From: Chlorobiota bacterium
Lineage (GTDB): Bacteria > Bacteroidota > Ignavibacteria > Kapaibacteriales > NICIL-2
NCBI GenBank assembly: GCA_026415505.1
Contig: JAOAGY010000032.1
Location: forward strand, 294,159 to 358,158
Reading direction: 5' to 3'
Length of the DNA stretch: 64,000 nt
Shown: positions 1-64,000 of the stretch, piece after piece
Layout of the letters: the number at the start of each line of letters is the position of its first letter
Position numbering within the stretch: the first letter of the stretch is position 1
Program-made: the position numbers and the translations under genes
Notes under the pieces: generated by a model
What the model saw: the letters and a program-made list of their open reading frames with translations, nothing else
What the model was told of the DNA's origin: nothing
Database searches by the model: none

Positions 1-587
1 ATCCGCTCGACCAACATCGCCACATCGCACAAGCTGTCGCAACAGTTCAACTCGGTCGGACCGAGAGCGTTGACAGCGGCAGCAACGTCCGATGCTGCGG
101 ACTGATCACGGAAGTTCGAACACGCCTCGACAAGAGCGAACGAACGATCGCTTTTGCGACCATCGAAGATTACTCCGGTGTCGGCGAGGTCATCCTCTGG
201 AGTTCGGTCTATGAGCAGTGTGCCGACATCGTGCGTGATGGTGCGCTCGTCGTCGTCACCGGTAAAATCGAGCTTCGCGACGATACTGCCACGCCACGCA
301 TCGTCGCCGAAGAAGTCATCCCGATCGAGCGCGCCTACGAGCGCATCAAAACGATTCACGTGCGCCTTCCAGCCAATAGCGAGCCGAACATCCTCGACCG
401 CTTGTTCGAGAGCCGCGGCAGCAACGGTGGACGTGTGGACGTGATCGTAACGATATGCGACGGCAACGTCAATCGCTCGCGCTATGCCTTGCCCTCTTTC
501 GCGATGAGTTTGAACCGCCACACGATCGAACAAATCGCACAGCTCGTCGGCGAGGACAACGTTCGAATTTCGACAGCGACACTGTAG
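1..587 (+). CDS. dnaE: DNA polymerase III alpha subunit, C-terminal fragment (5' end lies outside the window)
   Basis: The open frame runs from the window edge to a stop at 585-587. The translation (...VVVTGKIELRDDTATPRIVAEEVIPIERAYERIK...) resembles the C-terminal OB-fold/tail region of DnaE. There is no start codon because the N-terminus is upstream of the window. Confidence 0.6.
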   Translation, partial: PLDQHRHIAQAVATVQLGRTESVDSGSNVRCCGLITEVRTRLDKSERTIAFATIEDYSGVGEVILWSSVYEQCADIVRDGALVVVTGKIELRDDTATPRIVAEEVIPIERAYERIKTIHVRLPANSEPNILDRLFESRGSNGGRVDVIVTICDGNVNRSRYALPSFAMSLNRHTIEQIAQLVGEDNVRISTATL

Positions 588-608
588 TACGACCTTCCTC
601 AATTTCTC

Positions 609-1079
609 ATGCAAACTGACGATACACCCACTGTCGCCAGTGCCGGCATCTGGACGCCGAAGACACCGAATTTCCGCTCGATCATCGAGCAGTGTCTGGA
701 GCGTCAGGAATTCATGAAGCACATCGGCTGCAAACTGACGACCATCGAACCCGGCTACGTCGAGGCACGAATCGTTCTCGATCGGCACCACCAGCAGCAC
801 AACGGTTTGGTTCACGGTGGCGTCATCGCAACGATCGCCGACGTTGTCGCCGGCTTTGCAGCGTACACACTCGTGGATGAAAATCAAACGACAGTGACAG
901 TCGACTTGATGCTGAGTTTCGTCGAAGCCGCGCGCGGCAGCGAACTACGTGCGAGCGGACGCGTGATCCGACACGGAGCCACAACGAGTTTCGCTCGTGC
1001 CGAAGTATATGCCGGCGACAGCAGCCAGCAGCTTGTTGCTATTGCACAAGCGACACTGGCGATACGGAACCTGTCGTAA
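609..1079 (+). CDS. PaaI-family hotdog-fold acyl-CoA thioesterase
   Basis: 156 aa. Carries the HGGV motif (NGLVHGGVIATIADVVAG) typical of PaaI/YbgC 4HBT-like thioesterases. Short intergenic gaps on both sides. Confidence 0.7.
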   Translation: MQTDDTPTVASAGIWTPKTPNFRSIIEQCLERQEFMKHIGCKLTTIEPGYVEARIVLDRHHQQHNGLVHGGVIATIADVVAGFAAYTLVDENQTTVTVDLMLSFVEAARGSELRASGRVIRHGATTSFARAEVYAGDSSQQLVAIAQATLAIRNLS

Positions 1080-1095
1080 CGACTGCTGATCGAGA

Positions 1096-3009
1096 ATGCG
1101 CAAAGCGATACCGGATTGGCTCGAAGCCGCATACGTTCAACCAGTGGAATTGCTCTCCGCCGATGGCGATTCACCGCTCGCTTCCCTTATCGCGCGCGCA
1201 GAAGCGGCGCTCTGTCTTTATCGCTACAGCGATGCACGGACACTGGCGACCGCAATCGCTGCGCATCCGGAGCGACTCGACGAGCGCTATCGGTGCATGT
1301 TGCTGTCACTGACTGCACGGCTACAATTTGCTGTCGGAAGATTTGACGACGCATTCCGCACTTTCGACGAAGCACGCAATTGTGCCGAGCAAAAGCCCGA
1401 ATTTCCTCTTCTGGCATTGCAGTGGGCAACCACTCTCGAGCGGAGCGCACACTATGCCGAGGCGCTCGACTATCTCAGCTCGGCTCTCCGAACGATCGAA
1501 TCTTCCGACGAAGTCGCACTCGCACTGATACGAACAGGCATTGCGAAAATCCAGGTCGTGCTCGGCTATCCGCAAACTGCCCTCGAGACGCTTCGGTACG
1601 ATACGATCGACGACTTCGAAAACACATTCGCGCGCGCACGACTTGCGATAGCAGCCGCCGATGCATTTCTTGCAATGAACGACATCGAACAGGCGATCGA
1701 GCTGCTCCAAGGCGTACAATCGCACACGAACAGTTTTCTCTCGAACGAACGCGAATTACTGTTGGCGACAGCGTATATCACGCGCAACGATTGGGACGAC
1801 GCCGGTTCGATCGCTGAAGCTGTTGCAATGCGATGCGAAGAGCAGCATCTGCCCTATCACGCAGCCCATGCACGGTTGCTCTACGGGCAGGTATTCGCCG
1901 AGAAAACGTCGCCGTATTACAGCCCCCCACTGGCAATCGAGCATTTCAAACGTGCGCTCGATCATATCGCCCCGATTTCTCGATCGGAGCTGGCTGGTCG
2001 CATCTACCGCCAAATCGCGACGATGTACCGAACGATCGGTCATCACGAAAAAGCACTGCAATACTTGCAGGCGTACCTCGAACACGTCGAGCGACTTCAC
2101 TCGCCTCGCACGATGCTCCGCATCAAACGCACCGAAATCGAAATCGCACGGCAGAACTTCGAAATCGAAAGAGCACAGCTACGAGAGCACCAGCATTCAC
2201 TCGAATCGAAGCTTCGCCGAGCCGAGCAAACGGTCGCACACGTCCGCGAGCAAATGGAAGAGCAAATCGCCTATCTCGGCACCGTCGCCCACGACTTGAA
2301 AAACCCGATCGCAGCAATTATGATGAGTGCCGCAATAATCGAACGCTACGGGCATAAACTCAGCAAAGCGGACCTGGACAAACACGTTTCGTCTATCAAG
2401 CAAACAGCCGAATGGATGAAGGAACTCGTGACTGGACTGCTCGATTTTGCTGCACTGACGACAGGCAAGATCAAACTCACCATCGAACCGGTCCACACCG
2501 CTCTATTGTTCGACGTGGTCATCGAAGCGTACAGACTGAAAGCACTCGCAAAATCACTGACGGTCATCAAAGAGTACAGCGACGACGACCTCTACGTACT
2601 CGCCGACAGCAAACGGCTTCAGGAATGCCTCGACAATCTCCTCTCGAACGCGATCAAGTATTCCCCGCTCGGTCGAAACATCTATTGCCGCATCGAACAG
2701 CATGGCGAGATGATCCGACTTTCGATCCGCGACGAAGGTCCTGGACTCTCCGAGGAAGAGCAACGGCGCCTCTTCCAGCAATTCAGCCGCGCCCGATCGC
2801 ACGATACGGGAAAAGAGGGTGGAACCGGTTTGGGCTTGAGCATTGTTCAGCGTTTCGTTCGAGCGATGAACGGCACTGTCGGCTGCGAGAGTTCGATCGG
2901 CAAAGGCAGCACGTTTTTCATCGAGCTGCCGCGAGCAATTCCTCCAACGAAAAATGGCTACCGGCACTCCGAGCAACCGGCACATTCGGCGCAGGCAAGT
3001 AAACCGTAA
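1096..3009 (+). CDS. Sensor histidine kinase with an N-terminal TPR-like domain, probably cytoplasmic (no obvious TM segment)
   Basis: 637 aa. H-box AHDLKNPIAAI. HATPase_c motifs N-box LLSNAIKYSP, DEGPGL and GTGLGLSIVQ. The N-terminal roughly 350 aa are helical TPR-like repeats. No response regulator gene is adjacent. Confidence 0.8.
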   Translation: MRKAIPDWLEAAYVQPVELLSADGDSPLASLIARAEAALCLYRYSDARTLATAIAAHPERLDERYRCMLLSLTARLQFAVGRFDDAFRTFDEARNCAEQKPEFPLLALQWATTLERSAHYAEALDYLSSALRTIESSDEVALALIRTGIAKIQVVLGYPQTALETLRYDTIDDFENTFARARLAIAAADAFLAMNDIEQAIELLQGVQSHTNSFLSNERELLLATAYITRNDWDDAGSIAEAVAMRCEEQHLPYHAAHARLLYGQVFAEKTSPYYSPPLAIEHFKRALDHIAPISRSELAGRIYRQIATMYRTIGHHEKALQYLQAYLEHVERLHSPRTMLRIKRTEIEIARQNFEIERAQLREHQHSLESKLRRAEQTVAHVREQMEEQIAYLGTVAHDLKNPIAAIMMSAAIIERYGHKLSKADLDKHVSSIKQTAEWMKELVTGLLDFAALTTGKIKLTIEPVHTALLFDVVIEAYRLKALAKSLTVIKEYSDDDLYVLADSKRLQECLDNLLSNAIKYSPLGRNIYCRIEQHGEMIRLSIRDEGPGLSEEEQRRLFQQFSRARSHDTGKEGGTGLGLSIVQRFVRAMNGTVGCESSIGKGSTFFIELPRAIPPTKNGYRHSEQPAHSAQASKP

Positions 3010-3109
3010 AATAGCCGTTCCCACCGTGCTCTGCGGCAAAGTACCCGCAACCGAACGTGCCGTAATTTCGCGGTTGCTGGCACTATTCGACACACACTGA
3101 ACGACCTTT

Positions 3110-3457
3110 ATGGCGCTTTACATCACTTCCGATTGCATCAATTGCGGTGCTTGCGAGCCGGAATGCCCGAACACAGCAATTTATGAGCCAGGTTCGACGT
3201 GGACATTGGCTGGTGTCGAATACACCGACTCGACCAGTCCCGGTGGCTTCAAACGCGACTTTTGGTCCGCCGAGTACTACTTCATCGTGCCCGATAAATG
3301 CACCGAGTGCGTCGGCTTTCACGACGAGCCGCAGTGCGCTGCCGTATGTCCTGTGGACTGCTGCTTGCCCGATCCGCTCAATCCTGAAACGCCTGAGCAG
3401 CTACAGGCAAAAGTCGCATATCTCGATTCTATCGATCCCAATCGCCGGCGCCTCTGA
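3110..3457 (+). CDS. Ferredoxin (4Fe-4S/7Fe type)
   Basis: 115 aa. Two cysteine clusters: CINCGACEPECP and CTECVGFHDEPQCAAVCP. Its stop overlaps the start of the next gene by 1 nt (TGATG). Confidence 0.8.
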   Translation: MALYITSDCINCGACEPECPNTAIYEPGSTWTLAGVEYTDSTSPGGFKRDFWSAEYYFIVPDKCTECVGFHDEPQCAAVCPVDCCLPDPLNPETPEQLQAKVAYLDSIDPNRRRL

Positions 3458-4986
3458 TGCCGATCGCATATCAAGGGGAAATCACGATTGTTCGCGGGCG
3501 CATAGCGGCTCTCGATCCGAAACCGGGAGCTGTTGTTCTTCGCCTCGATGGTCGGCGAGTCGAGTTTCCCGATGCATGGGCATTTCCAGGACTGGTCGAC
3601 GCACATGCGCACGTCGTTGGGCTCGGTCTTGCCCAACGCGAGGGCTACCTTCGGGGTGTCGCCTCGAAGGAAGAATGCATCGAACGTGTTCGATCGGCAC
3701 GAACGCAGCGTGGTGAGTGGATTGTTGCTCGTGGGTGGAATCACGAACTGTGGTCACCTCCAGCTTTGCCGTCGGCAGCCGATCTCGACTCGGCATTCCC
3801 CGATGTCCCAGTTGCACTCAAGCGAGTTGACGGTCATGCTTTGTGGGTGAATTCTCGCGCTCTCGAAATCGCAAGCATACATGCTGCGACGCCCGATCCC
3901 CCAGGTGGTGCGATTCTCCGCAGCGACGATGGTCAACCTACCGGCATTTTACTCGACACAGCGATGGAACTCGTCGAGCGTTTCATTCCTCCACCGTCAC
4001 TGGATGACATCGAGAGGGCAATTCTGATCGCGACCGAGCTATGCAGTCGAGCTGGGCTGACGGAAATTCACGACATGGACGTCGAACCGAGCCATTTACC
4101 GATCTTCACAACACTGGCGGAAAACGGTCGGCTTCACTGCCGCATTCTTTCGTGGGTCCGGGGACAGAACCAAGAGTGGCATACCGCTGGGGTTCTCCCG
4201 ACTGTCGGTGAATTGCATCGCGTCGTCGGGGTCAAGCTGTTTGCCGACGGCGCACTCGGCAGTCGCGGCGGAGCACTTCTCGTCGAACCGTACTCGGACG
4301 ATCCGACAACGAGCGGTCTTTTGCTGCTCGACCGCGAAACGATCGTCGCCCGCATCGAGCGAGCGCTCGACGACGGCTTCTCTTCCATCGCAGTCCACGC
4401 AATCGGCGATCGTGCGGTGCGGGTCGTGCTGGACGCGTTCGAAGAGATTCGCAGCCGCTATCCCCACTCCGACGATGTGCGCTTGCGAATCGAACACAGT
4501 CAAATCGTTCATCCCGACGATCTGTCGCGATACGTCAGCGCCGGTGCAATCGCTTCGGTGCAGCCGATTCACTGCACAAGCGATGCAGCGATGGCGCAGC
4601 GCCGGCTCGGAGATCGAACGCGCAATGCGTACCGCTGGCGTTCATTCCTCGATCATGGCGTCCTGCTCTGCGCCGGTTCTGATTTTCCCGTCGAATCGCA
4701 CGATCCACTGCTCGGTATCGAAGCATTCTGCCGACGCATCCCGCCTGGATTCGACACGGCGTGGCATCCTGACGAACGGCTCAGCCGCAGCGATGCACTC
4801 GATGCATACACGATCGGCGCACATCGCGCTGCCGATACGAGCTATCGCCGTGGACGAATCGCGGTCGGTTTGGATGCGGACATAACGATCGTCGATCGCG
4901 ACTTAGAGACCTGCCTGGACGACGAAATCACCGCCACACGTACATTTGCGACCGTCGTTGCCGGAACACTCTACCTGCACGAATGA
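3457..4986 (+). CDS. Amidohydrolase family protein (YtcJ-like, metal-dependent)
   Basis: 509 aa. N-terminal metal-binding HxH (VDAHAHVVGLG). Overall layout resembles the Amidohydro_3 family. Translationally coupled to the genes on either side. Confidence 0.75.
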   Translation: MPIAYQGEITIVRGRIAALDPKPGAVVLRLDGRRVEFPDAWAFPGLVDAHAHVVGLGLAQREGYLRGVASKEECIERVRSARTQRGEWIVARGWNHELWSPPALPSAADLDSAFPDVPVALKRVDGHALWVNSRALEIASIHAATPDPPGGAILRSDDGQPTGILLDTAMELVERFIPPPSLDDIERAILIATELCSRAGLTEIHDMDVEPSHLPIFTTLAENGRLHCRILSWVRGQNQEWHTAGVLPTVGELHRVVGVKLFADGALGSRGGALLVEPYSDDPTTSGLLLLDRETIVARIERALDDGFSSIAVHAIGDRAVRVVLDAFEEIRSRYPHSDDVRLRIEHSQIVHPDDLSRYVSAGAIASVQPIHCTSDAAMAQRRLGDRTRNAYRWRSFLDHGVLLCAGSDFPVESHDPLLGIEAFCRRIPPGFDTAWHPDERLSRSDALDAYTIGAHRAADTSYRRGRIAVGLDADITIVDRDLETCLDDEITATRTFATVVAGTLYLHE

Positions 4987-6173
4987 ACACCGAACGCCAG
5001 GAATGGTTCTACCGTTCTCACTACACCGACGAACGATACCATCGGCTGCGTCAATTGCTCGAGCAGCGGCTCGGTACACGCATCGAGTTTCGCATCATGG
5101 AAGCACCGGTGTTTCTCTCCGACGAGTTGCGCCGGTCAATCGCCGATGCAGCAATCGCTCTCGTCGAGCAGTGCACTGAGAAATCGTACCTTTCGCATGC
5201 AATCGAACGCGCTATTCCTCCGCGATATCGCATGCCGGATATTCCGCCACATCCGACGTGCGCCGTGGTGGATTTTGCGATTTCACAAGCCGATGGCGAG
5301 CTCGTGCCGCGTTTGATCGAGTTGCAAGGATTCCCCTCGCTCTTTGCGTATCAGCTATTTCTGACCGATGCGTATCACGACGCCTACGAGCTACGTGAGG
5401 AGTTTTCACCGTTTTTCGATCCGTCGCTCGATCGCAACGAATATCGCAGGATTTTGGAACGGTGGCTGATCGGGAACCATCACCCCGACAACACCGCACT
5501 GGTTGACTACAAACCGCTCGAGCAAAAAACCTATCCTGATTTCGCTGCCACAGAACTGCTCACTTGCATGGCACCGACCGACATTGGCGGCATCGTCGAA
5601 CGCGACGGATACCTTTTCCACGAACGCGGCGGAGCGTTGCAACCGCTCCGTCGGATTTACATGCGCGCAATAACCGACGAATTGGAAGAGCGCGGTGTCG
5701 AGGTGCCGTTTTCCTGGAACGATCCGCCGCACGTCGAGTGGGTCGTTCACCCGAATTGGTATTTCCTGATGAGCAAGTACTCGCTGCCGTACTTGCATCA
5801 TCCGACCGTGCCACGCGCGCTGTTTTGCGACACAATCGAACGTTTGCCCACCGATGTACGCTACGTGTTGAAGCCGCTTTTCGCATTCGCGGGAAAGGGT
5901 GTCAACGTCGAACCGACCGACGACGATTTGCGTGCACTCTCTCCCGACGAGCGCCGCAATTGGCTGGCGATGGAAAAGGTCGAGTACGCTCCTGCTTTGC
6001 CGACTCCCGAAGGGGCGAATTACGTCGAGGTACGGTGCATGGTGATTTGGGAAGAAGGAAGCCGCCCACGTCCGGCGATGTCGCTCGTGCGGACAGGTCG
6101 TTCGAAGCTGATGGGATCGCGCTATTTGACGCTACCGTGGACGGGCGCTTCGATTTGTTTTTTCGAGCAATAG
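4983..6173 (+). CDS. Hypothetical protein, possibly an ATP-grasp-like acid-amine ligase (circularly permuted or GspS/YgiC-like architecture). Low confidence on function.
   Basis: 396 aa. ATGA overlap with the upstream amidohydrolase. Near the C-terminus there is a K-loop-like segment (YVLKPLFAFAGKGVNVEP) reminiscent of the ATP-grasp B-domain. No other family signature recognised. Confidence 0.45.
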   Translation: MNTERQEWFYRSHYTDERYHRLRQLLEQRLGTRIEFRIMEAPVFLSDELRRSIADAAIALVEQCTEKSYLSHAIERAIPPRYRMPDIPPHPTCAVVDFAISQADGELVPRLIELQGFPSLFAYQLFLTDAYHDAYELREEFSPFFDPSLDRNEYRRILERWLIGNHHPDNTALVDYKPLEQKTYPDFAATELLTCMAPTDIGGIVERDGYLFHERGGALQPLRRIYMRAITDELEERGVEVPFSWNDPPHVEWVVHPNWYFLMSKYSLPYLHHPTVPRALFCDTIERLPTDVRYVLKPLFAFAGKGVNVEPTDDDLRALSPDERRNWLAMEKVEYAPALPTPEGANYVEVRCMVIWEEGSRPRPAMSLVRTGRSKLMGSRYLTLPWTGASICFFEQ

Positions 6174-6177
6174 CGGC

Positions 6178-8073
6178 TCACTCCAGGTAGGTGTAGCCGT
6201 ACAGCCCCGACCGATACATTGCCAGAAATTCCTTCCCTTCGTGGAGCGTGACCAAATTCTCTTTGACCGCTTGCATCACCCACGTCTCCATCGTGCGCAC
6301 AAGACGCTTGGCGGAGAACTGCACGTAGTCGAGCACGTCTTCGACCGTCTCGCCTTCGATGATTTGGTCGATCCAATAGCTGTCTTCGTCGCAGACGATG
6401 TGAACGGCGTTCGTATCGCCGAAGAGATTGTGCAAATCGCCGAGAATTTCTTGGTATGCGCCGACCAAGAACACACCGATGTAGTACGGCTCCCCTTCCC
6501 GCAAGTCGTGCACCGACAGATAAGGCATCGTTTCGCGAATGCCGATGAACCGATCGATGCGACCGTCGCTGTCGCAGGTGATGTCGTGAAGTGTCGCACG
6601 TCGCAACGGCTTTTCATTGAGCCGCTGCAGCGGCATGATCGGAAAGAGCTGATCGATAGCCCACGAATCGGGTAGCGACTGAAACAGCGAAAAGTTGCAG
6701 AAATACTTGTCGGCGAGCAGCTTCGGCAGCACGCGCAATTCATCGGGAATGTGCCGAAATTCTTGCGCGTAGCGATTGACCGTCGTCGCGATACTCCAGA
6801 ACAATCGCTCGACTTTCGCTCGCGATCGAAGGTCGAACAATCCGAGCGCAAACAGTTCGAGCGACTCCTCGCGAAGCTGGAGTGCATCGTGCCACACCTC
6901 CATGATCGTGCGCGGCGAAACGTTGTTGAGCAGTGTGTAGAGTTCGCGCACGATTTCGTGGTCGTTCGGCTCGATCGTGTGGAGTGTGTCGTCCCACAGC
7001 GGCGTCGTCGCCGTTTCCAGCACGTTGAACACCAACACCGAATGGTGTGCAGTCAATGCGCGTCCTGCTTCGGTGATGACGTGTGGATGCGGCAGTTGAT
7101 GCTTGTCGGCGGCATCGAGGAGCGTAGCAATCGCGTCGTTGGCGTATTCTTGAATCGAGTAGTTGATGCTGCTTGCCAGCGTCGTCCGCGAGCCGTCATA
7201 ATCCACGCCCAAGCCACCGCCGATGTCCACGTATTCGATGGCACAACCGAGCCGGTGCAATTGCACGTAGAATTGAGCGACCTCGCGCAGCCCCGCTTTG
7301 ATTTTGCGGATGTTGGTGATTTGCGAGCCGAGATGGAAGTGAATCAATTTCAGCCAGGAAAGAATTCCCTCCTGTCGCGCCAGCTCGACCGCTTCCAGCA
7401 GTTCGCTCGCATTGAGACCGAATTTGCTTTGATCGCCGCCGGATTCCTCCCACTTGCCGCTGCCGCTTGCCGCCAGTCGTATGCGAATACCGACGTTCGG
7501 CACGACATTGAGCCGCCGCGCAATGTGAACGATGAGCTTCAGTTCGTTGAGTTTTTCGACGACGAGGAAAATTTTTTTGCCCATTTTGTGTGCCAGCAGC
7601 GCCAGCTCGATGAAGTCTTCGTCCTTGTAGCCATTGCAGATGATGAGTGCTTCGGGATTGTCCATGATGGGCAAAACGGCATGCAACTCCGGCTTGGAGC
7701 CAGCTTCCAAGCCGATGTTGAACTTCTTGCCGTAGCGGACGATTTCCTCGACGACCGGACGCTGCTGGTTGACCTTGATCGGGTAAACGTTGTAGTACTT
7801 GCCGTTGTAGCCGTACTCGGCGCGCGCGCGTTCGAAGCAGCCACTGATTTTCTCGATGCGATGATCGAGGATGTTCGGAAAACGCAAAAGCACTGGCGGA
7901 TTGATGTCCTTGAGCGCCAGTTCGTCCATCAACTCGCGAATGTCTATTGCCGGTCCGTTGTCCTTTCGCGGACGAACGACGACGTTGCCCTTTTCGTTGA
8001 TGCCGAAATAGCCGATACCCCAGCCGGCGATGTTGTAAAGTTCAGCCGAATCCTCGACACGCCACGTTCTCAC
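6178..8073 (-). CDS. speA: Biosynthetic arginine decarboxylase
   Basis: 631 aa. N-terminus MRTWRVEDSAELYNIAGWGIGYF and PLP-fold core (NVYPIKVNQQRPVVEEI...) match SpeA. The length is typical. Confidence 0.9.
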   Translation of the reverse strand: MRTWRVEDSAELYNIAGWGIGYFGINEKGNVVVRPRKDNGPAIDIRELMDELALKDINPPVLLRFPNILDHRIEKISGCFERARAEYGYNGKYYNVYPIKVNQQRPVVEEIVRYGKKFNIGLEAGSKPELHAVLPIMDNPEALIICNGYKDEDFIELALLAHKMGKKIFLVVEKLNELKLIVHIARRLNVVPNVGIRIRLAASGSGKWEESGGDQSKFGLNASELLEAVELARQEGILSWLKLIHFHLGSQITNIRKIKAGLREVAQFYVQLHRLGCAIEYVDIGGGLGVDYDGSRTTLASSINYSIQEYANDAIATLLDAADKHQLPHPHVITEAGRALTAHHSVLVFNVLETATTPLWDDTLHTIEPNDHEIVRELYTLLNNVSPRTIMEVWHDALQLREESLELFALGLFDLRSRAKVERLFWSIATTVNRYAQEFRHIPDELRVLPKLLADKYFCNFSLFQSLPDSWAIDQLFPIMPLQRLNEKPLRRATLHDITCDSDGRIDRFIGIRETMPYLSVHDLREGEPYYIGVFLVGAYQEILGDLHNLFGDTNAVHIVCDEDSYWIDQIIEGETVEDVLDYVQFSAKRLVRTMETWVMQAVKENLVTLHEGKEFLAMYRSGLYGYTYLE

Positions 8074-8100
8074 GCCTTGCCCTACCTCCGACGAATGTGA

Positions 8101-9879
8101 TCAATGAACAACAATGAGCGGAAGCACCGTCGCCGACGAATCGCTTTCGATGCGCACGAAATAGGCGCCCGACGGCAACGCGCTGCATTCGATGGGAATC
8201 ACTCGTATCGAACCGGCGACAGTTCCATCGGCGTACAGTGCAAGCGCCTTTCCTGTCGCGTCGAGCAACGTTGCGCGGAGCCGAACCGGTGCGAGCGCTT
8301 CGACTTCGATGAACGCACGATCGCTCGCAGGATTCGGACCGATGCGCACTGGCTGTCGAGCAGTTTCACCGACGCTGGCGAGCACGTCCGACAAACGGAT
8401 GCGTACCGTCACCGGAAGATGGTCGCTGACAGTCGTGGTATAGCTCGACAAAAACGCATTCGGTGCTTCGAGGTACGTTCGATGAATCGCGCCGAAAAGC
8501 TCGTTCGAAACGATGATGTGATCGAGCATTCGCGCATTGACTGTCGAACCGATGTACGATCGCAGACCCAGCTCGCTCATCGGTTTGGTCAGAACGCGCC
8601 AATTGGCTGTATCCTCGATGAAGACCGCATAGGGCGTCGGATTTGGCGTTACGACCGACGAGGTCACATCGTCGTTGAAATCACCCAGCACGATGACCGG
8701 ATCGTTGGCGTAAAACGTGTTCAGGTAGTCGTGAAACGTTTCGGCATCCGTCTTGCGACGCTGCCAGTCGTCTTGCGCTGTCGTCGAATCGCCGGTCGCT
8801 TTTGCATGGATGTTGAAGAGCAGAATTTTTCGTTCGACGCCACCGACGGTGCATCGCGCCGTCATGCGAAACGGGAAACGCCCGCTCGCCCAGGCTTGCG
8901 AGCCGCCGTTGACGGCAAGCCCCGACTCGACGACCGCTGCTGTCGCATTGTTGACCAGGTACGCCATCTTCTGCTGTTGCTCGATCGGCGCGAGCAACCC
9001 GGTGTACGAACCTTGCACCGATCCGGCGAGACTATCGAGGACCGATGCAGTGACGACTTCTTGGAATGCGTAGATGTCCGACCGCATCGAATCGAGCGCC
9101 ATGCGAACGCTGTTGAACTGACGCTGCTTGTTCGATACACCGAGCGTCGTATCGGTCGAGCCGAACCACAGAAGATTCCACGTCGTCACATCGAGCGTCG
9201 CATCTTTCGGTACCGTGTCACGCTCGATGGTCGAAGCGACGTCCGTCGCAAAGCGCGGCAGGAGCTGATACGTCCCGCGAAACTGCGAGATGACACCGAC
9301 GACGTCGATCCGCCCGGTCGGGATCGGCAAACTGTTGCGCGCGATTTCCGTGTTCGCATCCACTCGCACCTGAAGCTGATCGCCAGCGGCACTGCGAACG
9401 TTGTAATTGCGATCGCCTTGGAATACGCCTGTTTCGACAAATTCGACGTTCCGCACACGAACGAGCATCCCTTCGAGCGCCTCGCCGATCGATGGAATCG
9501 AGCTTGTTCGCGGCGTCGGCTCGACGCGTGGAACAGGAATGACTTGAAAGGCGACCTGTCCGGTAATTTCGGCTAAACCTGTCCCGGATTGCCCGGTCGT
9601 TTGACCGAATTCCGTGAGAGTGCCGCCGAGAATTTCGACCGAATCGCCGATTTGCACACCCATTCTGAACGCACTGTTGAAGACGGCGATCCCGCCGGTG
9701 GCATCTTGGATGTAGCTGGTGTTGCGAAATTGATCGGCTACGGTAACCCGCCCGGCGATTCGCTCACCAGCGCGGATCGAATCACCGAAAGGACGTTGCT
9801 TGAATTGTGCAATGGTGATGTACGTCTGCGACCATGCCGTCGCTGCTACGAGAACGAGTGCGAATAGAAAGTGTTTCAT
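8101..9879 (-). CDS. Secreted endonuclease/exonuclease/phosphatase (EEP) family protein with an N-terminal beta-rich binding domain and a T9SS C-terminal sorting domain
   Basis: 592 aa. Signal peptide MKHFLFALVLVAATAWSQ. EEP core motifs (TWNLLWFG..., LGDFNDD, SDHLPV). C-terminal roughly 80 aa has a T9SS type-A sorting-domain pattern (...GAYFVRIESDSSATVLPLIVVH). Confidence 0.75.
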   Translation of the reverse strand: MKHFLFALVLVAATAWSQTYITIAQFKQRPFGDSIRAGERIAGRVTVADQFRNTSYIQDATGGIAVFNSAFRMGVQIGDSVEILGGTLTEFGQTTGQSGTGLAEITGQVAFQVIPVPRVEPTPRTSSIPSIGEALEGMLVRVRNVEFVETGVFQGDRNYNVRSAAGDQLQVRVDANTEIARNSLPIPTGRIDVVGVISQFRGTYQLLPRFATDVASTIERDTVPKDATLDVTTWNLLWFGSTDTTLGVSNKQRQFNSVRMALDSMRSDIYAFQEVVTASVLDSLAGSVQGSYTGLLAPIEQQQKMAYLVNNATAAVVESGLAVNGGSQAWASGRFPFRMTARCTVGGVERKILLFNIHAKATGDSTTAQDDWQRRKTDAETFHDYLNTFYANDPVIVLGDFNDDVTSSVVTPNPTPYAVFIEDTANWRVLTKPMSELGLRSYIGSTVNARMLDHIIVSNELFGAIHRTYLEAPNAFLSSYTTTVSDHLPVTVRIRLSDVLASVGETARQPVRIGPNPASDRAFIEVEALAPVRLRATLLDATGKALALYADGTVAGSIRVIPIECSALPSGAYFVRIESDSSATVLPLIVVH

Positions 9880-9901
9880 CGAAGGACGCCTTTTTTGTGA
9901 A

Positions 9902-10591
9902 TCATTGAACTTCTCGGAGAAACCAGCGCTGCTCTACGCTCGCGCCGATGCGGACATCGTGCACGAAAAGGTAGTAGCATTTACCGCGTTCCAAAACTAC
10001 GGTGCTATCGGTACCGATCGGTATGTTGCGATCGGCATCGAGCACGCGAAGACGAACGTTGCCGGCATCGAGTGGCACCAGCGGCAAGATCGTCTGCGCA
10101 TCCACGATGGGCAACGCCAGCGGTGCGTCGTTGGCTTCGACGGTGACGAACGTTTCTTCCGACGCATTGACGATCTTGATCGCGGCGCGGTCGGCAAAGG
10201 GACTTTGCGTCGTATCCACGATCGGTCGGAGAAAGTCGGTGATCGTTGCTCCACGAACGACGATCGTGTACGACTGCCCATCAGCCATGACGTACCGCTG
10301 CGAGGCAATACGGACAGGCGTTGTATCGGTTGTGCTGTAGGCTTCGAGAAGCACGTACGTGCCGGACGGCACCGAAATCGGTTCGCTGAATTGCCCCACA
10401 TCGAGCGACCGAACGACATCGGCACTATCGGCGACGATACGGAGCGGTCCGGTTTTCGTTTGTGCGTTGAACACTCGCACGTAGGCAGTTCCACCGGTGA
10501 AGGTGACGACGCCATCGGTGCAGCCGACAAGCACTGTGGCAACGACTGCGAGTGTCAGAAGGTAACGCGGAGTCCGACTTGCATGCGCCAT
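9902..10591 (-). CDS. DUF4397-like lipoprotein
   Basis: Start trimmed to the internal Met (MAHASRTPRYLLTLAVVATVLVGC, a lipobox-like LVGC) because the full ORF would run deep into the receptor gene. Repetitive beta-strand segments resemble DUF4397. Overlaps the 3' end of the upstream TonB-dependent receptor by about 37 nt. Confidence 0.55.
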   Translation of the reverse strand: MAHASRTPRYLLTLAVVATVLVGCTDGVVTFTGGTAYVRVFNAQTKTGPLRIVADSADVVRSLDVGQFSEPISVPSGTYVLLEAYSTTDTTPVRIASQRYVMADGQSYTIVVRGATITDFLRPIVDTTQSPFADRAAIKIVNASEETFVTVEANDAPLALPIVDAQTILPLVPLDAGNVRLRVLDADRNIPIGTDSTVVLERGKCYYLFVHDVRIGASVEQRWFLREVQ

Positions 10592-13500
10592 CGTGAAAAG
10601 AACGAATCGGTGTCGTAGATACCAGGCTTGCCGTTCGAATTCGTCGGCGACGAATACGAAATACGCAAACGCCCTTGCGCATCGAATGGTGTATTCGTCG
10701 TCGGATCGTTGACGAGTGTGATGAGGCGATAGCTTTGGAAGTTGACGTACTGTTGCAGCCCCCACGAGCTGTTGAGCAAATTGAGCACGTTCTGCACATC
10801 GACCGTCAGCTCCAGCCGCGTTCCACCGAGCGAGGGGAGTTGCTGCACGAATCGAACGTCGAGTTGATGAATCCACGGCTCGCGCATCGAATTGCGTGGG
10901 AGCACCTGCCCGCGGTACCGCCGCAGGACGCTATTGGCTTCGATGAAATCCATCAGTTGTTTCCAAATCTGATCGGCTGTTCGCAAATCGACACCGCCCG
11001 GCGGGACGACCACAATTCGCGTTCCGTAATCTTCCGGTCGGGGGACGTAGATGAGGTCGTTGTACGTCAGCAGATCGCCGTTGTAGTCGCCGATGTATGT
11101 GAAGCTGTAGGGTCTGCCTGAATTGCCAGTGTAAAAGATTCCAAGTGTCGTTGTGAGATTTTCGATGAGTCGCGTGCGGTAGAACAGGCTGATCGTGATT
11201 CGATGCGGCACGTCGAAGTTCGAGCGACCGAGTGTCGCACGGTTCGGATCGGTTGCGTCGGTGTTTTGCCAATTCGAGAGCGCTGTCGCTGCGGTCGCAT
11301 CCGCCAAGTCGTAGGTTGCCGAATAGACATACGACACTGTCCCGCTCAAACCGCGCAGGATGGGATTGTTTTCCTGAAGCGATAGCGAAAGCATGCCGCT
11401 GTACTGATAGCCTTCGTTACGACTGGCTAAGAGGATGACTTGCGTGAATTCGGGTGCGGCGTTCGAGTCGGTCCGTCCCGCCGGCGAACGCGCATACATG
11501 GGACGACCATCGAGCGGCGAAAACGGCATCGCCAGCGAGCGTCGCAAGTTGATATTGCGGAATTCAACCGTGTTGAGCATTTGCCCGTACATCAGCTCGC
11601 TCGTCAGGCGGAGCCACGGCTGTAGCTGCACGTCCACACCGAGCGTCGAACGCCACACTTGCGGAAAGCGGAAGTTCGGATCGGTCACATTGATTTGGGT
11701 CGTCGCGATCGGCTGACCGGGGAAACCTGGATCGCCCGGCTTCGGCGGATTGAAGGGATCGAGCGTCACTCGAAGCGGCACATTCGGCGAGTCCAGTCGC
11801 ATCAGCAGTGGCGCATTGGCATCGTTGTCGCGACCGATGCTGACGCGATAGAGGTCGACGCCTGTGTTGCTGTACTGGTTCGAAAGCCACACAGCCGGCA
11901 CCCGACCGCTGAAGATGCCCGTACCGCCGCGAATCTGAATCGTGCGATCGCCGGTAACGTCGTAGTTGAAGCCGACGCGTGGTGCCCACAGCGGACGCGC
12001 ATCGGGCAAGCGGCTTGTCCGCAAACCTGCGGGGATTTCCTGGTAGTAGCGCTTGAGCGTGTCGGGCAATGCTGCATAGACGCGCGCCAGCGAATCGAAC
12101 CGTGCCGCAAACGCGGGGTTGTCGTAGGGACGGTCGAAGTAAACCGGCACATCCGCACGCAGTCCGAACGTCACGCGCAATTGCGAGGTAACGTTCCATT
12201 CATCCATCGCGTAGATGCCGCCTTGCATCATTCCCCACCGAGCCCGCGGCTGCCGATCGCCGCCCGTTGCGCTCAGATTGGCGTAGCTGACCTGGTAAAA
12301 ACTCGGTGTTCGGTCGCGCAGTGCTTGGACGTCGCGAAATGTGTAGCTGCCGAAAAAGTCGGGGATGAAAAGGTTGTTGAAGCGATACAACTCGTTGTGC
12401 GTACCGATCGTGACGGTGTGGTCGCCGAGAAAAATCGAAAAGTCGTTGGTGATTGCCAGTTGCGATTGATCGAGCGCGTTGGCTTGGGAATTCCGCTCGG
12501 GACCAAAGACGACCTGGTCTGCTCCGAGCATGACTTTGACTTGCGGAAACGGATCGGCACGCAAGACGCGCTCGTCGTTGGTTTGCGTCCACGCAATGCG
12601 GAATTCGTTCGACATGTTCTCGCCCCAAATCGAATTCCATTGCAGCACCGTCGAATTATTGATGCTGCGGAATTCGTTCCACTGACTCGACAGCGAGAAC
12701 ACCTGCCGTGTGCGCAGCACGTTCCGATCCTGGAAAGCGTTGGTGTAGTTGTGGCGGAGTTGCAGCTTGTGGCGATCGGAGATGTTCCAATCGAAGCGAG
12801 CGATGATGTTGAACGTGTTGTTGCGCGAGACGAACAAATCGGCGGTGCCTGGATCGTAGCCGTACACCTCGCGGACCGTGCGAACGATGTCGTCGAGTTC
12901 GGCTTTGCTGTGCGGGAAATTGTTGAGCGCAGCAGGATTGTTCAGCGCGATTTCGAGCGGACGATTGCGGAGCCGCGTTTCGGTCGTTACGTGGAAAAAC
13001 AACCGATCCCGGACGATGGGACCACCAAGGCGCGCTCCGAACTGCGCATCGCTGAACTGGGCGTATGGCTGCCGGAGCGCATCCGGACTCGGTCCGACCA
13101 GGAGCTGATTCCGACCGAAGACGAACGCCGATCCTCTGAACGTATTCGTTCCACCGCGCGTGACGGCATTGATCAGTCCGCCGGTGAAACCGCTTTGGCG
13201 TATGTCGTAGGGCGAGATGTTCACCTGCAGTTCTTCGATCGCATCGAGCGAGAGAAGATTCGCATTGGCTTGGCTGCCCGCGGTTCCTGCTTGACCGAGA
13301 CCGAAAATGTCGTTGGCGATCGCCCCGTCGATCTGAATGTTGTTGTAGCGAGAATTCGAGCCGAGTATGCTGATGCCTTGCAAGCCGTCGTCGGCACCGA
13401 ACGCGGTTGTTTGTGTCGCATACGGATTGACCCGTGCGATGTCCGACAGTGAGCGATTGATTGCGGGCAGTGACGCGATCTCGTCGGACGACACCGTTCC

Positions 13501-13956
13501 TCCGCTTCCCATTTTCGTCGGCGAAAACGTCCGGTCGCGTTGACCGGTCACGACGACGTCCTGCTTGCGCATCTCCACCGACGACAGTGCAAAACTGACA
13601 CGCGACTCTTGACCCAATTCGACGTACACGTCGGTGACCGTATCCGGCACGAACCCGACATACGACGCCCGCACGCGATACGGACCGCCGACACGCACAC
13701 CACGAATCGAGAATCGTCCGTTCTTTTGCGACGTCGTGCCGTACCGAGTACCGGTCGGAAGATGTTCGGCGACGACGGTTGCACCATAGAGCGGCTCGCC
13801 CGTGCGGCGGTCGGTCACCGTTCCTCCGATCGAGCCGGTCGTGACGCCTTGGCTATAGGCATCGATCGAAGCGAGAACCAGCACAATCGCGCTGGAAACG
13901 AGCAGAGAACGTAGCGTTGTCGTCAACCTTTCCTTTCGCGCAAGACTGTTCAGCAC
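10555..13956 (-). CDS. TonB-dependent receptor with an N-terminal carboxypeptidase-regulatory-like domain and a plug domain
   Basis: N-terminal CarbopepD_reg-like region (GGTVTDRRTGEPLYGATVV...RVGGPYRVRASYVGF), then a TonB plug (VVVTGQRDRTF...SDEIASLP), then a long beta-barrel ending in the terminal ...RVTF. The start is uncertain: GTG at 13956 is chosen for signal-peptide spacing, with a TTG at 13926 and an ATG at 14022 as alternatives. The ORF's maximal extent to 14217 is unlikely. Confidence 0.85.
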   Translation of the reverse strand: MLNSLARKERLTTTLRSLLVSSAIVLVLASIDAYSQGVTTGSIGGTVTDRRTGEPLYGATVVAEHLPTGTRYGTTSQKNGRFSIRGVRVGGPYRVRASYVGFVPDTVTDVYVELGQESRVSFALSSVEMRKQDVVVTGQRDRTFSPTKMGSGGTVSSDEIASLPAINRSLSDIARVNPYATQTTAFGADDGLQGISILGSNSRYNNIQIDGAIANDIFGLGQAGTAGSQANANLLSLDAIEELQVNISPYDIRQSGFTGGLINAVTRGGTNTFRGSAFVFGRNQLLVGPSPDALRQPYAQFSDAQFGARLGGPIVRDRLFFHVTTETRLRNRPLEIALNNPAALNNFPHSKAELDDIVRTVREVYGYDPGTADLFVSRNNTFNIIARFDWNISDRHKLQLRHNYTNAFQDRNVLRTRQVFSLSSQWNEFRSINNSTVLQWNSIWGENMSNEFRIAWTQTNDERVLRADPFPQVKVMLGADQVVFGPERNSQANALDQSQLAITNDFSIFLGDHTVTIGTHNELYRFNNLFIPDFFGSYTFRDVQALRDRTPSFYQVSYANLSATGGDRQPRARWGMMQGGIYAMDEWNVTSQLRVTFGLRADVPVYFDRPYDNPAFAARFDSLARVYAALPDTLKRYYQEIPAGLRTSRLPDARPLWAPRVGFNYDVTGDRTIQIRGGTGIFSGRVPAVWLSNQYSNTGVDLYRVSIGRDNDANAPLLMRLDSPNVPLRVTLDPFNPPKPGDPGFPGQPIATTQINVTDPNFRFPQVWRSTLGVDVQLQPWLRLTSELMYGQMLNTVEFRNINLRRSLAMPFSPLDGRPMYARSPAGRTDSNAAPEFTQVILLASRNEGYQYSGMLSLSLQENNPILRGLSGTVSYVYSATYDLADATAATALSNWQNTDATDPNRATLGRSNFDVPHRITISLFYRTRLIENLTTTLGIFYTGNSGRPYSFTYIGDYNGDLLTYNDLIYVPRPEDYGTRIVVVPPGGVDLRTADQIWKQLMDFIEANSVLRRYRGQVLPRNSMREPWIHQLDVRFVQQLPSLGGTRLELTVDVQNVLNLLNSSWGLQQYVNFQSYRLITLVNDPTTNTPFDAQGRLRISYSSPTNSNGKPGIYDTDSFFSRWRMQVGLRVTF

Positions 13957-14101
13957 TGCAAAGTTAGCGATGGCAAAACATCCGAGATCGTAACGAATAG
14001 GAAAACAGCGCCGATGACACATTTTGACCTCGGTCCGAAATACCTTGCAACCTGCTGCGCGGCTGTTCGTAAATGCAGCCGGACACCATCGGCATCGAAC
14101 G

Positions 14102-14488
14102 ATGATCGTCACCGACCAGCGACCGACACCTCGGCAATATATCGCCCTGTGCCGGCGAAGTGGCTTGCATCGTCCCACCGACGAGGCACGCATCGCCCGA
14201 ATGATCGCCGAAGCCAATCTTGTGCGAACCGTGTGGAACGGCGATACACTCGTCGCGTTGCTTCGCGCGTGGACCGATTGGGTGTACGTCTGTTACCTTG
14301 CCGACATCATGGTGGCAGCCGAGTACCAGCGCAGTGGAATCGGACGATTGCTCGTCGCCGATCTTCGCGCTCGGCTCGGCGATCGCGTTCAGCTTGTCGC
14401 CGTTGCAGCTCCGACTGCCAGCGGCTTTTACGAAAGCATCGGCTTCGAAAAATCCGATCGGACGTACATTCTTCGCAGGAAACAATGA
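14102..14488 (+). CDS. GNAT family N-acetyltransferase
   Basis: 128 aa from the internal Met. Acetyl-CoA binding motif QRSGIGRLLV. Divergent from the receptor gene. Confidence 0.7.
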   Translation: MIVTDQRPTPRQYIALCRRSGLHRPTDEARIARMIAEANLVRTVWNGDTLVALLRAWTDWVYVCYLADIMVAAEYQRSGIGRLLVADLRARLGDRVQLVAVAAPTASGFYESIGFEKSDRTYILRRKQ

Positions 14489-14670
14489 TGCGCTTCCGAA
14501 CGACTCTCGGTGTCGCACTCGTGTTCATCGGTATTGGATTGCTCGGTTATCTCTGCGTCGCGCTGCTGCCGTTCGAGCATCCCGTGCGAATCACCGTTCA
14601 AGCACTCGCGAGCGCAGCGATTGGCATCGCAGGAATGCTCCTTTGGGCGGCATGGCGGAAGATGCGGTAG
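14485..14670 (+). CDS. Small membrane protein (61 aa, two predicted TM helices), hypothetical
   Basis: ATGA overlap with the GNAT stop. Translation MMRFRTTLGVALVFIGIGLLGYLCVALLPFEHPVRITVQALASAAIGIAGMLLWAAWRKMR is strongly hydrophobic. Sits between the GNAT and YitT genes. Confidence 0.4.
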   Translation: MMRFRTTLGVALVFIGIGLLGYLCVALLPFEHPVRITVQALASAAIGIAGMLLWAAWRKMR

Positions 14671-14718
14671 CGCTGATTGCTGTACCTTTGCGGGATAGCG
14701 ACCTCGGTGCTGTGTCGA

Positions 14719-15588
14719 ATGAAACGCTCGCGAACTGCTACCATCGTGTACGAAAGCGTGTTGCTCGCAGCCGGCGTCACTTCGGCGACGATCGGGCTGC
14801 GCGGATTTTTGTTGCCCGTCGGATTCATCGATGGCGGCGTGACGGGAACATCGCTTTTGCTGACAGAATTGACCGACACTCCCCTGTCGGTGTGGATCGT
14901 CGCCATCAACGCTCCTTTCATCGCTTTGGCATACCGCAATCAAGGCGCGCAGTTCGCACTGCGAACGCTCGTTGCGATCGTGCTGCTGGCGGTCACGGTA
15001 GCAGTCTTGCCGCTGGAGGTCGTCACGCGCGACAAATTTCTCGGCGCGATCTTCGGTGGTATTTTCTTGGGTGCTGGCATCGGGCTTGCGATTCGCGGTG
15101 GCGCTGTGCTCGATGGCACCGAAATTCTGGCGATCCTGGTCAGTCGCCACACGATCCTGAGCATCGGGGACGTGATTTTGATTTTCAACATCGTGCTGTT
15201 CAGCGTCGCAGCGTTCGTGTTGTCGGTCGAAGTGGCGCTCTACGCGATCATCACCTACGCCGTTGCATCGAAGACTGTGGACTTCATCGTGGACGGCATC
15301 GAAGAGTACATCGCCGTCATCATCGTCTCCGAGCGGAGCGATGAGATTCGTCGTGCAATCATCAGCAAACTCGGCAGCGGCTGTACGATTTTCGACGGCA
15401 AACGCGGATTTGCGCTCGAACAAGGCGATCTCCGCAACGCCGCTATACTTTTCAGCGTCATCACGCGACTGGAAGTGACGCGCTTTTTGGGCGTCGTCCG
15501 TGGGATCGATCCCGATGCGTTCGTCGTGATGATGACCGCAAAAGACCTCCGCGGCGGTTGGGTCAAAAAGCGCCCGCTCAAGCATTGA
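14719..15588 (+). CDS. YitT family membrane protein (DUF161/DUF2179)
   Basis: Multi-TM N-terminal domain followed by a C-terminal DUF2179-like domain (…ISKLGSGCTIFDGKRGF…VVMMTAKDL). Start set at Met15 (MKRSRTATIV). Confidence 0.75.
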   Translation: MKRSRTATIVYESVLLAAGVTSATIGLRGFLLPVGFIDGGVTGTSLLLTELTDTPLSVWIVAINAPFIALAYRNQGAQFALRTLVAIVLLAVTVAVLPLEVVTRDKFLGAIFGGIFLGAGIGLAIRGGAVLDGTEILAILVSRHTILSIGDVILIFNIVLFSVAAFVLSVEVALYAIITYAVASKTVDFIVDGIEEYIAVIIVSERSDEIRRAIISKLGSGCTIFDGKRGFALEQGDLRNAAILFSVITRLEVTRFLGVVRGIDPDAFVVMMTAKDLRGGWVKKRPLKH

Positions 15589-15658
15589 TCGCACCTCTGC
15601 CTCCATCGTGCCGCGGTATCTTCGCGGGAAGTTTCACTCCGCTCTCGACAATACTGTC

Positions 15659-16807
15659 ATGCCGATGGGTTTTGCAACGAAGGCGATTCACGTTGGACAA
15701 GAGCCCGATCCTCTCACCGGTAGCGTGACCGTACCGCTCTATCAAACCTCGACGTTCGCGCAAGAAGCGATCGGCAAACACAAAGGCTACGAATACGCGC
15801 GCACCCAAAATCCGACGCGCTCAGCGTGGGAACGCAACATGGCTGCACTCGAAGACGGCACCGATGCGATCTCGTTCGCCAGTGGCATGGCTGCCATCGA
15901 TGCGATCGCGCGATTGTTCGATGCCGGCGATCACGTTCTGCTCGCCGAAGACATGTACGGCGGCACTTTCCGCTTGTTCGACACCGTGCTTTCCCGGCAT
16001 GGGCTTCGCTTCGACACCGTGGACATGCGCGATCTCGACGCTGTCCGACGCGCGCTCCGACTCGATACGAAGCTTCTGCTGACCGAGACACCGACCAACC
16101 CGCTGATGACGATCAGCGACATCGCAGCACTGGCTGAAATCGCTCACTCGTCGGGTGCTCTGCTGGCTGTGGACAATACGTTCGCCTCGCCGTACTTTCA
16201 GCGACCGCTTCAACTCGGCGCCGACATCGTCGTGCACTCGGCGACGAAATACTTGGGCGGTCATTCGGATTTGGTGCACGGTGTGGTCGTCGTGCGATCC
16301 GAAGAGCTTGCCGAGCGCTTGCATTTCATTCAAAACGCCGTCGGTGCCGTGCCGGGTCCGTTCGATTGTTGGCTGCTACTGCGATCGGTCAAAACGCTCG
16401 CTCTGCGCATGGAACAACATCAGCGCAATGCACTGGCGATCGCTCAGTTGTGCAGCAGCCATCCTGCCGTCGAGCGCGTGTACTATCCGGGGTTGCCCTC
16501 GCATCCGCAGCACGAGCTCGCTGCACGCCAGATGAGCGGATTTTCCGGTATGGTCTCGATCGAACTCGGCTCGCGACAAAAAGCCGACCGCTTCATCGCT
16601 GGACTGCGCATCGTCACACTCGCCGAATCGCTCGGTGGCGTCGAGTCGCTCGTCTGTCACCCGGCGACGATGACACACGCCAGCATCCCGGAAGAGGTAC
16701 GACTGGCGCGTGGCATCACCGATGGTCTGGTACGGCTGAGCATCGGCATCGAAGATTCCGCAGACCTTGTCGAGGACGTTCGCGATGCACTCGACAACTG
16801 CCGATAA
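15659..16807 (+). CDS. Cys/Met-metabolism PLP-dependent enzyme (cystathionine gamma-synthase / gamma-lyase family)
   Basis: PLP-lysine motif HSATKYLGGHSD. Conserved N-terminus ...ATKAIHVGQEPDPLTGSVTVPLYQTSTF. Length about 382 aa. Confidence 0.85.
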   Translation: MPMGFATKAIHVGQEPDPLTGSVTVPLYQTSTFAQEAIGKHKGYEYARTQNPTRSAWERNMAALEDGTDAISFASGMAAIDAIARLFDAGDHVLLAEDMYGGTFRLFDTVLSRHGLRFDTVDMRDLDAVRRALRLDTKLLLTETPTNPLMTISDIAALAEIAHSSGALLAVDNTFASPYFQRPLQLGADIVVHSATKYLGGHSDLVHGVVVVRSEELAERLHFIQNAVGAVPGPFDCWLLLRSVKTLALRMEQHQRNALAIAQLCSSHPAVERVYYPGLPSHPQHELAARQMSGFSGMVSIELGSRQKADRFIAGLRIVTLAESLGGVESLVCHPATMTHASIPEEVRLARGITDGLVRLSIGIEDSADLVEDVRDALDNCR

Positions 16808-16814
16808 TCCGCGC

Positions 16815-17477
16815 ATGCTCGCCATCGAAACGAGCGGTTCGGTGTGCAGCATCGCTCTCTGCATCGCCGAACGGCTCGTCGCCGAGTACACGGTCGAGGA
16901 ACCGAACGTGCACGATCGCCTGCTTGCGGTATCGGTCGAACGACTTCTTGCCGACACCGGCACATCTCCGGATAATATCGATGCCGTCGCTGTTTCCGCT
17001 GGTCCGGGCTCGTTCACTGGTTTACGAATCGGGCTCGCTTTTGCCAAGGGTCTTTGCTTCGGAAGCAGCACTCGTCTGGTTCTTGTACCGACACTCGAAG
17101 CATGTGCATTCGCGGCAGTTCCGATCGCAGCTCACCTTCACGAATGCGACATCGCTGCAATCGCTCGATCGCGCGACACGGTGTATTTCGTCCAGCACTT
17201 CTCGTGCGAAGGCGATCCGTTGACCGAACCGATGCTGCTCGATCGCAGCGACATCGCCCCACGCATCTCCCCACGAACGATCGTGTGTGGACCGGGTGCG
17301 CTCGATTTCCACGGCGGCATACGCATTCCAGGCTTGCTGCGGCTTTCGGCGCGGTTCGTCGCGCGGCGTGGACTGCAGATGCTCCGCAACGGTATCGTCG
17401 CCGATCCGGCGACCGCAGCGCCGTTGTACATCGAGGAGTTCGTACCGAAAGCACCTGTTCGCCACATCGCAACCTGA
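16815..17477 (+). CDS. tsaB: tRNA threonylcarbamoyladenosine biosynthesis protein TsaB
   Basis: N-terminus MLAIETSGSVCSIAL and ...AVSAGPGSFTGLRIGLAFAKG are typical of YeaZ/TsaB. About 220 aa. Confidence 0.75.
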   Translation: MLAIETSGSVCSIALCIAERLVAEYTVEEPNVHDRLLAVSVERLLADTGTSPDNIDAVAVSAGPGSFTGLRIGLAFAKGLCFGSSTRLVLVPTLEACAFAAVPIAAHLHECDIAAIARSRDTVYFVQHFSCEGDPLTEPMLLDRSDIAPRISPRTIVCGPGALDFHGGIRIPGLLRLSARFVARRGLQMLRNGIVADPATAAPLYIEEFVPKAPVRHIAT

Positions 17478-17547
17478 CATCTGCGGTATCTTCGCGCGTA
17501 CCTTCGACGGTCACCGACCGAGTTCTACCACGTTGCACGTGCCACCG

Positions 17548-18846
17548 ATGATCGAACGCTACACGCGTCCGCAAATGGGCGCAATCTGGAGCGACGAAAA
17601 CAAGTTCAGCATCTGGCTGGAAATCGAGCTGCTCGCCGTCGAAGCACACGTTCAGCTCGGCGTCGTACCGCAATCGGACTACGAGGAGCTTCGCGCGAAA
17701 GCACGCTTTTCCGTCGAGCGCATCGCCGAGATCGAGCGCACGACCAAGCACGACGTCATCGCATTCCTGACGTGCGTCGCTGAAAACGTCGGCTCGCCGG
17801 CGTCGCGATGGCTCCACATGGGCATGACCAGCAGCGACGTTCTCGACACGTGCTTGGCAGTTCAACTCAAGCAAGCGGGCGAGCTGTTGCTCGACGATTT
17901 GGAAAAGCTTCGTACTGCACTCGCACAGAAAGCCATCGAACACCGCTCGACGATCTGCGTCGGACGGACGCACGGTGTCCACGCCGAGCCGATGGTTTTC
18001 GGGCTGAAATTTTTGCTATACCACGAAGAGTGCAAGCGCAACATCGAGCGCATGCGCCGTGCCATCGAGACGATCGCCGTCGGCAAACTCAGCGGAGCGA
18101 TCGGCACGTTCGAGCATCTCGATCCCCGCGTCGAAGAATACGTGTGTGCCAAGCTCGGCTTGCGTCCCGACCCCATCACGACGCAGGTGATCCAGCGCGA
18201 TCGTCACGCGGAGTTTTTCACGACGCTCGCGATCGTCGCCAGCTCGCTCGAAAAAATCGCGCTCGAAGTGCGTCATCTTCAGCGCACGGAAGTTCGCGAA
18301 GCCGAAGAGCGCTTCACCGCCGGACAGAAAGGCTCCTCGGCAATGCCGCACAAACGCAATCCGATCGTCAGCGAGCGCATTTGCGGCTTGGCTCGATTGC
18401 TCCGCAGCAACGCACTGGCGGCGCTCGAAAACAATGCGCTCTGGCACGAACGCGACATCTCGCACAGCAGCGTCGAGCGTGTCATCTGTCCTGACTCGAC
18501 GATCGCGCTCGACTACATGCTCGCGCTGACGACCGAACTGGTCGAAACGCTCGTCGTCTATCCCGATCGCATGCTCGAAACCATCGAGCGCTCGCACGGC
18601 GTGATTTACTCGCAGGCTGTGTTGCTGGAGCTCGTTCGCAAAGGGATGACGCGCGAGGATGCATACGCCGTCGTGCAAGCGGCAGCGATGCGTTCGTGGG
18701 AGTCGGGACACCATTTGCGCACGACACTGGCTGACGATCCGACTGTCCGTCGCTATCTCGACGACCGCGAACTCGACGAAATTTTCCGCGGCGAACGATC
18801 ATTGACCAACATTCCCTACCTCTACAAGCGATGCGGCTTCGACTGA
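17548..18846 (+). CDS. purB: Adenylosuccinate lyase
   Basis: 432 aa from MIERYTRPQMGAIWSDENKF. Fumarate-lyase signature GSSAMPHKRNP. The ORF-track N-terminal extension is rejected because it overlaps tsaB. Confidence 0.9.
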   Translation: MIERYTRPQMGAIWSDENKFSIWLEIELLAVEAHVQLGVVPQSDYEELRAKARFSVERIAEIERTTKHDVIAFLTCVAENVGSPASRWLHMGMTSSDVLDTCLAVQLKQAGELLLDDLEKLRTALAQKAIEHRSTICVGRTHGVHAEPMVFGLKFLLYHEECKRNIERMRRAIETIAVGKLSGAIGTFEHLDPRVEEYVCAKLGLRPDPITTQVIQRDRHAEFFTTLAIVASSLEKIALEVRHLQRTEVREAEERFTAGQKGSSAMPHKRNPIVSERICGLARLLRSNALAALENNALWHERDISHSSVERVICPDSTIALDYMLALTTELVETLVVYPDRMLETIERSHGVIYSQAVLLELVRKGMTREDAYAVVQAAAMRSWESGHHLRTTLADDPTVRRYLDDRELDEIFRGERSLTNIPYLYKRCGFD

Positions 18847-20060
18847 GCATTCTTCTGGGTGCTATTGCACCGCTCGTGCTCGCTGCACAGGAAAGCGAGC
18901 TCCCGAAAATCACCCGCAAGTGGCGCTTGCCGGGCGACGTCAACGCGCATCAACCTGTCGTCGCACCGGTGCTATCGCCCGATGGCAACATCCTGTACTT
19001 TTCGCGCAAGTACTATCCGGGCAACACGGGCGGTTCGAGCGACCCCGACGACATTTGGTACGTCCGACGCACCAGCGATTCGACCTGGGGAACGGCATAT
19101 CGCCTCGACGCACTGAACACACCCAATAGCGACGTACTCTTCGGTTTTGCTGCCGATGGGAAAACCGCTCTGGTCCAGCGCGGCAGCGGCGGCGGAGAAA
19201 CAGAACAATTCGTCCTCGCTCGCGAAAGCAATGGCTCGTGGACGTTCGAACCGATCACGATCGAAGGCTACACGAACCGCTCCAGCTACTACTACGCCTT
19301 CATGACGCCCGACATGCGAACGCTGATCCTCTCGCTCGAAGGTCCCGACAGCCGTGGCGGACTCGATCTCTACGTCTCGCATCGCATCGGCGAAACGCTC
19401 ACATGGTCGGTGCCGAAAAATCTCGGTTCGACGGTGAATTCATCCGGTATGGAATCGTCGCCCTATTTAGCGCGCGACGGACGCACGCTGTACTACGCCT
19501 CGAGCGGTTTCGGCTCGAACGGCAAGTACGACATCTACATGGCGCGGCGGCTCGACGATACATGGGAGCATTGGTCAGAGCCTGTTCGACTTCCCCCGCC
19601 GATCAACACCGACGAGATGGATCTCTGCTGGTGGCTTTTTCCGACCGGCGACACTGCCGTGTACATCTCGACCGACAACGGCGTCCGGCGAATGGGGATT
19701 TACTTAGCTACGCTCGAAAAGCAGTACCAGCCGTTACCACTGCGTTCGTGGCAGGTTCGATTCGCGTACAACAGTGCCGCTCTTCCAGCGCAAGCACTCC
19801 CCGATAGCATCGTCGCGCTTCTTCGCAAGGCACGCCGCATCGAACTTGCCGGACACACCGACTCGGTCGGCACCGACGAGTACAACATGCGCCTGTCGCG
19901 AGCGCGGGCAGAGGCAGTGCGCGGCGCATTGATCCGACGCGGCATTGCATCCGATCGCATCGCGCTTTCAGCCTACGGTCGCTCGCGCCCCATCGCGCCG
20001 AACGATACCGATGCTGGTCGTGCGCTCAATCGCCGTGTGGAGATCGAGTGGGAAGAGTGA
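18831..20060 (+). CDS. OmpA-family outer-membrane protein with N-terminal TolB-like (PD40) beta-propeller repeats
   Basis: Signal peptide MRLRLSILLGAIAPLVLAAQ. PD40-like repeats. C-terminal OmpA/MotB peptidoglycan-binding domain (…IELAGHTDSVGTDEYNMRLSRARAEAVR…NRRVEIE). Confidence 0.75.
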   Translation: MRLRLSILLGAIAPLVLAAQESELPKITRKWRLPGDVNAHQPVVAPVLSPDGNILYFSRKYYPGNTGGSSDPDDIWYVRRTSDSTWGTAYRLDALNTPNSDVLFGFAADGKTALVQRGSGGGETEQFVLARESNGSWTFEPITIEGYTNRSSYYYAFMTPDMRTLILSLEGPDSRGGLDLYVSHRIGETLTWSVPKNLGSTVNSSGMESSPYLARDGRTLYYASSGFGSNGKYDIYMARRLDDTWEHWSEPVRLPPPINTDEMDLCWWLFPTGDTAVYISTDNGVRRMGIYLATLEKQYQPLPLRSWQVRFAYNSAALPAQALPDSIVALLRKARRIELAGHTDSVGTDEYNMRLSRARAEAVRGALIRRGIASDRIALSAYGRSRPIAPNDTDAGRALNRRVEIEWEE

Positions 20061-21696
20061 CGGCATGCATCGCACCGAACACCGCATCCGATGCATCCGT
20101 CGTCATGATCGGCTCTGATAGTTCTTCCGGTGAAGTTTCGCCCATCGCACAATACGCCTCGGCAAGGTGATAGCGGAACAGCTCGTCGAACACTCGGCGG
20201 AACGCCGCGCGATGCTCATCGCCGAACCACCAGAACCAGTCGCTCCCTTCCGCAGTGAGCAAATGGCGATACGCTCGCTGGCGCGCGTCGCTTTCGAGCT
20301 GCGCCGAGCGCTCGTCGAAGATGCTGCGTGCATCGCGCAAGATACTCCATGCACGACGATCTTCCGGATGACCGATCCAAATTCGAAAACTGCCGCCGAT
20401 CCACGAACCGGCTGCAATGTGGTCGAGCGTCAGTGTGTCGCCATCGGCGAGCGCTTGCTCGGCGACCTGACCGAACGTGACAGTTTCGAATTCTTCGCTT
20501 TCGGAAAGTAGCCCGTAGAGCGCACGCAGAAACGGCTCTCCGTTGCGCTCGTAGTATTCCCAGCAATTTTCGCCGTCGAGAATCACAGGCACGACTGCGC
20601 GACTGAGAAACGCTTCTCCCTCGTGTGCGGTGATTTGGGCACGAATGCGGCGCAAACGCTCGGCGAAGTCGGCTGCTGCCTCGCGAGGATTCCACTGGCT
20701 GTACTCGAATCCGATCGCGTCGCTGAGCGCCGCATCGCGAAACAGCACGACGATCCGCTGACCGTTTCGCTGCCAGACGAGCGGCTGGTAACACTGCGTC
20801 GGGCGCAGATCGCTGCGTGTTTTCAGCAGCACCGCGCTATCGCTGGCAGTCCACTGCAGACCGCATTCTGCGAGCACTGCGAGCGCATCGTCGCTGATGC
20901 TGCCTTCGCTGAGCCACATGCCGCGCGGAACGATGCCGAAATATCGCTGCATCGCATCGAGTGCGCGCCGGACATGTTCGACGGCATCCTGACGCCACCG
21001 AAACGGCGGATCGAGCGGTTCAAGGTCCGGATCGGATTCTCTCACTGCATCGCTCGAACACACCAGCGGCAGAATGGGATGGTAATACGGCGAGGTCGAA
21101 AGTTCGGCGTGACCGTCGGCGACAAGTCCGCGAAGTCGCTCGAACACTGCCACGAGCAGACCACGTTCGAGCGCAACGAGACGCTCGCGGTCGTCGTCGG
21201 TGAAATCACGTCCACGAGCGAGCATCCCTGTCACTGGCTGCACTCGTCGAGCTGTCTCGCCGAGCCATGCCAGCCGCATCCACACTTGCACGTCGAGCCA
21301 CTCCTGGCGGGTCCAACGCTCGGTCGCACCAGCCGCTGCATCCTCTTTCAGTTGCCTGTACCGCACGAACGGTTCGATCATGCGCGCAGCGTTGCCGACG
21401 AATGCCCACTGCAAAAGCTTCCGCCGATCGGCATCGCTGAGCGCATCCGGTGCAATCGCCGAGAGCACGCCGCATTCGTCCTGCACCTGTCCTTGCCGAT
21501 AGCCGTCGAGCTGCTCAGCCAGGATCGGTGTGACGTTGTACGTAACGCGGAGCAATGGGAAGTCGCGATGAATCGCCGGAAGCTCGGCGTAATCTTTCGT
21601 CGCGTGTAACCGTGTCCACGGCAACACAGCACGGTCGCCGATGCGATAATCGGGCTGATGAAAATGCCACAGCAGCGCTACGCGTAAGCGATTCAT
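20026..21696 (-). CDS. Glycoside hydrolase family 57 protein (alpha-amylase / 4-alpha-glucanotransferase-like)
   Basis: N-terminus MNRLRVALLWHFHQPDYR carries the GH57 hallmark HQP. 556 aa. Its 3' end overlaps the convergent OmpA-family gene by about 35 nt. Confidence 0.8.
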   Translation of the reverse strand: MNRLRVALLWHFHQPDYRIGDRAVLPWTRLHATKDYAELPAIHRDFPLLRVTYNVTPILAEQLDGYRQGQVQDECGVLSAIAPDALSDADRRKLLQWAFVGNAARMIEPFVRYRQLKEDAAAGATERWTRQEWLDVQVWMRLAWLGETARRVQPVTGMLARGRDFTDDDRERLVALERGLLVAVFERLRGLVADGHAELSTSPYYHPILPLVCSSDAVRESDPDLEPLDPPFRWRQDAVEHVRRALDAMQRYFGIVPRGMWLSEGSISDDALAVLAECGLQWTASDSAVLLKTRSDLRPTQCYQPLVWQRNGQRIVVLFRDAALSDAIGFEYSQWNPREAAADFAERLRRIRAQITAHEGEAFLSRAVVPVILDGENCWEYYERNGEPFLRALYGLLSESEEFETVTFGQVAEQALADGDTLTLDHIAAGSWIGGSFRIWIGHPEDRRAWSILRDARSIFDERSAQLESDARQRAYRHLLTAEGSDWFWWFGDEHRAAFRRVFDELFRYHLAEAYCAMGETSPEELSEPIMTTDASDAVFGAMHAVTLPTRSPHGD

Positions 21697-23663
21697 CGGA
21701 CGACGGAAAACGATACGCGATGCACTGTGCCACCGATCGTTGCGACGACGTAATATGTGCCTGTCGCGAAATGCTCGGTCGAGAGTGCTGCAACGCGTGC
21801 AGGCTCGACGATCGCAGCACGAGCCCCTCGTGCATCGTAAATCTCGATCGGACCGTCCGGCATTCGATCGAGCTCGATCCAGAGCGTGCCTGTCGCGGGA
21901 ATCGGATAGACCGCAAGCGGCTGTCGGTCGGGATGCGATTCGGCACTACTGACGACCGGAGCCGATGCCAACAGCACCAGCGCCCGAACCGAACGTCCTG
22001 CATTGACTGCAACCGACGTAAACGTTCCGAGCGAATCGAACACGAACGTATCGTCGCCGCTGCCGATCATGACGACCCGGTGCGACGTATCGCCACTGCC
22101 GATGAAGCTCAGCTCCAGCGGCAGCGTCGTGTACACGCCGAACGAATCGGGTTGCACTTGGCGAATGCGTACTGCAGCTTTCCAGCCGTGTTGCGATGGC
22201 GAGCGCAACGCTTCGATAGCGACGATGGGCCAACCTTTGCCGCGAATCCACTCGGCAAAAAAGCGCCGAACGAATTCTCCCCGACCGCTGACGTCGCCGA
22301 GTGTTCGCTCGAGAGTGTCGATCGAAACGTTCGCATAGCGATAGCGCTGCAGGAGCTCTCGGCACCACGCAAAATACACGCTGTCGCCCACCGCCCATCG
22401 CAGCATGCCGAGCACGGCGGCGCCTTTTTCGTAGATCACGTGCGGATAATTCGACGACGGCGGGGTGCGGTCGAAATCGTACATCGTCAAGATGCCCTCG
22501 AACGACGGATTGCCAGGCTTGGCGTACTGGTTCAGGTAGGCTGCTATTTTCCGCTGTTGCTCGGCAAGGTATGCGCTGTAGCCGCCGAGCTGTTCGCGCC
22601 AGAGCGATTCGCAGAACGTCGCGAAACTTTCGTTGAACCATGCATCGCGGAAATCCAGCGGCGTAGTGCAATCGCCGAACCACTGATGCGCCAGTTCGTG
22701 CGCAGCCACGAGGTTGACCGTATCGCCACTGCGTGCGAGCGACGTCGGGAAAGAAATCATCGTCTGGTGTTCCATCGCGCCTTTCTGCGTCATCGCGTAG
22801 CCGACTTTTTCGAAGGGATACGCCCCGAAACGCTGCTCGAAAGCACGCACCATGCGCGGAAGCAGTCGAAAGCTCCGCGACGTTGCTGCTGAATCGGCGC
22901 GACGAGCATAGAGAACGATCGGAACGTCGAGCGAGGTCGTGTCGCGAATGACGCTCAAAACCGATGAGGGAAACGCCGCAAACGTCAGCAGGTACGTCGC
23001 GGCAGGATAAACCGACCGGAAACGATACACCCGCCAGGAGCCACTGTCGAGCGGTGGCAGCTCCTCACCGCCCGCCGCGACGACATACGACGACGGCACA
23101 CGGAACGCCAGCGAGAACGTCGCTTTGTCGCTCGGATGATCGTAGCACGCAAGCCAGTGCTGCGTTGCCGACACGTAGTTGTTGTAGAACCCGACGCCGA
23201 GCGCATAGACGATACTCCCTTCGCGTTGCACACCGCCCCACGAGTAGCCGTTATAGGGCGGCTCGCCGGTCATCGTCCCGCGATAGGCGATCCGCAGCAC
23301 GACAGTATCGCCTTGGCGATGTGATGGCAACGCCGGCACCGCGTAGTGGAAGGTCGGATCGCTCGGCTGTCCTCTGACGAACCATTCGACCGGTATGGTG
23401 TCGCCCGCCTGCACATAGGCGACACCAGCGACCTGCAACGAACGCAAGTGGAAACGCACAGTATCCGGTGCGCGACGCCAGCGGAGTATCCACGTGCAGG
23501 AACTTTCGCCGAGGATCGGTTGCGGAAGCGAGTCCAGTGCGAGCGATGCATCGTAGTGCAAAACGTCGAACGATTGTTCGACGTAGCGCGTCGGCGAGGG
23601 AATCTCCTGAGCGCTCGCGACAACGAGCCAGCCGAAAACACCTACGATTGCAGCGATGATCAT
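21693..23663 (-). CDS. M1 family aminopeptidase with a T9SS C-terminal sorting domain
   Basis: Zinc motif HELAHQWFGD...E. Signal peptide from the internal Met (MIIAAIVGVFGWLVVASAQ). C-terminal roughly 80 aa are a T9SS-like sorting domain (…GTYYVVATIGGTVHRVSFSVVR). ATGA overlaps on both sides. Confidence 0.85.
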   Translation of the reverse strand: MIIAAIVGVFGWLVVASAQEIPSPTRYVEQSFDVLHYDASLALDSLPQPILGESSCTWILRWRRAPDTVRFHLRSLQVAGVAYVQAGDTIPVEWFVRGQPSDPTFHYAVPALPSHRQGDTVVLRIAYRGTMTGEPPYNGYSWGGVQREGSIVYALGVGFYNNYVSATQHWLACYDHPSDKATFSLAFRVPSSYVVAAGGEELPPLDSGSWRVYRFRSVYPAATYLLTFAAFPSSVLSVIRDTTSLDVPIVLYARRADSAATSRSFRLLPRMVRAFEQRFGAYPFEKVGYAMTQKGAMEHQTMISFPTSLARSGDTVNLVAAHELAHQWFGDCTTPLDFRDAWFNESFATFCESLWREQLGGYSAYLAEQQRKIAAYLNQYAKPGNPSFEGILTMYDFDRTPPSSNYPHVIYEKGAAVLGMLRWAVGDSVYFAWCRELLQRYRYANVSIDTLERTLGDVSGRGEFVRRFFAEWIRGKGWPIVAIEALRSPSQHGWKAAVRIRQVQPDSFGVYTTLPLELSFIGSGDTSHRVVMIGSGDDTFVFDSLGTFTSVAVNAGRSVRALVLLASAPVVSSAESHPDRQPLAVYPIPATGTLWIELDRMPDGPIEIYDARGARAAIVEPARVAALSTEHFATGTYYVVATIGGTVHRVSFSVVR

Positions 23664-24412
23664 CGGTCGTTCAGCATTCGAACACGGACTTGCCACTGCG
23701 CAAAATACTGCATCCACAGCGAGCGGCAAATCGTCGCGTCGGCAACGAGCAACAGTGCACCGATCGAACCGGCGAGCACGATACCGCTCCGTAGCGCAAC
23801 GACCGTGAAAAACGCGATCACACTGACCCCGACTGCATGCGACATGCGATGGACGCTGCTGCTGGTGCGAAGCGGCAACATCGCTACGAAGCTGACCAGG
23901 AACCACCCGACGAAATTCACCAGCGGAACGCCGTAGTAGAACCCCGCTTGATCCCACACCCACAACGTCATCGGTCCGATCGCCACGGGGTCAACGAGCA
24001 GGTCGTAGAGCATCATTGCCAGCGCTCCGATTGCGCGTGCAATCCAACGACGCTCGGTCAGCAGCGTTGCCCACGTCCAAGCATACGCCAAGAGAACGAG
24101 CCACGCTGCGACCATCACCAGCGGTACACCAGCGATCGCCAGTCCGAGTGTGTCGGTGTAGTGGTAGTGTCCGAACGGCACACCAGTCGCCACGCCGATG
24201 ATCTCGCTTGCAAAGCCGATAAGAGCACCGACGAGCAGCCGCAGAAACTGAGGATGCCGATGCACGACGATCACGCCTGCTGCAATCCACAGAAACAGCA
24301 TTTCGCCGTACCGGCGCAGTACTCCGACATCGCTTTCTGCAGCGCTTGTAAGCGCTCCGCCGACCAGGAGAACAACGAACAACCCGACCAGCAGCCTACG
24401 CACTCCGTTCAT
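23660..24412 (-). CDS. cruF: Carotenoid biosynthesis membrane protein (DUF422 / CruF-like carotenoid 1',2'-hydratase family)
   Basis: About 250 aa polytopic membrane protein inside the carotenoid operon. Sequence resembles the Caroten_synth/DUF422 family, which includes CruF. Start set at the internal Met (MNGVRRLLVGLFVVLL). Confidence 0.6.
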   Translation of the reverse strand: MNGVRRLLVGLFVVLLVGGALTSAAESDVGVLRRYGEMLFLWIAAGVIVVHRHPQFLRLLVGALIGFASEIIGVATGVPFGHYHYTDTLGLAIAGVPLVMVAAWLVLLAYAWTWATLLTERRWIARAIGALAMMLYDLLVDPVAIGPMTLWVWDQAGFYYGVPLVNFVGWFLVSFVAMLPLRTSSSVHRMSHAVGVSVIAFFTVVALRSGIVLAGSIGALLLVADATICRSLWMQYFAQWQVRVRMLNDR

Positions 24413-25871
24413 ACCGCTCGATGAGCTCGTACACCAACTTCGACGAAAGCACCACCATCGGCGTACCGCCACCGGGATGCGTACTGCCACCGACGTAGTA
24501 CAACCCCCGCACACAACGATCGCGCATCGGCGGTCGAAGGAATGCCGTGCGATACGAATGCGACGCCCATCCGTAGATCGAGCCACCCGGCATTGCGTAA
24601 TCGCGCTCGAATCGTTCCGGCGTCCATACCGAGCGCACGACGATATCGCTTTCGGCGATCGCGATACCGCGCCGTTCCAACACGCCAGCGATGCGCTCCC
24701 AGATCATCGGGATTGCATCCTCCCAACGCCGCGATTCGACAGCAGGAGCATTCGCCATCACGAAAAGCGTTTCTCCCCCTGGCGGTGCGACTGTGGGATC
24801 GGTTTTGCTGGTGACGTTGAGATAGACGGTCGGTTCGGTGGGAAATTCCGCCCGCTCGAACAACTGCTCGAACTCCCGCCGATAGTCGCTCGAAAAGGCG
24901 ATCGTGTGATGAAAAACGTCCGGCGGCAGCCGACGGCGTAAGCCGAGCAAAAACACCACGCCCGACATCGAGCGCTGGTAGAATCGCCGCCGCCGTGGCA
25001 GATCGAGCAGCGCATCGGCAGTCGTCGCATCGCCGTTGAACACCACCACATCGGCATCGAACATGTCTCCGCCAGAGAGCCGCACTCCACGGACGCGCCC
25101 GCTGCTGTGCACAATCTTTTCGACCGTTGCATTCGTCAGGATGCGCACTCCTCGCTCGCGCAAAGCACCGACGATCGTTTCGACGATGCCGTACAAACCG
25201 CCCTCGACGTACCATCCGCCGTGGGCGAACTCCAAGTACGGAATCACCAGCAACGTCGCGGGCGAACGATACGGCGATGACCCCACGTAGGTCGGATAGC
25301 GCTCGAAAATCTGCCGCAAATACGGACTCGAAAGATGACGCTCGACGGTCGCGGCATAATTGCCCCACGCATTCCGCAACGGCAGCCAATGCAACGATCG
25401 AACAAGCGAGAAAATCTGGTTCGGCTCGGGCAGTTCGGTCGGCACCGACTGGAAAAACGTTCGCGTCGAAAGTTCGAAAAGGTCGGCTGCAGTAGCCATC
25501 AGCTTCCAGTAGCCCTTTCCGCCGTCGGCTTCGTAGCGTTCGAGCATCGCCGCGATCGACGGGAGCGGACCCGGATATTCGATGCGTTCGCCGTCGGCGA
25601 AGCGGTACTGTGTCAGTGGCTGGAGCCTGCGAAAAACCAAATGCTGCCGAGAAACGCCGCAACGATCGAGCAAATCGGTAAAAACATGCGGCAGCGTGAT
25701 AAGCGACGGTCCCGTATCGAAGCGAAATCCGTCGGCAGCAAAAAGGTTCATCTTTCCGCCCGGCGAGCTGCTGCGCTCCAGTAGCGTCACGTTCCAGTCG
25801 TCGCTGGCTGCCCGCAAGGCGAGCGACAATCCTCCGAGACCGGCACCGACGACGATCATGCGCTTTTTCAT
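24396..25871 (-). CDS. CrtI-family carotenoid desaturase (CrtD-like, possibly a 3',4'-desaturase)
   Basis: FAD-binding N-terminus MKKRMIVVGAGLGGLSLA and GPSLI motif. About 491 aa. It is the second CrtI paralog in the operon. Confidence 0.8.
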   Translation of the reverse strand: MKKRMIVVGAGLGGLSLALRAASDDWNVTLLERSSSPGGKMNLFAADGFRFDTGPSLITLPHVFTDLLDRCGVSRQHLVFRRLQPLTQYRFADGERIEYPGPLPSIAAMLERYEADGGKGYWKLMATAADLFELSTRTFFQSVPTELPEPNQIFSLVRSLHWLPLRNAWGNYAATVERHLSSPYLRQIFERYPTYVGSSPYRSPATLLVIPYLEFAHGGWYVEGGLYGIVETIVGALRERGVRILTNATVEKIVHSSGRVRGVRLSGGDMFDADVVVFNGDATTADALLDLPRRRRFYQRSMSGVVFLLGLRRRLPPDVFHHTIAFSSDYRREFEQLFERAEFPTEPTVYLNVTSKTDPTVAPPGGETLFVMANAPAVESRRWEDAIPMIWERIAGVLERRGIAIAESDIVVRSVWTPERFERDYAMPGGSIYGWASHSYRTAFLRPPMRDRCVRGLYYVGGSTHPGGGTPMVVLSSKLVYELIERYERSA

Positions 25872-26986
25872 CGTAGCACCTTTCGAGGCAATTCCACACG
25901 ATAGCGACGTTGTTTCCACTCGACACCGCTCCCAAAGCGCCAGCGCCACAGCGATGCCAAACCGACGCCGATCAAAAACAGCTCTGCCACTGGATGCAGC
26001 AACACCGACCACGCTGCGTGTCGAAATCGAAGCGCCAAAACGAGACGTGCAACTCCGACTGCACCGGCTGCGATCGCAACGGGAACGGTCGGCGAAACCA
26101 GCAGCTTCACCAGCGGCATCGTAAAGACGACCGCATGCAATCCGAGGACGATCGGAAAGAGCCACTTTCGACGGAAGCCGGGATAGAAATTTTTTTGGAA
26201 ACCGCGCCAGATTTCCCCGATCGAACGATACATCCGCACGCGGGCGATGCTACTGCCGTCGCAGCAGAGCGCTCGCTCGCCGCTGGACCGCCATTGCCGC
26301 GCCAATGCAGTATCCTCGAAAAGCTCGCGGCGAACACAAGCATGCCCTCCGATGCGGAAGTACGTCTGACGATCGCACAGCAAGCACGAGCCGTGCGCCA
26401 GAGCGTATCGTGGGTGTTGCCAGTAGAGCTGCATCGGCGATGGGTAGAGCGTCATCACGTAAAAGTTCAGCATCGGCATCAAGACACGTTCGGCAAGCGA
26501 GCGCATCTCGATGGCAGGCCACGCCGAAAGCAGCGTCGCGCCGTGCTTCTGCGCCGTTGCGATCAACTGCTCGATCGCATTGGGTTGCAATCGTGTGTCG
26601 GCGTCGAGAAAGAGCATCCACCGATGCTGCGCGGCACAAGCCAGGCGGTAACACGCATGCGGTTTGCCGTACCAGCCGTCGGGCAGCGGCACAGTCTCGA
26701 GCACTCGCACTCGCCGATCGCGCTGTGCCCAGACTGTCGCGATCTGTCGGGTTCCGTCGCTCGATTGATCGTCGTAAACGAGAACCTCGGCGACGATACT
26801 GCCCTGCGCGACGACGCTGGCGATGCAGCCGCCGAGAACCTGCTCTTCGTTTCGTGCCGGTATCAAGACACTGACTCCGTCTTGGCTGCCACGTGCGGCT
26901 GCAACCGGACGCAGAAACGTCAATGCGTTGACGGTCGCAATACAGCAAAACGACAGTGCAAGCACAGCGATCGCCCACTCGATCAT
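25868..26986 (-). CDS. Family 2 glycosyltransferase (carotenoid glycosyltransferase CruC/CrtQ-like by context)
   Basis: GT-A fold motifs (VSVLIPARNEE..., YDDQSSDGT, LFLDADT). C-terminal TM helices. Located between carotenoid desaturases. Confidence 0.7.
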   Translation of the reverse strand: MIEWAIAVLALSFCCIATVNALTFLRPVAAARGSQDGVSVLIPARNEEQVLGGCIASVVAQGSIVAEVLVYDDQSSDGTRQIATVWAQRDRRVRVLETVPLPDGWYGKPHACYRLACAAQHRWMLFLDADTRLQPNAIEQLIATAQKHGATLLSAWPAIEMRSLAERVLMPMLNFYVMTLYPSPMQLYWQHPRYALAHGSCLLCDRQTYFRIGGHACVRRELFEDTALARQWRSSGERALCCDGSSIARVRMYRSIGEIWRGFQKNFYPGFRRKWLFPIVLGLHAVVFTMPLVKLLVSPTVPVAIAAGAVGVARLVLALRFRHAAWSVLLHPVAELFLIGVGLASLWRWRFGSGVEWKQRRYRVELPRKVLR

Positions 26987-27717
26987 GCTGCATCGAACAC
27001 GATCGGTGCGACTTTTTCCGGTGCTTCGTCGAGCAACAGGTGTCCAGCACCTGCGATGCAGAACACATCAGCGCGCTGTAGCGTGCGTTGCCACGTCGGT
27101 ATCGAACGCCGCACGGCTCGGAACGTCCGCTCGCCGTACACCAACGCCACCGGAACGTTCACGTTGCGGTATCGTTCGGGTCCGGGCAATCGTGCCAGTG
27201 CTTTGAGATATGCGCGCGTGGACTGTGCGCTTTTATCGGCGAACGACGCCATCAGGTCGGATCGCTCGGTTCGACGCATGCGAAGAGCAGCGTTGACGAT
27301 CCGCCGCCCCAACGACGAATCGAACGTCAGGCGATAGGCAATGGAACCGATCGGTTCGCTCGTAAAAAAGCGGAAATACCACGGCATGTAGGCGAAGAGA
27401 TCGAGTGCAACGATACGCACAATGTGCTGCGGCACGAGCAACGCCACTTCGAGCGCCAGAACTGCACCGCTGCACGAGCCGACGATGACGACATCGCTCG
27501 CCAACGTCTCGACGATTGTCGCAAGCGATTCTGCCACACATTCGATGCTGAATCGTTCGATCATCGGCGAGGAACCGTAGCCCGGCAAATCGGGCGCAAG
27601 CAAGCGCCACGTGTTCGGTACGAACGGACGTAGCGGTGCGAACGTTCGATGGTCGCCGCCCCAGCCGTGCAGCCCGAAAGCGATCTGCGACCCGCTACCG
27701 TACTCGACGACGTGCAT
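26983..27717 (-). CDS. Alpha/beta-hydrolase-fold protein with a G-S-C-S-G nucleophile box (Cys at the nucleophile position). Candidate acyltransferase or esterase of the carotenoid operon.
   Basis: 245 aa from the internal Met MHVVEYGSGSQIAFGLHGWGG. Nucleophile-elbow sequence IVGSCSGAVLA. C-terminal GAGHLLLDEAP (probable catalytic His). The ORF-track N-terminal extension overlaps crtI and is rejected. Confidence 0.65.
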   Translation of the reverse strand: MHVVEYGSGSQIAFGLHGWGGDHRTFAPLRPFVPNTWRLLAPDLPGYGSSPMIERFSIECVAESLATIVETLASDVVIVGSCSGAVLALEVALLVPQHIVRIVALDLFAYMPWYFRFFTSEPIGSIAYRLTFDSSLGRRIVNAALRMRRTERSDLMASFADKSAQSTRAYLKALARLPGPERYRNVNVPVALVYGERTFRAVRRSIPTWQRTLQRADVFCIAGAGHLLLDEAPEKVAPIVFDAA

Positions 27718-29173
27718 CGGCGGCGACTTCTTGTGCAACCATTTTCCCGCCGAGAACGACCATCGGCAGTCCTGTTCCCGGTGTCGTGCTGGCGCCGACG
27801 TAGTACAGCCCTGCGATGCGTGGATCACGATTCGGCGGACGTAGCGGACCGATGTTCCAAAGCGTGTGCGACAGCCCAAATGCCGAACCATCGTACAAGC
27901 CGAATTCTGCTTGCCATTCGAGCGGTGTCCAGACATGTTCGACGGCAATATCGCTCGGCGACAGTTCCACACCGTGGAGCCGGAGTCTTTGCAACACTTC
28001 GTTGCGTGCACGGTCGGTCGCTCGCTGCCAATCGAAGCTGTTGCCCGCACCGCTGAGTGTTGGCGACGGTACGAGGACGAACATCGTGCTGCATCCGGTC
28101 GGTGCGGCACTGCTATCGGTTCGCGATGGCATGCAGACGTAAAACGGCAAATCCTCCGGCAGTCTGGAACGAAGCTGACGATAGGCAGTGCGCGGATCGT
28201 CGGGCAAAAAGATGCAGTGATGATGCAAACACTCGACGACACGGCTGATGCCCCAGTAGAACGTGATCACGCCCGGTGTCATCGTCCAGCGGCGCCGCAC
28301 GGGGCGCGTGCCTTGTACCATCTGCTGCGTCGTCGGCACGTCCACGTTCGACACGATCGCATCGGCTGTAACGGTGGTGCCATCGTCGAGCTGTACCGCC
28401 TGCGCACGACCGTTTGTCACGACGATCGAACGCACAGGACGCTTGCAGAAAATGCGGACACCGATTTCTTCCGCTCTGCGGCGGATTGCTTCGACCAGCG
28501 CATAAATGCCACCGCGCGGATACCACAAGCCGTAGTACAGCTCTCCGAACGGCAGTATGCTGAACGTTCCCGGCAAGCTGTACGGCGATCCACCCAAGTA
28601 CATCGCATACGAACCGAGCGCTGCACGAATGCGGTCGGAACGGAAAAACCGTGCTAACTCCGCATCGAGCGAACGATGCAAGCCGAGTCGCAGCAACGGG
28701 CGTTTCGGCGCCGGTCCGATCCATGCGGCGATCGTGCGGGCATTCGACAAAACCAAGTGATCGAAGAGAAAGCGAAAGCGCTCGGCGTTGGTGGCAAGAA
28801 AAGCTGCGAGCTTGGCGTGAGCTGTCGGTTCGAACTGTTCGAACTGGTGCGCCAAGCGCTCGAAGTCCGAACCGAGCTGCAATCTGCTCCCGTCACGCCA
28901 GTAGAACTCGACCGATGGATCGAGCGGCAGAAGTTCGACGTAGTCCCGCAACGCCGCACCCGCAGCGGCAAAGAGCTGTTCGAACACCCACGGATAGTTG
29001 ATGAGCGACGGTCCCGTATCGAAGCGAAATTCGTCGCGCTCGATGCGATTGGCACGACCGCCGACTTGCGTGTTCTTTTCGTACACGTCGACATCGAAGC
29101 CCATCGCGCGAAGATGGATCGCAGCACTCAATCCGCCCAGTCCTGCGCCGACGATGACGACATGCTTGCTCAT
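27695..29173 (-). CDS. crtI: Phytoene desaturase
   Basis: FAD-binding N-terminus MSKHVVIVGAGLGGLSAAIHL. GPSL motif. About 492 aa. ATGA overlap with the crtB stop. Confidence 0.85.
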   Translation of the reverse strand: MSKHVVIVGAGLGGLSAAIHLRAMGFDVDVYEKNTQVGGRANRIERDEFRFDTGPSLINYPWVFEQLFAAAGAALRDYVELLPLDPSVEFYWRDGSRLQLGSDFERLAHQFEQFEPTAHAKLAAFLATNAERFRFLFDHLVLSNARTIAAWIGPAPKRPLLRLGLHRSLDAELARFFRSDRIRAALGSYAMYLGGSPYSLPGTFSILPFGELYYGLWYPRGGIYALVEAIRRRAEEIGVRIFCKRPVRSIVVTNGRAQAVQLDDGTTVTADAIVSNVDVPTTQQMVQGTRPVRRRWTMTPGVITFYWGISRVVECLHHHCIFLPDDPRTAYRQLRSRLPEDLPFYVCMPSRTDSSAAPTGCSTMFVLVPSPTLSGAGNSFDWQRATDRARNEVLQRLRLHGVELSPSDIAVEHVWTPLEWQAEFGLYDGSAFGLSHTLWNIGPLRPPNRDPRIAGLYYVGASTTPGTGLPMVVLGGKMVAQEVAADARRRVR

Positions 29174-30222
29174 TTGCCGTACTCGGGAGTGATCAGCGAT
29201 AGCGGCACGACCCAATACTTCGATGGCGGCAGACATGCGAACTTTCGCCTCCACGGTACACTCGCGCGTCGCTGGGGATCGCGTTGGTGTTCGAGCATCG
29301 TCGTCAGCTCGCCGTACACCGCGATGCATGCCGAAATAGCCGGTACGCACGACGGATCGAACGCGTCGAGATGCTTTTGCGCATCGCGGTAGTAGTCCCA
29401 CGCGATTTGTGCGTACCTGCCGATGACGTAATCGGTCGCACGCCGATCGGTGCCCGCGAGAAACTCGTCGTATGCCACACCGGCTTCGCGGAGCAACTGC
29501 TGCGGAACGTAACAGCGTCGCCGATGGTGATCCTCTCGGAAGTCGCGAAGGAAGTTCGTCAGTTGCAATGCGATTCCCAGCGAGCGCGCGGACTGAAGCG
29601 CCTCGGTAATCGAACGTCCCGGCGCAGTGCCGTAAACGTAGGTCAAAAAGTAGCCGACGACAATCGCACTGCCATAGACGTAGCCTTCGATGAGGTCATC
29701 GAACGTTTCGAACGGCATCGGAGCAATGTCGAATTCCATGGCATCGAGGAACGCGTGATAATGCTCGGCGGGAATGCCGTTGCGACGCACGACATCGGCG
29801 AATCCTGCGACGATCGGATGGCAACCTGCACGCACGCTTTCCACCAACGACGCGCACGCGATCGCTCGGTCGTAGTCGCCGCGCCACCGACGGAGAACGC
29901 GACGCTTGTCGCCATCCTGCAACGGAAAGGTATCGACCACTTCGTCCGGATAGCGCACCGCAGCGTAGATCGTTTCGACGTCGCGGCGCTTGGCACGCGG
30001 CAGAAAGCGTGTGACAATGAAAAAACTCGTGCTGTAGCGACGCAACACACGCCACGCCGCATCGGCAATGATGCGGCGTGCTTCGTCGTCGGTCGCGGCA
30101 CGATTGCAGCGCTCGATGAGCCGCTCGGAAAATCGTTGCCACTGTCGGAGCGACCAACTGGCTGATGGCACAGGCACACGTTCATCGGTTCGACCGCTGC
30201 TGCAAACGCAGCGAGCAGTCAT
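29170..30222 (-). CDS. crtB: Phytoene synthase (squalene/phytoene synthase family)
   Basis: 350 aa. Isoprenoid-synthase fold with aspartate-rich regions (…YAAVRYPDEVVD…, …FLRDFREDHHRRRCYVP…). Head of the carotenoid gene string. Confidence 0.85.
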   Translation of the reverse strand: MTARCVCSSGRTDERVPVPSASWSLRQWQRFSERLIERCNRAATDDEARRIIADAAWRVLRRYSTSFFIVTRFLPRAKRRDVETIYAAVRYPDEVVDTFPLQDGDKRRVLRRWRGDYDRAIACASLVESVRAGCHPIVAGFADVVRRNGIPAEHYHAFLDAMEFDIAPMPFETFDDLIEGYVYGSAIVVGYFLTYVYGTAPGRSITEALQSARSLGIALQLTNFLRDFREDHHRRRCYVPQQLLREAGVAYDEFLAGTDRRATDYVIGRYAQIAWDYYRDAQKHLDAFDPSCVPAISACIAVYGELTTMLEHQRDPQRRASVPWRRKFACLPPSKYWVVPLSLITPEYGK

Positions 30223-30231
30223 CGAGTTCCC

Positions 30232-35405
<5,174 letters not shown>

Positions 35406-35410
35406 TCACT

Positions 35411-35908
35411 ATGCACGAAGCGACACTCGTCGTCGCGGGCGGAAGCATTCCACGCGCGGAACGATACGCAGCGATCCTCCGAGCAGTCGAGCATCTGGTA
35501 CCGTCCGGCACCGATCGTATCGCAGCGATGGCAAACGTCGCGAGCCTGCTCTACCACAGCATGCCGAACCTCAATTGGTGCGGTTTTTATCGCACGTTCG
35601 GCGATCGCCTCGTGGTCGGACCGTTTCACGGAAAGCCTGCCTGCATCGAGATACCGATCGGACGGGGCGTGTGCGGACGTGCAGCCCTGCTCCGGCGAGC
35701 GATCGTCGTCGAAGACGTCACGACGTTCCCCGACCACATTGCATGCGATCCGCAATCGCGTTCGGAGATCGTTGTGCCTCTCGTCGAAGGCGATGCGGTG
35801 ATCGGTGTGCTCGATCTCGATTCACCGATCGCTGGGCGATTCGACGACGAAGACGCCGAGTTTCTCGGTCGCATCGCTGCAACGATAGTCGAACGTACCG
35901 GCTCATGA
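35411..35908 (+). CDS. GAF domain protein (free methionine-R-sulfoxide reductase / YebR-like)
   Basis: 165 aa. GAF-like core (…WCGFYRTFGDRLVVGPFHGKPACIEIPIGRGVCG…). Confidence 0.7.
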   Translation: MHEATLVVAGGSIPRAERYAAILRAVEHLVPSGTDRIAAMANVASLLYHSMPNLNWCGFYRTFGDRLVVGPFHGKPACIEIPIGRGVCGRAALLRRAIVVEDVTTFPDHIACDPQSRSEIVVPLVEGDAVIGVLDLDSPIAGRFDDEDAEFLGRIAATIVERTGS

Positions 35909-35911
35909 GCG

Positions 35912-37570
35912 ATGGTCCTGCGGGTGCTCGTGTGTGTTGCAACGTGTGCGGCTACTGTCGTTGCGCAGGTGGTCATCAACGAAATGCAGCCGGTGCCACC
36001 GACCGGCGAACCGGAGTGGGTCGAGCTGTACAATCCCAGCGATAGCGACGTCACTCTGACGAACCTTTACCTCTACGATCGTACCTCGCGCGCATCGCTT
36101 GCGGGCGTGACAGTGCCGGCGCGAGGTTTTGCCGTGCTCACACGCGATACGGACGATTTGAAGCTCCTGCGCCGGATTCCACCCATCGCTCGGTTGTACC
36201 AAGTGACTCTGCCCTCGCTCAACAACACGACCGAGAGTTTGTTCATTGCCACACGGGACACGGTCGTGCTCGATTCGGTCTATTACGACATGCGTTGGGG
36301 CGTTCGTGGGCGAACGCTCGAGCGCATCGAGGCGCAACGCCCAGGTTACCTTCGAGACAACATCGCCGCGTGTATCGCTCCGGATTCGGCAACGTGTGGC
36401 TACGACAATTCGGTCAGTCTCGTCGAGCGCGACATGCGGGTACAGTCGGTGCGCGTGGATTCGGCACTCGTCGTCACTGTCCGAGTCGCAAATCGCGGGC
36501 GCACAGCACTTGCAGCGTTCGACGTTCGACTGCAACTGCGACGCCCGCGGTCTGCCGACTGGATCGAAGTGGGACAAATGTCGTTCGAGCAACTTCCACC
36601 TGCAGCGACATCCGAACGAAGCGTTGCACTTTCGAGCTTTCCGGCATTTGCGCATGCCGGCTACGGGCAGTACCTGCTCCGAGCACTTGCTGACCTCGGC
36701 GACGACCGTGCATGGAACGACACCGCTGAAACGCTCATGTTCATTCCGCTGCCGCGCGGAAGCATCGCCATCAACGAGATCATGTACGATCCTCTCGACA
36801 GTCGGAGCGAATACGTAGAGCTTGCCAATGTCACCGACGACACACTCGACATCGGCGGTTTGTCGGTGGGCGATGCAGTGCCGCCGAAATCGGTTTTGCC
36901 GAATTTGAGATTACTTCCTGGTGGATTTGCTGTCGTCGCACTCGACACCGGCATCTGGAACACGTTCCCTGAACTCCGGGGCGACGATCGCTGCATCGTC
37001 ATCAACGCTTCGTGGACGCTCGGCAATTCAGGCGATGCCGTCGTGATAGCCAATCCTGGCGGTAGCATTCTCGACTCGCTTGCCTACGAGTCGTCGTGGC
37101 ATTTCTGGGGCATCAAAGACACCAAGGGACGGTCGCTCGAGAAACTGCGTCCCGATCTTCCGTCTGCCGATTCGCGAGCATGGAGTACTTCGACCGATCG
37201 ACGAGGCGGAACACCTGCGGCACCGAACAGCATCGTTCCGCGCGACACCTCACGTGCAGAGCTATCGGCGACACCGAATCCGTTTTCACCATGGAGTACC
37301 GATCAGCGACTACTGCAAACGACAATCACATACCGTTTGCCGTGGTCCAGCGCACGTGTGACGCTGCGGATTTTCGATGCCGAAGGGCTTCCGGTTCGCC
37401 AGCTCGCCAATGGGCAGTACTCGGGCAGCGATGGGGTCGTGCTCTGGGATGGACGCAACGATGCTGGCTTTGCGGTCGGTGCAGGAGTTTATGTGCTGCT
37501 GCTCGAAGCGACCGATGCACGCTCGAGCGAAAGCATCCGTCAGACCATACCGATCGTCGTGGGACGGTGA
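35912..37570 (+). CDS. Secreted protein with two lamin-tail (LTD) domains and a T9SS/FlgD-Ig-like C-terminal sorting domain
   Basis: Signal peptide MVLRVLVCVATCAATVVAQ. LTD signatures VVINEMQP...PEWVELYN and IAINEIMYDP...EYVELAN. C-terminus ...GQYSGSDGVVLWDGRNDAGFAVGAGVYVLLLEA... is typical of the T9SS type-A sorting domain. Confidence 0.65.
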   Translation: MVLRVLVCVATCAATVVAQVVINEMQPVPPTGEPEWVELYNPSDSDVTLTNLYLYDRTSRASLAGVTVPARGFAVLTRDTDDLKLLRRIPPIARLYQVTLPSLNNTTESLFIATRDTVVLDSVYYDMRWGVRGRTLERIEAQRPGYLRDNIAACIAPDSATCGYDNSVSLVERDMRVQSVRVDSALVVTVRVANRGRTALAAFDVRLQLRRPRSADWIEVGQMSFEQLPPAATSERSVALSSFPAFAHAGYGQYLLRALADLGDDRAWNDTAETLMFIPLPRGSIAINEIMYDPLDSRSEYVELANVTDDTLDIGGLSVGDAVPPKSVLPNLRLLPGGFAVVALDTGIWNTFPELRGDDRCIVINASWTLGNSGDAVVIANPGGSILDSLAYESSWHFWGIKDTKGRSLEKLRPDLPSADSRAWSTSTDRRGGTPAAPNSIVPRDTSRAELSATPNPFSPWSTDQRLLQTTITYRLPWSSARVTLRIFDAEGLPVRQLANGQYSGSDGVVLWDGRNDAGFAVGAGVYVLLLEATDARSSESIRQTIPIVVGR

Positions 37571-37571
37571 A

Positions 37572-39908
37572 TCAACGCCCCGGGAGAACGATCAACGGAT
37601 ACGTAACAGTACGATTGCCGCTGGACCGAATCACGAGCATGTAAAAACCAGCGGCAACATCGCTCATATCGAGGGTCGTTCGCCCGATGCAGTCGTAGCG
37701 ACCAACGACACTACCCGTTACCGAATACAGTACCGCTTCGACTGCATCTGTAGTGGGCAGCCGAAGTTCCGACTCGACGACAAGTCCATAACTGGCTTTC
37801 GTCGCTTTTGCTTCCTCTTCGACACGAGAGATACCGGTTATTTCGATGCGAAGTATTACACCGTAATCGTCACTGCACCAAATCGTGCCGTCGGGCGATT
37901 TGTCGCAACTTATCCTACTCAGTGGCACACCTCTGGGTCGAGGTACAGGATACCAGCTCTTGCCACCATCGCCAGTGTAGATGAAACCAGAAGCGACATA
38001 GCCTGCCGACAGGGTGTTGATCCGTGGTGCCATTATCACACACCGAGAGGCATCTGCAAGTGTCAAACTGTATTGCTGCGCAGTCGGAATGTAGAGCCAG
38101 AATCCCACTAACTGGCGTGACCATGTCCATCCGCCGTCCGTAGTCAATAAAAGCCACAATTGGAGCGTATCGGGATTGTAAACCTGACGACGGATGCAGA
38201 CACCTATGACTTTGTCCGATACGGCATCGAAGGCAACTACTGTTTCATTTTTTTCATTTTCATTGTACGACAATGGAATTGTCGTCAGCTTACGCCACGT
38301 GATCCCGGAATCAACCGAAGAGTAAATGACGCCGCTTGCCTCGTCGGTACATAAAAGGGTATTGCCTGCACGCACGATACGCAGAGGAGCGAGTATCTCC
38401 AAAGTATCGTGTCGGCGCCACGATTGTCCTCCATCAGTGGAAATCCAGTAGTAAAATGATTTCGGTGAGCTACCACCATACGCACCAACACCGATGATGA
38501 CTCCAGGCGAAGCACTCAGGAGTTGTGTCAATATCCCCATATCGCTCGGTGGATCGGGAAGTGGTTGCCATGACTTTCCTCCGTCGCTGGTTCGGAAAAA
38601 CCGCATCGTCGGCGATACGCCACGGTGCTGGTAGAAAATACCGTTGGAGCGATCGGTGAATACAACGATCGTTGACCTGGCAACTGTATCGATCGGTATG
38701 CTTTGGAACCATGTCGTTCCTCTATCGTCGGTTTTCAATGCTACTGAGCCTAATCCCCACGCGACCACTGTACTATCGTCTATCGCTTGAATGCCGGTCA
38801 ACGTTTCTGTGCTGGGGATCACTTTTTCCCATGCGTTGCCGGGGCGTTTTCGGTAAACGCTTCCACGCTGTGTCGCAAACCACAACGTACCGTCCTTCCC
38901 TGCCGTCGCATGATACGCAATCGATCCAGTTGCTCTCCAGGTATAATCAATGAGTGCATTGGGGAGCCATTCGGGGAACCAAGTTTTTCCGCCATCAGTG
39001 GTCGTCATTACCGGTGGTGTTGTGTTTTGGTATCCACCGAAGAAATTCGCACCGCTGACAAAACCACGAGCCGAATCCAACCAGATGATGTTCTGCTTGT
39101 AGCAGTAGGGATATTCCTCTCCGAATTCAGCGATCAAGTCCCACGATCGTCCCCGATCGGTACTACGAAGCAAGGCTCCTCCCTCGGCATACCAAATGCT
39201 ACTATCCGAACTCTGGAAGAAGCGCTGCAGCATAAAGTCGTACATGCTGAATTGTGGTATTCGACGCGGTGGAGTCAGTGCTTGTTGCCACGTATCTCCT
39301 CCGTCACTGGTGAAGTAGATCCGATAGGTCGAATCCATCGGACTGAGGAGAACAACACCTTCTTGTCGTGAGAAAAAATGGAGGATAATCGGTCTTGTTC
39401 CGAGAGTACTGCGGGTGATCGTTTGCCAGCTTTTTCCTCGATCGGACGAGTGGAAAAGCAAGAATCCATCATTTTCTCCCTGAGCCGCAGCGAACCAGTT
39501 CTCTGAATCGAGAGCAAACAACGCAGTTACTTCTGTTGCACTATCGATGGTCATCGGACCGACGATCGAATCGCCGCGGAGCAACCAGACTCTCCTCGGG
39601 TACGAAGCAATGATCGTATCGTATGTACTTGTACCTATACCTTGAACATTATAGAACAATCCTCCGAGAGTGTCGGGATAAGAGAATCGCAATCGCACCC
39701 ACGTTTTCCCGCCATCGGTCGTGCGGAACGCATCGTTGCACAGTGATAGGACATTTAGTGAATCGCGCGCTAAAATCGGACCTCCGGTGTTGCCAGGGAA
39801 TGGCGGATTGACACGTTCTACTCTGATATCCGATCCCTGCGCAAGCAAAAGTGCCGCCCCAAACGCTGCTGCAACAGCGATACATAGTGGCATCCGAAAC
39901 AGCAGCAT
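37572..39908 (-). CDS. BNR/Asp-box repeat protein (about 14 repeats, probably two beta-propellers, GH74/sortilin-like) with a T9SS C-terminal sorting domain, in a low-GC island
   Basis: 778 aa. Signal peptide. Repeated S/T-x-D-G-G-x-T/S-W motifs (TDGGKTW, SDRGKSW, TDGGDTW, ...). C-terminal sorting domain (…GFYMLVIRSSGNRTVTYPLIVLPGR). GC is visibly lower than in neighbouring genes. Confidence 0.75.
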   Translation of the reverse strand: MLLFRMPLCIAVAAAFGAALLLAQGSDIRVERVNPPFPGNTGGPILARDSLNVLSLCNDAFRTTDGGKTWVRLRFSYPDTLGGLFYNVQGIGTSTYDTIIASYPRRVWLLRGDSIVGPMTIDSATEVTALFALDSENWFAAAQGENDGFLLFHSSDRGKSWQTITRSTLGTRPIILHFFSRQEGVVLLSPMDSTYRIYFTSDGGDTWQQALTPPRRIPQFSMYDFMLQRFFQSSDSSIWYAEGGALLRSTDRGRSWDLIAEFGEEYPYCYKQNIIWLDSARGFVSGANFFGGYQNTTPPVMTTTDGGKTWFPEWLPNALIDYTWRATGSIAYHATAGKDGTLWFATQRGSVYRKRPGNAWEKVIPSTETLTGIQAIDDSTVVAWGLGSVALKTDDRGTTWFQSIPIDTVARSTIVVFTDRSNGIFYQHRGVSPTMRFFRTSDGGKSWQPLPDPPSDMGILTQLLSASPGVIIGVGAYGGSSPKSFYYWISTDGGQSWRRHDTLEILAPLRIVRAGNTLLCTDEASGVIYSSVDSGITWRKLTTIPLSYNENEKNETVVAFDAVSDKVIGVCIRRQVYNPDTLQLWLLLTTDGGWTWSRQLVGFWLYIPTAQQYSLTLADASRCVIMAPRINTLSAGYVASGFIYTGDGGKSWYPVPRPRGVPLSRISCDKSPDGTIWCSDDYGVILRIEITGISRVEEEAKATKASYGLVVESELRLPTTDAVEAVLYSVTGSVVGRYDCIGRTTLDMSDVAAGFYMLVIRSSGNRTVTYPLIVLPGR

Positions 39909-39912
39909 AGTC

Positions 39913-40503
39913 TCAATTACAAACGACTCGACATTCAGGGTTCGGGTCGCAGTTGTACGTGCTACCAGGCTGGCATTGGCTTAACTGTCGACCAAACTTT
40001 TGTACTCTACGGCGTCCGTTTTCATAACAGACACGCCAATTCTGAATACAACACGTACCAGTCGGACACGGTAAATCGACTGGACCTTGCATAAAAGGAA
40101 CATCGTTACAGCGAGCAAAGCATGTCGAAAAACGCACTGTGATCGACCAATCGCATGAGTCCTGTGGTATTTTTTGACACGTATCCAACGGCAGAGGAGC
40201 ATCGGTCAGCAGAGACTGTACGATAATATCGTAGAGATCAGGTGTAAGTGGCGGAGGATTGCAACCTGTGCCAAGATATTGCACTGCATCGATTGCAATC
40301 ACCGAGCAGTCCAGTTGACCGTTGCAGATGAGTATTGAGAATGCAACTCGCAGTGTACATGGAGGTGCGATGATCATGTTCTCGTAGGTACTGTATTGCA
40401 TCCACATGCAACTATCGGGTGGCGGGCATGGTGCTTGCGCTTGGGCGAGCAACGGAGAAAGTACAAGCGCGAAGAGAAACTGTAATCGTCCGAGTAGTTT
40501 CAT
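39913..40503 (-). CDS. Secreted cysteine-rich protein (18 Cys in about 172 mature residues), no recognised family
   Basis: 196 aa. Signal peptide MKLLGRLQFLFALVLSPLLAQAQA. Cys and Pro rich. A strong AGGAGG Shine-Dalgarno sequence lies 9 nt upstream. Low GC. Lies 5 nt upstream of the BNR gene on the same strand. Confidence 0.6.
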   Translation of the reverse strand: MKLLGRLQFLFALVLSPLLAQAQAPCPPPDSCMWMQYSTYENMIIAPPCTLRVAFSILICNGQLDCSVIAIDAVQYLGTGCNPPPLTPDLYDIIVQSLLTDAPLPLDTCQKIPQDSCDWSITVRFSTCFARCNDVPFMQGPVDLPCPTGTCCIQNWRVCYENGRRRVQKFGRQLSQCQPGSTYNCDPNPECRVVCN

Positions 40504-40512
40504 CAGCTTTTT

Positions 40513-40552
40513 CCTCCTCAGGTAGTTTTACGTGCTGACACTTGTAAATATA
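40513..40552 (-). promoter_or_regulatory. Ribosome-binding site (GAGGAGG, 40513-40519) and an upstream AT-rich -10/-7-like element (TATATTT, 40546-40552) for the island operon
   Basis: Read on the minus strand: ...TATGCGTATATTTACAAGTG...CCTGAGGAGGAAAAAGCTGATG. A consensus Shine-Dalgarno sequence is unusual relative to other gene starts in this window. Confidence 0.35.
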
Positions 40553-40561
40553 CGCATAGTT

Positions 40562-40601
40562 TTCGTAAAAACCATAACGCATCTAACAGCACAATGCGCA
40601 G
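40562..40601 (-). terminator. Possible weak intrinsic terminator downstream of ribE
   Basis: Minus-strand GCGCATtgtgctgttagATGCGT followed by TATGGTTTTTAC. The imperfect 5-6 bp stem is followed by a T-run. Weak. Confidence 0.2.
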
Positions 40602-40694
40602 GCACAGTGAAAGCTTCAACATACGTTGCGAAAGTGCCCCGTGTAGCTGTTTGGCAGTATCGATTGGAAAAATGTTCCGTCGAGAACTCTTGTC

Positions 40695-41285
40695 TCACCT
40701 CGCCCGCAGCAATCCTTCGACGTATTTGGCGATGATGTCGAATTCGAGATTGACATCGTCGCCGACATGGCGGAACTGCAGCGTTGTCTGCTGCCACGTA
40801 TGCGGAATAATTGCAACCATGAAGCGATTGCTGTCGGCTCGCGCAACTGTCAGACTGATGCCATCGAGCGCGATCGAACCGAGTGGCACGACGTAGCGCA
40901 TTTTTTCTGACGGACATTCGACCCACACCTGCCGTTCTGTGCCCGAGTGTTCCAGCATGACGATACGCCCGATCGCTTCGACATGCCCGGTGACGATGTG
41001 CCCGCCGAGTCGTGTCGTCGGTCGCACGGCACGTTCGAGATTGACGCCATCGCCGACAGCAAGCCGACCGAGCGTCGTTTTGCGCAGCGTTTCTTCGACG
41101 GCGATCACACGGAACCAATCGCTGCCCCGCTCGACGACCGTTTGACACACGCCTTGCACCGCGATCGAATCGCCGATTGCAAGATCGTCCAACACTTTCG
41201 ATGCCCCGATTGTCAGCCGCCGAGAGCCGCTGCTATCGGCGATATCTCGAATGGTGCCGATTTCCTCGATCAATCCGGTAAACAT
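40695..41285 (-). CDS. ribE: Riboflavin synthase (alpha chain)
   Basis: 196 aa from MFTGLIEEIGTI. Two lumazine-binding repeats (…GDSIAVQGVCQTV…, …GSIALDGISLTV…). Confidence 0.85.
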   Translation of the reverse strand: MFTGLIEEIGTIRDIADSSGSRRLTIGASKVLDDLAIGDSIAVQGVCQTVVERGSDWFRVIAVEETLRKTTLGRLAVGDGVNLERAVRPTTRLGGHIVTGHVEAIGRIVMLEHSGTERQVWVECPSEKMRYVVPLGSIALDGISLTVARADSNRFMVAIIPHTWQQTTLQFRHVGDDVNLEFDIIAKYVEGLLRAR

Positions 41286-41327
41286 TGTGCGGTGTAATTT
41301 GGGCGTTGAACATACGCAGCCGTACCG

Positions 41328-44300
41328 ATGGCATATATCCTCGCCAACACTGCAGCATCGCGCCTTCTCGGCACCGTCGAACGTTTCATGAGCGCCGATG
41401 GTTTCGATGGAATCGACTTTCTCGAAGAACACTTCTCGACGTTCCCACCGGAACCGCTCTGCTACGTCGTTCCGACCGGTCGTCGCGTGCGGTGGCTCGT
41501 GCGCGAAATTAGTCGGCGCGTCTTCGAACGGACCGAGCGCCCGTTGGTCGGCTTCCAGCCGTTCAACCTTGCCAAACTCGCGGCATCGCTCCACGCGCGG
41601 TTATATCCCGACGACACAGCATTGCCGCTTTCGGACTCGCTACGCATGGCGCTGTTCGAGCGCGCTATCGAACAGCTCGCCGACGACGGACGTTTGCCCT
41701 TTTATGCCCCCAACGGAAAACCATCGTGGAGCATCATCGAACGACTCGCCAGCGTCGTCACTGGTTTGCGCGAAGACGGTATCACGCCGAACGATCTTCG
41801 CCGCGATTTGGAGCAGAGCGACGATCCTCTGGCGCTCGACCGCCATCGCCTTGCCGACGTGCTGGCTATTTACGAACGCTACATCGAGCTGCTCGGCGAT
41901 CGCTACCACGACGAAACAGCTCTGCTGGAGCGTACAGCCGATGCTCTGCTCGCCGGCAGGGAGATTACACATCCGCCGATCATCATCGAAGGCTTTTCGG
42001 AGTTTCGGCTCCCCGAGCTGCGTATGCTCGGCGCATTGGCAGTCGCACGAGTTCCCGTCTGCATCGTGCTCGCCTACTCGCCGGTCAATGGTCCGCTCTT
42101 CGGCAACCTCGACGAAACATTCGAACGGCTTGTGCAACTCGGTTACACGGCACGCTCGTTCGATCCCGCAAGCAACGATGGCACGCCGATCTGGCATCGC
42201 CCGCGGACTGCCTATCTGCGACGGTGGCTTTTCAACACCGAGCAAGAAATCCGCAACGCGGAATTCAACGATCAGCTCACCATACTCGGCTGCACCAATC
42301 GGCTCGAAGAAGTTACGCTCATCGCCAAGTACGTCAAACATTGCATCGTCGAACGCCGTATCGAGCCGCACCGCATCTGCGTCGCCATGCGCGATCCGGA
42401 GCAATATGCCGGATTGTTTCGCGAGTTGTTCGCCGTGCACGGCATACCGGCAAACATCAGCGATCGTTTTCGGCTCGATCGCTCGCCGGTAACGGTTTCG
42501 GTGATGTCAGTCCTCGAACTGATCGTTCGCGGATGGCGACGCGAGGACGTCCATCGGACACTGTCGAATCCGCTCATACGCTGCATGCGCCCGGATGGCT
42601 CGCCGCTCGATGCAGCGACGATCAATGCGGTGGCGGAACGTCAGCGCATCAGCGGTGGACATGCGCAAGGTGGAGCACGTGGCTGGATCGAGCGTCTCCG
42701 CCGCGGTTTGGAGTACGCGCAGAATTATCTCGAACTGCTGCGCTCGCAGCCGTACACCGATCCGCTCGATCTCCGCGAAGCAGAACAGGACGTCGAGCAA
42801 CTCAAACGCGCACTCGGCGACATCGAACACTTGATCAAAGTGCTGCCATCGCACGAACGCCGCATGACGACGTCGGAATTCTGCGCTTTCGTCCGAGATG
42901 GCATCCTCGATCGTTTCGGCATTGCAGCGAGCGTCGAAGAAGCTGCCGTACTGTCGTGGAAACTCGACAAGCGCACGCTCGACGACATCGCGCTCGCCGA
43001 AGTACTCGAACAGCAAACCAGAGCCTATGCTGCATTGCTCGACGTGCTCACCGAAATCGAGTACGCATGGAACGATCGCAGCGCTCGTCCGTTGCAGGAA
43101 CACGTCGAGCTTCTGGCGACGATGCTGCGCGCCGAGCGTTACCAAATCGCCGAAAAGCCATCGTACGGCGTCACCGTCACCTCGATCGAGCAAACACGCG
43201 GCATTCCATACGATGTGTACGTGCTCTGTGGGATGGTGGACGGAGAATTTCCTCGTGCGTATTCGACGGAGCACTTTCTCGGCAAAGAGCTGCCGCAAAG
43301 CGAGGAACGACACATTCGCGCCGAACGCATTCAGTTCTACGAAGCACTGACGAACAACCCTGCAGCGCTCGAACGCGGCTCGTGGCGGATGCTCATCACG
43401 TATCCGCGCTTGACGACCAGCGGAGAGCAACTTGTGCGGTCGTCGTTTGTGGACAAGCTGCTCAAGATCACGACGCTCGCCGAGCGATGTTTTCTCTCGC
43501 ACGAACTTGCCGCACACGCAAGCCAACACGACGGTTTGCCATCGGAATTATCCTGGATGCTCACGATCACCTCGCCCGAAGAGCGCCAGCGCATCGAACC
43601 AGCCGAAAGCGACCGGCAATGGGAACCCATCGCCGATGTCCAGCTCGATCGCGAGGCATTGCAGCGTATCGCTCCGCTGACAGTCCACCCGTACTCGGCA
43701 GCCGAGTTGGAGCAGTATGCACGGTGTCCGTACCAGTACTTTGCGCAGCGCATTCTGCAATTGCGTGAGCCGACGACCTACGATTTAGCGCTCGGCAATC
43801 TCGAAAGCGGAGCACTCTTTCACCGGATACTGTATCGCTTCTATCGAACCTTGCTCGATCGCGAGGGCAAGCCCGATGCAAGCGGTCTGCGTACCGTGAG
43901 TCTCCAGCCAAGCCGTCGCGACGAATACTGGTCGCTGCTGCTCGATTGCGCACGTTCCGAGCTGGAGCGATTGCGCCACAGTCATCCGCTTTTCGCGCTC
44001 GAATGCGAACTGATACTCGGCACCGACGAGCGACGCGGAATGTTAGCCGAGTGGCTCGATCGCGAGCTCGAACGATTCGATCAAGGTTGGGAATACGAAC
44101 CAGCGCTGCTGGAAACTGCATTCGGCATGCCGAGCAAAACGCCCGATGCACTCGAAGAGCCGATCGCTTTGACGCCGACGCTGTCGATTCGCGGAAAGAT
44201 CGACCGTATCGAGATCGCTCGACGCATCCAGCGTCTGCACGTCGTCGTTGCCGATTACAAGCTCACCAGTCCCGGCTCGAACAATACGGCGATTTCCGAA

Positions 44301-44711
44301 GGGACGGCATTCCAGATGCCCTTCTACATGCTCGCGGCACGTTCGATTCTGCAGAAACGATACGGCGTCGATCCTGTGCTCGATGGAGGCGTGTACTACA
44401 TCCTGCGCCCCAAAGACCGCGACGCCATACCTGTCGCGATGCCTGTCTCGGCAAACGGTTTGGCGAACCAGTTCTCGCGACATCGTGCGAAAGTGCTCGA
44501 CAGCCGCGAGCAGTTGGACGAACTACTCCGCACGTCCATCGAGCATGCCGAGCGCATCGTTGCCGCCATTGGTAGCGGGGCATTCCCGGTTGCACCAACG
44601 AGCAATCAAGTCTGCGAGCAGTGCGCCTTCGACAGTGTCTGCCGAATCAGGCAACTCCACGACGAGGGACTGCTCGACACCAGCACCAGCAGCGACGACA
44701 GCGACCAATGA
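41328..44711 (+). CDS. AddB-like PD-(D/E)XK nuclease family protein (degenerate N-terminal helicase-like region; C-terminal RecB-type nuclease with a 4-Cys Fe-S motif)
   Basis: 1127 aa. No intact Walker A. C-terminal nuclease motifs (…HVVVADYKLTSP… DYK; C...CEQCAFDSVC). Overall size and layout match the AddB/RexB subunit of AddAB. Confidence 0.65.
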   Translation: MAYILANTAASRLLGTVERFMSADGFDGIDFLEEHFSTFPPEPLCYVVPTGRRVRWLVREISRRVFERTERPLVGFQPFNLAKLAASLHARLYPDDTALPLSDSLRMALFERAIEQLADDGRLPFYAPNGKPSWSIIERLASVVTGLREDGITPNDLRRDLEQSDDPLALDRHRLADVLAIYERYIELLGDRYHDETALLERTADALLAGREITHPPIIIEGFSEFRLPELRMLGALAVARVPVCIVLAYSPVNGPLFGNLDETFERLVQLGYTARSFDPASNDGTPIWHRPRTAYLRRWLFNTEQEIRNAEFNDQLTILGCTNRLEEVTLIAKYVKHCIVERRIEPHRICVAMRDPEQYAGLFRELFAVHGIPANISDRFRLDRSPVTVSVMSVLELIVRGWRREDVHRTLSNPLIRCMRPDGSPLDAATINAVAERQRISGGHAQGGARGWIERLRRGLEYAQNYLELLRSQPYTDPLDLREAEQDVEQLKRALGDIEHLIKVLPSHERRMTTSEFCAFVRDGILDRFGIAASVEEAAVLSWKLDKRTLDDIALAEVLEQQTRAYAALLDVLTEIEYAWNDRSARPLQEHVELLATMLRAERYQIAEKPSYGVTVTSIEQTRGIPYDVYVLCGMVDGEFPRAYSTEHFLGKELPQSEERHIRAERIQFYEALTNNPAALERGSWRMLITYPRLTTSGEQLVRSSFVDKLLKITTLAERCFLSHELAAHASQHDGLPSELSWMLTITSPEERQRIEPAESDRQWEPIADVQLDREALQRIAPLTVHPYSAAELEQYARCPYQYFAQRILQLREPTTYDLALGNLESGALFHRILYRFYRTLLDREGKPDASGLRTVSLQPSRRDEYWSLLLDCARSELERLRHSHPLFALECELILGTDERRGMLAEWLDRELERFDQGWEYEPALLETAFGMPSKTPDALEEPIALTPTLSIRGKIDRIEIARRIQRLHVVVADYKLTSPGSNNTAISEGTAFQMPFYMLAARSILQKRYGVDPVLDGGVYYILRPKDRDAIPVAMPVSANGLANQFSRHRAKVLDSREQLDELLRTSIEHAERIVAAIGSGAFPVAPTSNQVCEQCAFDSVCRIRQLHDEGLLDTSTSSDDSDQ

Positions 44712-44781
44712 GCGGCGTTTCTGCGGTAGGCACCGGCACGCTCTATTTTTGCGGCACGCGTTACATCCGGTTCACTGTGGC

Positions 44782-45291
44782 ATGTCACTACAGGTTGCGC
44801 TGTTTTTCCTGTTCGGTATCGGTGCGATCGCAACGGCGATAGGAACGATCACGCGACGCAATCCGGTCGCTGCTGCGGTCAATTTGATCGCGCACTTTTT
44901 CATGCTCGCCGGTCTCTACCTCACGCTCGAAGCACAACTGCTTGCGGTGCTTCAAATTCTCGTCTATGCCGGCGCAATCATGGTGCTGGTCGTGTTCGTG
45001 ATCATGCTTCTCAACTTGGGCGACGACCGAGCGCTCCGCGAGCAGTTCACGGTGCGAAAAGTCGTCGGTGTCGTGCTGGCTGCAATGTTCATGCTCCAAG
45101 TCGGCGTGTTGATCAATGCGCAGCCGACAGGTGCGACGTCGCTCGCGCCGACGGCAGCATCGCTCGGCACCGCCGAGAGCATCGGACAGGCACTGTTCAC
45201 GCAGTACCTTTTCCCCTTCGAGGCGATTTCATTGCTGCTCCTGGCTGCGCTGGTGGGAGCAATCATCTTGGCAAAACGCAAAGTCGAATAA
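44782..45291 (+). CDS. nuoJ: NADH-quinone oxidoreductase subunit J
   Basis: 169 aa. Five-TM pattern with [22 protein letters not shown], typical of NuoJ/ND6. Confidence 0.8.
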
Positions 45292-45304
45292 CCTGGCAAT
45301 TCCG

Positions 45305-45619
45305 ATGAATCTGCAGAGCATTCCACTCGATTGGTACTTGATCGTCGCAGCGGTTCTGTTCACAATCGGCGTCGTCGGTGTCGTCACACGGCGCAATGCT
45401 ATCGTCGTCTTCATGGCGATCGAGATGATGCTCAATTCGGTGAACTTGGTGTTCGTCAGCTTTGCGCAGTTCCTCGGCGACATTGCCGGACAAATCTTCG
45501 TGCTCTTTGTGATGGCAGTCGCTGCAGGGGAAGCTGCTATCGGGCTTGCAATCGTGCTGGCGCTGTTTCGCAACAAGCGCACCGTGTACGTCGACGAGGT
45601 AAACGTCCTCAAATGGTGA
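45305..45619 (+). CDS. nuoK: NADH-quinone oxidoreductase subunit K
   Basis: 104 aa. [48 protein letters not shown] is typical of NuoK/ND4L. Confidence 0.85.
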
Positions 45620-45661
45620 CACGAGACACCGCAATCACGGCGGTGTATCGAGCAGAGGTAA

Positions 45662-46050
45662 GATGCCGAAACAAGTTCGGCATGACTACAGAGAGAACCG
45701 TCACCCTGAACTCGTTTCAGGGTCCCGCCGCATTCCTTGTCACCCTGAACTCGTTTCAGGGTCTCGTCCCCATGTGCAGGAGATGCCGAAACAAGTTCGG
45801 CATGACTACAGAGAGAATCGTCACCCTGAACTCGTTTCAGGGTCCCGTCTCCACGTGCAGGAGATGCCGAAACAAGTTCGGCATGACTACAGAGAGAACC
45901 GTCACCCTGAACTCGTTTCAGGGTCTCGTCCCCACGTGCAAGAGATGCCGAAACAAGTTCGGCATGACGTAAGCGGAATGTCACCCTGAACTTGTTTCAG
46001 GGTCTTTCCCCCGACGTGCAAGAGATGCCCAACCAAGTTCGGCATGACGA
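45662..46050. repeat. Tandem array (about 4.5 copies) of an 80-81 bp composite unit containing two distinct perfect 8-bp-stem hairpins
   Basis: Hairpin A is ATGCCGAAacaagTTCGGCAT, starting near 45662, 45782, 45863, 45944 and 46024 (the last copy degenerate). Hairpin B is ACCCTGAActcgtTTCAGGGT, starting near 45700, 45739, 45820, 45901 and 45980. Intervening segments are conserved (tacagagagaaccgt; tcgtccccacgtgcagg), so these are not unique spacers. Confidence 0.85.
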
Positions 46051-46209
46051 GCACAGCCACTAAATCCATTCGATTCAGCGCTGATTTCATAACTTGCATC
46101 CCGCACTGACACGCAGCATTTCCGCTACTGCCTGCATTCAGTGACACCGATCGGCTGCCCCGCCGCAGATGCAGGCGGTGGAATCGTATCCATTCGGAGT
46201 ACCTTCGCT

Positions 46210-47836
<1,627 letters not shown>

Positions 47837-47862
<26 letters not shown>

Positions 47863-48316
47863 TTTGCTGCTGGCTGTCGTCAGTGCCGGTGCGCAACAAC
47901 GGGATAGCATCGTGCATTTCTTTGCGCTTCCGCTGGACACCAGCATCGCAATGCCTGCGCCGGCAATCGAGCGCCTGGATTCTTCGGGCATCGCCATCAT
48001 CGACATCGCATACGGTAAAGGCGAGCTGTCCGATCCGCGTCGCATGCACTACGTTCGATTTCTGATCAGCAAAGCTTCGACGCTGGAGTACGCATACACC
48101 GAGTTCGCCGGCAATCGTGTGTTCGCCTTCGTTCCCGACTCGACGAACGTTTTTCCAGGCTTCCGCTACGCACTGCGCGGCATGCGTGTCGGCGGGCGAC
48201 GACGTGCGATCGTTCCCCCCGAACTCGCATACGGGAGCAAAGGACGCGCAGCATATGGCATCGGTCCGAACGAAACGCTGCTGTTGGATTTGGAACTCCT
48301 CAAGCTCGACCCATGA
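47837..48316 (+). CDS. FKBP-type peptidyl-prolyl cis-trans isomerase, secreted/periplasmic
   Basis: Signal peptide MRWIVLASSLLLAVVSAGAQ. FKBP-like C-terminus (…GMRVGGRRRAIVPPELAYGSKG…NETLLLDLELLKL). Overlaps the pyrG 3' end by about 26 nt. An alternative start exists at 47828. Confidence 0.65.
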
Positions 48317-49590
48317 TCACCAACATCGCCCTCTACGAGCATCCGTCGCATATCGAGTCGCTCTACCCCTTTTCGGTTTTGCATTTGCCGTGGGAACTGC
48401 GCTACGGTGCGATGACCATCGTCGAAGCGTGGCAAAAATTCAGCGGTGCATCGCTGCTGGCGTGCTACGGACGCCCGTCTCATATCGCATCGTTCTACGC
48501 GCGTTTTCCTCAGCACCGCATGCAGCAATTCGGCGTCGGTCGTGTTTTGGCTGTATCGAGCAAGCTGCTACCGACCAAGCACACGATCGCGCAAATTGCC
48601 GGCGCAGACTCGACCCGTCCGCTCGTCTTCAGCGCCGGCGGTGACATCGTCGCGGTCTGCATGGCGATCGAGAACTGGATCGAAGGCGCACCAAGCGCGT
48701 GGCAGGACCTCGAACGCCTCGCTCGCGACGAACAGTGGCAGATCGTCGAGCTCGACAGCCCACGACTTTTGCAGTACAGTTGGGAGCTTCTCGATGCATC
48801 GGCTGAAGCTATCGCCGAGCAATTCCAACTCGTCGCTGATTCGACGATTCACCACGCCGATTTTCTCAATGCGCATGTCGTCGCGCTCGCTGCCGATGCG
48901 ATCGCCGTGGGTGAAGAATCCTCGATCGCGCCGCTCGTAGTGCTCGATGCATCGCGCGGTCCGATCATCATCGGCAGCAACGTCACGATCATGCCGCATG
49001 CCACCATCATCGGACCGTGTGCCATCGGTGACCATTCGACCGTCAAGGTCGGTGCGAAAATTTATCCGGGAACGGTGATCGGTCGCTGGTGCAAAGTCGG
49101 TGGCGAGGTCGAGTCCTCGATTTTCCACGACTTCTCGAACAAACAGCACGATGGCTTCGTCGGTCACAGCATCATCGGCGAATGGGTCAATCTCGGCGCC
49201 GACACGAACACCAGCAATCTGAAAAACACCTATCGCCCGATTTCGGTGGAGATGCCGTCTGGACGAATTCCGACGGGACGAACGTTTTTGGGTCTTCTGT
49301 GCGGCGATCACACGAAAGCAGGCATCGACACGATGTTTTCGACGGGGACAGTCGTCGGGATTTGCTCGAACATATTCGGCGCGGGATACACACCGACCTT
49401 CATCCCATCGTTTACGTGGGGCGCTATCGAATCGAGCAAACTTTATGCAATCGAAACAGCGCTCGACACTGCGCGACGTGCAATGGCGCGACGACAGCGG
49501 AAACTACTCCCTGAAGAAGAGGCGCTCATCAGAGCAGAATTCGAGCGTGTTGCGGCACGCAACACCGCAGCACTTGACGTCCGGAACTGA
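48313..49590 (+). CDS. Putative sugar nucleotidyltransferase-like protein with a C-terminal left-handed beta-helix (hexapeptide repeat) domain
   Basis: 425 aa. The C-terminal half has hexapeptide-like repeats (…IIGSNVTIMPHATIIGPCAIGDHSTVKVGAKIYPGTVIGRWCKVGGEV…). The N-terminal part shows only weak similarity. Confidence 0.5.
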   Translation: MITNIALYEHPSHIESLYPFSVLHLPWELRYGAMTIVEAWQKFSGASLLACYGRPSHIASFYARFPQHRMQQFGVGRVLAVSSKLLPTKHTIAQIAGADSTRPLVFSAGGDIVAVCMAIENWIEGAPSAWQDLERLARDEQWQIVELDSPRLLQYSWELLDASAEAIAEQFQLVADSTIHHADFLNAHVVALAADAIAVGEESSIAPLVVLDASRGPIIIGSNVTIMPHATIIGPCAIGDHSTVKVGAKIYPGTVIGRWCKVGGEVESSIFHDFSNKQHDGFVGHSIIGEWVNLGADTNTSNLKNTYRPISVEMPSGRIPTGRTFLGLLCGDHTKAGIDTMFSTGTVVGICSNIFGAGYTPTFIPSFTWGAIESSKLYAIETALDTARRAMARRQRKLLPEEEALIRAEFERVAARNTAALDVRN

Positions 49591-49601
49591 TCACGCGAGC
49601 G

Positions 49602-51536
49602 CTACTTTCGCTGCAGAAGCAGATCGATGCGATCGCTTGCTTCTTCGACGAACGTTTCTGCGCCCGGAAAACCGACCTCTTTGAACTGCACGACTCCGTT
49701 GCGATCGATGTAGAATTTCGTCGGAATACCCGTCACACCGAAGCCTGAGACGACTTCGTCCCTTGTGTCGAGCACGACCGGGAACGTGTAGTCGGGATTG
49801 TTGGCGAGAAACTTTTTGACATGTGCGGTTCGGTCATCGACACGTTCCCAACAGTTGACCAGCAGAATTTCGACGTCGGGGTTGTTGCGGTACTTTTCGT
49901 AGAGTTTCTGCATGTAGGGCATCGAGACGCGGCACGGTCCGCACCATGTCGCCCAAAAGTCGAGAACAACGACCTTCCCTTTCAGTTCGCGAAGGCTCCG
50001 TTTCTTTCCGTCGAGCGTCACCAGCTCGGCATCGCCGAAGAGGAATGTGCTGCCATCGTTGCGTCGCATTTGCATGTCGAGCAGTGCTTGATTGAGCATT
50101 TCTTGGCGGAGCCGGCGCAACTTCGCTGCGCGAGCCTGCTGGCGGAGTTTGCGGTATTCGGCATTGACCAGTGCCGTATCGCTCGACGACTGCAGAAAGC
50201 GCATCACCGTTTGACCGATCGCTCGTCCGGTGGCGATTGCACGTCGTGCGACATCGAGCGACTCTTCGCGCCGCCCAGCGCTCATGAGTGCTTCACTTTG
50301 ATGTTCGAGCATGTCGCCACTGGCGAAGGGTCCCAGTACTCGTTCGCATGTTTTGAATGCTTCGATCGCTTCGTCGGTCTTGCCCATGCGATAGAGCACG
50401 TATCCCCAGGTGTCGTGGCAAATACCTCGCAGTTCGCGTTGCTGCCAGCGATACTCGCACGCGGCTTGCCAGCGCGGTTTGCGGTCGAGCTGTTCGAACT
50501 CGAGCGCGCGAACAGCCCACTCGATGTATTGCTGCGCGAGCTTGAGCAGCGAATCCTGGCGAACCATCGTCACAGCGAGCATGTTGAGCAGCTCCGGCGG
50601 CGGCGACGTCGTCACACCGGGCGGTACAGGATACGAATTGACCGTTTGAATGGCAGCATCGCCGTTGCCCTGCTGAAGGTAGAACCCGACCAGATCGGTG
50701 TACATTTTCACTGCCATCGGCGAGGACGGAAAGCGCTCGGCAAAACGACGTATGCGGTCGCGAAATTCTTCTGGCGTGCGTGCTGCAGCGCAATAGTTCC
50801 GCTCGACTTCTTCGGCTAAATCGCTTGTCGGGAAGCGTTCGGCAAAGCTGCGTTCGAGCTGATCGGCTTCGGCATCGCGTCCGAGGAGTCGCAGTGCACG
50901 ACTCCTGCTCCGAACGTGCATTTCATTGGTCGAGTCCCAGGCAAGTTCGAGCAAGCGTTCGAGCGTTCGTTCCAGCTCGCTGCGCTCGATTTCCTTCCGA
51001 TCGAAACGAACGCCGACATAGGCGAATTTCGTCGGAAGGTGCTCGGGATCGTTCTCGATCGAATTCTTCAGCAAATCGTATGCACGATCGAGGTCCGGGC
51101 GACGCGAAACAGTCGCCGACGCGCCACTTCCCAAATACGAAAGTGCAGAACGGAAATAGGCGCCCGCTACCGGACGCGAACCGTCCCACACGAGTGCATC
51201 CCAAAATTGTCCGCCATTGTCGTCGTACTCCCGCCCGCTGACGATGCGAAACAGCAGAAAGACCGCATCGGCAGGGACTGCGCCGAGCGTCCCGCGGTAC
51301 GTAGTGCCTTTCCGCTGGAGTCGAACATCGAGCGCTGTCGGATAGAATCGCCGATCGTCGAACGCATACACGACGACCCACACCGAATCCGGCTCGCTGA
51401 AGTACTCAGGATCGGTTTTGTAGGTGAAGGCTATCGGCGCGTTCCGCTGCGGTTTGGCAGGCTCCCATTCCAATTCGCCTGCAACGACGGACGCAGCGCA
51501 TACCGCCATTGTAGCAATCGTCAGCAATCGGATCAT
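49602..51536 (-). CDS. TlpA-like thiol-disulfide oxidoreductase (C-terminal thioredoxin fold, WCGPC) fused to a large N-terminal helical/TPR-like domain; secreted
   Basis: 644 aa. Signal peptide MIRLLTIATMAVCAASVVAG. C-terminal VVVLDFWATWCGPCR. ATGA-type overlap with the rnc stop. Confidence 0.7.
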   Translation of the reverse strand: MIRLLTIATMAVCAASVVAGELEWEPAKPQRNAPIAFTYKTDPEYFSEPDSVWVVVYAFDDRRFYPTALDVRLQRKGTTYRGTLGAVPADAVFLLFRIVSGREYDDNGGQFWDALVWDGSRPVAGAYFRSALSYLGSGASATVSRRPDLDRAYDLLKNSIENDPEHLPTKFAYVGVRFDRKEIERSELERTLERLLELAWDSTNEMHVRSRSRALRLLGRDAEADQLERSFAERFPTSDLAEEVERNYCAAARTPEEFRDRIRRFAERFPSSPMAVKMYTDLVGFYLQQGNGDAAIQTVNSYPVPPGVTTSPPPELLNMLAVTMVRQDSLLKLAQQYIEWAVRALEFEQLDRKPRWQAACEYRWQQRELRGICHDTWGYVLYRMGKTDEAIEAFKTCERVLGPFASGDMLEHQSEALMSAGRREESLDVARRAIATGRAIGQTVMRFLQSSSDTALVNAEYRKLRQQARAAKLRRLRQEMLNQALLDMQMRRNDGSTFLFGDAELVTLDGKKRSLRELKGKVVVLDFWATWCGPCRVSMPYMQKLYEKYRNNPDVEILLVNCWERVDDRTAHVKKFLANNPDYTFPVVLDTRDEVVSGFGVTGIPTKFYIDRNGVVQFKEVGFPGAETFVEEASDRIDLLLQRK

Positions 51537-52393
51537 CGCAGAAATTCCTCTGGATCGGTGGTCGGAGTAGAGCGACTCTGGAGATATTCCAGCGCCTGGC
51601 GTGCGGCATTTTGCTCGGCTTCTTTTTTGCTTCGACCGGTGCCGATGCCGACGCTCGTGCTACCGACGTACACGGCAACGGTGAATTGCTTCTCATGATC
51701 GGGTCCGCGCTCCTCGACGACTTGGTAGCGCGGTGCACCATGACCGCGCGCTTGGACATGTTCGAGCAACAAACTTTTGAAATTCGTGTCGTGCATGACG
51801 CGCTCTTCGAGCATGAGCGGCAGCAAGCGCTCTTCGATGAATCGTCGTGCTTGCTCGAAACCGTGATCGAGATACACCGCTGCGATCAACGCCTCGATAG
51901 CATCGGCGAGTACCGAGTCGTTTCCTTTCGCCAGAGCGGTGGCAGCGCTGTAACTCATGAGCATGAAGCGTTCGAGTTGCAACTTCCGTGCGCAGATCGC
52001 CAGCGATTTCTTGTTGACCAGCCACGAGCGCATTTTGGTCAACTCTCCTTCGGCGACGTCTTCGTTGTGGTGGAACAGGTATTCGGCGATGACCATCCCC
52101 AGTATGGCATCGCCCAAGAATTCGAGCCGCTCGTTCGACTGCACCGCAGGATCGTTTTTCACTTGCAGGTACGAGCGATGCGTGAGGGCTTCTTCGTAGA
52201 GATACGCCTGCCGAATATCGACACCGAGCACGCTTTCCAGCTCGACACGACGCTGCCCGACGATATGTTCGACCGGGCGCCGCGACTTGCGGCGGAGCGT
52301 TTCCATTCGCCGAACCGCGAATCGAACGAGCCCGTTGTAGAGATTACGGACGATGTCCGATACTGGCGTTTCCGATGGACGAAACGAACGCAT
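51533..52393 (-). CDS. rnc: Ribonuclease III
   Basis: RNase III signature ERLEFLGDA. C-terminal dsRBD (…GPDHEKQFTVAVYVG…GTGRSKKEAEQNAARQALE). The true start may be the internal Met30. Confidence 0.85.
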   Translation of the reverse strand: MRSFRPSETPVSDIVRNLYNGLVRFAVRRMETLRRKSRRPVEHIVGQRRVELESVLGVDIRQAYLYEEALTHRSYLQVKNDPAVQSNERLEFLGDAILGMVIAEYLFHHNEDVAEGELTKMRSWLVNKKSLAICARKLQLERFMLMSYSAATALAKGNDSVLADAIEALIAAVYLDHGFEQARRFIEERLLPLMLEERVMHDTNFKSLLLEHVQARGHGAPRYQVVEERGPDHEKQFTVAVYVGSTSVGIGTGRSKKEAEQNAARQALEYLQSRSTPTTDPEEFLR

Positions 52394-52396
52394 AGG

Positions 52397-53644
52397 TCAA
52401 TTTTCGAATCTGCGGAAACAGAGCGTGACGTTGTGCCCGCCGAAGCCGAAGGAATTGCTCAATGCAGCATCGAAGCTGCGTCGTTGCGGCACGTTCGGGA
52501 CGTAGTCGAGGTCGCATTCCGGATCGGGCGTGGTGTAGTTGATCGTCGGTGGGCAGATTTGGTGGTAAAGCGCCAGCACGGTCACGATCGCTTCGACAGC
52601 GCCGGCAGCACCAAGAAGGTGTCCCGTCATGGATTTGGTGGAGCTGACCGCGAGCCGATAGGCATGATCGCCGAAGACTGTCTTGATCGCTTCGGTTTCG
52701 TTCTTGTCGTTGTAGGGCGTCGAGGTGCCGTGCGCATTGATGTAGCCGATGTCTTCGGGCGACAATCCTGCGTCGTCGAGACACAGACGCATCGAACGAA
52801 CTGCACCCTCTCCGCCCGGTGGCGGTGCGGTGATGTGATACGCATCGTCGGTCAAGCCGAAGCCGGCGAGCTCGGCATAAATGCGTGCGTTTCGCCGCAC
52901 AGCGTGTTCGAGCGATTCGAGCACGAGCGCACCGCCGCCTTCTCCCATCACGAAACCATCGCGCTCGGCATCGAACGGACGGCTGGCTTTCTCCGGCTGC
53001 TCGTTGCGCGTCGAAAGCGCTTTCATCGCGTTGAATCCACCGATCCCCATCGGACAGATGACAGCTTCGCTCCCCCCGACGATCATCACGTCTGCACAGC
53101 CGCGTTCGATGAGCATTGCTCCATCGGCGATGGCATGGGCACTGGTCGCGCACGCACTGACGGTGCCGTAATTGGGACCGCGGAATTTCCAGCGAATCGC
53201 GATGTGACCGGCAGCGATGTCCGAGATGAGCATCGGAATGAAAAACGGCGAGATGCGATCGGGCTTGCCACCGTGTTGATAGAGCAGCTCTTGTTGGCGA
53301 TGGTACGTCCACATGCCGCCGATGCCGCTACCGAAGACGACACCGACACGGTCGCCGTCGAGCTGTCCATCGAGCAAACCGGCGTCGTCGAGCGCCATCG
53401 CAACCGACGATATCGCATACTGCGTGAAGAGGTCCATCCGCTGGACGTCTTTCCGACTCATGTGGAGAAGCGGATCGTATCCCTTGACCTCGCAGGCGAA
53501 ACGCGTTTCATAGTCCGATGCATCGAATTTCGTGATCGGTCCAGCGCCGCTTTTGCCTGCGAGCATATTCTCCCACATTTCTGCGACGGAATTGCCGACG
53601 GGAGTGACCGCTCCCATGCCGGTTACAACGATACGCTTGCGCAT
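52397..53644 (-). CDS. fabF: 3-oxoacyl-ACP synthase II
   Basis: 415 aa from MRKRIVVTGMGAVTP. Active-site Cys region GPNYGTVSACATSAHAI. HxH/His motifs present. Confidence 0.9.
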   Translation of the reverse strand: MRKRIVVTGMGAVTPVGNSVAEMWENMLAGKSGAGPITKFDASDYETRFACEVKGYDPLLHMSRKDVQRMDLFTQYAISSVAMALDDAGLLDGQLDGDRVGVVFGSGIGGMWTYHRQQELLYQHGGKPDRISPFFIPMLISDIAAGHIAIRWKFRGPNYGTVSACATSAHAIADGAMLIERGCADVMIVGGSEAVICPMGIGGFNAMKALSTRNEQPEKASRPFDAERDGFVMGEGGGALVLESLEHAVRRNARIYAELAGFGLTDDAYHITAPPPGGEGAVRSMRLCLDDAGLSPEDIGYINAHGTSTPYNDKNETEAIKTVFGDHAYRLAVSSTKSMTGHLLGAAGAVEAIVTVLALYHQICPPTINYTTPDPECDLDYVPNVPQRRSFDAALSNSFGFGGHNVTLCFRRFEN

Positions 53645-53737
53645 CAGTGGCACCACCACAGTGAAACAGCACGCGCCGGTACGTGCAACGTAACCGCGCG
53701 ACACGCACCGGCGTGCGATTCGACGTCAGCGGACCGA

Positions 53738-53983
53738 TTACGATTCAGCACCGACTTTCGATTCGAGGTAACTGATCGCATCCCCGACGGTCTGGATTTT
53801 CTCGGCGTCGCTGTCTTCGATCGTGATATTGAAGGCGCGCTCGAATTCCATGATCAGTTCGACCGTATCGAGCGAATCTGCCCCCAAATCCTTCGTGAAC
53901 GACGCTGTCGGCGTTACCTGACTTTCTTCGACGCCGAGCTTGTTGACAATGATTTCCTTGACCTTATCAGCGACTGCTGACAT
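53738..53983 (-). CDS. acpP: Acyl carrier protein
   Basis: 81 aa from [12 protein letters not shown]. Phosphopantetheine attachment motif DLGADSLD. Confidence 0.9.
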
Positions 53984-54035
53984 AGCGCAAACCTCGGATG
54001 AAGGTGAAACAAAAAAACTGATACTCTCGGCGCCG

Positions 54036-54788
54036 TCATGGCAGCATAACCATCCCACCATCGACGGCGATCGTTTGCCCAGTTATGTAGCGTGCGTCTT
54101 CCGATAGCAAAAATGCAACAACAGCAGCGACATCGTCGCCGGTACCGGCACGACCGAGCGGTACCGATTGCAGCAAGGCTTGACGTTGCTGGTCGGTGAG
54201 CTTGCCGGTCATGTCGGTTTCGATGTATCCCGGCGCAATGCAGTTGACCAAGATATTGCGTGACGCAAGCTCACGAGCGGCGGATTTGGTGAACGCAATG
54301 ACACCGGCTTTCGAGGCTGCGTAGTTGGCTTGCCCTGCGTTACCCGTAATGCCGACCACCGAGCTGATGTTGACGATTCGCCCCTGCCGTTGCGCGAGCA
54401 TCGGTCGCAGTACTGCTTTGGTCATCGTGAACACACTGCGGAGGTTGGTTGCGATGACCTCGTCCCAGTCGCTTTCGCTCATTCGCAAAAGCAAAGTATC
54501 GCGCGTAATGCCGGCGTTGTTGACCAGCCCGTCGATGCGAGACGATTCGGCGAGCACCGTTTCGACGAATCGCTGACACGCTGCGCCGTCGCGAACGTCG
54601 AGCTGGTGAAAACGAACCGAAAATCCGGCTGCAGTCAACTCGGCAGCTATGGCATCGGCAGAGGCTGACGAGGCGTTGTACGTTGCATGAACCGTCGCGC
54701 CCTCGTGAGCAAGACGACGGATAATCGCTTCGCCGATTCCACGCGATCCACCGGTTACAATGACGACACTTCCTTCGAGTTTACTCAT
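54036..54788 (-). CDS. fabG: 3-oxoacyl-ACP reductase
   Basis: 250 aa from [22 protein letters not shown] catalytic YxxxK (YAASKAG). Confidence 0.9.
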
Positions 54789-55726
54789 GGCTGAATCATG
54801 TGACGATTGTTTACAACGTCGTTGTACGTATCCATCCCAACGACCTCGACGTCTTTTCCGAGAGTTCGACGTACCAAGCCTTGCAGAACATTTTTCGGTC
54901 CGATCTCGACGAAACGCAGGATACCGTTTTCGTGCATCGAACGGAGAATGCTCGTCCAACGGACCGGCGAGGTGAGCTGCTCGATGAGAAGCGAGCGAAT
55001 TTCTTCGACCGATTCCGTCGGCAAGCCGGTAGCATTCATGTACACAGGAAAGCGCGGCTGATTCATATGCGTTGCACGGATGGCAGCCGCCAATTCGTCG
55101 CGTGCCGATGCCATGAGCGGCGAGTGAAACGCACCACTGACGGGAAGCTCCGTCACCATACGTGCCCCAGCTTCTTTGAAACGCGGCAGAAGAGCCAACA
55201 CTGCATCGCGATCGCCGCTGACGACGATCTGTCCCGGCGAGTTGTAGTTGGCTGCGACGACCGTTCCCTGTGCATCGCGGCATATCGCTTCGACCGTTTC
55301 GTCGTCGAGTCCGATCACCGCTGCCATTGCACCAGGACGCTCGATCCCTGCTCGATACATCAGCTCTCCTCGCAGCGAAACCAAACGCAAGGCATCGTCG
55401 AACGACAGCACACCGGCTGCGTAGAGCGCCGTGTATTCACCGAGCGAATGCCCTGCTACGGCTGCACAAACGTACTCCCCTACTGCCGCCAAGACAGCAG
55501 CTTCGTGCACGAACAGCGCAGGCTGTGTGTATCGTGTTTGGCGAAGAGTTTCTTCGGGACCTTCGAAACAAAATGCCGAAAGCTTGTAGCCGACGATTGC
55601 ATCGGCACGATCGAACACTCCACAAGCGGCAGCGCTGGCGTCGTAGAGCGATCGTCCCATGCCGACGTACTGAGAGCCTTGTCCGCTGAACAGGAGTGCA
55701 GTTTTTGTGGATTGTGATTGTGCCAT
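54785..55726 (-). CDS. fabD: Malonyl-CoA:ACP transacylase
   Basis: 313 aa. N-terminus LLFSGQGSQYVGMG and active site GHSLGEY. Confidence 0.9.
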   Translation of the reverse strand: MAQSQSTKTALLFSGQGSQYVGMGRSLYDASAAACGVFDRADAIVGYKLSAFCFEGPEETLRQTRYTQPALFVHEAAVLAAVGEYVCAAVAGHSLGEYTALYAAGVLSFDDALRLVSLRGELMYRAGIERPGAMAAVIGLDDETVEAICRDAQGTVVAANYNSPGQIVVSGDRDAVLALLPRFKEAGARMVTELPVSGAFHSPLMASARDELAAAIRATHMNQPRFPVYMNATGLPTESVEEIRSLLIEQLTSPVRWTSILRSMHENGILRFVEIGPKNVLQGLVRRTLGKDVEVVGMDTYNDVVNNRHMIQP

Positions 55727-55735
55727 AACAGTGTT

Positions 55736-56743
55736 CTACGATTGTTCGCGATCGATCCGCGGAAGCGACCATCGCAACCAGAGGCTGCCCCAGGTGTAGC
55801 CAGCGCCGAAACTGGCAAGGATGAGATTGTCGCCCGGCGCGAGTTTGCCGGAACTGTACAGTTCGGACAGACAAATCGGTATCGTCGCTGCTGTCGTGTT
55901 CCCGTAGCGATCGATGTTGATCATCACTTTGTCTTTGGTCAAGCCCATGCGTCGCGCTGTGGCATCGATGATTCGCAGGTTCGCCTGGTGCGGCACGAGC
56001 CATGCGATGTCGTCGGCAGTGAGGTTGTTTCGCTCCATGATCGCCGCCGAGACTTCCGCCATCCCGACCACTGCAGCTTTGAACACGGTTTGCCCGTCTT
56101 GGAAAACGAAGTGTTCTTTTGCAGCGACTGTTTCGTGCGATGGCGGACGCAAGCTTCCTCCTGCTGGCATGTAGAGGTAACGTCCGCCCTCACCGTCCAT
56201 GCGAATGATCGCATCCTGAACGCCGAGCGCATCGTCGGTCGTTGGCTCGACCAGTACGACACCGGCACCGTCGCCGAAGAGAACGCACGTGGCGCGGTCT
56301 TCGAAGTTGACGATCGAGCTCATTTTGTCGGCGCCGCAGAGCAGGACGTTTCGTGCACCGCCCGATTCGACGAGCTTTGCAGCGACCCACAAACCGTAAA
56401 CGAATCCCGAACAGGCGGCGTTCAAATCGAATCCCCATGCGTTGACCGCGCCGAGTTTGCGCTGAACGTTGGCTGCCGTCGAGGGGAAAAATTGGTCCGG
56501 CGTCACCGTGCAGACGATGATGCAATCGATGTCGGTCGGCTCGATTCCCCGCTGCTGGAGTACCTTCTGCGCAGCCGGCACGATCATATCGGACGTACCG
56601 CCTTGGCGCAAGAAGCGGCGTTCGACGATACCGGTTCGTTCGCGAATCCACTCGTCGCTGGTGTCGAGGAAACTGGCGAACCAGTTGTTGTCGAAAACGT
56701 CCGGCGGTACGTAATGCGCGACTGCGCTAATGTGCGCTTTCAT
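55736..56743 (-). CDS. fabH: 3-oxoacyl-ACP synthase III
   Basis: 335 aa from MKAHISAVAHYVPP. Active-site Cys AACSGFVYGL. HQAN and N..G motifs present. Confidence 0.9.
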   Translation of the reverse strand: MKAHISAVAHYVPPDVFDNNWFASFLDTSDEWIRERTGIVERRFLRQGGTSDMIVPAAQKVLQQRGIEPTDIDCIIVCTVTPDQFFPSTAANVQRKLGAVNAWGFDLNAACSGFVYGLWVAAKLVESGGARNVLLCGADKMSSIVNFEDRATCVLFGDGAGVVLVEPTTDDALGVQDAIIRMDGEGGRYLYMPAGGSLRPPSHETVAAKEHFVFQDGQTVFKAAVVGMAEVSAAIMERNNLTADDIAWLVPHQANLRIIDATARRMGLTKDKVMINIDRYGNTTAATIPICLSELYSSGKLAPGDNLILASFGAGYTWGSLWLRWSLPRIDREQS

Positions 56744-57786
56744 GCCTGTTCGAGTGTCGGTGAAGAATGTGCCGATGCAAGCGATTCCTCGATGCGCTCG
56801 TTGAGCCGAATACGGTGCATCTCCCACGCGCGGATGATCATGTTCGCGATCGCCAGTGGTGTGGATTTGCCATGACCGATGATGACGATACCGCGAACGC
56901 CGAGCAGAGGTACGCCGCCGTACTTCTGGTAGTCGAAATCGGCGAGCATTCGCCGCAACACCGGCGCGACGAGCGCGACTGCGAGCTTCGACAAAAGACT
57001 ACGCTCGCTGTACCGCAGTAGTACTGCTTTCAGCATCGGCATAATGCTCTCGGCGAACTTGAGAACGACGTTGCCCGTGAACCCATCGCAGACGACGACA
57101 TCGGCTTTGCCACCGAAAATGTCGCGCCCTTCGACGTTGCCGATGAAGTTGACACCGTTGCGGGCAAGAAGCTGATGTGCTTGTCGAACGACGTCGGTGC
57201 CTTTCGTCGGTTCCTCGCCGATGTTGAGCAAACCGACCCGTGGACGCTCGATCCCACCGACGAGCTCCGCGTAGAGACTGCCCATCACGGCGAACTCGTA
57301 GAGAAACTGCGGCTTGACCTCGGCATTGGCGCCAACGTCGAGAACAAGGCACGGACGGCTACCGGCGGTCGGGAAAAACGCACCGATGGTCGGTCGCGCG
57401 ACACCACGGATTCGACCGAGCAGCAACGTCGCAGCCGAGAGCACCGCACCGGTATTGCCTGCGGAAATGAATGCATCGGCATTTCCGCTGCGGAGCACCT
57501 CCAATCCTTTGATCAAGGACGAATCCGGCTTGGTACGCACGACACTTGCCGGATCGTCGTGCATTGTGACGACATCGGATGCATCCGTAATGGTTATCGT
57601 CGAAGGTGGATCGGACGTGCGTTGCAAGGCGGCGCTGATGCGCGTGCGATCGCCGACGAGCTCGATCGTGTGCTCGACGTTGCGTGCAGCGAGCATGCGG
57701 CTGGCATGAACAGCACCGGCAACCTCGCTTTCTGGAGCAGTGTCGCCCCCCATGGCATCGAGCACGATTCGGAAAACCTCACCCAC
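56740..57786 (-). CDS. plsX: Phosphate acyltransferase PlsX
   Basis: There is no in-frame ATG before the conserved IVLDAMGGD N-terminal motif, so a GTG start at 57786 (V in SVGEV) is inferred. The rest is the PlsX core (…VVVCDGFTGNVVLK…). The ORF-track extension to 58065 would overlap rpmF. Confidence 0.8.
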   Translation of the reverse strand: MGEVFRIVLDAMGGDTAPESEVAGAVHASRMLAARNVEHTIELVGDRTRISAALQRTSDPPSTITITDASDVVTMHDDPASVVRTKPDSSLIKGLEVLRSGNADAFISAGNTGAVLSAATLLLGRIRGVARPTIGAFFPTAGSRPCLVLDVGANAEVKPQFLYEFAVMGSLYAELVGGIERPRVGLLNIGEEPTKGTDVVRQAHQLLARNGVNFIGNVEGRDIFGGKADVVVCDGFTGNVVLKFAESIMPMLKAVLLRYSERSLLSKLAVALVAPVLRRMLADFDYQKYGGVPLLGVRGIVIIGHGKSTPLAIANMIIRAWEMHRIRLNERIEESLASAHSSPTLEQA

Positions 57787-57815
57787 CGATCGGCGCGGAC
57801 GTGGTGAGAACTCGG

Positions 57816-57992
57816 TTAGGAGACTTGGAGAATTTTGCGACCGTTGTAGTAGCCGCACTCGGTGCACACCGCATGCGACAATTTCGGCGAGCCGCAGTTC
57901 GGACACGTCGAGCTGGTGTGCGGCACTGCTTTGTAGTGCGTGCGTCGCTTGTCGCGGCGCGATTTCGAGTGACGTCGTTTCGGATTCGGCAT
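57816..57992 (-). CDS. rpmF: 50S ribosomal protein L32
   Basis: Absent from the ORF track because it is below the length cutoff. The minus-strand translation is MPNPKRRHSKSRRDKRRTHYKAVPHTSSTCPNCGSPKLSHAVCTECGYYNGRKILQVS. Conserved position between yceD and plsX. Confidence 0.8.
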   Translation of the reverse strand: MPNPKRRHSKSRRDKRRTHYKAVPHTSSTCPNCGSPKLSHAVCTECGYYNGRKILQVS

Positions 57993-58022
57993 CGTATTGA
58001 CTCGAACAGTGTGTGACAGTCG

Positions 58023-58571
58023 TTAGCGTTCGTTGTGATTGCGAAGCTGTTCCAGCGCGCTCCACGGATTGGTTCGATGTTCGGCGCTGTCATCGTGAAC
58101 ATGCGCAGTATCGCCGAGCACCGTTCGCGCATATTCAGCGAAGGTCATGTGACGAAACTGCGGCGCGACACGCTTGATCGGTAACCGAACGGACAATTCT
58201 TCGGCGACATCGGCTGTGATGTCCACGAACGTATCGTCCTCGCGCAACAACCGCAGCGCGTAGGGATCGTTTTCGATGCGTTGCCGCTGATTCGGCTGCC
58301 GCAAGTACAGCTCGGTGTCTTGCACGTACGACAGCGCGAACTCGGCTTCGATTGGTTCATCGAACGGTTCGAGGGAGTAGTCGCACGTCAACCGCGCTGT
58401 TCCTCGAACCACGAGCTGGAGCACGAATTTCTTGCCCGTCTTGTGCAAAACGCCGCTGACTGAGACATCGCCGATGAACTCCGGGAAGATACCCTCGACC
58501 TCGGTCGCTTCGACGACCATCGCGATGGCATGTTCACCATTGGAAAGACCGTTGATCGGGACGCGAACCAT
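58023..58571 (-). CDS. yceD: YceD/DUF177 family protein (ribosome-associated; precedes rpmF)
   Basis: 182 aa, acidic. Conserved synteny yceD-rpmF-plsX-fabHDG-acpP-fabF-rnc. Confidence 0.75.
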   Translation of the reverse strand: MVRVPINGLSNGEHAIAMVVEATEVEGIFPEFIGDVSVSGVLHKTGKKFVLQLVVRGTARLTCDYSLEPFDEPIEAEFALSYVQDTELYLRQPNQRQRIENDPYALRLLREDDTFVDITADVAEELSVRLPIKRVAPQFRHMTFAEYARTVLGDTAHVHDDSAEHRTNPWSALEQLRNHNER

Positions 58572-58644
58572 TGTTCATCGGCTGAGCGTTAGTTGCGACC
58601 GAAAATCGCGTTGCAAATATACGGCGTATCCTGCGCCGAGCTGT

Positions 58645-60345
58645 TTACTTGCAGTCGAGCTGTTTGAGGTTTTTCCGTGCGACGTCGAGCGACGAATTCA
58701 AGCGAAGCGCCTCGCGGTAGTACTTGCATGCATTGTCCCGATCGCCGATTCCCTGATAGCCGACCGCTAAATACAATGCCGCTTCGGCACGATCGGGATC
58801 GGCTTTGAACCATTCTTGCGCCGTCGCTTTCAGCTCGTCGAACTGTTTGCCCTCGAGCAAGTACTGGCAATAGAGCGTGTAGAGCAAACTTCGATCCGAA
58901 GCTGTCTTGGCTTTTGTGACTCCCCGGCGCAACACTGCAAGCACCTCGTCCATTTTCGCTCCGCTCGACTTGAGTGCAGCCGCCAACAAGCGATAGGTGA
59001 ACACGATGTTCGAATCGAGTGCCAGCGATCGTTGGAGCGATGCGATAGCATCGGCTGGACGATTGGCGGAAAACTGCGCGGCACCCATGAGGGCATAAAT
59101 CCTGGCTGCGTTGGTATCCTGACAGTTGTTCAAATATCGCTGATAAAGCGTTATCGCGTCGTCGTACTGCTGACGAGTACGGTACAACTCAGCCAGGCGA
59201 TACATCGTCAAGCATCGCGACGAATCCTTATCGACAGCATCACGCAGGACTGAGACGGCATTGGTCGTATCGCCCGAGAGAATCAGCGAATAGCCATAGC
59301 GTTCCCGATCGAGCGTGTTGTCGAGGAGCGACGGCTGTTCGGTCGCCAGCGTGCGAAATTGAGCGGCTGCATCGGCGTAACGTTTTCGGTCGAAGTAGCA
59401 GCGGGCGAGCAACAGTCGAGCTTTTGCACGAACCGAGTCAATGTTCTCGATCGCAAAGCGCAAGTATTGTTCAGCATTCTCGCAGTCGCCGATGCGTTCG
59501 AAGGATTGCGCTGCATACCACCGCGCTATCGTCGCATTCGGCGCGTCAGGTCTGAGCTGCACGTACTTGCTCAGCGAGCGCGCAGCATCGGAAAAGCGAC
59601 TGGCATAGAAAAAGATTTTGCCCTGTTCGAAGTAGGCACGTGCATACGTCGAATCGCGCTTGATGATTTCCGCCCACTCCTGCAGCGAACGCGAGTAGTA
59701 CTCGTTCGCGAGTGCATTGTCGACGACCTCGGCATTACCGAGCCGGAAGTACACGAGCGCTAATTTTTCGCGTGCATCGAGATTGTTCGGATCGAGCTTG
59801 AGAGCTTGTTCGTAGTTGTCTTTCGCCAGCAGATACACGCGTTGGGAAAAGTACAAATCCCCGAGCGCCAAGAAGCCATCGGGTATGCTTTTGTCCATCT
59901 CGCGCGCCTTGGTGATTTCCAGTTCGGCAGCACGAATGGAGTCGGCAGCGAGCAGCGCTTGACCGTACGCCAGGCGCAAGTACACGTTCTTCGGATTCGA
60001 TCGAAGCGCGCGCTGCAACACTTCGAGCGCTTGTTTGTGCTCGCCGGACTGGCTCAATGCACGTGCATACCGACGCACAGCATCCACGTTGTCGCGGTCT
60101 TTTTGGTAGGCTCGCTGGTAATACGATAGCGCTTTCGAGGGGTTTTCGAGCTGAGTGAAAATATCGCCGGCGAGCAAGAGCGCGTCGAGATTCGATGGTT
60201 CGCGCTGAAGGTATGCTTCGATCGCCGCGGCAGCGTCGGTGTAGCGTTTTTCCTCGAAAAGCTGCTTTGCCCGATCGAAATCGTCTGCGATTAGCGGCGC
60301 ACAAATCAAAAGCAATGCCCAAGCGGCACGAGCGATCGTTCGCAT
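58645..60345 (-). CDS. Tetratricopeptide (TPR) repeat protein, secreted
   Basis: 566 aa from the internal Met (MRTIARAAWALLLICAPLIA). Regular 34-aa TPR-like repeats throughout. Confidence 0.7.
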   Translation of the reverse strand: MRTIARAAWALLLICAPLIADDFDRAKQLFEEKRYTDAAAAIEAYLQREPSNLDALLLAGDIFTQLENPSKALSYYQRAYQKDRDNVDAVRRYARALSQSGEHKQALEVLQRALRSNPKNVYLRLAYGQALLAADSIRAAELEITKAREMDKSIPDGFLALGDLYFSQRVYLLAKDNYEQALKLDPNNLDAREKLALVYFRLGNAEVVDNALANEYYSRSLQEWAEIIKRDSTYARAYFEQGKIFFYASRFSDAARSLSKYVQLRPDAPNATIARWYAAQSFERIGDCENAEQYLRFAIENIDSVRAKARLLLARCYFDRKRYADAAAQFRTLATEQPSLLDNTLDRERYGYSLILSGDTTNAVSVLRDAVDKDSSRCLTMYRLAELYRTRQQYDDAITLYQRYLNNCQDTNAARIYALMGAAQFSANRPADAIASLQRSLALDSNIVFTYRLLAAALKSSGAKMDEVLAVLRRGVTKAKTASDRSLLYTLYCQYLLEGKQFDELKATAQEWFKADPDRAEAALYLAVGYQGIGDRDNACKYYREALRLNSSLDVARKNLKQLDCK

Positions 60346-60352
60346 CACGTGG

Positions 60353-61243
60353 CTATTCTTGTTCGACAAGTTGGAATCGAGCGTAAGCGGGTACGACTCC
60401 CGCCTCGAGCATCGCACGTTGTGGCTGGGGTTCGTGCGCAATGCTCGAAACGACGCCGAAAGGAAAATTACGTGCTGTTTCCAGAAGGTAGCCGTAAATC
60501 GGCACACGGAATGGGTAGCGCTCCTTGACGATCGTTGCCGGGTGCGGAGCAATGGCGATACGATCGCCGGTTGCTGTGTCCCGCACGACGATCCGCAGCG
60601 CACGAAGTTGCAGACTATCCTTCCAACGATTGAATTGCGACAGCAGCACAATACCGATGTCAGCACGCCGCTCGGCAAGAAGACGGAAAACATCTTCTCC
60701 CACCGGAGTGCTTATGCCACGCAAACGAATGCCGCTGACGAACGAAGCAAGATTTGCCGTCACCGACGATGACGGATACGGAATCGCCCATCGGTACGAC
60801 GAAAGGCTCGTTGTTTTGCCCTCGATCGTATTGCGCAAAACCGCTTCGTCAACCGTATCGAGCTGCAAGGATCTCGGCACTGCAAAAACGAGCGCATCGG
60901 TTGCGATCGGCAGCCGTTTGTGCGGCTCGATCGAATACGCACGGAGCAACGAATCTTCCTGCGGCAAGTAATCGCGTGCGATAAATGCCGCGCGAACCGT
61001 ACCGGCAAGCAGTCGCTGCATCGCTTCGGCTGCCGATAGCGTGTCGAGCTCGATCGTAGCCTGCTCGTGATGCGATCGGAACCACTCGATTTGCGGACCG
61101 ATGAGTGCGACGATTTCTCTATCGCATGCAATACGCGCCGTGCCACGAAAGAGCGTTTCTCCCCCTTGCTGCTGCTGATCGCAGGCTACAAAGAGCGGCA
61201 GCAATATCGCTACTGCAACGACGTTAGCCAGCGCTCTCTTCAT
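60353..61243 (-). CDS. Periplasmic substrate-binding (PBP/PstS-like) lipoprotein
   Basis: Start at internal Met17 with the lipobox-like LPLFVAC. Type-2 periplasmic-binding-fold-like sequence. Sits in the position conserved downstream of tonB in Bacteroidota-type exbB-exbD-tonB clusters. Confidence 0.55.
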   Translation of the reverse strand: MKRALANVVAVAILLPLFVACDQQQQGGETLFRGTARIACDREIVALIGPQIEWFRSHHEQATIELDTLSAAEAMQRLLAGTVRAAFIARDYLPQEDSLLRAYSIEPHKRLPIATDALVFAVPRSLQLDTVDEAVLRNTIEGKTTSLSSYRWAIPYPSSSVTANLASFVSGIRLRGISTPVGEDVFRLLAERRADIGIVLLSQFNRWKDSLQLRALRIVVRDTATGDRIAIAPHPATIVKERYPFRVPIYGYLLETARNFPFGVVSSIAHEPQPQRAMLEAGVVPAYARFQLVEQE

Positions 61244-61442
61244 CCTCAGTGGCGGGTCGGTTGCGAAACAACAGGTACAAACGCACACCACCGAACAAAA
61301 TCGCCAGTACGCCGAACAATCGAATCGTATCGTCCCGACCGAAGAGTAAAAGCACTATTCCCGCCACTATGATCGCTCCCCGCACCAATCCGGTCACGAG
61401 CAGCATCGGCGTCCATGCAGTTTTGCGCTGAGGTGTGTCCAA
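61224..61442 (-). CDS. Small hypothetical membrane protein (72 aa)
   Basis: Two predicted hydrophobic helices (…MLLVTGLVRGAIIVAGIVLLLF…VLAILFGGVRLYLLF…). Lies between tonB and the PBP gene. Coding status uncertain. Confidence 0.35.
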   Translation of the reverse strand: MDTPQRKTAWTPMLLVTGLVRGAIIVAGIVLLLFGRDDTIRLFGVLAILFGGVRLYLLFRNRPATEDEESAG

Positions 61443-61457
61443 TGTCCCGCATGTCCG

Positions 61458-62234
61458 TTACTTGATCTTGAAGATGATCGGGATGGTCACCCACACGTCG
61501 ATGGGGTTGCCGTTTTGGATCGCCGGTGTGAACGTCGTCGCCAGCACAGCCTTGAGCGCAGCGTCGTTGAGCATTTCGCTCGGCGAATCGGCGACGAATG
61601 CACGCTTTGGCTTGCCGTCTTTGCCGACGAGAACTTTCACGACGACTTTCCCTTCGATACCGGCGCGGCGCGCAATTTCGGGATACTGAACGCGGCGCTG
61701 CAAGTCGGCGTAGTCGAATTCCGGTTCTTTTTCGACGAACACGAACTCATCGGGATCGGGCTCTTGCTCTTTTTGCACGCGGGCATCCGGCGCGATAATG
61801 GTCCCGTCGCCGATGCCGAATCCACCCATATCGACGCCTTCACCACCTTTCGACGTCGCACGCGCGACATCTTCGACGTTAGCGAAATCTTTTGCGTCCG
61901 GCGAGAGCAACGTTTCAGGAACAGGCACCGGATTGCCAGCGACCGTCGGCGGTCCGCCAGCGATGGCAACATTCGTTGGTGGCGGAGGCGCTACTTCCGG
62001 TTGATTCGCTGGTGGAGGCGGTAGGTCGGAAAGTTTGATGCGAACGACAGGAATTTTCGGTTTGAGTGCCAGCGCGCGTTCGTGAAGGTAATTGTACACG
62101 AAAAAGCCGAGAAAGAGCAACAACAAAAGCAGCAACGCAATTCCGAACGCCCGGTAGGTGTATCGCCGGATCCACTCCTTCAGTTCGAAAGCGCCGTAGG
62201 TGCGTTGCGGCACTGTGACTGTGGCAATTGTCAT
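61458..62234 (-). CDS. tonB: Energy transducer TonB
   Basis: N-terminal TM anchor, a Pro-rich spacer (PPPPANQPEVAPPPPT) and a C-terminal TonB domain (…GIEGKVVVKVLVGKDGKP…). Confidence 0.8.
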   Translation of the reverse strand: MTIATVTVPQRTYGAFELKEWIRRYTYRAFGIALLLLLLLFLGFFVYNYLHERALALKPKIPVVRIKLSDLPPPPANQPEVAPPPPTNVAIAGGPPTVAGNPVPVPETLLSPDAKDFANVEDVARATSKGGEGVDMGGFGIGDGTIIAPDARVQKEQEPDPDEFVFVEKEPEFDYADLQRRVQYPEIARRAGIEGKVVVKVLVGKDGKPKRAFVADSPSEMLNDAALKAVLATTFTPAIQNGNPIDVWVTIPIIFKIK

Positions 62235-62236
62235 CG

Positions 62237-62794
62237 CTATAGCCCTTTGAGTTTTTCGACTTCTTCTGGGCTGAGCTTGACGAACGCGAACTTTCGTTCA
62301 CGTTTGAGACCTTCCGCTTGCAATTGACGAATGATCTCGGCTTCAGCTTGATTGAGAATGTCGAGAACCTGAACGACCGCGCCGTACGGTGCATCGGGAG
62401 ACGGTTTGAACGCCGTGATGAGTTTGTTTTTACGCAGCAAGTTCAGCTCGACTGCTTTCGCGCGCAGTTGGCTGTACTCGATCGGTTGTGGATCGTCGGC
62501 GCCCATGCTGAAAAAGAGCTTACCGTCTCCGCGTACATAGAGCGTAAAAAGGTTCGCTTGGTTGACTTCGACGTTTTCCTCGACTTCCTTCGGCACGCTG
62601 ATCTCCATCACTTGCGGTGTGACCATCGTGGTCGTGTACATGAAGAACGTCAGCAGCAAGAACACGATGTCCACCATCGGCGTCATGTCGATGCGGAATC
62701 CGACGCGTTTTTTCTTTTTGCGTTTGCTGTGCTTTTTACCTCGTCGCTGCCGTTCGGGGAGTTCTAAACCGCCACCGCCGCCTGCCATGTGCAC
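62237..62794 (-). CDS. exbD: Biopolymer transport protein ExbD/TolR (copy 2)
   Basis: 185 aa. Motif IDMTPMVDIVFLLLTFFM at the TM helix. Confidence 0.85.
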   Translation of the reverse strand: MHMAGGGGGLELPERQRRGKKHSKRKKKKRVGFRIDMTPMVDIVFLLLTFFMYTTTMVTPQVMEISVPKEVEENVEVNQANLFTLYVRGDGKLFFSMGADDPQPIEYSQLRAKAVELNLLRKNKLITAFKPSPDAPYGAVVQVLDILNQAEAEIIRQLQAEGLKRERKFAFVKLSPEEVEKLKGL

Positions 62795-62816
62795 GTGTTA
62801 GGATGAGTTCGACAAA

Positions 62817-63320
62817 TCACTGGCGTTTTTCCGTCACGAAGTTGAACGCAGTCGCGTTGTTTTTGCGAAGGACGTCGATGGCATCCTCGATCCATTTGTA
62901 GCGGATACGACGATCGCCATCGATAGCGAATCGTGTACGAGGACCGGTGATACGCGTCTGCATGATGAGCTGATCGAGCAAATCGAGCCCGACTTTGAGC
63001 TGCGGTTTGCGCTGCTCCGGTGTGAAGTTGAGATTGTCGTACACCTGCCGCCGCTGAATCTCGTTGATGATCGTGTAGTAGTAGCTCGTGTCGCCACTGA
63101 GCGTGTCGATGCCGACCTTGATGATCGCGAGGTCTTTGTCGGGGAGTTTCGACGTGTCCGCCGAGGCATACGGTCGCTTGATGACGAACTTTTGCTCGGC
63201 TTCGGCTTCGCTCTTGAATTTGGCGGTGAACATGAAAAACGTCAGCAAAAGAAACGTCACGTCCACCATCGGCGTCATGTCGATGACAAAACCGAGCCGC
63301 TTTTTCTTGATCTTGGGCAT
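62817..63320 (-). CDS. exbD: Biopolymer transport protein ExbD/TolR (copy 1)
   Basis: 167 aa. Motif IDMTPMVDVTFLLLTFFM. Confidence 0.85.
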   Translation of the reverse strand: MPKIKKKRLGFVIDMTPMVDVTFLLLTFFMFTAKFKSEAEAEQKFVIKRPYASADTSKLPDKDLAIIKVGIDTLSGDTSYYYTIINEIQRRQVYDNLNFTPEQRKPQLKVGLDLLDQLIMQTRITGPRTRFAIDGDRRIRYKWIEDAIDVLRKNNATAFNFVTEKRQ

Positions 63321-63341
63321 GGTCGAGTGTCTCGACGGTGA

Positions 63342-63992
63342 TTAGGCGACTTCTTTGACGCGAACGGTCAGCAATTCCATCATCGAGAGAATCGCCTCGT
63401 CGATCATGTACACGAAGTTGTCCACGCGCGTGGTGAAGAAGTTGAATGCCACGATCGAGATGATAGCCGCCGCCAATCCACCGGCGGTGTTGTACAGCGC
63501 CTCCGAAATACCGATCGAGAGCTGTTGGGCAGAAACCGTTCCGCCAGATTCACCGAGTGCACGGAATGCGCGGATCATCCCGACGGTCGTACCCAGCAGT
63601 CCGATCATCGTCGAGATCGAAGCGAGCGTCGAGAGAATGACGAGATTTTTCTCGAGCAGGGGAATTTCAAGGTTCGTCGCTTCGTCGACAGCACGCTGAA
63701 CTTCGCTGAGCTTCTTTTCGGCATCGTACTCGGGATCGTTTTCGACCTGCTTGAAGCGCTCCAATCCCGCTCGAAGGATGTTCGCGACCGAGCCACGCTG
63801 CTTGTCGCATTCGGCGATCGCATCGTCGATCTTGCCTTCGCCGATCAGCTCGATGCATCGCTTGATGAAGAGCGCGACGTCACCGGTTCCACGTGCTTTG
63901 TTGATCGAAAGCATGCGCTCGATCGAAAACGTGATTGCAAGCAGCAAGCACGCAAGCAACAGACCGACCAGCGGACCGCCCGTGTAAATCAT
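63342..63992 (-). CDS. exbB: MotA/TolQ/ExbB proton-channel family protein
   Basis: 216 aa. Three TM helices and a conserved C-terminal region (…ISEALYNTAGGLAAAIISIVAFNFF…). The start lies at the window edge, so the N-terminus could extend beyond 64000. Confidence 0.85.
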   Translation of the reverse strand: MIYTGGPLVGLLLACLLLAITFSIERMLSINKARGTGDVALFIKRCIELIGEGKIDDAIAECDKQRGSVANILRAGLERFKQVENDPEYDAEKKLSEVQRAVDEATNLEIPLLEKNLVILSTLASISTMIGLLGTTVGMIRAFRALGESGGTVSAQQLSIGISEALYNTAGGLAAAIISIVAFNFFTTRVDNFVYMIDEAILSMMELLTVRVKEVA

Positions 63993-64000
63993 TCCGAGCG

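Follow-up and report, generated by a model that had tools for sequence, protein, structure and literature searches.

What does a ferredoxin, an amidohydrolase and a protein of 396 amino acids (aa) named only "hypothetical" do together, when their genes follow one another with overlapping start and stop codons and converge on an arginine decarboxylase gene? This arrangement lies near one end of the stretch of 64 kb analyzed here (the window). The original suggestion was that the three genes form a pathway of amide-bond remodelling, with the 396-aa protein as a possible GspS-like ATP-grasp ligase, the ferredoxin as a redox carrier and polyamines, through the neighboring speA, as a possible connection. 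We examined the genes, the fold and putative active site of the 396-aa protein and the conservation of the neighborhood.

Three coupled genes and the block upstream of them

The list of open reading frames (ORFs) has genes at 3110-3457 (+, 115 aa), 3457-4986 (+, 509 aa) and 4983-6173 (+, 396 aa), followed by a convergent one at 6178-8073 (-, 631 aa), and together with the junction sequences it confirms the two overlaps and the convergence noticed at the outset. Ferredoxin and amidohydrolase meet in ...CTC TGATG CCG..., with the TGA at 3455-3457 and the ATG at 3457-3459, and amidohydrolase and ligase in ...CGA ATGA ACA..., with the ATG at 4983-4985 and the TGA at 4984-4986, while 4 nt separate the stop codons of the ligase gene and speA. 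Thousands of homologues were found for each of the three ORFs, which are, as judged from sequence, real genes. Overlaps of 4 nt occur in three other codirectional gene pairs as well, and because the window is this compact, the overlaps alone are weak evidence; what counts is their conservation in distant relatives.

The identities proposed for the ferredoxin, the amidohydrolase and speA also held. The first gene of the transcription unit (3110-3457, +) encodes a 2[4Fe-4S] ferredoxin of the YfhL family (Alvin type), which scores 101 bits against the NCBIfam equivalog NF033683 (cut-off of 86), matches the Fer4 family in Pfam and carries two four-cysteine motifs in its translation, C9-x2-C12-x2-C15-x3-C19-P and C64-x2-C67-x8-C76-x3-C80-P, with an insertion of ca. 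35 aa between them. The second (3457-4986, +) matches PF07969 (Amidohydro_3) with 278.8 bits (E 1.7e-82) and encodes a YtcJ-like, COG1574-type binuclear-metal amidohydrolase. Its metal ligands of the HxH/Lys/His/His/Asp type (H50, H52, K260, H314, H347 and D409) are invariant, the predicted structure, with database homologues as alignment input, is a confident TIM-barrel model, and the enzyme is catalytically complete in its predicted active-site residues. The YtcJ-like Amidohydro_3 hydrolases of solved structure (PDB 3igh and 3icj) are themselves uncharacterised, and for this reason no substrate can be transferred to the amidohydrolase of the window. The convergent speA (6178-8073, -) matches NF003763, biosynthetic arginine decarboxylase, with 883.7 bits and was judged not to be part of the transcription unit.

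A promoter-like block, GCCGTAATTTCGC (3059-3071, +), is located 39 nt before the ferredoxin ATG. It has no second copy in the window, and when the intergenic regions of four relatives are aligned, it alone is invariant while the rest has diverged. The TAATTTCG within it (3063-3070) has one mismatch to TAnnTTTG, the -7 promoter consensus of Bacteroidota, and each of the 13 triad loci examined has a TAnnTT[T/C]G motif 27 to 72 nt 5' of its ferredoxin gene. We infer that GCCGTAATTTCGC is a promoter and that the unit is cotranscribed from a promoter of the TAnnTTTG type. A sigma-70 promoter scan, which does not cover Bacteroidota-type promoters, gave no match, terminator-like sites were at background level only, and Rfam models at E ≤ 1 detected neither a riboswitch nor another RNA over positions 1-12000.

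Fold and putative active site of the 396-aa protein

The family of the 396-aa protein (4983-6173, +) is large, with more than 5,800 clusters at 90% identity and 865 at 50%, all of them named "hypothetical," and ranges over Kapaibacteria, Ignavibacteria, other Bacteroidota-type lineages and soil Acidobacteriota. As a GspS-like ATP-grasp ligase, the protein lived up to expectation in its fold, the order of its motifs, its lysines and its glycine loop, but not in a significant profile match nor in the Arg and Asn of the catalytic hairpin. It matched nothing in Pfam or NCBIfam; GSP_synth (PF03738), GSH_synth_ATP (PF03917) and CP_ATPgrasp were not found even at E ≤ 10, let alone above their gathering thresholds. 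Faint matches appeared among 39 relatives, to GSP_synth in 10 (best E of 0.028) and to GSH_synth_ATP in 6 (best E of 0.04). Against all PDB sequences, phmmer and a profile of 39 sequences returned chance matches only (E ≥ 0.39), and hhalign comparison to YgiC, alone or with YjfC and Gss, gave E values of 5e-4 to 2.6e-3 at a probability of just 12 to 31%, an alignment that we used for motif mapping and not as proof of homology. No sequence profile put the protein significantly into an ATP-grasp family.

In whole-chain superpositions, on the other hand, the predicted structure fits the permuted ATP-grasp clade, and classical ATP-grasps much less well; the closest solved structure is YgiC, with GspS second. 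According to this model, the protein has the permuted ATP-grasp fold of GspS, YgiC/YjfC, Cp1B and eukaryotic glutathione synthetase, and we annotate it as a predicted carboxylate-amine ligase. The motifs come in the permuted order, D97 and E113/Q115 first and then K265, K297 and G304-K305-G306, as do residues 318, 330/332, 498, 533 and 539-540 of GspS. In the low-probability alignment, D97 corresponds to D318, E113/Q115 to E330/N332, S264-K265 to N497-K498, VLK297P to AVK533P and AGKG to GRCGS; the roles of the GspS residues we take to be those given in UniProt P0AES0. These mapped catalytic residues are 96 to 99% conserved in 194 family members, down to ca. 27% identity.

The K-loop that had been recognized near the C terminus, YVLKPLFAFAGKGV (residues 294-307; nt 5862-5903, +), was borne out as the ATP-binding lysine (K297) and a glycine-rich mobile loop (G304-K305-G306), aligned by hhalign with YAVK533PIAGRCGSN of GspS and YVVKPIFSREGAN of YgiC. 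K297 is present in 190, G304 in 189 and G306 in 188 of the 194 members, and conservation of the two lysines and the glycine loop amounts to 97 to 98%. Model confidence (pLDDT) dips at residues 301-310 (to 74), as expected of a mobile lid loop at the glycine loop, and at residues 371-380. D97 and E113-L-Q115 (nt 5271-5327, +, located by hhalign and the model) correspond to the Mg/acyl-phosphate hairpin of GspS, R-x-D...E-x-N, and lie on strands formed by residues 93-103 and 106-115 of the model; hhalign pairs VVDFA with SRLDLA and IELQG with LENNAD. This hairpin is incomplete, its Arg being absent and its Asn replaced by Gln. D97 and E113 are each found in 190 of the 194 members and Q115 in 186; position 95, the equivalent of the Arg, is V, I, A, T or Q and never predominantly Arg, and this strand contains no Arg at any position (consensus PLF-S-V-V-D-F-A).

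Since the transition-state Arg is missing, the protein might combine an ATP-grasp fold with kinase/phosphotransferase activity or other ATP-grasp chemistry. This would agree with the residues at position 95, equivalent to GspS R316 and Cp1B R139, and with the change of Asn to Gln; the Arg is likewise absent from ATP-grasp kinases, ITPK1 for example. Nevertheless, we consider such an activity very unlikely.

The protein differs from each of the known systems of similar fold. E. coli YgiC and YjfC (PDB 7uka, 7uk8 and 7uk6) are 16 to 17% identical to it, with no significant sequence-profile match; their R-x-D and E-x-N become V-V-D and E-L-Q in the 396-aa family, and their gene partners are DUF1190/TolC instead of an amidohydrolase. 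E. coli Gss (PDB 2io7) carries its hydrolase as an N-terminal domain of the CHAP (papain-like) type on the same polypeptide as the synthetase, whereas the 396-aa protein has no such N-terminal domain and the hydrolase of the window is a separate, unrelated TIM-barrel metallo-amidohydrolase, joined by translational coupling only. Eukaryotic-type glutathione and homoglutathione synthetases (PDB 2hgs, 1m0w and 3kaj), with 450 to 480 aa, extra elements and 11 to 13% identity, have a different catalytic hairpin, and a GCS2 gene is absent from the window. Nor does the protein match the Pfam CP_ATPgrasp models of circularly permuted ATP-grasp type 2 (Mfla_0391, PDB 3n6x), a family that usually sits with alpha-E and transglutaminase-like genes, none of which was seen at the window locus. 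Finally, Cp1B of the fungal E-64 pathway (PDB 9cjn) has R139, D141, E163 and N165, which are required for activity, alanine at the corresponding hairpin residues abolishing or strongly lowering it (PMC12568646), while the 396-aa family lacks the Arg and the Asn.

Conservation of the gene neighborhood

The triad recurs in at least eight further lineages of the Kapaibacteria/Ignavibacteria type. The order ferredoxin-amidohydrolase-ligase was found with changed flanks at loci L088, L012, L014/L109-111, L091, L092, L094 and L121 and in part at L105 and L005, the latter with amidohydrolase and ligase only on a contig that ends upstream. Ligase identity at the changed-flank pair loci is 45 to 52% (34% over a partial match at L094), and in the ligase tree these loci are divided between two separate subclades. 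The start-stop overlap between amidohydrolase and ligase is retained in 9 of the 10 loci examined, as ATGA or GTGA or with 8 to 11 nt, and wherever the pair has enough upstream sequence, a ferredoxin gene comes first, with the next gene at -1 to ca. +110 nt. The triad is not family-wide, being absent from 77 of the 80 genome loci, and most members of the ligase family have no amidohydrolase beside them, including all those of Acidobacteriota and many of Kapaibacteria. Co-occurrence of the three genes, as originally predicted, is a feature of only one Kapaibacteria/Ignavibacteria/Bacteroidota-type clade, but does not extend to Acidobacteriota or many other Kapaibacteria.

It could be argued that the three genes have no function in common and are neighbors only through genome compactness, with the ligase alone acting on a housekeeping substrate. 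The window is rich in short gaps and 4-nt overlaps, the ligase turns up beside a variety of unrelated genes (a sigma factor, LysR, RuvX, SpoIIE and MetG), and amidohydrolase homologues of 33 to 48% identity occur without it. We find this quite unlikely, as the order and overlap of amidohydrolase and ligase outlast full turnover of the flanks at 45 to 52% identity, in at least eight lineages and two subclades.

The ferredoxin does not seem to be specific to the pathway, as had been proposed. All 8,000 candidates scored were homologous at E ≤ 1e-10, identity across lineages is 62 to 97% (at least 62% in the best 120 of the 8,000), and at L112-L119 the ferredoxin occurs without the pair: beside gcvP, beside a metallo-beta-lactamase/Rieske/QueG set or in a 4HBT-kinase-ferredoxin-EndoIII arrangement, which retains the upstream synteny of the window. 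This ferredoxin is very abundant and slowly evolving, and is probably a general electron carrier. The link to polyamines through speA is not supported either. Only at L085-L087, L089 and L090 does speA adjoin the triad. These loci are syntenic throughout the region, with a ligase of 73% identity, whereas none of the 80 genome loci has speA, nor does any more distant triad locus.

One pathway of all three proteins that remodels polyamine conjugates, as GspS and YgiC do, with a functional link to speA, is unlikely in our view. It would explain why YgiC, a peptide-spermidine ligase, is the nearest of the solved structures, followed by GspS (PMC11762307), why the ferredoxin leads every pair locus with enough upstream sequence and why speA converges on the triad, in the window as in its closest relatives. 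Yet at ligase identities of ≤52% the speA adjacency is lost and the triad persists, the ferredoxin belongs to a huge, highly similar family found elsewhere without the pair, and no electrons are required by either of the two reactions, hydrolysis of an amide or ATP-grasp ligation. Both ferredoxin and speA are probably bystanders to the amidohydrolase/ligase module.

Other contexts of the ligase are different. In Terriglobia it is the last gene of another cluster, which also holds two further ligases and a pair of hydrolases, its neighbors including an M29-like peptidase, GCS2 and a RimK-like ATP-grasp; a literature search found no report of this type of cluster. Elsewhere its context is an MFS transporter or an SSF-symporter fusion. 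A small-molecule amide as substrate would fit these contexts of hydrolases, other ligases and transporters. NlpC/P60 proteins upstream of some ligases, considered as analogues of a cytoplasmic Gsp amidase, were downgraded since they resemble MepS-type murein endopeptidases, and the gene upstream of the ligase at L006, a true adenine deaminase equivalog, was not counted as a partner hydrolase.

The ligase might also perform a second step like that of glutathione synthetase in a ribosome-independent small-peptide/thiol pathway, in which a GCS2 ligase would supply a gamma-glutamyl dipeptide, or one like it, for extension by a further residue, with the amidohydrolase of the window as a degradative or trimming partner. 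This appears rather unlikely, given that GCS2, M29-like and RimK-like homologues were found neither in the 64-kb window, which has no esterase homologue either, nor at Kapaibacteria-type loci. Moreover, a deep split in the ligase tree sets the Terriglobia clade apart from the Kapaibacteria-type one, because of which the substrates of the two may differ.

A putative synthetase/amidase-like pair

We favor, at a probability of about 0.6, the reading that the amidohydrolase and the translationally coupled ATP-grasp ligase are a conserved synthetase/amidase-like pair acting on one small amide, a two-gene module carried along downstream of what is probably the promoter of a ferredoxin gene of general use. 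In the 396-aa protein, Mg-ATP would most likely be bound between the lysines K265/K297, the glycine-rich loop and the hairpin with D97, E113 and Q115. The enzyme would then phosphorylate the carboxylate of its substrate to an acyl-phosphate, which attack by an amine would turn into the amide, with release of ADP and Pi. We infer this chemistry, and likewise that the substrate is shared, the amidohydrolase most likely acting on the same metabolite. It might cleave the ligase product, in which case the pair would be analogous, though split and non-homologous, to the bifunctional Gsp synthetase/amidase. Alternatively, it might free an acid or amine that the ligase re-ligates. The amide in question would be small and cytoplasmic, a conjugate of an amino acid or a peptide. 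As precedents, YgiC and YjfC are peptide-spermidine ligases (PMC11762307) and Cp1B is an acid-amino acid ligase (PMC12568646).

The family, missed by Pfam and NCBIfam, can now be given a fold and, as its probable chemistry, the ATP-dependent formation of amide bonds, a testable annotation for thousands of genes. Its natural ATP-grasp site without the canonical Arg and Asn informs which residues the mechanism requires, and the ferredoxin and speA illustrate how arguments from the neighborhood in a single genome can mislead. Both the synthetase/amidase pair described here and the five-gene, three-ligase cluster of Terriglobia point to an undescribed amide metabolite. It is conceivable, if doubtful, that this represents an undescribed class, an amide-linked small peptide or conjugate such as a new low-molecular-weight thiol or osmolyte. 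Its assembly would need neither ribosomes nor NRPS but, in Terriglobia, up to three different ATP-dependent ligases, and in Kapaibacteria a dedicated synthetase/amidase pair would cycle it. The ATP-grasp site would be one in which other residues have taken the place of the universal transition-state Arg and the Mg-binding Asn. If so, coexpression with the ferredoxin could tie the level of the metabolite to the redox state.

Genes and junctions of the locus

The locus comprises a YfhL-family 2[4Fe-4S] ferredoxin (3110-3457, + strand, 115 aa; NF033683, 101 bits, cut-off 86), an Amidohydro_3 enzyme (3457-4986, + strand, 509 aa; PF07969, E = 1.7e-82), a 396-aa ORF (4983-6173, + strand), hereafter the ligase, and the convergent gene for biosynthetic arginine decarboxylase, speA (6178-8073, - strand, 631 aa; NF003763, 883.7 bits). 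The family scans and the junction sequences, TGATG at 3455-3459 (ferredoxin/amidohydrolase) and ATGA at 4983-4986 (amidohydrolase/ligase), bear out the gene identities, coordinates and overlaps of the original prediction. On their own, the overlaps carry little weight, because the window is compact and contains three other co-directional gene pairs with 4-nt overlaps. The stop codons of the ligase and speA are 4 nt apart (6171-6180; 19 to 37 nt in relatives) and no terminator-like hairpin was found in the gap; each convergent transcript must therefore end inside the opposite gene or overlap it.

Elsewhere in the window, a 1,008-aa protein with two amidohydrolase-family matches (Amidohydro_1 and Amidohydro_3; 30232-33258, - strand) is encoded by a gene overlapping that of an NAD-dependent DNA ligase (33255-35384) by 4 nt. 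Two PF01593 flavin amine-oxidoreductase-family genes (24396-26165 and 27695-29401, both - strand), ca. 20 kb from speA, could encode carotenoid desaturases or amine oxidases.

Fold and active site of the 396-aa protein

Pfam and NCBIfam scans of the ligase gave no match, and an identical protein was already in the database as a hypothetical protein from a Chlorobi-bacterium MAG. The homologue search retrieved 5,883 clusters at E ≤ 1e-3, in none of which a Pfam domain was present and all named ones of which were "hypothetical"; an exhaustive HMMER search gave 865 clusters of the family at 50% identity. PDB sequence searches with the single sequence or a 39-sequence profile found nothing, and faint matches to Pfam GSP_synth (best E = 0.028) and GSH_synth_ATP were obtained with 10 and 6 of the 39 relatives, respectively. 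The alignment-based AlphaFold model was confident (pLDDT of 93.5 and pTM of 0.92), and Foldseek independently placed the permuted ATP-grasp clade at the top (E values of 9e-14 to 1e-5, TM of ca. 0.6), followed by a sharp fall. The guess of a GspS/YgiC-like, effectively permuted ATP-grasp protein was right at the fold level by structure, although the profile search proposed as its check, taken alone, would have counted as a refutation.

Catalytic motifs were mapped with hhalign against YgiC alone or YgiC with YjfC and the Gss synthetase domain, three E. coli proteins that keep all the mapped positions. VVD97FA aligned to SRLD102LA of YgiC (R316-x-D318 of GspS), IE113LQ115G to LE115NN117AD (E330-x-N332), S264-K265 to N497-K498 of GspS, VLK297P to AVK533P and AG304KG306 to the E. 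coli glycine loop; the roles assigned to the GspS residues follow UniProt P0AES0. The model places D97 and E113/Q115 on the two strands of a single hairpin (93-103 and 106-115), and low pLDDT is confined to two conserved glycine-rich loops, as would be expected of mobile lid loops. Among 194 full-length family members, down to ca. 27% identity, D97, E113, K265, K297, G304, G306, E349, R351, R370, R224 and R228 are each kept in 186 to 192. However, V, I, A, T or Q takes the place of the R-x-D Arg throughout the family, and Gln that of the hairpin Asn in 186 of the 194. Alanine in place of R139, D141, E163 or N165 of Cp1B abolishes or strongly lowers its activity (PMC12568646). Since Cp1B depends on R139 and N165, the counterparts of the Arg that the family lacks and the Asn that it replaces, this is a real active-site variant. 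Non-ligase chemistry is a rival reading of this variant. Within its known superfamily, the ligase stands for a new family of divergent sequence whose catalytic hairpin is altered.

Conservation of the pair and its neighbors

In relatives with 73% ligase identity, synteny extends over the entire region (dnaE, thioesterase, TPR histidine kinase, ferredoxin, amidohydrolase, ligase, convergent speA and EEP nuclease), which makes synteny at that distance uninformative. At 45 to 52% ligase identity, the ferredoxin-amidohydrolase-ligase triad is kept, while both flanks are wholly different and speA is absent. The flanks are an SBP gene upstream and Lon downstream in locus L088, a TonB receptor and a thioredoxin-like gene in L014/L109-111, and again unlike those of the window in L012, L091, L092, L094 and L121; L005 and L105, truncated by their contigs, are further supporting loci. 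The amidohydrolase/ligase start-stop overlap (ATGA, GTGA or 8 to 11 nt) was kept in 9 of 10 loci examined, the sole exception being L088 with a 48-nt gap. In a neighbor-joining tree of 95 ligases, triad loci fell into two distinct subclades within the Kapaibacteria/Bacteroidota-type half, mixed with other contexts, which argues for an old association with later losses. A rival reading is that the genes are unrelated neighbors. The amidohydrolase adjoins the ligase in only 3 of 80 genome loci, each locus from a different species. The predicted co-occurrence therefore holds across changed flanks but is not family-wide. Four contigs with a Kapaibacteria- or Acidobacteriota-type locus (L012, L032, L069 and L081) are labelled Hyphomicrobiales, Bifidobacteriaceae, Acetobacteraceae and Patescibacteria; probably the MAG labels are wrong or the contigs mis-binned.

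A polyamine/redox pathway, as originally proposed from speA and the ferredoxin, fared poorly. speA is gone from the more distant triad loci and adjoins the ligase in none of the 80 genome loci; it is an incidental neighbor. The ferredoxin is abundant (at least 8,000 homologue candidates scored, all at E ≤ 1e-10, the best 120 at 62 to 90% identity) and more conserved than the enzymes, being 72 to 77% identical in loci whose amidohydrolase and ligase are only ca. 45% identical. Beside 3 of 4 homologues sampled for context the pair was missing: one is followed by gcvP, another by a metallo-beta-lactamase, Rieske protein and QueG set, and the third (L117:1468-5150, 77% identical) has the same run of 4HBT thioesterase, TPR histidine kinase and ferredoxin as the upstream part of the window locus, with endonuclease III replacing the amidohydrolase and ligase. 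A pathway-specific redox carrier is thus not supported, and a functional redox link with the pair is neither needed nor indicated. The 115-aa form, common to Kapaibacteria and Ignavibacteria, has a ca. 35-residue insertion between its cluster-binding motifs (residues ca. 26 to 62; 3185-3295) and, beyond the second motif, an additional Cys-Cys pair (C84, C85).

All 13 triad loci (the window, L012, L014, L085, L086, L088, L089, L091, L092, L094, L105, L109 and L121) and 2 of 3 others carry the motif TAnnTT[T/C]G 27 to 72 nt ahead of the ferredoxin start. The window copy, TAATTTCG (3063-3070), falls within the sole invariant block of the intergenic alignment with close relatives. The motif agrees with the Bacteroidota -7 promoter consensus, and from sequence we infer that transcription of the pair starts at the promoter of a general ferredoxin gene.

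The ligase family in other settings, and its likely role

In ca. 50 of the 80 genome loci, from Terriglobia and relatives, the ligase is the last gene of a conserved co-directional cluster of five, after an alpha/beta-hydrolase, a divergent RimK-like ATP-grasp (TIGR00768, E = 5.8e-6; no Pfam match), a GCS2 carboxylate-amine ligase (NF010039, 560.6 bits) and an M29-like peptidase. One example is L018:199-6173, with ca. 50 others including L020, L021, L023 and L028 (Terriglobia and related Acidobacteriota). The cluster's three ATP-dependent amide ligases and two hydrolases suggest a ribosome-independent peptide pathway not described before. A rival reading takes the ligase as a GS-like step in a peptide pathway; none of the cluster's other genes was found within the 64-kb window. 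In some Kapaibacteria/Ignavibacteria, the ligase is flanked by genes for a MepS-like NlpC/P60 murein endopeptidase and an MFS transporter (L009:7142-10575, L010:46-3474, L001:5029-7212 and L007:1769-4362), which would fit cell-wall peptide recycling too. In a Thermochlorobacter-like lineage, it is fused to an N-terminal sodium:solute symporter (PF00474) in two 870-aa sequences (P0128/P0391, ligase domain at residues 505-868; at least six contigs). Other homologues (P0124, P0136, P0144, P0148 and P0158) carry N-terminal extensions of 160 to 190 aa with no Pfam match. The recurring amide hydrolases, extra amide ligases and solute transporters fit a small-molecule amide substrate, without giving its identity.

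YgiC and YjfC act as peptide-spermidine ligases, though which substrates they use physiologically is unknown (PMC11762307). The ligase is structurally at least as near to glutathione synthetases or Cp1B as to YgiC, which leaves no basis for assigning it an amine specificity. The evidence best supports a module in which an amidohydrolase and an ATP-grasp ligase are translationally coupled and act on some small amide; this module would be expressed behind a housekeeping ferredoxin gene and parallels the Gsp synthetase/amidase in its logic of synthesis plus hydrolysis. Its value is moderate, chiefly a gain in annotation and a lead towards an undescribed metabolite.

Follow-up and report, generated by a model that had tools for sequence, protein, structure and literature searches.

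Which substrate would be served by three consecutive genes that encode a TonB-dependent transporter, a DUF4397 lipoprotein and a secreted enzyme combining a DUF5689 domain, an EEP catalytic domain and a T9SS sorting domain? The genes are co-directional on the minus strand of the window (the whole 64,000-nt stretch of DNA analysed here), and the first-pass annotation had read them as a locus of the polymer-utilisation type whose substrate would be DNA, RNA or phosphoesters. That reading gains support from an intact EEP catalytic set, an operon-like organization that is co-conserved, and an OB/HIN fold in the DUF5689 domain. We consider it probable that the operon degrades extracellular DNA, possibly RNA too, and takes up the products, and we favour nucleic acid over generic phosphoesters as the substrate. 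In sediments, mats and sludge, much phosphorus, nitrogen and carbon is stored as extracellular DNA, and the locus may serve to scavenge any of these elements.

Open reading frames and domain matches on the minus strand both indicate that the three genes are real. The transporter gene (10555..13926, minus strand) encodes 1123 aa from TTG 13926, the DUF4397 lipoprotein gene (9902..10591, minus strand) 229 aa, and the nuclease gene (8101..9879, minus strand) a 592-aa protein with an SPI signal, a tandem-OB DUF5689 domain, an EEP catalytic domain and a T9SS sorting domain. An alternative transporter start, GTG 13956 (gene 10555-13956, minus strand), had been chosen at first pass. Because this GTG sits 3 nt past a conserved promoter box (13966-13959) and the in-frame TTG 13926 is common to close relatives (L007, L009, L010 and L012), TTG 13926 is the likelier start; the CarboxypepD_reg-plug-barrel architecture initially described is retained, but the stated receptor length of 1134 aa is not. 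The genes had also been called overlapping, which holds only for the transporter 3' end and the DUF4397 ATG (37 nt), whereas 22 nt separate the DUF4397 and EEP genes. A search for RNA elements with Rfam over 5500-16000 returned none. An arginine decarboxylase gene (speA; 6178..8073, minus strand; Pfam match) lies 27 nt downstream of the nuclease gene and is possibly co-transcribed with the triad at this source locus. It is, however, found downstream only in Kapabacteria-type loci (L001, L006-L017, L045), is missing there in Ignavibacteria-type loci, and lies outside the conserved unit.

The linkage of the triad is far beyond chance, because its order and strand are kept in 49 of 50 species-level genomes (Kapabacteria and Ignavibacteria; at least two flank contexts) and because a Bacteroidota-type -7 promoter box recurs upstream of the transporter gene. 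This box, TAACTTTG (TAnnTTTG; 13959..13966, minus strand), is a putative promoter judged by the known Bacteroidota consensus, and 35 of the 41 orthologous loci have an exact TAnnTTTG at the equivalent site, where chance would place 0.023 per 131-nt window. Since the motif alone occurs at chance level within the 64,000 nt (9 found versus 8.6 expected), only its cross-locus conservation counts. Intergenic gaps across loci are tight (-37 to +12 nt and 14 to 33 nt). To the question of whether the genes might be independently transcribed or lack co-conservation, the answer is therefore no: they are co-conserved and operon-like with a shared promoter box, and probably constitute a real operon. A sigma-70 and terminator scan gave chance-level output unsuited to this phylum, and TAnnTTTG was used instead. 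One candidate internal promoter for the nuclease gene, TAGTTTTG (9999-9992), is conserved in the closest clade only and overlaps Val-Val-Leu codons; we did not accept it as established. Loci from Hymenobacter and Balneolaceae (L061-L071), which had entered the set through EEP patterns, were dropped, as the triad is absent there and the T9SS EEP proteins encoded are large, multidomain and unrelated.

The sequence of the 592-aa enzyme suggests that it is active as a nuclease. The EEP catalytic domain (Exo_endo_phos, PF03372; 8419..9183, minus strand) reaches 33.8 bits (cut-off 24.5; 3.8e-8). We take N235, E274, H358, D400, N402, D453, D486 and H487 to occupy the canonical catalytic positions, as mapped by motif (WN, QE, GDFND, SDH) and by reference to DNase I and APE1. 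All eight residues are invariant in 31 homologues (46-83% identity), so the active site is not degenerate, as it might have been. A signal peptide is predicted at residues 1-17 (9829..9879, minus strand), with presumed cleavage between MKHFLFALVLVAATAWS and Gln18; this glutamine, the predicted mature N-terminus, is invariant across 31 sequences. At the other end lies a T9SS type A sorting domain (8113..8340, minus strand; TIGR04183, 25.4 bits versus 23), for which PF18962 falls just under its cut-off (25.5 versus 27) and is present in many nuclease homologues. With PF03372 and TIGR04183 both above their cut-offs and a signal peptide predicted, the original description of a secreted EEP-fold enzyme with a T9SS tail proved accurate.

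Structure prediction was needed because neither the three proteins nor an EEP-family profile found anything useful in the PDB by sequence. What had been noted as an extra N-terminal beta-rich domain of the enzyme is Pfam DUF5689 (9238..9822, minus strand; 1e-14 over the full length of the domain). Its model (pLDDT 92) shows a tandem OB/HIN-like fold that matches HIN and RPA OB folds, some of them solved with DNA bound, and on this model we predict a nucleic-acid-binding module. Over 522 aa (30% identity, E 7e-61), the OB+EEP unit runs collinear with the nuclease part of a protein of LTD-DUF5689-EEP-T9SS architecture, which itself matches ExeM/NucH and MnuA weakly. Elsewhere, DUF5689 is fused to a PLD-type domain or repeated in arrays of several copies together with LTD. 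None of the short DUF5689 proteins that we recovered is a lipoprotein.

These features bear on the possibility of general organophosphate scavenging, in which an EEP phosphatase or phosphodiesterase would act on phospholipid head groups or inositol phosphates, and the phosphorylated product or a phosphate-bearing compound would enter through the transporter. The EEP superfamily does take in phosphatases, sphingomyelinases and lipid phosphodiesterases besides nucleases, phospholipase C and ENPP genes adjoin transporter homologues in Spirosoma and Parabacteroides, and a phytase-like gene lies near one distant nuclease homologue. However, the tandem OB/HIN-like domain is invariantly fused ahead of the catalytic domain, the enzyme shares homology with the OB+EEP module of ExeM/NucH-like proteins, and genes for 5'-nucleotidase, Endonuclease I and PLD nucleases accompany the family, which makes this an unlikely account.

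A two-OB-fold region followed by an EEP domain, as in the present enzyme, is also found in ExeM (Shewanella), Xds (Vibrio cholerae) and NucH; in ExeM both parts are needed for DNase activity, and enzymes of the ExeM/Xds type are cell-envelope-associated or extracellular with roles in eDNA use and biofilms (PMC6085458). The present enzyme differs in having a T9SS sorting domain instead of the lamin-tail domain and GlyGly-CTERM anchor of ExeM. With the ExeM/NucH family model NF033681 it scores only 33 bits (cut-off 300), and the match is confined to the OB region, model positions 30-135. We know of no description of ExeM or Xds with a dedicated transporter.

DUF5689 further defines DdbD, the proposed DNA-binding lid in ddbABCDEF, an experimentally validated locus for DNA utilisation in Bacteroides thetaiotaomicron (Sharan et al., PNAS 2025, PMC12478041). 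Both loci come from one phylum in its broad sense, are PUL-like, combine a non-SusC TonB-dependent transporter with a DUF5689 (HIN/OB-like) module and one or more predicted or known secreted nucleases, and share the proposed logic of cutting DNA outside the cell and importing the products. They differ in that ddb comprises six genes, with three nucleases of other types and DUF5689 as a separate protein encoded beside the transporter and predicted to be its lid, whereas the present locus has three genes, with DUF5689 fused to the T9SS EEP nuclease and DUF4397 as the transporter-adjacent lipoprotein. A stand-alone DUF5689 protein beside the transporter is thus missing here, while a secreted nuclease, by predicted activity, is present. 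DdbD is presumably a lipoprotein, in line with the Bacteroides lid model. The best Bacteroides match of the present transporter in a plasmid collection has 33% identity and lies in a context that is not ddb-like.

A second precedent raises the question of natural transformation. In Riemerella anatipestifer, a CarboxypepD_reg (PF13620) outer-membrane barrel, RA0C_RS04915, adjoins the DUF5689 protein RA0C_RS04920, and both are essential for transformation (PMC8459023). By analogy, DUF5689 could capture double-stranded DNA on the cell surface, the CarboxypepD_reg barrel move long DNA to the periplasm for ComEC, and the EEP domain trim or nick it; the same domain families are present at our locus, and the ddb locus has been called evolutionarily related to the Riemerella genes (PMC12478041). 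Only the PF13620 N-terminal domain is stated as common to the present transporter and RA0C_RS04915, though, and the Riemerella pair combines DUF5689 with DUF5017, with neither nuclease fusion nor DUF4397 (PMC8459023). Here, moreover, DUF5689 is joined to a hydrolytic nuclease with an intact active site, which would break down transforming DNA, the DUF5689 protein is T9SS cargo rather than a transporter-adjacent lipoprotein, and ComEC, DprA, ComF and ComEA were not found among the window ORFs scanned. We therefore give a transformation apparatus a low probability and retain DNA degradation with uptake of the products. How DNA or its breakdown products pass the outer membrane in Gram-negative bacteria outside Pseudomonadota is only now emerging, with the Riemerella barrel in 2021 and DdbCD in 2025. 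Our results suggest that the same principle, in which an OB/HIN-like DUF5689 domain and a nuclease go with a non-SusC TonB-dependent transporter, also holds in uncultured Kapabacteria and Ignavibacteria, reduced there to three genes. DNA-utilisation loci of gut Bacteroides are already known (2025); the present triad would be a further form of such a locus.

The transporter is of the OMP_b-brl_4 plus CarboxypepD_reg type and not SusC-type. Its mature N-terminus is predicted to be Gln, with cleavage between AYS and QG. The CarboxypepD_reg extension (PF13620; 13582..13833, minus strand; 76.6 bits, 2e-21) spans residues 42-125 numbered from GTG 13956. Between this domain and the plug, the strand DVVVTG (13543..13560, minus strand) is a putative TonB box by its resemblance to the known consensus, and in 17 aligned orthologues this position is hydrophobic and follows the pattern (V/I)(V/I)V(T/V)(A/G). 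TonB and ExbBD genes were not seen within the window. The Plug domain (13207..13497, minus strand) stays under the Pfam cut-off on the single sequence (19.2 versus 23.9 bits), but the region is strongly conserved in 17 aligned sequences, and a profile of the 17 orthologues (A4) matches the plugs of solved transporters, namely 5fr8 (residues 22-174, E 1.4e-7) as well as Cir, PirA and PfeA (1.4e-7 to 3e-4, including 5fr8). The beta-barrel domain is matched by OMP_b-brl_4 (PF25183; 10771..12825, minus strand; 208.5 bits, 2.7e-61), and the C-terminal motif of the protein, SRWRMQ(L/V)G.R..F, has its terminal Phe in 17 of 17 sequences. The protein thus has two features of a TonB-dependent transporter, a homologous plug and a large barrel with an aromatic C-terminus.

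The combination of CarboxypepD_reg and OMP_b-brl_4 is what we take to be an Oar-like architecture, and Oar of Myxococcus is reportedly necessary for PopC secretion, so the transporter might instead be an exporter that moves DUF4397 or the nuclease outward. Yet the nuclease has its own T9SS sorting signal, the DUF4397 lipoprotein has its own targeting route, and our analysis gave no sign of export; we regard this as highly improbable and continue to treat the transporter as an importer. Across other genomes, homologues of the transporter lie near EEP or ENPP genes, or near S1/P1 nuclease and UshA genes, in keeping with the proposed function; these neighbourhoods are heterogeneous, and the one in Persicobacter is unrelated.

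The lipoprotein between transporter and nuclease belongs to DUF4397 (PF14344; 68.1 bits versus a cut-off of 30.6, 1.3e-18), as do 20 of 20 homologues. It carries the lipobox LVGC, with Cys24 (codon at 10520-10522) invariant in 20 sequences, which upholds its initial identification as a DUF4397 lipoprotein. The fold prediction suggested at first pass yielded two beta-sandwiches, PepT2 ectodomain- and AlgF-like. To our knowledge, DUF4397 has no described function. DUF4397 and the OB domain of the nuclease are not basic overall (pI ~5-6), and net charge or pI was uninformative as an indicator of DNA binding for either. A tblastn search of DUF4397 against plasmid sequences gave no match. The export motif C(x/xx)(D/E)(D/E), which was worked out for Bacteroides and Capnocytophaga (PMC12478041), is not present after the DUF4397 Cys, where C-x-(D/E)-G-V-V-T-F with one acidic residue is conserved instead; the Kapabacteria version may differ.

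In organization, the locus resembles SusC/SusD PULs, whose operons likewise combine a transporter of the outer membrane with a neighbouring lipoprotein and a hydrolase that is secreted or at the surface. Unlike these, it has no SusC-type transporter and no SusD_RagB Pfam match, the transporter-adjacent partner being DUF4397, and its predicted substrate is nucleic acid rather than glycan. A SusD-like role of DUF4397 as transporter partner can be proposed from its position. In concept, it is also akin to the lipoprotein lids of non-SusC transporters in Bacteroides, small DUF-family lipoproteins beside the transporter; the running text of that source, Table 1 aside, names DUF4249, DUF4625, DUF4876, DUF4374, BtuG and HmuY, and not DUF4397 (Price et al., bioRxiv 10.1101/2023.03.17.533168). 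We tentatively suggest that DUF4397 is an unrecognised partner family of TonB-dependent transporters, which would form with the barrel a dedicated import gate for oligonucleotides or DNA, a two-gene module recruited to a place immediately upstream of a T9SS OB-EEP nuclease that is itself widespread. If so, no smaller self-contained DNA-utilisation locus than the triad would be known, and it might also be the way by which DNA passes the outer membrane in Kapabacteria and Ignavibacteria, be it for feeding or for transformation. DUF4397 thereby gains a concrete, testable role.

Taken as a DNA-degrading and uptake system, the operon would be driven as a whole by the Bacteroidota-type promoter upstream of the transporter gene. 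The 592-aa enzyme would pass the inner membrane via its SPI signal and be exported by type IX secretion through its C-terminal sorting domain, remaining surface-attached or being released. There, the tandem-OB (HIN-like) DUF5689 domain would hold nucleic acid for cleavage of its phosphodiester backbone by the metal-dependent EEP domain, and the TonB-energised transporter would bring oligonucleotides or nucleotides across the outer membrane. DUF4397, translationally coupled to the transporter, may be an accessory subunit acting as lid, in substrate capture or as nuclease dock. The conserved triad could also be a simple metagenome marker for predicting DNA-scavenging capacity.

In the comparison of neighbourhoods, the triad stays together in nearly all of the Kapabacteria and Ignavibacteria genomes compared, and the nuclease family is also widespread without transporter and DUF4397. 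Both are missing in L003/L028, in L080 and beside 6 of 6 distant homologues examined, and a search of L003 for remnants of either found none, a clean absence. Because the family is often found without the pair, the nuclease does not need it. Such independence would fit a non-nutritional nuclease that remodels eDNA in the matrix of biofilms or mats, or allows escape from DNA traps, with the transporter and DUF4397 importing an unrelated nutrient and having only the promoter in common. The nuclease is solitary in many genomes, ExeM and Xds affect biofilm formation (PMC6085458), and a ddbF homologue is tied to bile-dependent biofilm formation (PMC12478041). A fixed gene order with translational coupling over ~50 species and different flanks is, however, hard to explain without functional coupling, and we judge this role decidedly unlikely compared with nutritional DNA degradation. 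Distant nuclease homologues (31-35% identity) are solitary or stand beside other secreted nucleic-acid enzymes, including T9SS 5'-nucleotidase, Endonuclease I and DUF5689-PLD genes, and on this distribution the transporter-DUF4397 pair is a clade-specific addition.

Three minus-strand ORFs, all running in the same direction and spanning 8101 to about 13930, encode a predicted transporter (10555-13926), a DUF4397 lipoprotein (9902-10591) and a DUF5689-EEP enzyme with a T9SS tail (8101-9879). ORFs and domain matches confirm the three co-directional genes described by the first-pass annotation; its statement that they overlap holds for the transporter and DUF4397 genes (37 nt) but not for the DUF4397 and EEP genes, which lie 22 nt apart. 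A TAACTTTG box ends 3 nt ahead of GTG 13956, the transporter start it had proposed; close relatives use TTG, and the in-frame TTG at 13926 is more likely to be the start. The genes flanking the triad are housekeeping genes, with ORFs lacking a Pfam match and a Cys/Met PLP enzyme upstream and speA (arginine decarboxylase; 6178-8073, minus strand) downstream, 27 nt past the nuclease stop. Co-transcription of speA with the nuclease may occur: a sigma-70/terminator scan, ill-suited to this phylum, predicted no terminator between them, and in every Kapabacteria-type locus, though not in Ignavibacteria-type loci, speA comes next after the nuclease. The window has a G+C content of ~58%, and a 'Chlorobi bacterium' or Kapabacteria MAG encodes identical or almost identical proteins.

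The earlier proposal of a polymer-utilisation-type locus for nucleic acid or phosphoesters is supported by an intact EEP catalytic set, the DUF5689 domain and a conserved operon, and we consider it probable that the triad is an operon for extracellular DNA degradation and uptake. The 592-aa enzyme comprises a signal peptide, a full-length DUF5689 (1e-14), which accounts for the N-terminal beta-rich domain noted previously, an EEP domain (3.8e-8) and a type A T9SS sorting domain whose TIGR04183 score exceeds the cut-off. A degenerate active site, which had been named as evidence against the proposal, was checked for: in an alignment of 31 homologues (46-83% identity), N235, E274, H358, D400, N402, D453, D486 and H487 are invariant. 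So is Gln18, the predicted first mature residue. The predicted mature N-termini of both the transporter (AYS/QG, window 13851) and the nuclease (AWS/QT, window 9828) begin with Gln, which fits the Bacteroidota 'Q-rule', whereby N-termini become pyroglutamate after signal-peptide cleavage.

DUF5689-like proteins are numerous (n = 1616 by phmmer among 1.84 billion representatives), and many are large and secreted, with two to six copies, LTD, EEP or T9SS domains. The DUF5689-EEP unit is no recent fusion: over 522 residues it is collinear (30% identity, E 7e-61) with the C-terminal part of a Chondrinema LTD-DUF5689-EEP-T9SS protein, which itself has weak ExeM/NucH and MnuA nuclease matches. The OB region of the window nuclease matches the ExeM/NucH model, and the DNase activity of ExeM needs both its two-OB-fold region and its EEP domain (PMC6085458). 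DdbD, the DUF5689 protein of the ddb DNA-utilisation locus of B. thetaiotaomicron, was likened by Sharan et al. to p202 (4JBM; PMC12478041), a resemblance that the DUF5689 of the window enzyme shares. In one neighbour protein, DUF5689 is joined to a PLD-type domain. From these comparisons we conclude that DUF5689 is a putative nucleic-acid-binding module of secreted nucleases, and that the window enzyme is a minimal ExeM/Xds-like predicted nuclease fitted to T9SS. LTD, also a part of ExeM/Xds-type nucleases, occurs elsewhere in the window in a 552-aa protein (35912-37570, plus strand) in which LTD matches cover two stretches, the C-terminal domain is FlgD_ig-like and a catalytic domain was not detected.

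The transporter matches CarboxypepD_reg (2e-21), weakly Plug and strongly the OMP_b-brl_4 barrel (2.7e-61), and the terminal residue is Phe in every orthologue aligned. When 17 orthologues are combined in a profile, it matches the plugs of siderophore and colicin receptors with solved structures (5fr8, E 1.4e-7), and a DVVVTG strand occupies the position expected for the TonB box. An Oar-like exporter is a very improbable identity for this barrel. Near transporter homologues in a plasmid collection (26-33% identity), five of the six loci inspected carry phosphodiester-cleaving enzymes, namely a different EEP protein (two Bacteroides), ENPP, phospholipase C, and an S1/P1 nuclease with UshA; since the two Bacteroides loci are orthologous, these amount to four independent contexts, not five, and the tie is suggestive but anecdotal. 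With such mixed neighbours, generic organophosphate scavenging is a conceivable role for the triad, yet we judge it unlikely beside the nuclease-type DUF5689-EEP enzyme. The closest Bacteroides homologues in that collection (B. finegoldii, L074:7884-12264, 33% identity; B. ovatus, L075:7890-12280, 30%) have ettA on one side and, on the other, a convergent EEP-family gene (365-382 aa) that belongs to a different subfamily. In Parabacteroides a transporter paralogue lies ahead of the ENPP phosphodiesterase gene, and in Pseudoalteromonas a homologue follows the S1/P1 nuclease gene, with ushA nearby.

The mildly acidic 229-aa lipoprotein has a DUF4397 match (1.3e-18) and an invariant lipobox Cys, and no Bacteroides surface-export motif is present in it. 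Likenesses of DUF4397 include the HGSNAT luminal domain, four homologues have weak AlgF Pfam matches, and articles naming DUF4397 have, by their titles and abstracts, no bearing on this context. From just three features, its lipoprotein nature, translational coupling and co-conservation, we infer that it is the transporter's candidate partner.

Conservation was assessed in 66 genome loci fetched with the EEP alignment and scanned with transporter and DUF4397 HMMs built for this analysis, linkage being counted over 50 Kapabacteria/Ignavibacteria species representatives with DNA upstream of the nuclease orthologue. DUF4397 lies directly upstream of the nuclease on the same strand in 49 of the 50, and the transporter is present too in 48 of those 49, the contig stopping too early in the last. 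Typical gaps are -37 to +12 nt (transporter-DUF4397) and 14-33 nt (DUF4397-nuclease), and the triad occurs in at least two unrelated contexts, either with speA downstream or with SpoIIE upstream and an RsmE-like methyltransferase downstream. Upstream of the transporter, 35 of 41 loci have an exact TAnnTTTG box at a constant spacing, where 0.023 per locus would be expected. The first-pass annotation had held that separate transcription and lack of co-conservation would speak against its proposal; with the triad kept, the gaps tight and the upstream box shared, we predict a conserved operon.

Several smaller features accompany these loci. A second TAnnTTTG box, TAGTTTTG (window 9992-9999, minus strand), lies in the 3' end of the DUF4397 gene, ~110 nt ahead of the nuclease start; kept only in the closest clade and overlying Val-Val-Leu codons, it may be either a promoter inside the gene or a by-product of the coding sequence. 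In four loci (L013-L016), an inverted repeat TGTGCA(N4-5)GCACA, e.g. GTGCATGGGACGCACA, ~5-25 nt downstream of the transporter's TAnnTTTG box, overlaps the likely transcription start and looks like an operator; it is absent upstream of the window's own transporter gene. A few MAG loci have broken or fused frames (transporter split in L005, L025 and L042; DUF4397 disturbed in L011 and L042), which could be assembly-error frameshifts or incipient pseudogenes.

The sole case among the 50 with neither transporter nor DUF4397 is L028, from the same genome as L003 (JACPPD010000003.1), where the nuclease keeps the SpoIIE/RsmE synteny. The nuclease also stands alone in that synteny in L080 (Logan SRR27760790_9558), a separate Ignavibacteria-type lineage, and no remnants of the two genes were found at either place; the transporter and DUF4397 have come or gone together, as a block of two genes. 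Six family members at greater distance (31-35% identical to the enzyme of the window), L080 among them, all lack DUF4397. One of the six belongs to a 'nuclease island' (L083:1-17842; GCA_943371965.1, contig CALRWV020000001.1) comprising an Endonuclease_1-T9SS protein, a 1075-aa DUF5689-PLDc_2-T9SS protein, a DUF5689-EEP-T9SS protein, a 500-aa ORF without Pfam match and, once more, speA, with a convergent CarboxypepD_reg/OMP_b-brl_4 transporter, 37% identical to that of the window, nearby. Within this one locus, DUF5689 is therefore joined to two distinct catalytic domains of nuclease type. Another (L085:3465-9782) forms a divergent pair with a gene for a T9SS protein of 1424 aa that has choice-of-anchor I and 5'-nucleotidase C-terminal domains, which suggests extracellular DNA-to-nucleoside processing. 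As these distant members occur without DUF4397, alone or with nucleic-acid enzymes, the nuclease is a widespread, predicted extracellular enzyme that stands on its own; the family keeps company with nucleic-acid catabolic genes, and the transporter and DUF4397 are an addition of two genes that only one large clade has. A biofilm nuclease beside an unrelated importer would suit the solitary homologues; given the linkage within that clade, we rate it as rather improbable.

The closest described systems are ddbABCDEF of B. thetaiotaomicron (PMC12478041) and the Riemerella pair RA0C_RS04915/RA0C_RS04920 (PMC8459023). All three combine a non-SusC transporter with DUF5689, and CarboxypepD_reg on the barrel is common to the window transporter and the Riemerella barrel (shown for the latter, not for the ddb transporter DdbC). 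Nuclease secretion is a further feature in common with ddb. DNA uptake for transformation, the process to which the Riemerella barrel belongs, is an unlikely role for the window locus. In ddb DUF5689 is a separate protein, the transporter's presumed lipoprotein lid, whereas in the window it is fused to the nuclease; unlike ddb and the Riemerella pair, the window locus has DUF4397 as its transporter-adjacent lipoprotein, exports its enzyme by T9SS and consists of three genes only. By likeness, not as a demonstrated member, we file it with loci of the Ddb or PUL-type for DNA utilisation, like which it would work. The concept of DNA utilisation is already known, published in 2025 for gut Bacteroidales; new and directly testable are the compact architecture, its conservation in ~50 environmental species and the candidate role for DUF4397.

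Elsewhere in the window, G+C falls to 0.51 at 37572-40503, against about 0.58-0.61 in the flanks, with low third-position G+C (0.45-0.52); this stretch, which holds a BNR/sortilin-like protein and a 196-aa ORF without Pfam match, may be horizontally acquired. A carotenoid-type cluster (24396-30222, minus strand) comprises a phytoene/squalene synthase (29170-30222) and two amine-oxidase/desaturase-like genes (27695-29401 and 24396-26165).

Follow-up and report, generated by a model that had tools for sequence, protein, structure and literature searches.

A cysteine-nucleophile alpha/beta-hydrolase encoded in a carotenoid operon of Kapabacteria, and its possible role in acyl transfer to carotenoid glycosides

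The 64-kb stretch of DNA analysed here (the window) carries a carotenoid operon on its minus strand, with the gene order crtB-crtI-ABH-GT2-crtD-cruF, where ABH denotes the gene for an alpha/beta-hydrolase and its product. The genes, and the catalytic features within ABH, are:

29170-30222, minus strand: crtB, phytoene synthase, first gene of the operon (PF00494 SQS_PSY, 1.1e-57)
27695-29173, minus strand: crtI, phytoene desaturase (TIGR02734 crtI_fam, 391.7 bits; cut-off 238)
26983-27717, minus strand: ABH, 244-residue alpha/beta-hydrolase with the triad Cys82-His226-Asp106 (Abhydrolase_6, AlphaFold2, Foldseek)
27466-27480, minus strand: nucleophile elbow G80-S-C82-S-G84, with the Cys codon TGC at 27472-27474 (alignments and model)
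27400-27402, minus strand: Asp106, probable catalytic acid, after strand 6 (conservation)
27040-27042, minus strand: His226 in G-A-G-H-L, catalytic His after the last strand (conservation; BioH/PlaF alignment)
25868-26986, minus strand: GT2, CruC/CruG/HpnB-type glycosyltransferase with transmembrane segments (PF00535 Glycos_transf_2, 2.3e-23)
24396-25871, minus strand: crtD-like 1-hydroxycarotenoid 3,4-desaturase (crtI_fam, 335 bits; CrtD NF045637, 301 bits, below its cut-off of 580)
23660-24412, minus strand: cruF-like carotenoid 1,2-hydratase, a membrane protein and the last gene of the operon (PF04240 Caroten_synth, 3.1e-32)

Stop and start codons overlap as ATGA at the crtB/crtI, ABH/GT2 and GT2/crtD junctions, while crtD and cruF overlap by 17 nt and the 3' end of crtI runs over the start of ABH by 23 nt. 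The overlaps on either side of ABH bear out the proposal, made in a preliminary description of this DNA, that the gene is translationally coupled between crtI and GT2. ABH runs from an ATG at 27717-27715 to a TGA at 26985-26983, and encodes a protein that begins MHVVEYGSGS and ends DAA; a 419-residue open reading frame with a GTG start (26983-28242) was rejected as an upstream extension into crtI, the homologues of ABH sharing the same start Met. Among NCBIfam models, GT2 falls short of both CruG (145.6 against 600 bits) and HpnB (162 against 379 bits), and the cruF-like protein matches CruF models, also below cut-off. Pfam scans of the 64-kb window found neither a lycopene cyclase nor a ketolase, so the product of the operon should be acyclic, and the myxol- or salinixanthin-type product suggested earlier finds no support in the window.

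ABH has the alpha/beta-hydrolase fold: it matches Pfam Abhydrolase_6 (7.6e-21) and Abhydrolase_1 (2.1e-12), its model has the expected order of strands and helices, and Foldseek relates it to many structures of this fold with a probability of 1.0. The preliminary description had assigned the role of nucleophile to a Cys and had noted a C-terminal His motif; both readings hold, with the His as the catalytic one. Cys82 falls on the nucleophile Ser in alignments with PlaF (6i8w, GNSMG), RPA1511 (GHSAG) and E. coli BioH (Ser82), and in the AlphaFold2 model (pLDDT 96) it lies between the strand of residues 76-81 (strand 5) and the helix of residues 83-94 (helix C). Thus, three independent alignments and the model all put the Cys inside the nucleophile elbow. 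His226 aligns with the region of the catalytic His in BioH and PlaF. Across 88 sequences of the family, G80, Cys82, G84, Arg138 and His226 are invariant, placing the family in the class of alpha/beta-hydrolases that have Cys in the position of the catalytic Ser, and position 106 is Asp in 86 sequences and Glu in the other two. The invariance of Cys82, His226 and Arg138, together with an acidic residue at 106, implies catalysis. His23 is invariant too. Asp207 of BioH, the canonical acid after strand 7, is replaced by Thr or Ser198 in the family (Thr198 in the window protein).

By sequence profile and by fold, ABH is closest to BioH, PlaF and other Abhydrolase_6 esterases. The alignment with BioH spans almost the whole protein and that with PlaF its N-terminal half. 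ABH has an HGW oxyanion loop and a DLPGxG motif, as do these esterases; yet they use a Ser nucleophile and an acid after strand 7, whereas ABH has a Cys and an acid after strand 6. Membership of the BioH family was rejected, the TIGR01738 model scoring 62.5 bits against a cut-off of 206.95 and covering the N-terminal part only, with Cys for Ser and Thr198 at the position of Asp207. The cap domain of BioH cannot be aligned with ABH, and its ACP-binding arginines therefore allow no inference here. BchO was rejected as well (TIGR03056, 53.4 bits; cut-off 172.55), although this match is full-length, and the nucleophile of the BchO-like RPA1511 is a Ser, in contrast to the Cys of ABH. BchO and CrtV are hydrolase-fold genes that stand next to crtI/crtB in photosynthesis and carotenoid clusters such as those of Rhodobacter and Streptomyces; to our knowledge their role was never established, and CrtV has reportedly been called a 'methylesterase'.

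Three further comparisons concern the Cys and the fold as a whole. First, PhaC has the alpha/beta-hydrolase fold and a G-x-C-x-G box in common with ABH, and the acyl transfer through a thioester that PhaC carries out is the chemistry proposed for ABH. However, ABH lacks the PhaC_N domain and does not reach half the size of PhaC, and neither PhaC_N (PF07167) nor the NCBIfam models of PHA synthase match it. A relationship to PhaC was therefore rejected, and the likeness to PhaC-type enzymes drawn in the preliminary description does not extend past the GxCxG box. Second, dienelactone hydrolase is likewise an alpha/beta-hydrolase with a Cys-His-Asp triad, but the topology of its acid and its cap domain differ, and PF01738 is absent among the Pfam matches of ABH at E <= 0.01. 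Third, Foldseek against the PDB returned BpoC, BioH, other esterases, dehalogenases, epoxide hydrolases and KAI2, all at about 20% identity; these matches are generic, none is diagnostic, and no specific structural analogue was accepted.

ABH belongs to a small, sharply bounded and uncharacterised family, now defined, of about 100-120 clusters at 50% identity among 1.84 billion; we found no curated family model for it, and no paper describing the gene in searches of the literature on carotenoid gene clusters and their hosts. Its hosts are MAGs of Kapabacteria, Acidobacteriota, Verrucomicrobiota and Myxococcota, and no cultured organism of known pigment was found to carry it. More distant Cys-containing relatives of a GFCMGG type (E 1e-25 to 1e-39) also have no curated family; one of them adjoins a SPASM radical-SAM gene, which is uninformative for the function of ABH. 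The six-gene cassette with ABH recurs in MAGs of Kapabacteria, Blastocatellia/Pyrinomonadaceae, Bryobacteraceae and Verrucomicrobiota and in NC10-labelled MAGs, at ABH identities of 36-66%. A search of other carotenoid clusters, as proposed in the preliminary description, finds the family in crtI-ABH cassettes across several phyla, fixed in a portable set of six or seven genes in mostly uncultured lineages.

Within these loci, crtI lies directly upstream of ABH in 76 of 86, usually with a stop-start overlap, and the following gene is crtE in 53 of 80 and GT2 in 13 of 80. A GT2 gene is present in 47 of the 58 loci that have at least 6 kb on both flanks. ABH immediately precedes GT2 in six cases, those of the window and of L001, L003, L099, L101 and L129, and in another five the GT2-crtD-cruF block has moved while ABH is still behind crtI (L007, L048, L053, L066, L100). 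Operons with ABH and no nearby GT2 also occur (L015, L024, L030, L044, L052, L085, L087); in six well-flanked loci that carry crtB-crtI-ABH(-crtE), GT2 is missing over 10 kb, and L085 and L087 have crtD and cruF with GT2 absent. In about 10 loci no crt gene adjoins ABH. Carotenoid genes are missing beside ABH in one clade within Verrucomicrobiota and in L005 and L031, both from Myxococcota.

Carotenoid glycosides that bear an acyl group are widespread as membrane pigments, and several of their tailoring steps have no enzyme assigned. The only carotenoid glycoside acyltransferases that we know of are of the CruD and CrtO types. CruD, a PlsC/LPLAT-type enzyme of Chlorobaculum and Rhodothermus, has the role proposed here for ABH, but CruD-type enzymes have an HX4D motif, an unrelated fold and no covalent intermediate, in contrast to the alpha/beta-hydrolase fold and Cys-His-Asp triad of ABH; ABH has no match to PF01553 and is thus not of the CruD/PlsC type. 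The cruD gene of Rhodothermus marinus shares an operon with crtI and cruF-crtB (PMC7414004). In cassettes related to that of the window, the slot directly 5' of the homologous GT2, filled in the window by ABH, is held by a PF01553 protein. Such an acyltransferase, with its HX4D motif, lies beside GT2 in 19 of the 80 loci found with a GT2 profile, mostly abutting the GT2 start. The two genes never occur together: none of 87 ABH loci has a PF01553 acyltransferase, and none of the 19 PF01553-acyltransferase loci has ABH. The absence of a CruD-type gene, noted earlier for the operon, extends to all six frames of the 64-kb window (Pfam scans; best E = 0.99 with an HMM built from cassette CruD-like proteins). 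All-against-all clustering of neighbours revealed no conserved alternative acyltransferase near the 87 ABH loci, the conserved neighbour clusters being crtE, photolyase, CarH-like, SDR, SRPBCC and idi only. Three crtB-crtI-GT2-crtD-cruF cassettes (L102, L103, L105) have neither gene, while their sister cassette L101 has ABH. This exclusivity follows clades and so represents few independent events. It makes ABH a good candidate for a new carotenoid-glycoside acyltransferase and, within loci and window, it supports, but does not prove, the view that ABH could replace CruD as a non-orthologous enzyme.

The best explanation we can offer, and one that we hold tentatively, is that ABH may act on a carotenoid glycoside as an acyl-S-Cys transacylase. 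On this reading, drawn from sequence and gene context, ABH would be a cytoplasmic enzyme that works via a covalent acyl-thioester on Cys82, with His226 and Asp106 completing the triad, and with an oxyanion hole formed by the HGW loop and the residue that follows Cys82. The fatty acyl donor could be acyl-ACP, acyl-CoA or a phospholipid. CruF and CrtD would make a 1-hydroxy-3,4-didehydro end group from lycopene, GT2 would put a sugar on it, and this sugar would be the acyl acceptor, so that ABH would take over the role of the PlsC-type CruD of related cassettes. Cys nucleophiles in the alpha/beta-hydrolase fold, as in PhaC and some thioesterase domains, favour acyl transfer, and transfer rather than hydrolysis is what we would expect of ABH. 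Counting against this reading, ABH is linked to crtI (76/86) rather than to GT2 (next gene in 13/80) and keeps its place behind crtI where the GT2-crtD-cruF block has moved, some copies of ABH have no GT2 nearby or lie away from carotenoid genes, and the exclusivity with CruD-type genes reflects few independent events.

Alternatively, ABH could be a hydrolase of lipids or thioesters in general that serves the response to light or photo-oxidative stress and does not act on carotenoids; it would share a transcript with the carotenoid genes because light induces both. Its nearest sequence relatives, the phospholipase A1 PlaF and BioH, would suit such a role, as would several of its surroundings. 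For example, the cassette of Acidobacteriota comes after a CarH-like MerR-B12 regulator, an SDR, an SRPBCC protein, a photolyase and TspO, at L005, where crt genes are absent, ABH lies behind a photolyase and a gene resembling flavin amine oxidases, and the Verrucomicrobiota copies lie among secreted Sel1- and TSP3-like proteins. However, the slot between crtI and crtE/GT2, with its overlapping codons, is kept in four phyla or more, the operon of the window, from Kapabacteria, has housekeeping genes on its flanks and no photolyase or CarH adjoining, and so clean an exclusion of CruD-type genes is unexpected for a generic hydrolase. We consider this explanation unlikely.

ABH could also belong functionally with CrtI or the polyene rather than the sugar, and catalyse a step that involves no acyl group, with lycopene or a hydroxylated derivative as its substrate. 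Its position directly behind crtI, kept even where the tailoring block has moved or is absent, is what such a partnership would predict, and an acid after strand 6 is an arrangement that also occurs in dehalogenases and cofactor-free dioxygenases with the same fold, an analogy that may hint at related chemistry. No enzyme of this fold is known to us, though, that does such polyene chemistry by means of a nucleophilic Cys, and the cassettes L102, L103 and L105, which lack ABH beside a sister that has it, show that CrtI does not need it. One version would be a thiol-assisted cis/trans isomerisation; another would be a part in the C-2 oxygenation of oscillol-, myxol- or salinixanthin-type end groups, or in a diol-forming step ahead of 2-O-glycosylation. 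For a reaction at C-2, GT2 also resembles the 2'-O-glycosyltransferase CruG, and neither cyanobacteria nor Rhodothermus have a 2-hydroxylase assigned (PMC11857680; PMC7414004), but homologues of ABH were not found in cyanobacteria or in Rhodothermus-type clusters. A partnership with CrtI or the polyene seems distinctly unlikely, and we think it improbable that the family represents a new type of CrtI-partner enzyme, which would perform non-acyl chemistry on polyene end groups through its Cys-His-Asp centre.

Finally, it is very improbable that ABH is a true esterase that removes or remodels the acyl group of an acylated carotenoid glycoside, with the acyltransferase encoded elsewhere: the same operon and triad evidence would fit, most enzymes of this fold are hydrolases and esterases head the list of structural matches, but no conserved acyltransferase lies near any ABH locus, an operon that encodes the removal step alone would be odd, and Cys nucleophiles are uncommon in simple esterases.

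Knowledge of the function of ABH would improve metagenome-based pigment prediction. Nature provides versions of the cassette with ABH (L101), with neither gene (L102, L103, L105) and with a CruD-type gene instead (L147, L151), and these make the function directly testable in a lycopene-producing host.

The carotenoid operon of the window consists of six same-strand genes, crtB-crtI-ABH-GT2-crtD-cruF, in which ABH is the Cys-nucleophile alpha/beta-hydrolase, with an amidohydrolase and an M1 peptidase as neighbours on either side:

29170-30222, minus strand, crtB, first gene of the operon
27695-29173, minus strand, crtI, second gene
26983-27717, minus strand, ABH, ATG start, 244 residues
25868-26986, minus strand, membrane GT2 glycosyltransferase, with sub-cut-off likeness to CruG and HpnB
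24396-25871, minus strand, crtD-like desaturase, fifth gene
23660-24412, minus strand, cruF-like hydratase, sixth gene

Genes overlap at every junction (ATGA at crtB/crtI, ABH/GT2 and GT2/crtD; 23 nt at crtI/ABH; 17 nt at crtD/cruF), which bears out the preliminary description of ABH as coupled between crtI and GT2. A 419-aa ORF in the ABH frame was rejected as the gene, because its upstream part runs into crtI and the same Met starts every homologue. Two plus-strand ORFs, one of 475 aa antisense to GT2 and ABH (25910-27337) and one antisense to carotenoid genes (23837-24424), were dismissed as by-products of high GC. Genes for a lycopene cyclase, a ketolase or a hydroxylase were not found within the 64-kb window, nor was crtE, and an acyclic pigment is therefore expected.

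In a search of PDB sequences with a profile built from 30 family members, the G-s-C-s-G box of ABH aligned with the G-N-S-M-G box of PlaF, a phospholipase, and with G-H-S-A-G of RPA1511. Aligned to E. coli BioH with this profile, the Cys falls on Ser82. In the AlphaFold2 model (mean pLDDT 96), Cys82 lies between strand 76-81 and helix 83-94, a classical nucleophile elbow, and His226 is positioned past the final strand. G80, C82, G84, H226, H17-G18-W19, H23 and R138 are invariant in 88 family sequences. The Cys nucleophile and C-terminal His motif first read from the sequence are thus both confirmed. At position 106, immediately past strand 6, 86 of these sequences have Asp and 2 have Glu, while the canonical post-strand-7 acid site (aligned to BioH Asp207) is Thr or Ser. 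Based upon this conservation and the substituted acid site, the triad is most likely Cys82-His226-Asp106, with a presumed role for Asp106.

Pfam assigns ABH to Abhydrolase_6 and Abhydrolase_1, yet no NCBIfam model reached its cut-off (BioH, 62.5 vs 207 bits; BchO, 53.4 vs 173). BioH-/PlaF-like Abhydrolase_6 esterases are nearest in fold and sequence, but ABH scores below their cut-offs, has another nucleophile and places its acid elsewhere. The likeness to PhaC-type acyltransferases proposed earlier holds for the GxCxG box and goes no further, as ABH has no PhaC Pfam match; dienelactone hydrolase likewise shares the triad type but not the Pfam match, and the fold of CruD, the PlsC-type carotenoid glycoside acyltransferase, is unrelated. 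Hydrolase-fold genes adjoining crtI are known elsewhere (BchO, CrtV), though their role is not established; BchO-like proteins carry Ser where ABH has Cys and score poorly against it.

A word-indexed search returned about 97 clusters at E below 1e-30 before a fall to 1e-10, and an exhaustive profile search gave only 120 of 1.84 billion representatives at E <= 1e-30. The named members all derive from metagenome-assembled genomes (MAGs), spanning Kapabacteria/Chlorobiota, Blastocatellia, Pyrinomonadaceae, Bryobacteraceae, Verrucomicrobiota, Myxococcota and one NC10-labelled bin; in species-representative genomes, the protein closest to that of the window is from a Kapabacteria MAG (66% identity). 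A literature search found no description of the family. Remoter relatives (E 1e-25 to 1e-39) likewise have Cys at the nucleophile position, and none matched a curated family. One of these, with a GFCMG box (locus L088, 13-1277), directly follows a SPASM-domain radical-SAM gene, which hints at a separate role for this sister group, possibly in peptide modification.

To describe genomic context, we mapped the six operon proteins and CrtE onto 93 non-redundant ABH-bearing loci. Immediately 5' of ABH lies crtI in 76 of the 86 loci with enough sequence; the 3' gene is crtE in 53/80, GT2 in 13/80 and another gene in 14/80. Of the 58 loci that extend 6 kb or more to each side, 47 contain GT2 and 45 cruF, and the commonest order is crtB-crtI-ABH-(crtE)-GT2-crtD-cruF. 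In five loci (L007, L048, L053, L066, L100) the GT2-crtD-cruF block is found upstream, with ABH still behind crtI. Six loci have crtB-crtI-ABH-(crtE) with no GT2 within 10 kb, and two (L085, L087) retain crtD and cruF without GT2. Among Myxococcota, L005 has ABH behind a photolyase gene and a flavin oxidase-like one, and in L031 no carotenoid genes were seen beside it. Methylacidiphilales-like Verrucomicrobiota MAGs (L004/L072, L064, L065, L076-L080, L083) hold the family in another conserved block, ordered small secreted protein, Sel1-repeat protein, ABH, TSP3-like secreted protein (e.g. L004, 6649-9201), with hpnC/D/E-like squalene genes about 7 kb away.

Using an alignment of 12 cassette GT2 proteins, we scanned metagenome contigs and recovered 80 GT2 loci, among which three cassette types could be told apart. 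Type A (10 loci) has ABH. Type B is ordered crtI-crtB-x-lycopene cyclase-crtD-[220 aa]-GT2-cruF, then crtZ- or crtW-like genes; the 220-aa product encoded immediately 5' of its GT2 is a PF01553 acyltransferase, bears an HX4D motif (PNHISWWDGF) and is of CruD type. In Rhodothermus marinus, cruD shares one operon with crtI and cruF-crtB (PMC7414004). An HMM of the type B acyltransferase detected it in 19/80 GT2 loci, mostly abutting the GT2 start, in 0/87 ABH loci and in none of the six frames of the 64-kb window, in keeping with the earlier remark that the operon lacks a CruD-type gene. Conversely, the ABH profile had no match in any acyltransferase-bearing GT2 locus. Thus, ABH and the CruD-type gene are mutually exclusive within the loci examined, and each can fill the slot 5' of GT2. 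In cassettes with the PlsC-type acyltransferase, a further conserved ORF, about 190 aa long, occurs close to the lycopene cyclase gene (L147, 4503-5063; L151, 4565-5158; L136, 2160-2741); in L147 and L151 its place is between crtB and the cyclase. A Pfam scan of the L147 copy gave no match, and the ORF may account for a tailoring step that is as yet unassigned.

Type C (L102, L103, L105) is crtB-crtI-GT2-crtD-cruF without ABH or acyltransferase: crtI leads straight into GT2 (crtI stop about 7900, GT2 start about 7900-8000). These are low-GC marine cassettes in which a HAD-type hydrolase comes next. The sister locus L101 has ABH and a GT2 at the same level of divergence, and forms with them a natural presence/absence pair. 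Since type C cassettes exist, CrtI and the remaining pathway do not need ABH, which argues for an auxiliary role in tailoring or protection, not for one in lycopene synthesis.

The hydrolase is real and conserved, and is a plausible candidate for an acyltransferase of carotenoid glycosides, non-orthologous to CruD, or for a different tailoring enzyme. Acyl transfer to a carotenoid glycoside is our leading, still tentative, reading. A thioester-forming Cys in an alpha/beta-hydrolase fold suits such chemistry (PhaC, Cys-thioesterases), and non-orthologous replacement of CruD would give the exclusivity observed. The stand-in role first proposed thus gains from this exclusivity and the common slot. 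However, several points limit the case for replacement: exclusivity tracks clades and so reflects few independent events, ABH is tied to crtI rather than GT2, and it also occurs where GT2 is absent and away from carotenoid clusters. ABH could instead be a light-stress hydrolase of lipids or thioesters that is co-regulated with the operon, which we consider unlikely, if the nearest competitor. In Acidobacteriota (L001, 853-7927, and others), genes for a CarH-like MerR/B12-binding regulator, an SDR with DUF1731, an SRPBCC protein, a photolyase and TspO precede the cassette; this looks like a light regulon and suggests that light, acting through B12, induces the whole block. Somewhat less probable is non-acyl chemistry on the polyene, including C-2 oxygenation, whose enzyme reviews still list as unknown (PMC11857680; PMC7414004). 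An esterase running acyl transfer in reverse is improbable. The function of ABH is readily testable.

Elsewhere in the window, three minus-strand ORFs (37572-41148), encoding a BNR/Sortilin-type protein, a Cys-rich secreted 196-aa protein and a 206-aa product, have a much lower third-position GC (0.42-0.52) than the rest (0.6-0.75), and may be a horizontally acquired patch. An intergenic tandem array (45648-46049) contains about 4-5 copies of an 81-nt unit (86-100% identity); a 251-aa ORF running through part of it (45229-45984) is probably spurious. Each unit contains two GC-rich hairpins, GTCACCCTGAACTCGTTTCAGGGTC and GATGCCGAAACAAGTTCGGCATGAC.

Follow-up and report, generated by a model that had tools for sequence, protein, structure and literature searches.

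Gene content of the locus

The window (the whole 64-kb stretch of DNA that was analyzed) carries a short two-gene segment, here called the islet, between a core gene for a lamin-tail-domain (LTD) protein and the riboflavin synthase gene ribE. Limits of the islet were taken from homology break points and composition, the leader was read directly from the sequence, and the flanking genes were assigned by Pfam (LTD) and by NCBIfam (ribE, NF006767, 234 bits, cutoff 155).

35912–37570, plus strand: LTD core gene with a FlgD_ig-like C-terminus, left flank, outside the islet
37571–40694, no strand assigned: islet, putatively inserted segment of 3,124 bp
37572–39908, minus strand: gene 2, 778-aa BNR/Asp-box propeller protein with a signal peptide, a multi-blade beta-propeller region and a C-terminal beta-sandwich
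37575–37811, minus strand: C-terminal domain of gene 2, ~79 aa, T9SS type-A-like (weak TIGR04183/PF18962 matches, below curated thresholds)
39913–40503, minus strand: gene 1, predicted secreted cysteine-rich protein of 196 aa with a signal peptide, 18 Cys and no known domain
40504–40694, minus strand: non-coding leader of 191 bp, AT-rich, part of the islet
40513–40519, minus strand: Shine-Dalgarno (SD) sequence GAGGAGG, 9 nt upstream of the ATG at 40503, single occurrence in the window
40695–41285, minus strand: ribE, right flank, outside the islet

Islet genes 1 and 2 were described in an earlier note as co-directional and 5 nt apart; both lie on the minus strand, and the gap is 4 nt. Given a start only 4 nt downstream, gene 2 is probably translationally coupled to gene 1. 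ribE lies upstream on the same strand, and the LTD gene is convergent with gene 2, the two stop codons being 1 nt apart. The LTD protein has a weak PorU-region/FlgD_ig-type C-terminus, and the relatives belong to the FCB group.

Translation of gene 1 has an SD-led start (GAGGAGG, 9 nt, ATG). The motif occurs once in 64 kb with both strands scanned (40519-40513(-)), so that the earlier reading of it as unseen at other starts holds for GAGGAGG itself, but weaker SD-like motifs precede a few of these (GGAGGT ahead of the start at 8073 is one). The leader had been described as an AT-rich, promoter-like stretch. It is AT-rich, and it carries a TATATTTA element at ~40552-40545 that resembles the Bacteroidota -7 promoter motif and may act as a promoter, but a sigma-70 consensus scan gave no match within 40504-40694. 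Scans for sigma-70 promoters and intrinsic terminators returned counts not above those in shuffled sequence. An Rfam scan of 37000-41600, leader included (e.g., for an FMN riboswitch near ribE), gave nothing at E ≤ 1.

The two encoded proteins

A signal peptide with likely cleavage after AQA was read from the sequence of the gene 1 product, and 11 of its 18 cysteines are invariant across its family; the protein would thus be Sec-exported and disulfide-rich. The family is very rare and unannotated: among billions of proteins, only two further relatives came up (three clusters). A profile search using a four-sequence alignment of the family found no further members, and comparison with PDB sequences and Pfam at E ≤ 10 gave nothing meaningful. 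No fold relative of the 196-aa protein was detected.

For the gene 2 product, a signal peptide was likewise read from the sequence, and 11 canonical Asp-boxes of the form SxDxGxTW were counted. Their spacing leaves room for three degenerate boxes, which would give ~14 blades, possibly arranged as two BNR/Asp-box beta-propellers; the 14 BNR repeats claimed previously are therefore 11 in the canonical form, and 14 only if we infer the rest. Pfam matches to Sortilin-Vps10 (PF15902, 62.8 bits, cutoff 33) and BNR (PF02012, 47.8 bits, cutoff 27) were both above threshold, and the family profile matched Ycf48 (3e-36) and GH74 (6e-26). Foldseek with the predicted model (pLDDT 63) retrieved GH74 (2e-15) and sortilin, at TM-scores of 0.2-0.26 and 13-15% identity.

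The protein shares with GH74, Ycf48 and Sortilin-Vps10 propellers the SxDxGxTW boxes and a ~700 aa all-beta propeller, and these were the best profile and Foldseek matches, but it is only 13-15% identical to any solved structure. GH74 xyloglucanases have two seven-bladed propellers and a cleft with two catalytic Asp, and Ycf48/HCF136 is a photosystem II assembly factor with a single seven-bladed propeller of ~330 aa. Unlike either, the gene 2 protein has a T9SS-like tail and a cysteine-rich partner gene, and it scored under the NCBIfam cutoffs (F510_1955 glycosylhydrolase, 61 bits vs. 175; NF010237 for Ycf48, 46.4 bits vs. 326). Assignment to Ycf48/HCF136 was rejected on that equivalog cutoff and on the length of 778 aa with about twice the blades, the resemblance being confined to the propeller repeat. 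Pfam also gave the T6SS immunity protein Tli3 a weak score (22 bits vs. 27), but this match fell over an Asp-box and was set aside as motif similarity.

The C-terminal domain is probably a T9SS type-A sorting domain. Its scores of 17.9 bits for TIGR04183 (threshold 23) and 18.3 bits for PF18962 (threshold 27) are below the curated thresholds, and the label of T9SS protein given to gene 2 in the earlier note is accordingly kept as a resemblance. An ortholog in another Bacteroidota genome (L165) has a matching weak score (15.1) at the same position, the family profile matched gingipain R2 CTD structures (8e-6), and the AF2 model of the domain is a seven-strand sandwich with pLDDT 70-82. Type-A cargo of Bacteroidota, Chlorobiota and Ignavibacteria likewise combines an N-terminal signal peptide with a ~80-aa C-terminal beta-sandwich; the gene 2 domain differs in its sub-threshold scores. 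With a tail that resembles a T9SS sorting domain, the gene 2 product would probably reach the cell surface or be released into the medium.

A diverged pair was found in that second genome, the Bacteroidota MAG GCA_019695345.1 (L165), where a homolog of the cysteine-rich protein (P0012, 43% identity) precedes a propeller homolog of 735 aa that is colinear with the gene 2 product (26% identity over 522 aa, E = 4e-41); the locus is at 40% GC. As the same pair, diverged, recurs side by side in this distant low-GC genome of the Bacteroidota, the two genes are taken as a functional pair, and at the level of sequence comparison the cysteine-rich and BNR propeller genes are a conserved two-gene module. 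No cysteine-rich gene was found upstream of the distant BNR homologs P0003, P0007 and P0011 (22-24% identity), so the partnership would be specific to the BNR778/P0015 subfamily. GCA_019695345.1 was considered as donor of the islet and rejected (pair too diverged, GC of 37-40% too low).

The two islet proteins may be physical partners, and they may bind glycans or ligands outside the cell; the specific function proposed is tentative, and rather doubtful in its particulars. Sortilin offers a parallel by analogy, since its Vps10 domain consists of a propeller and a cysteine-rich 10CC module with ~10 conserved cysteines, and here a Vps10-like BNR propeller comes with a partner of 11 invariant Cys. 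In this case, however, the cysteines sit in a protein with its own gene upstream, and neither sequence nor structure comparison linked the 196-aa protein to 10CC (PF15901); the analogy is speculation. A more ambitious reading, that the genes form a new two-component secreted module (split receptor- or adhesin-like, with a disulfide-knotted subunit docking on the propeller) that is mobile between distant FCB-group lineages, and that the 196-aa protein founds a new fold family, is improbable. It pictures a self-contained operon that moves without mobility genes, likened loosely to 10CC on the sortilin Vps10 propeller.

Composition, junctions and relatives

GC content of 37571-40694 was 0.505 (50.5%) compared with 0.585 (58.5%) elsewhere in the window (z = -4.9, with all other 3.1-kb windows as reference, the minimum GC among these being 0.552). 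In 400-bp windows, GC dropped from about 0.60 to 0.475-0.525 between ~37600 and ~40800 with sharp edges, and the three 1-kb bins covering 38001-41000 were the lowest of 64 (0.502-0.515). Tetranucleotide usage was compared by L1 distance; the islet differed from the rest by 0.42 (other segments, mean 0.17, maximum 0.23), a deviation of ~12 SD and almost twice the distance of any other segment. GC3 was 0.52 and 0.45 in the two islet genes and 0.59-0.76 in the other real genes of the window, and of 36 window genes these two matched the pooled synonymous codon usage least well, which places the compositional difference at synonymous sites and not in amino-acid content alone. A low-GC island of ~3 kb, as proposed in the earlier note, was therefore borne out, and the sliding GC, codon usage and tetranucleotide checks suggested there found the islet significantly atypical. 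The flanking genes, put there at over 60% GC, are at about 0.59-0.60, and the A/T run quoted as typical is present (~38245-38270) and, in reverse complement, encodes NENEKNET.

The gene order o568, amidohydrolase, ligA, GAF, LTD, ribE, addB was kept in five relatives (L005, L006, L007, L085 and L086), in which LTD and ribE are each 64-73% identical to the window genes. In all five, LTD and ribE are directly adjacent with stop codons 17-70 bp apart and the islet is absent, so the adjacency without the insert that a synteny check was meant to look for was seen in each. Homology to L005, L006 and L007 ends at the LTD stop (37570) and restarts at the ribE stop (40695). No paralog of either islet gene was found elsewhere in the 64-kb window. 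Exact look-ups of the LTD and RibE proteins of the window gave no recorded match, and no conspecific empty site was present among the metagenome LTD matches listed, at least two of which are more distant relatives.

Low GC could in principle reflect native constraint (amino acids, expression level, repeats) without any transfer, as repeat-rich secreted proteins can be odd in composition, and GC2 of the two genes is normal (0.51 and 0.48). Against this, the deficit lies at GC3 and GC1 and extends to the 191-bp non-coding leader, tetranucleotide usage is off to the extent given above, the neighboring gene for the secreted LTD protein is compositionally normal, and the segment is missing from five of five syntenic relatives. 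Such an origin was judged extremely unlikely.

Close copies of both islet proteins were only metagenomic and 99% identical; otherwise, taxonomic distribution of the two, checked as proposed, was that of near-orphans. Two JGI contigs from independent assemblies (L001, L002) cross both junctions colinearly (ribE, islet, LTD, GAF, ligA) at 98.4-98.7% identity. Two Logan contigs (L003, L004) carry the islet and break within ~25 nt of its edges, an assembly-graph branching that would be compatible with a mis-assembly or a binning chimera with DNA of another organism. Such breaks are, however, expected where the islet is common to the strains while the flanking DNA varies between them; the JGI contigs span the junctions independently, and these lie exactly at stop codons with both flanking genes intact. 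A chimera was accordingly regarded as the least probable of the alternatives, next to negligible.

Between the window and strain L001, the islet differed at 12 of 3,124 bp (0.4%) and the flanks at 90 of 3,040 bp (3%) (Fisher p = 7e-17; two alleles, ~3 kb of flank). The leader, with 1 difference in 191 sites, behaved like the remaining islet. A divergence ~8-fold lower than that of the flanks suggests recent spread of the islet by recombination, as read from these aligned sequences. Import of divergent DNA into the flanks gives the same pattern.

Origin of the islet and its meaning

In a Neighbor Joining tree (six taxa, midpoint root), the window was sister to L005 and nested among the others, ((window,L005),L086),(L006,L085). 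As its relatives are islet-free, a single gain on the window branch is the simplest history. The opposite history, in which both genes were ancestral at the site and were lost in the relatives, would gain from the small tree: with only six taxa and a midpoint root, the root may in strictness lie on the window's own branch, and a single loss would then suffice. With the window nested, at least three independent losses are needed, each leaving a clean spacer of 17-70 bp; host-like GC3 and codon usage are expected of ancestral genes, yet no others among the 36 are as atypical as this pair; and the islet is far younger than its flanks between strains. Ancestry with loss was therefore considered very unlikely.

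The search for mobility signatures was negative throughout. ARAGORN found no tRNA or tmRNA in the whole 64-kb window, and a check for flanking direct repeats, which the earlier note had suggested, found no direct or terminal inverted repeat and no target-site duplication at 37571/40694, the only repeat families being Asp-box codons and chance short matches. No integrase, transposase or other mobility gene was present in the islet or in the Pfam annotation of the neighbors examined (24-54 kb), several of which have no Pfam match, and none lies beside the homologous pair in L165. With repeats, tRNA and integrase all absent, the segment is a cassette or islet without recognizable mobility machinery. 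The islet could instead be leftover cargo of a phage or other mobile element (a moron or a decayed element), morons being typically small, AT-rich and equipped with a promoter and SD of their own. The two proteins had no PHROGs or PADLOC matches, the cysteine-rich family had no relatives in 2.9 million viral contigs, and the missing integrase, att-like repeats and L165 mobility genes likewise argue against phage cargo, which was given as little weight as ancestry with loss.

Horizontal gain of 37571-40694, inserted between LTD and ribE, is thus very probably the origin of the islet, and the earlier proposal of a horizontally acquired secreted-protein cassette between housekeeping genes is supported by composition, synteny and the tree. 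The direction of transfer and the recombination route are those we infer as follows. On the Kapabacteria-like lineage (Chlorobiota/Ignavibacteria group), after its split from the nearest sampled relative, foreign DNA would have displaced the short stretch that separated the stop codons of LTD and ribE, which are convergent genes, at a position in which insertion would disrupt nothing. The incoming DNA would have supplied its own AT-rich leader and strong Shine-Dalgarno site for a two-gene operon, the 196-aa disulfide-rich protein followed by the 778-aa double-propeller protein. Strains of the same species would later have exchanged the islet by homologous recombination in the conserved flanking DNA, which would account for its ~8-fold lower divergence. 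As the nearest islet-free relative is only ~85% identical in LigA, the time of the gain is loosely bounded.

The locus resembles strain- and species-specific genomic islets in its atypical GC, codon and tetranucleotide usage, its precise position between core genes, its absence from syntenic relatives, its lower divergence compared with the flanks, and its accessory surface or secreted cargo. From a classical genomic island it differs in having no tRNA site, integrase or direct repeats, and only two genes. As interpreted here, the event is an ordinary small gene transfer; horizontally acquired cell-surface islets are common, and current understanding is not overturned. New are the strain-level contrast between islet and flanks, the conserved pair in a second genome, and the rarity of the cysteine-rich family, a secreted family of three clusters and 11 invariant cysteines with no detectable fold relative that is flagged here. 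Its linkage to one BNR propeller subfamily makes the partnership a hypothesis open to testing. For the organism, the locus would be a clean, well-bounded case of accessory surface or secreted functions entering a thermophilic Kapabacteria-like genome without a recognizable mobile element, in an islet whose spread among strains has apparently outpaced the divergence of the core genome.

Composition and gene layout of the islet

GC content was profiled in 400-bp sliding windows, and fell from ~0.60 to 0.475–0.525 across ~37600–40800 before returning to ~0.59 beyond. The lowest of the 64 one-kb bins were the three over 38001–41000 (GC 0.502–0.515). For the insert at 37571–40694, GC was 0.505 vs. 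0.585 in the remaining window (z = −4.9 against all other 3.1-kb windows, minimum 0.552), and insert and remainder were 0.42 apart in strand-symmetric tetranucleotide distance (elsewhere mean 0.17, maximum 0.23). GC3 of the two islet genes was 0.45 and 0.52, compared with 0.59–0.76 for the other credible genes, and in a leave-one-out synonymous-codon likelihood of 36 genes these two were the worst. The low-GC island of atypical composition described in an earlier note was therefore confirmed, but its flanking genes, put there at >60% GC, measured ~0.59–0.60. Milder, secondary dips (GC ~0.53–0.55) were observed at 45200–47200 and 62000–63000; ORFs 45229–45984 and 46318–48045 had no Pfam match, and the former was conserved in relatives only in part (residues ~116–235).

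Genes of the islet
39913–40503, minus strand, cysteine-rich gene (ORF, 196 aa, 18 cysteines)
37572–39908, minus strand, propeller gene (ORF, 778 aa), starting 4 nt past the stop of the first gene

The two genes were co-directional as noted earlier, separated by 4 nt rather than 5. GAGGAGG occurred once in the window, both strands counted, 9 nt 5′ of the ATG at 40503, and AGGAGG three times; the claim that this consensus ribosome-binding site is absent from other starts held, with a weaker GGAGGT before the start at 8073. Shine-Dalgarno-like motifs were generally scarce at gene starts, which fits a Bacteroidota/Chlorobiota-type organism that uses them little, and because of this rarity the strong islet motif was taken as a mark of foreign origin. 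The convergent stops of the lamin-tail-domain protein gene LTD (plus strand, end 37570) and the 778-aa gene (minus strand, end 37572) lie 1 nt apart. No terminator-like hairpin was found between them (37568–37574), and transcription from both sides would necessarily give overlapping transcripts, or terminate within the opposing coding region.

Insertion between LTD and ribE

Searches with LTD identified three relatives among species-representative genomes, and metagenomes gave at least two among the matches listed. The exact LTD and RibE (riboflavin synthase) protein sequences of the window were not found in a 153-billion-gene collection.

Islet-free relatives and identity of their LTD protein to that of the window
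L005, Chlorobiota MAG SKW269: 73% (best species-representative match)
L006, Candidatus Kapabacteria KatS3mg040: 68%
L007, Bacterium HR20: 68%
L085 and L086, metagenomes: 64–66%

The gene order o568, amidohydrolase, ligA, GAF, LTD, ribE, addB was kept in all five relatives, and in each LTD and ribE were convergent and adjacent without the insert, with spacers of 17, 70, 69, 53 and 33 bp (from aligned last residues). In DNA alignments, homology ended at the LTD stop (37570) and began again at the ribE stop (40695). As homology breaks at both stops, the insert was delimited to 37571–40694 (3,124 bp), with both flanking genes unaltered. A Neighbor Joining tree of concatenated LigA and a 1008-aa protein, with midpoint rooting, gave ((window,L005),L086),(L006,L085), a pattern accounted for by a single gain on the window branch. 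Were the pair instead ancestral at the site and lost in the relatives, at least three independent clean deletions would be required. Composition and the five islet-free syntenic relatives together support the proposed cassette between conserved genes, a small, horizontally acquired islet of a well-known kind.

No tRNA was detected in the window, no direct or inverted repeats at the islet ends (flanking direct repeats had been suggested as a check), and no integrase or transposase among Pfam-examined neighbors (24–54 kb). The islet proteins had no match to phage or defense families (PHROGs, PADLOC), no viral contig carried a relative of the cysteine-rich family, and no Rfam elements were found. 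On these grounds, the initial event is best described as illegitimate recombination into the convergent-gene spacer, by a route not visible in the sequence.

Strain divergence of islet and flanks

Two JGI contigs, L001 and L002, were identical in their overlap and crossed both junctions at 98.4–98.7% identity to the window, and the islet was also present in two Logan contigs sharing the L001 allele; it is not an assembly artefact.

Logan contigs carrying the islet
L003, SRR27730024: window 40721..37549
L004, SRR27730020: window 40721..37864

Compared with L001, the window had 12 differences in the 3,124 bp of the islet (99.6% identity) and 90 across 3,040 bp of flank (97.0%; Fisher P = 7e-17). 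From two alleles and ~3 kb of flank, coalescence of the islet appears much more recent than that of the surrounding core genes. Homologous recombination via ribE and LTD may have carried the islet from strain to strain, or allowed it to sweep through them. L003 and L004, from independent runs, begin at the same base, 26 nt inside the ribE 3′ end, and L003 finishes 22 nt inside the LTD 3′ end; the edges of the islet are thus branch points in the assembly graph. Such ends are expected of a de Bruijn graph when the islet is common to strains with different flanks, or when some strains lack it, and hint at flank strain heterogeneity or presence/absence polymorphism.

A dense cluster of differences from L001 was observed in the 3′ half of ribE (40764–40989; 27 in 582 bp, 95.4% identity), adjoining the nearly invariant islet, and may represent a recombination breakpoint or imported tract. 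The ribE differences were mostly synonymous (22 synonymous vs. 3 non-synonymous codons); LTD had 23 and 15, and the 778-aa gene 4 and 6. For a surface protein, this non-synonymous excess would fit diversifying or relaxed selection, but the counts are too small to interpret.

A two-gene secreted module

The 196-aa protein carries a signal peptide (…LLAQAQA) and had no match in Pfam, NCBIfam, PHROGs or PADLOC. Among 5.8 billion clustered proteins, each islet gene had a single close relative, a 99%-identical copy, and the next match to the propeller protein was 23% identical; both are thus nearly without relatives. When 1.84 billion representatives were searched exhaustively with phmmer, two homologs of the 196-aa protein were added, P0012 (43% identity) and P0013 (27%); a profile search with the family gave no others. 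Eleven cysteines are invariant in the four-sequence alignment.

P0012 is located in Bacteroidota MAG GCA_019695345.1, where a 735-aa protein, encoded 60 nt downstream, is colinear with the propeller protein of the islet (26% identity across 522 aa, E = 4e-41) and has the same weak C-terminal T9SS-tail match. The pair looks native there, since the locus has 40% GC and the pair 37%. A hairpin resembling a terminator, CCCTGCTCCAAACTTTGGAGCAGGG with a T run after it, lies in the 60-nt spacer (L165, 10511–10570), whereas the window spacer is 4 nt, so stoichiometry of the two products may be regulated differently. On its short contig, P0013 is followed after 63 nt by a signal-peptide protein gene cut by the contig end. 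As the pair recurs with P0012, while more distant BNR homologs had no cysteine-rich partner gene upstream, the two genes form a conserved, specific module.

The 778-aa protein has an N-terminal signal peptide readable from sequence and scored above the Pfam cutoffs, at 62.8 bits for Sortilin-Vps10 and 47.8 bits for BNR. A profile built with its distant homologs matched, among solved structures, Ycf48-like propellers (E = 3e-36) and GH74 xyloglucanases (E = 6e-26); the final ~100 profile positions matched the C-terminal domain of gingipain R2 (E = 8e-6). Modelling with AF2 gave an all-beta structure (pLDDT 63) with a C-terminal seven-strand sandwich (pLDDT 70–82), and Foldseek returned GH74 and sortilin ectodomains with low TM-scores. 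Of the 14 BNR/Asp-box repeats claimed, 11 canonical Asp-boxes were counted directly; spacing gaps leave room for three degenerate ones, suggesting ~14 blades. Assignment to the T9SS is probable; the tail matches fell below cutoffs (TIGR04183, 17.9 bits vs. 23; PF18962, 18.3 vs. 27). Sortilin combines a propeller with a 10CC cysteine-rich module; a likeness of the islet pair to it, considered as an analogy, was unsupported by sequence and structure searches.

In the most likely arrangement, the cysteine-rich protein would be disulfide-stabilised and exported by Sec, the double BNR propeller would be surface-exposed or released, probably through T9SS, and both would work jointly in the extracytoplasmic space to bind or process a ligand such as a glycan. 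The islet is of modest interest, as a rare conserved two-gene secreted module with evidence of recent within-species spread.
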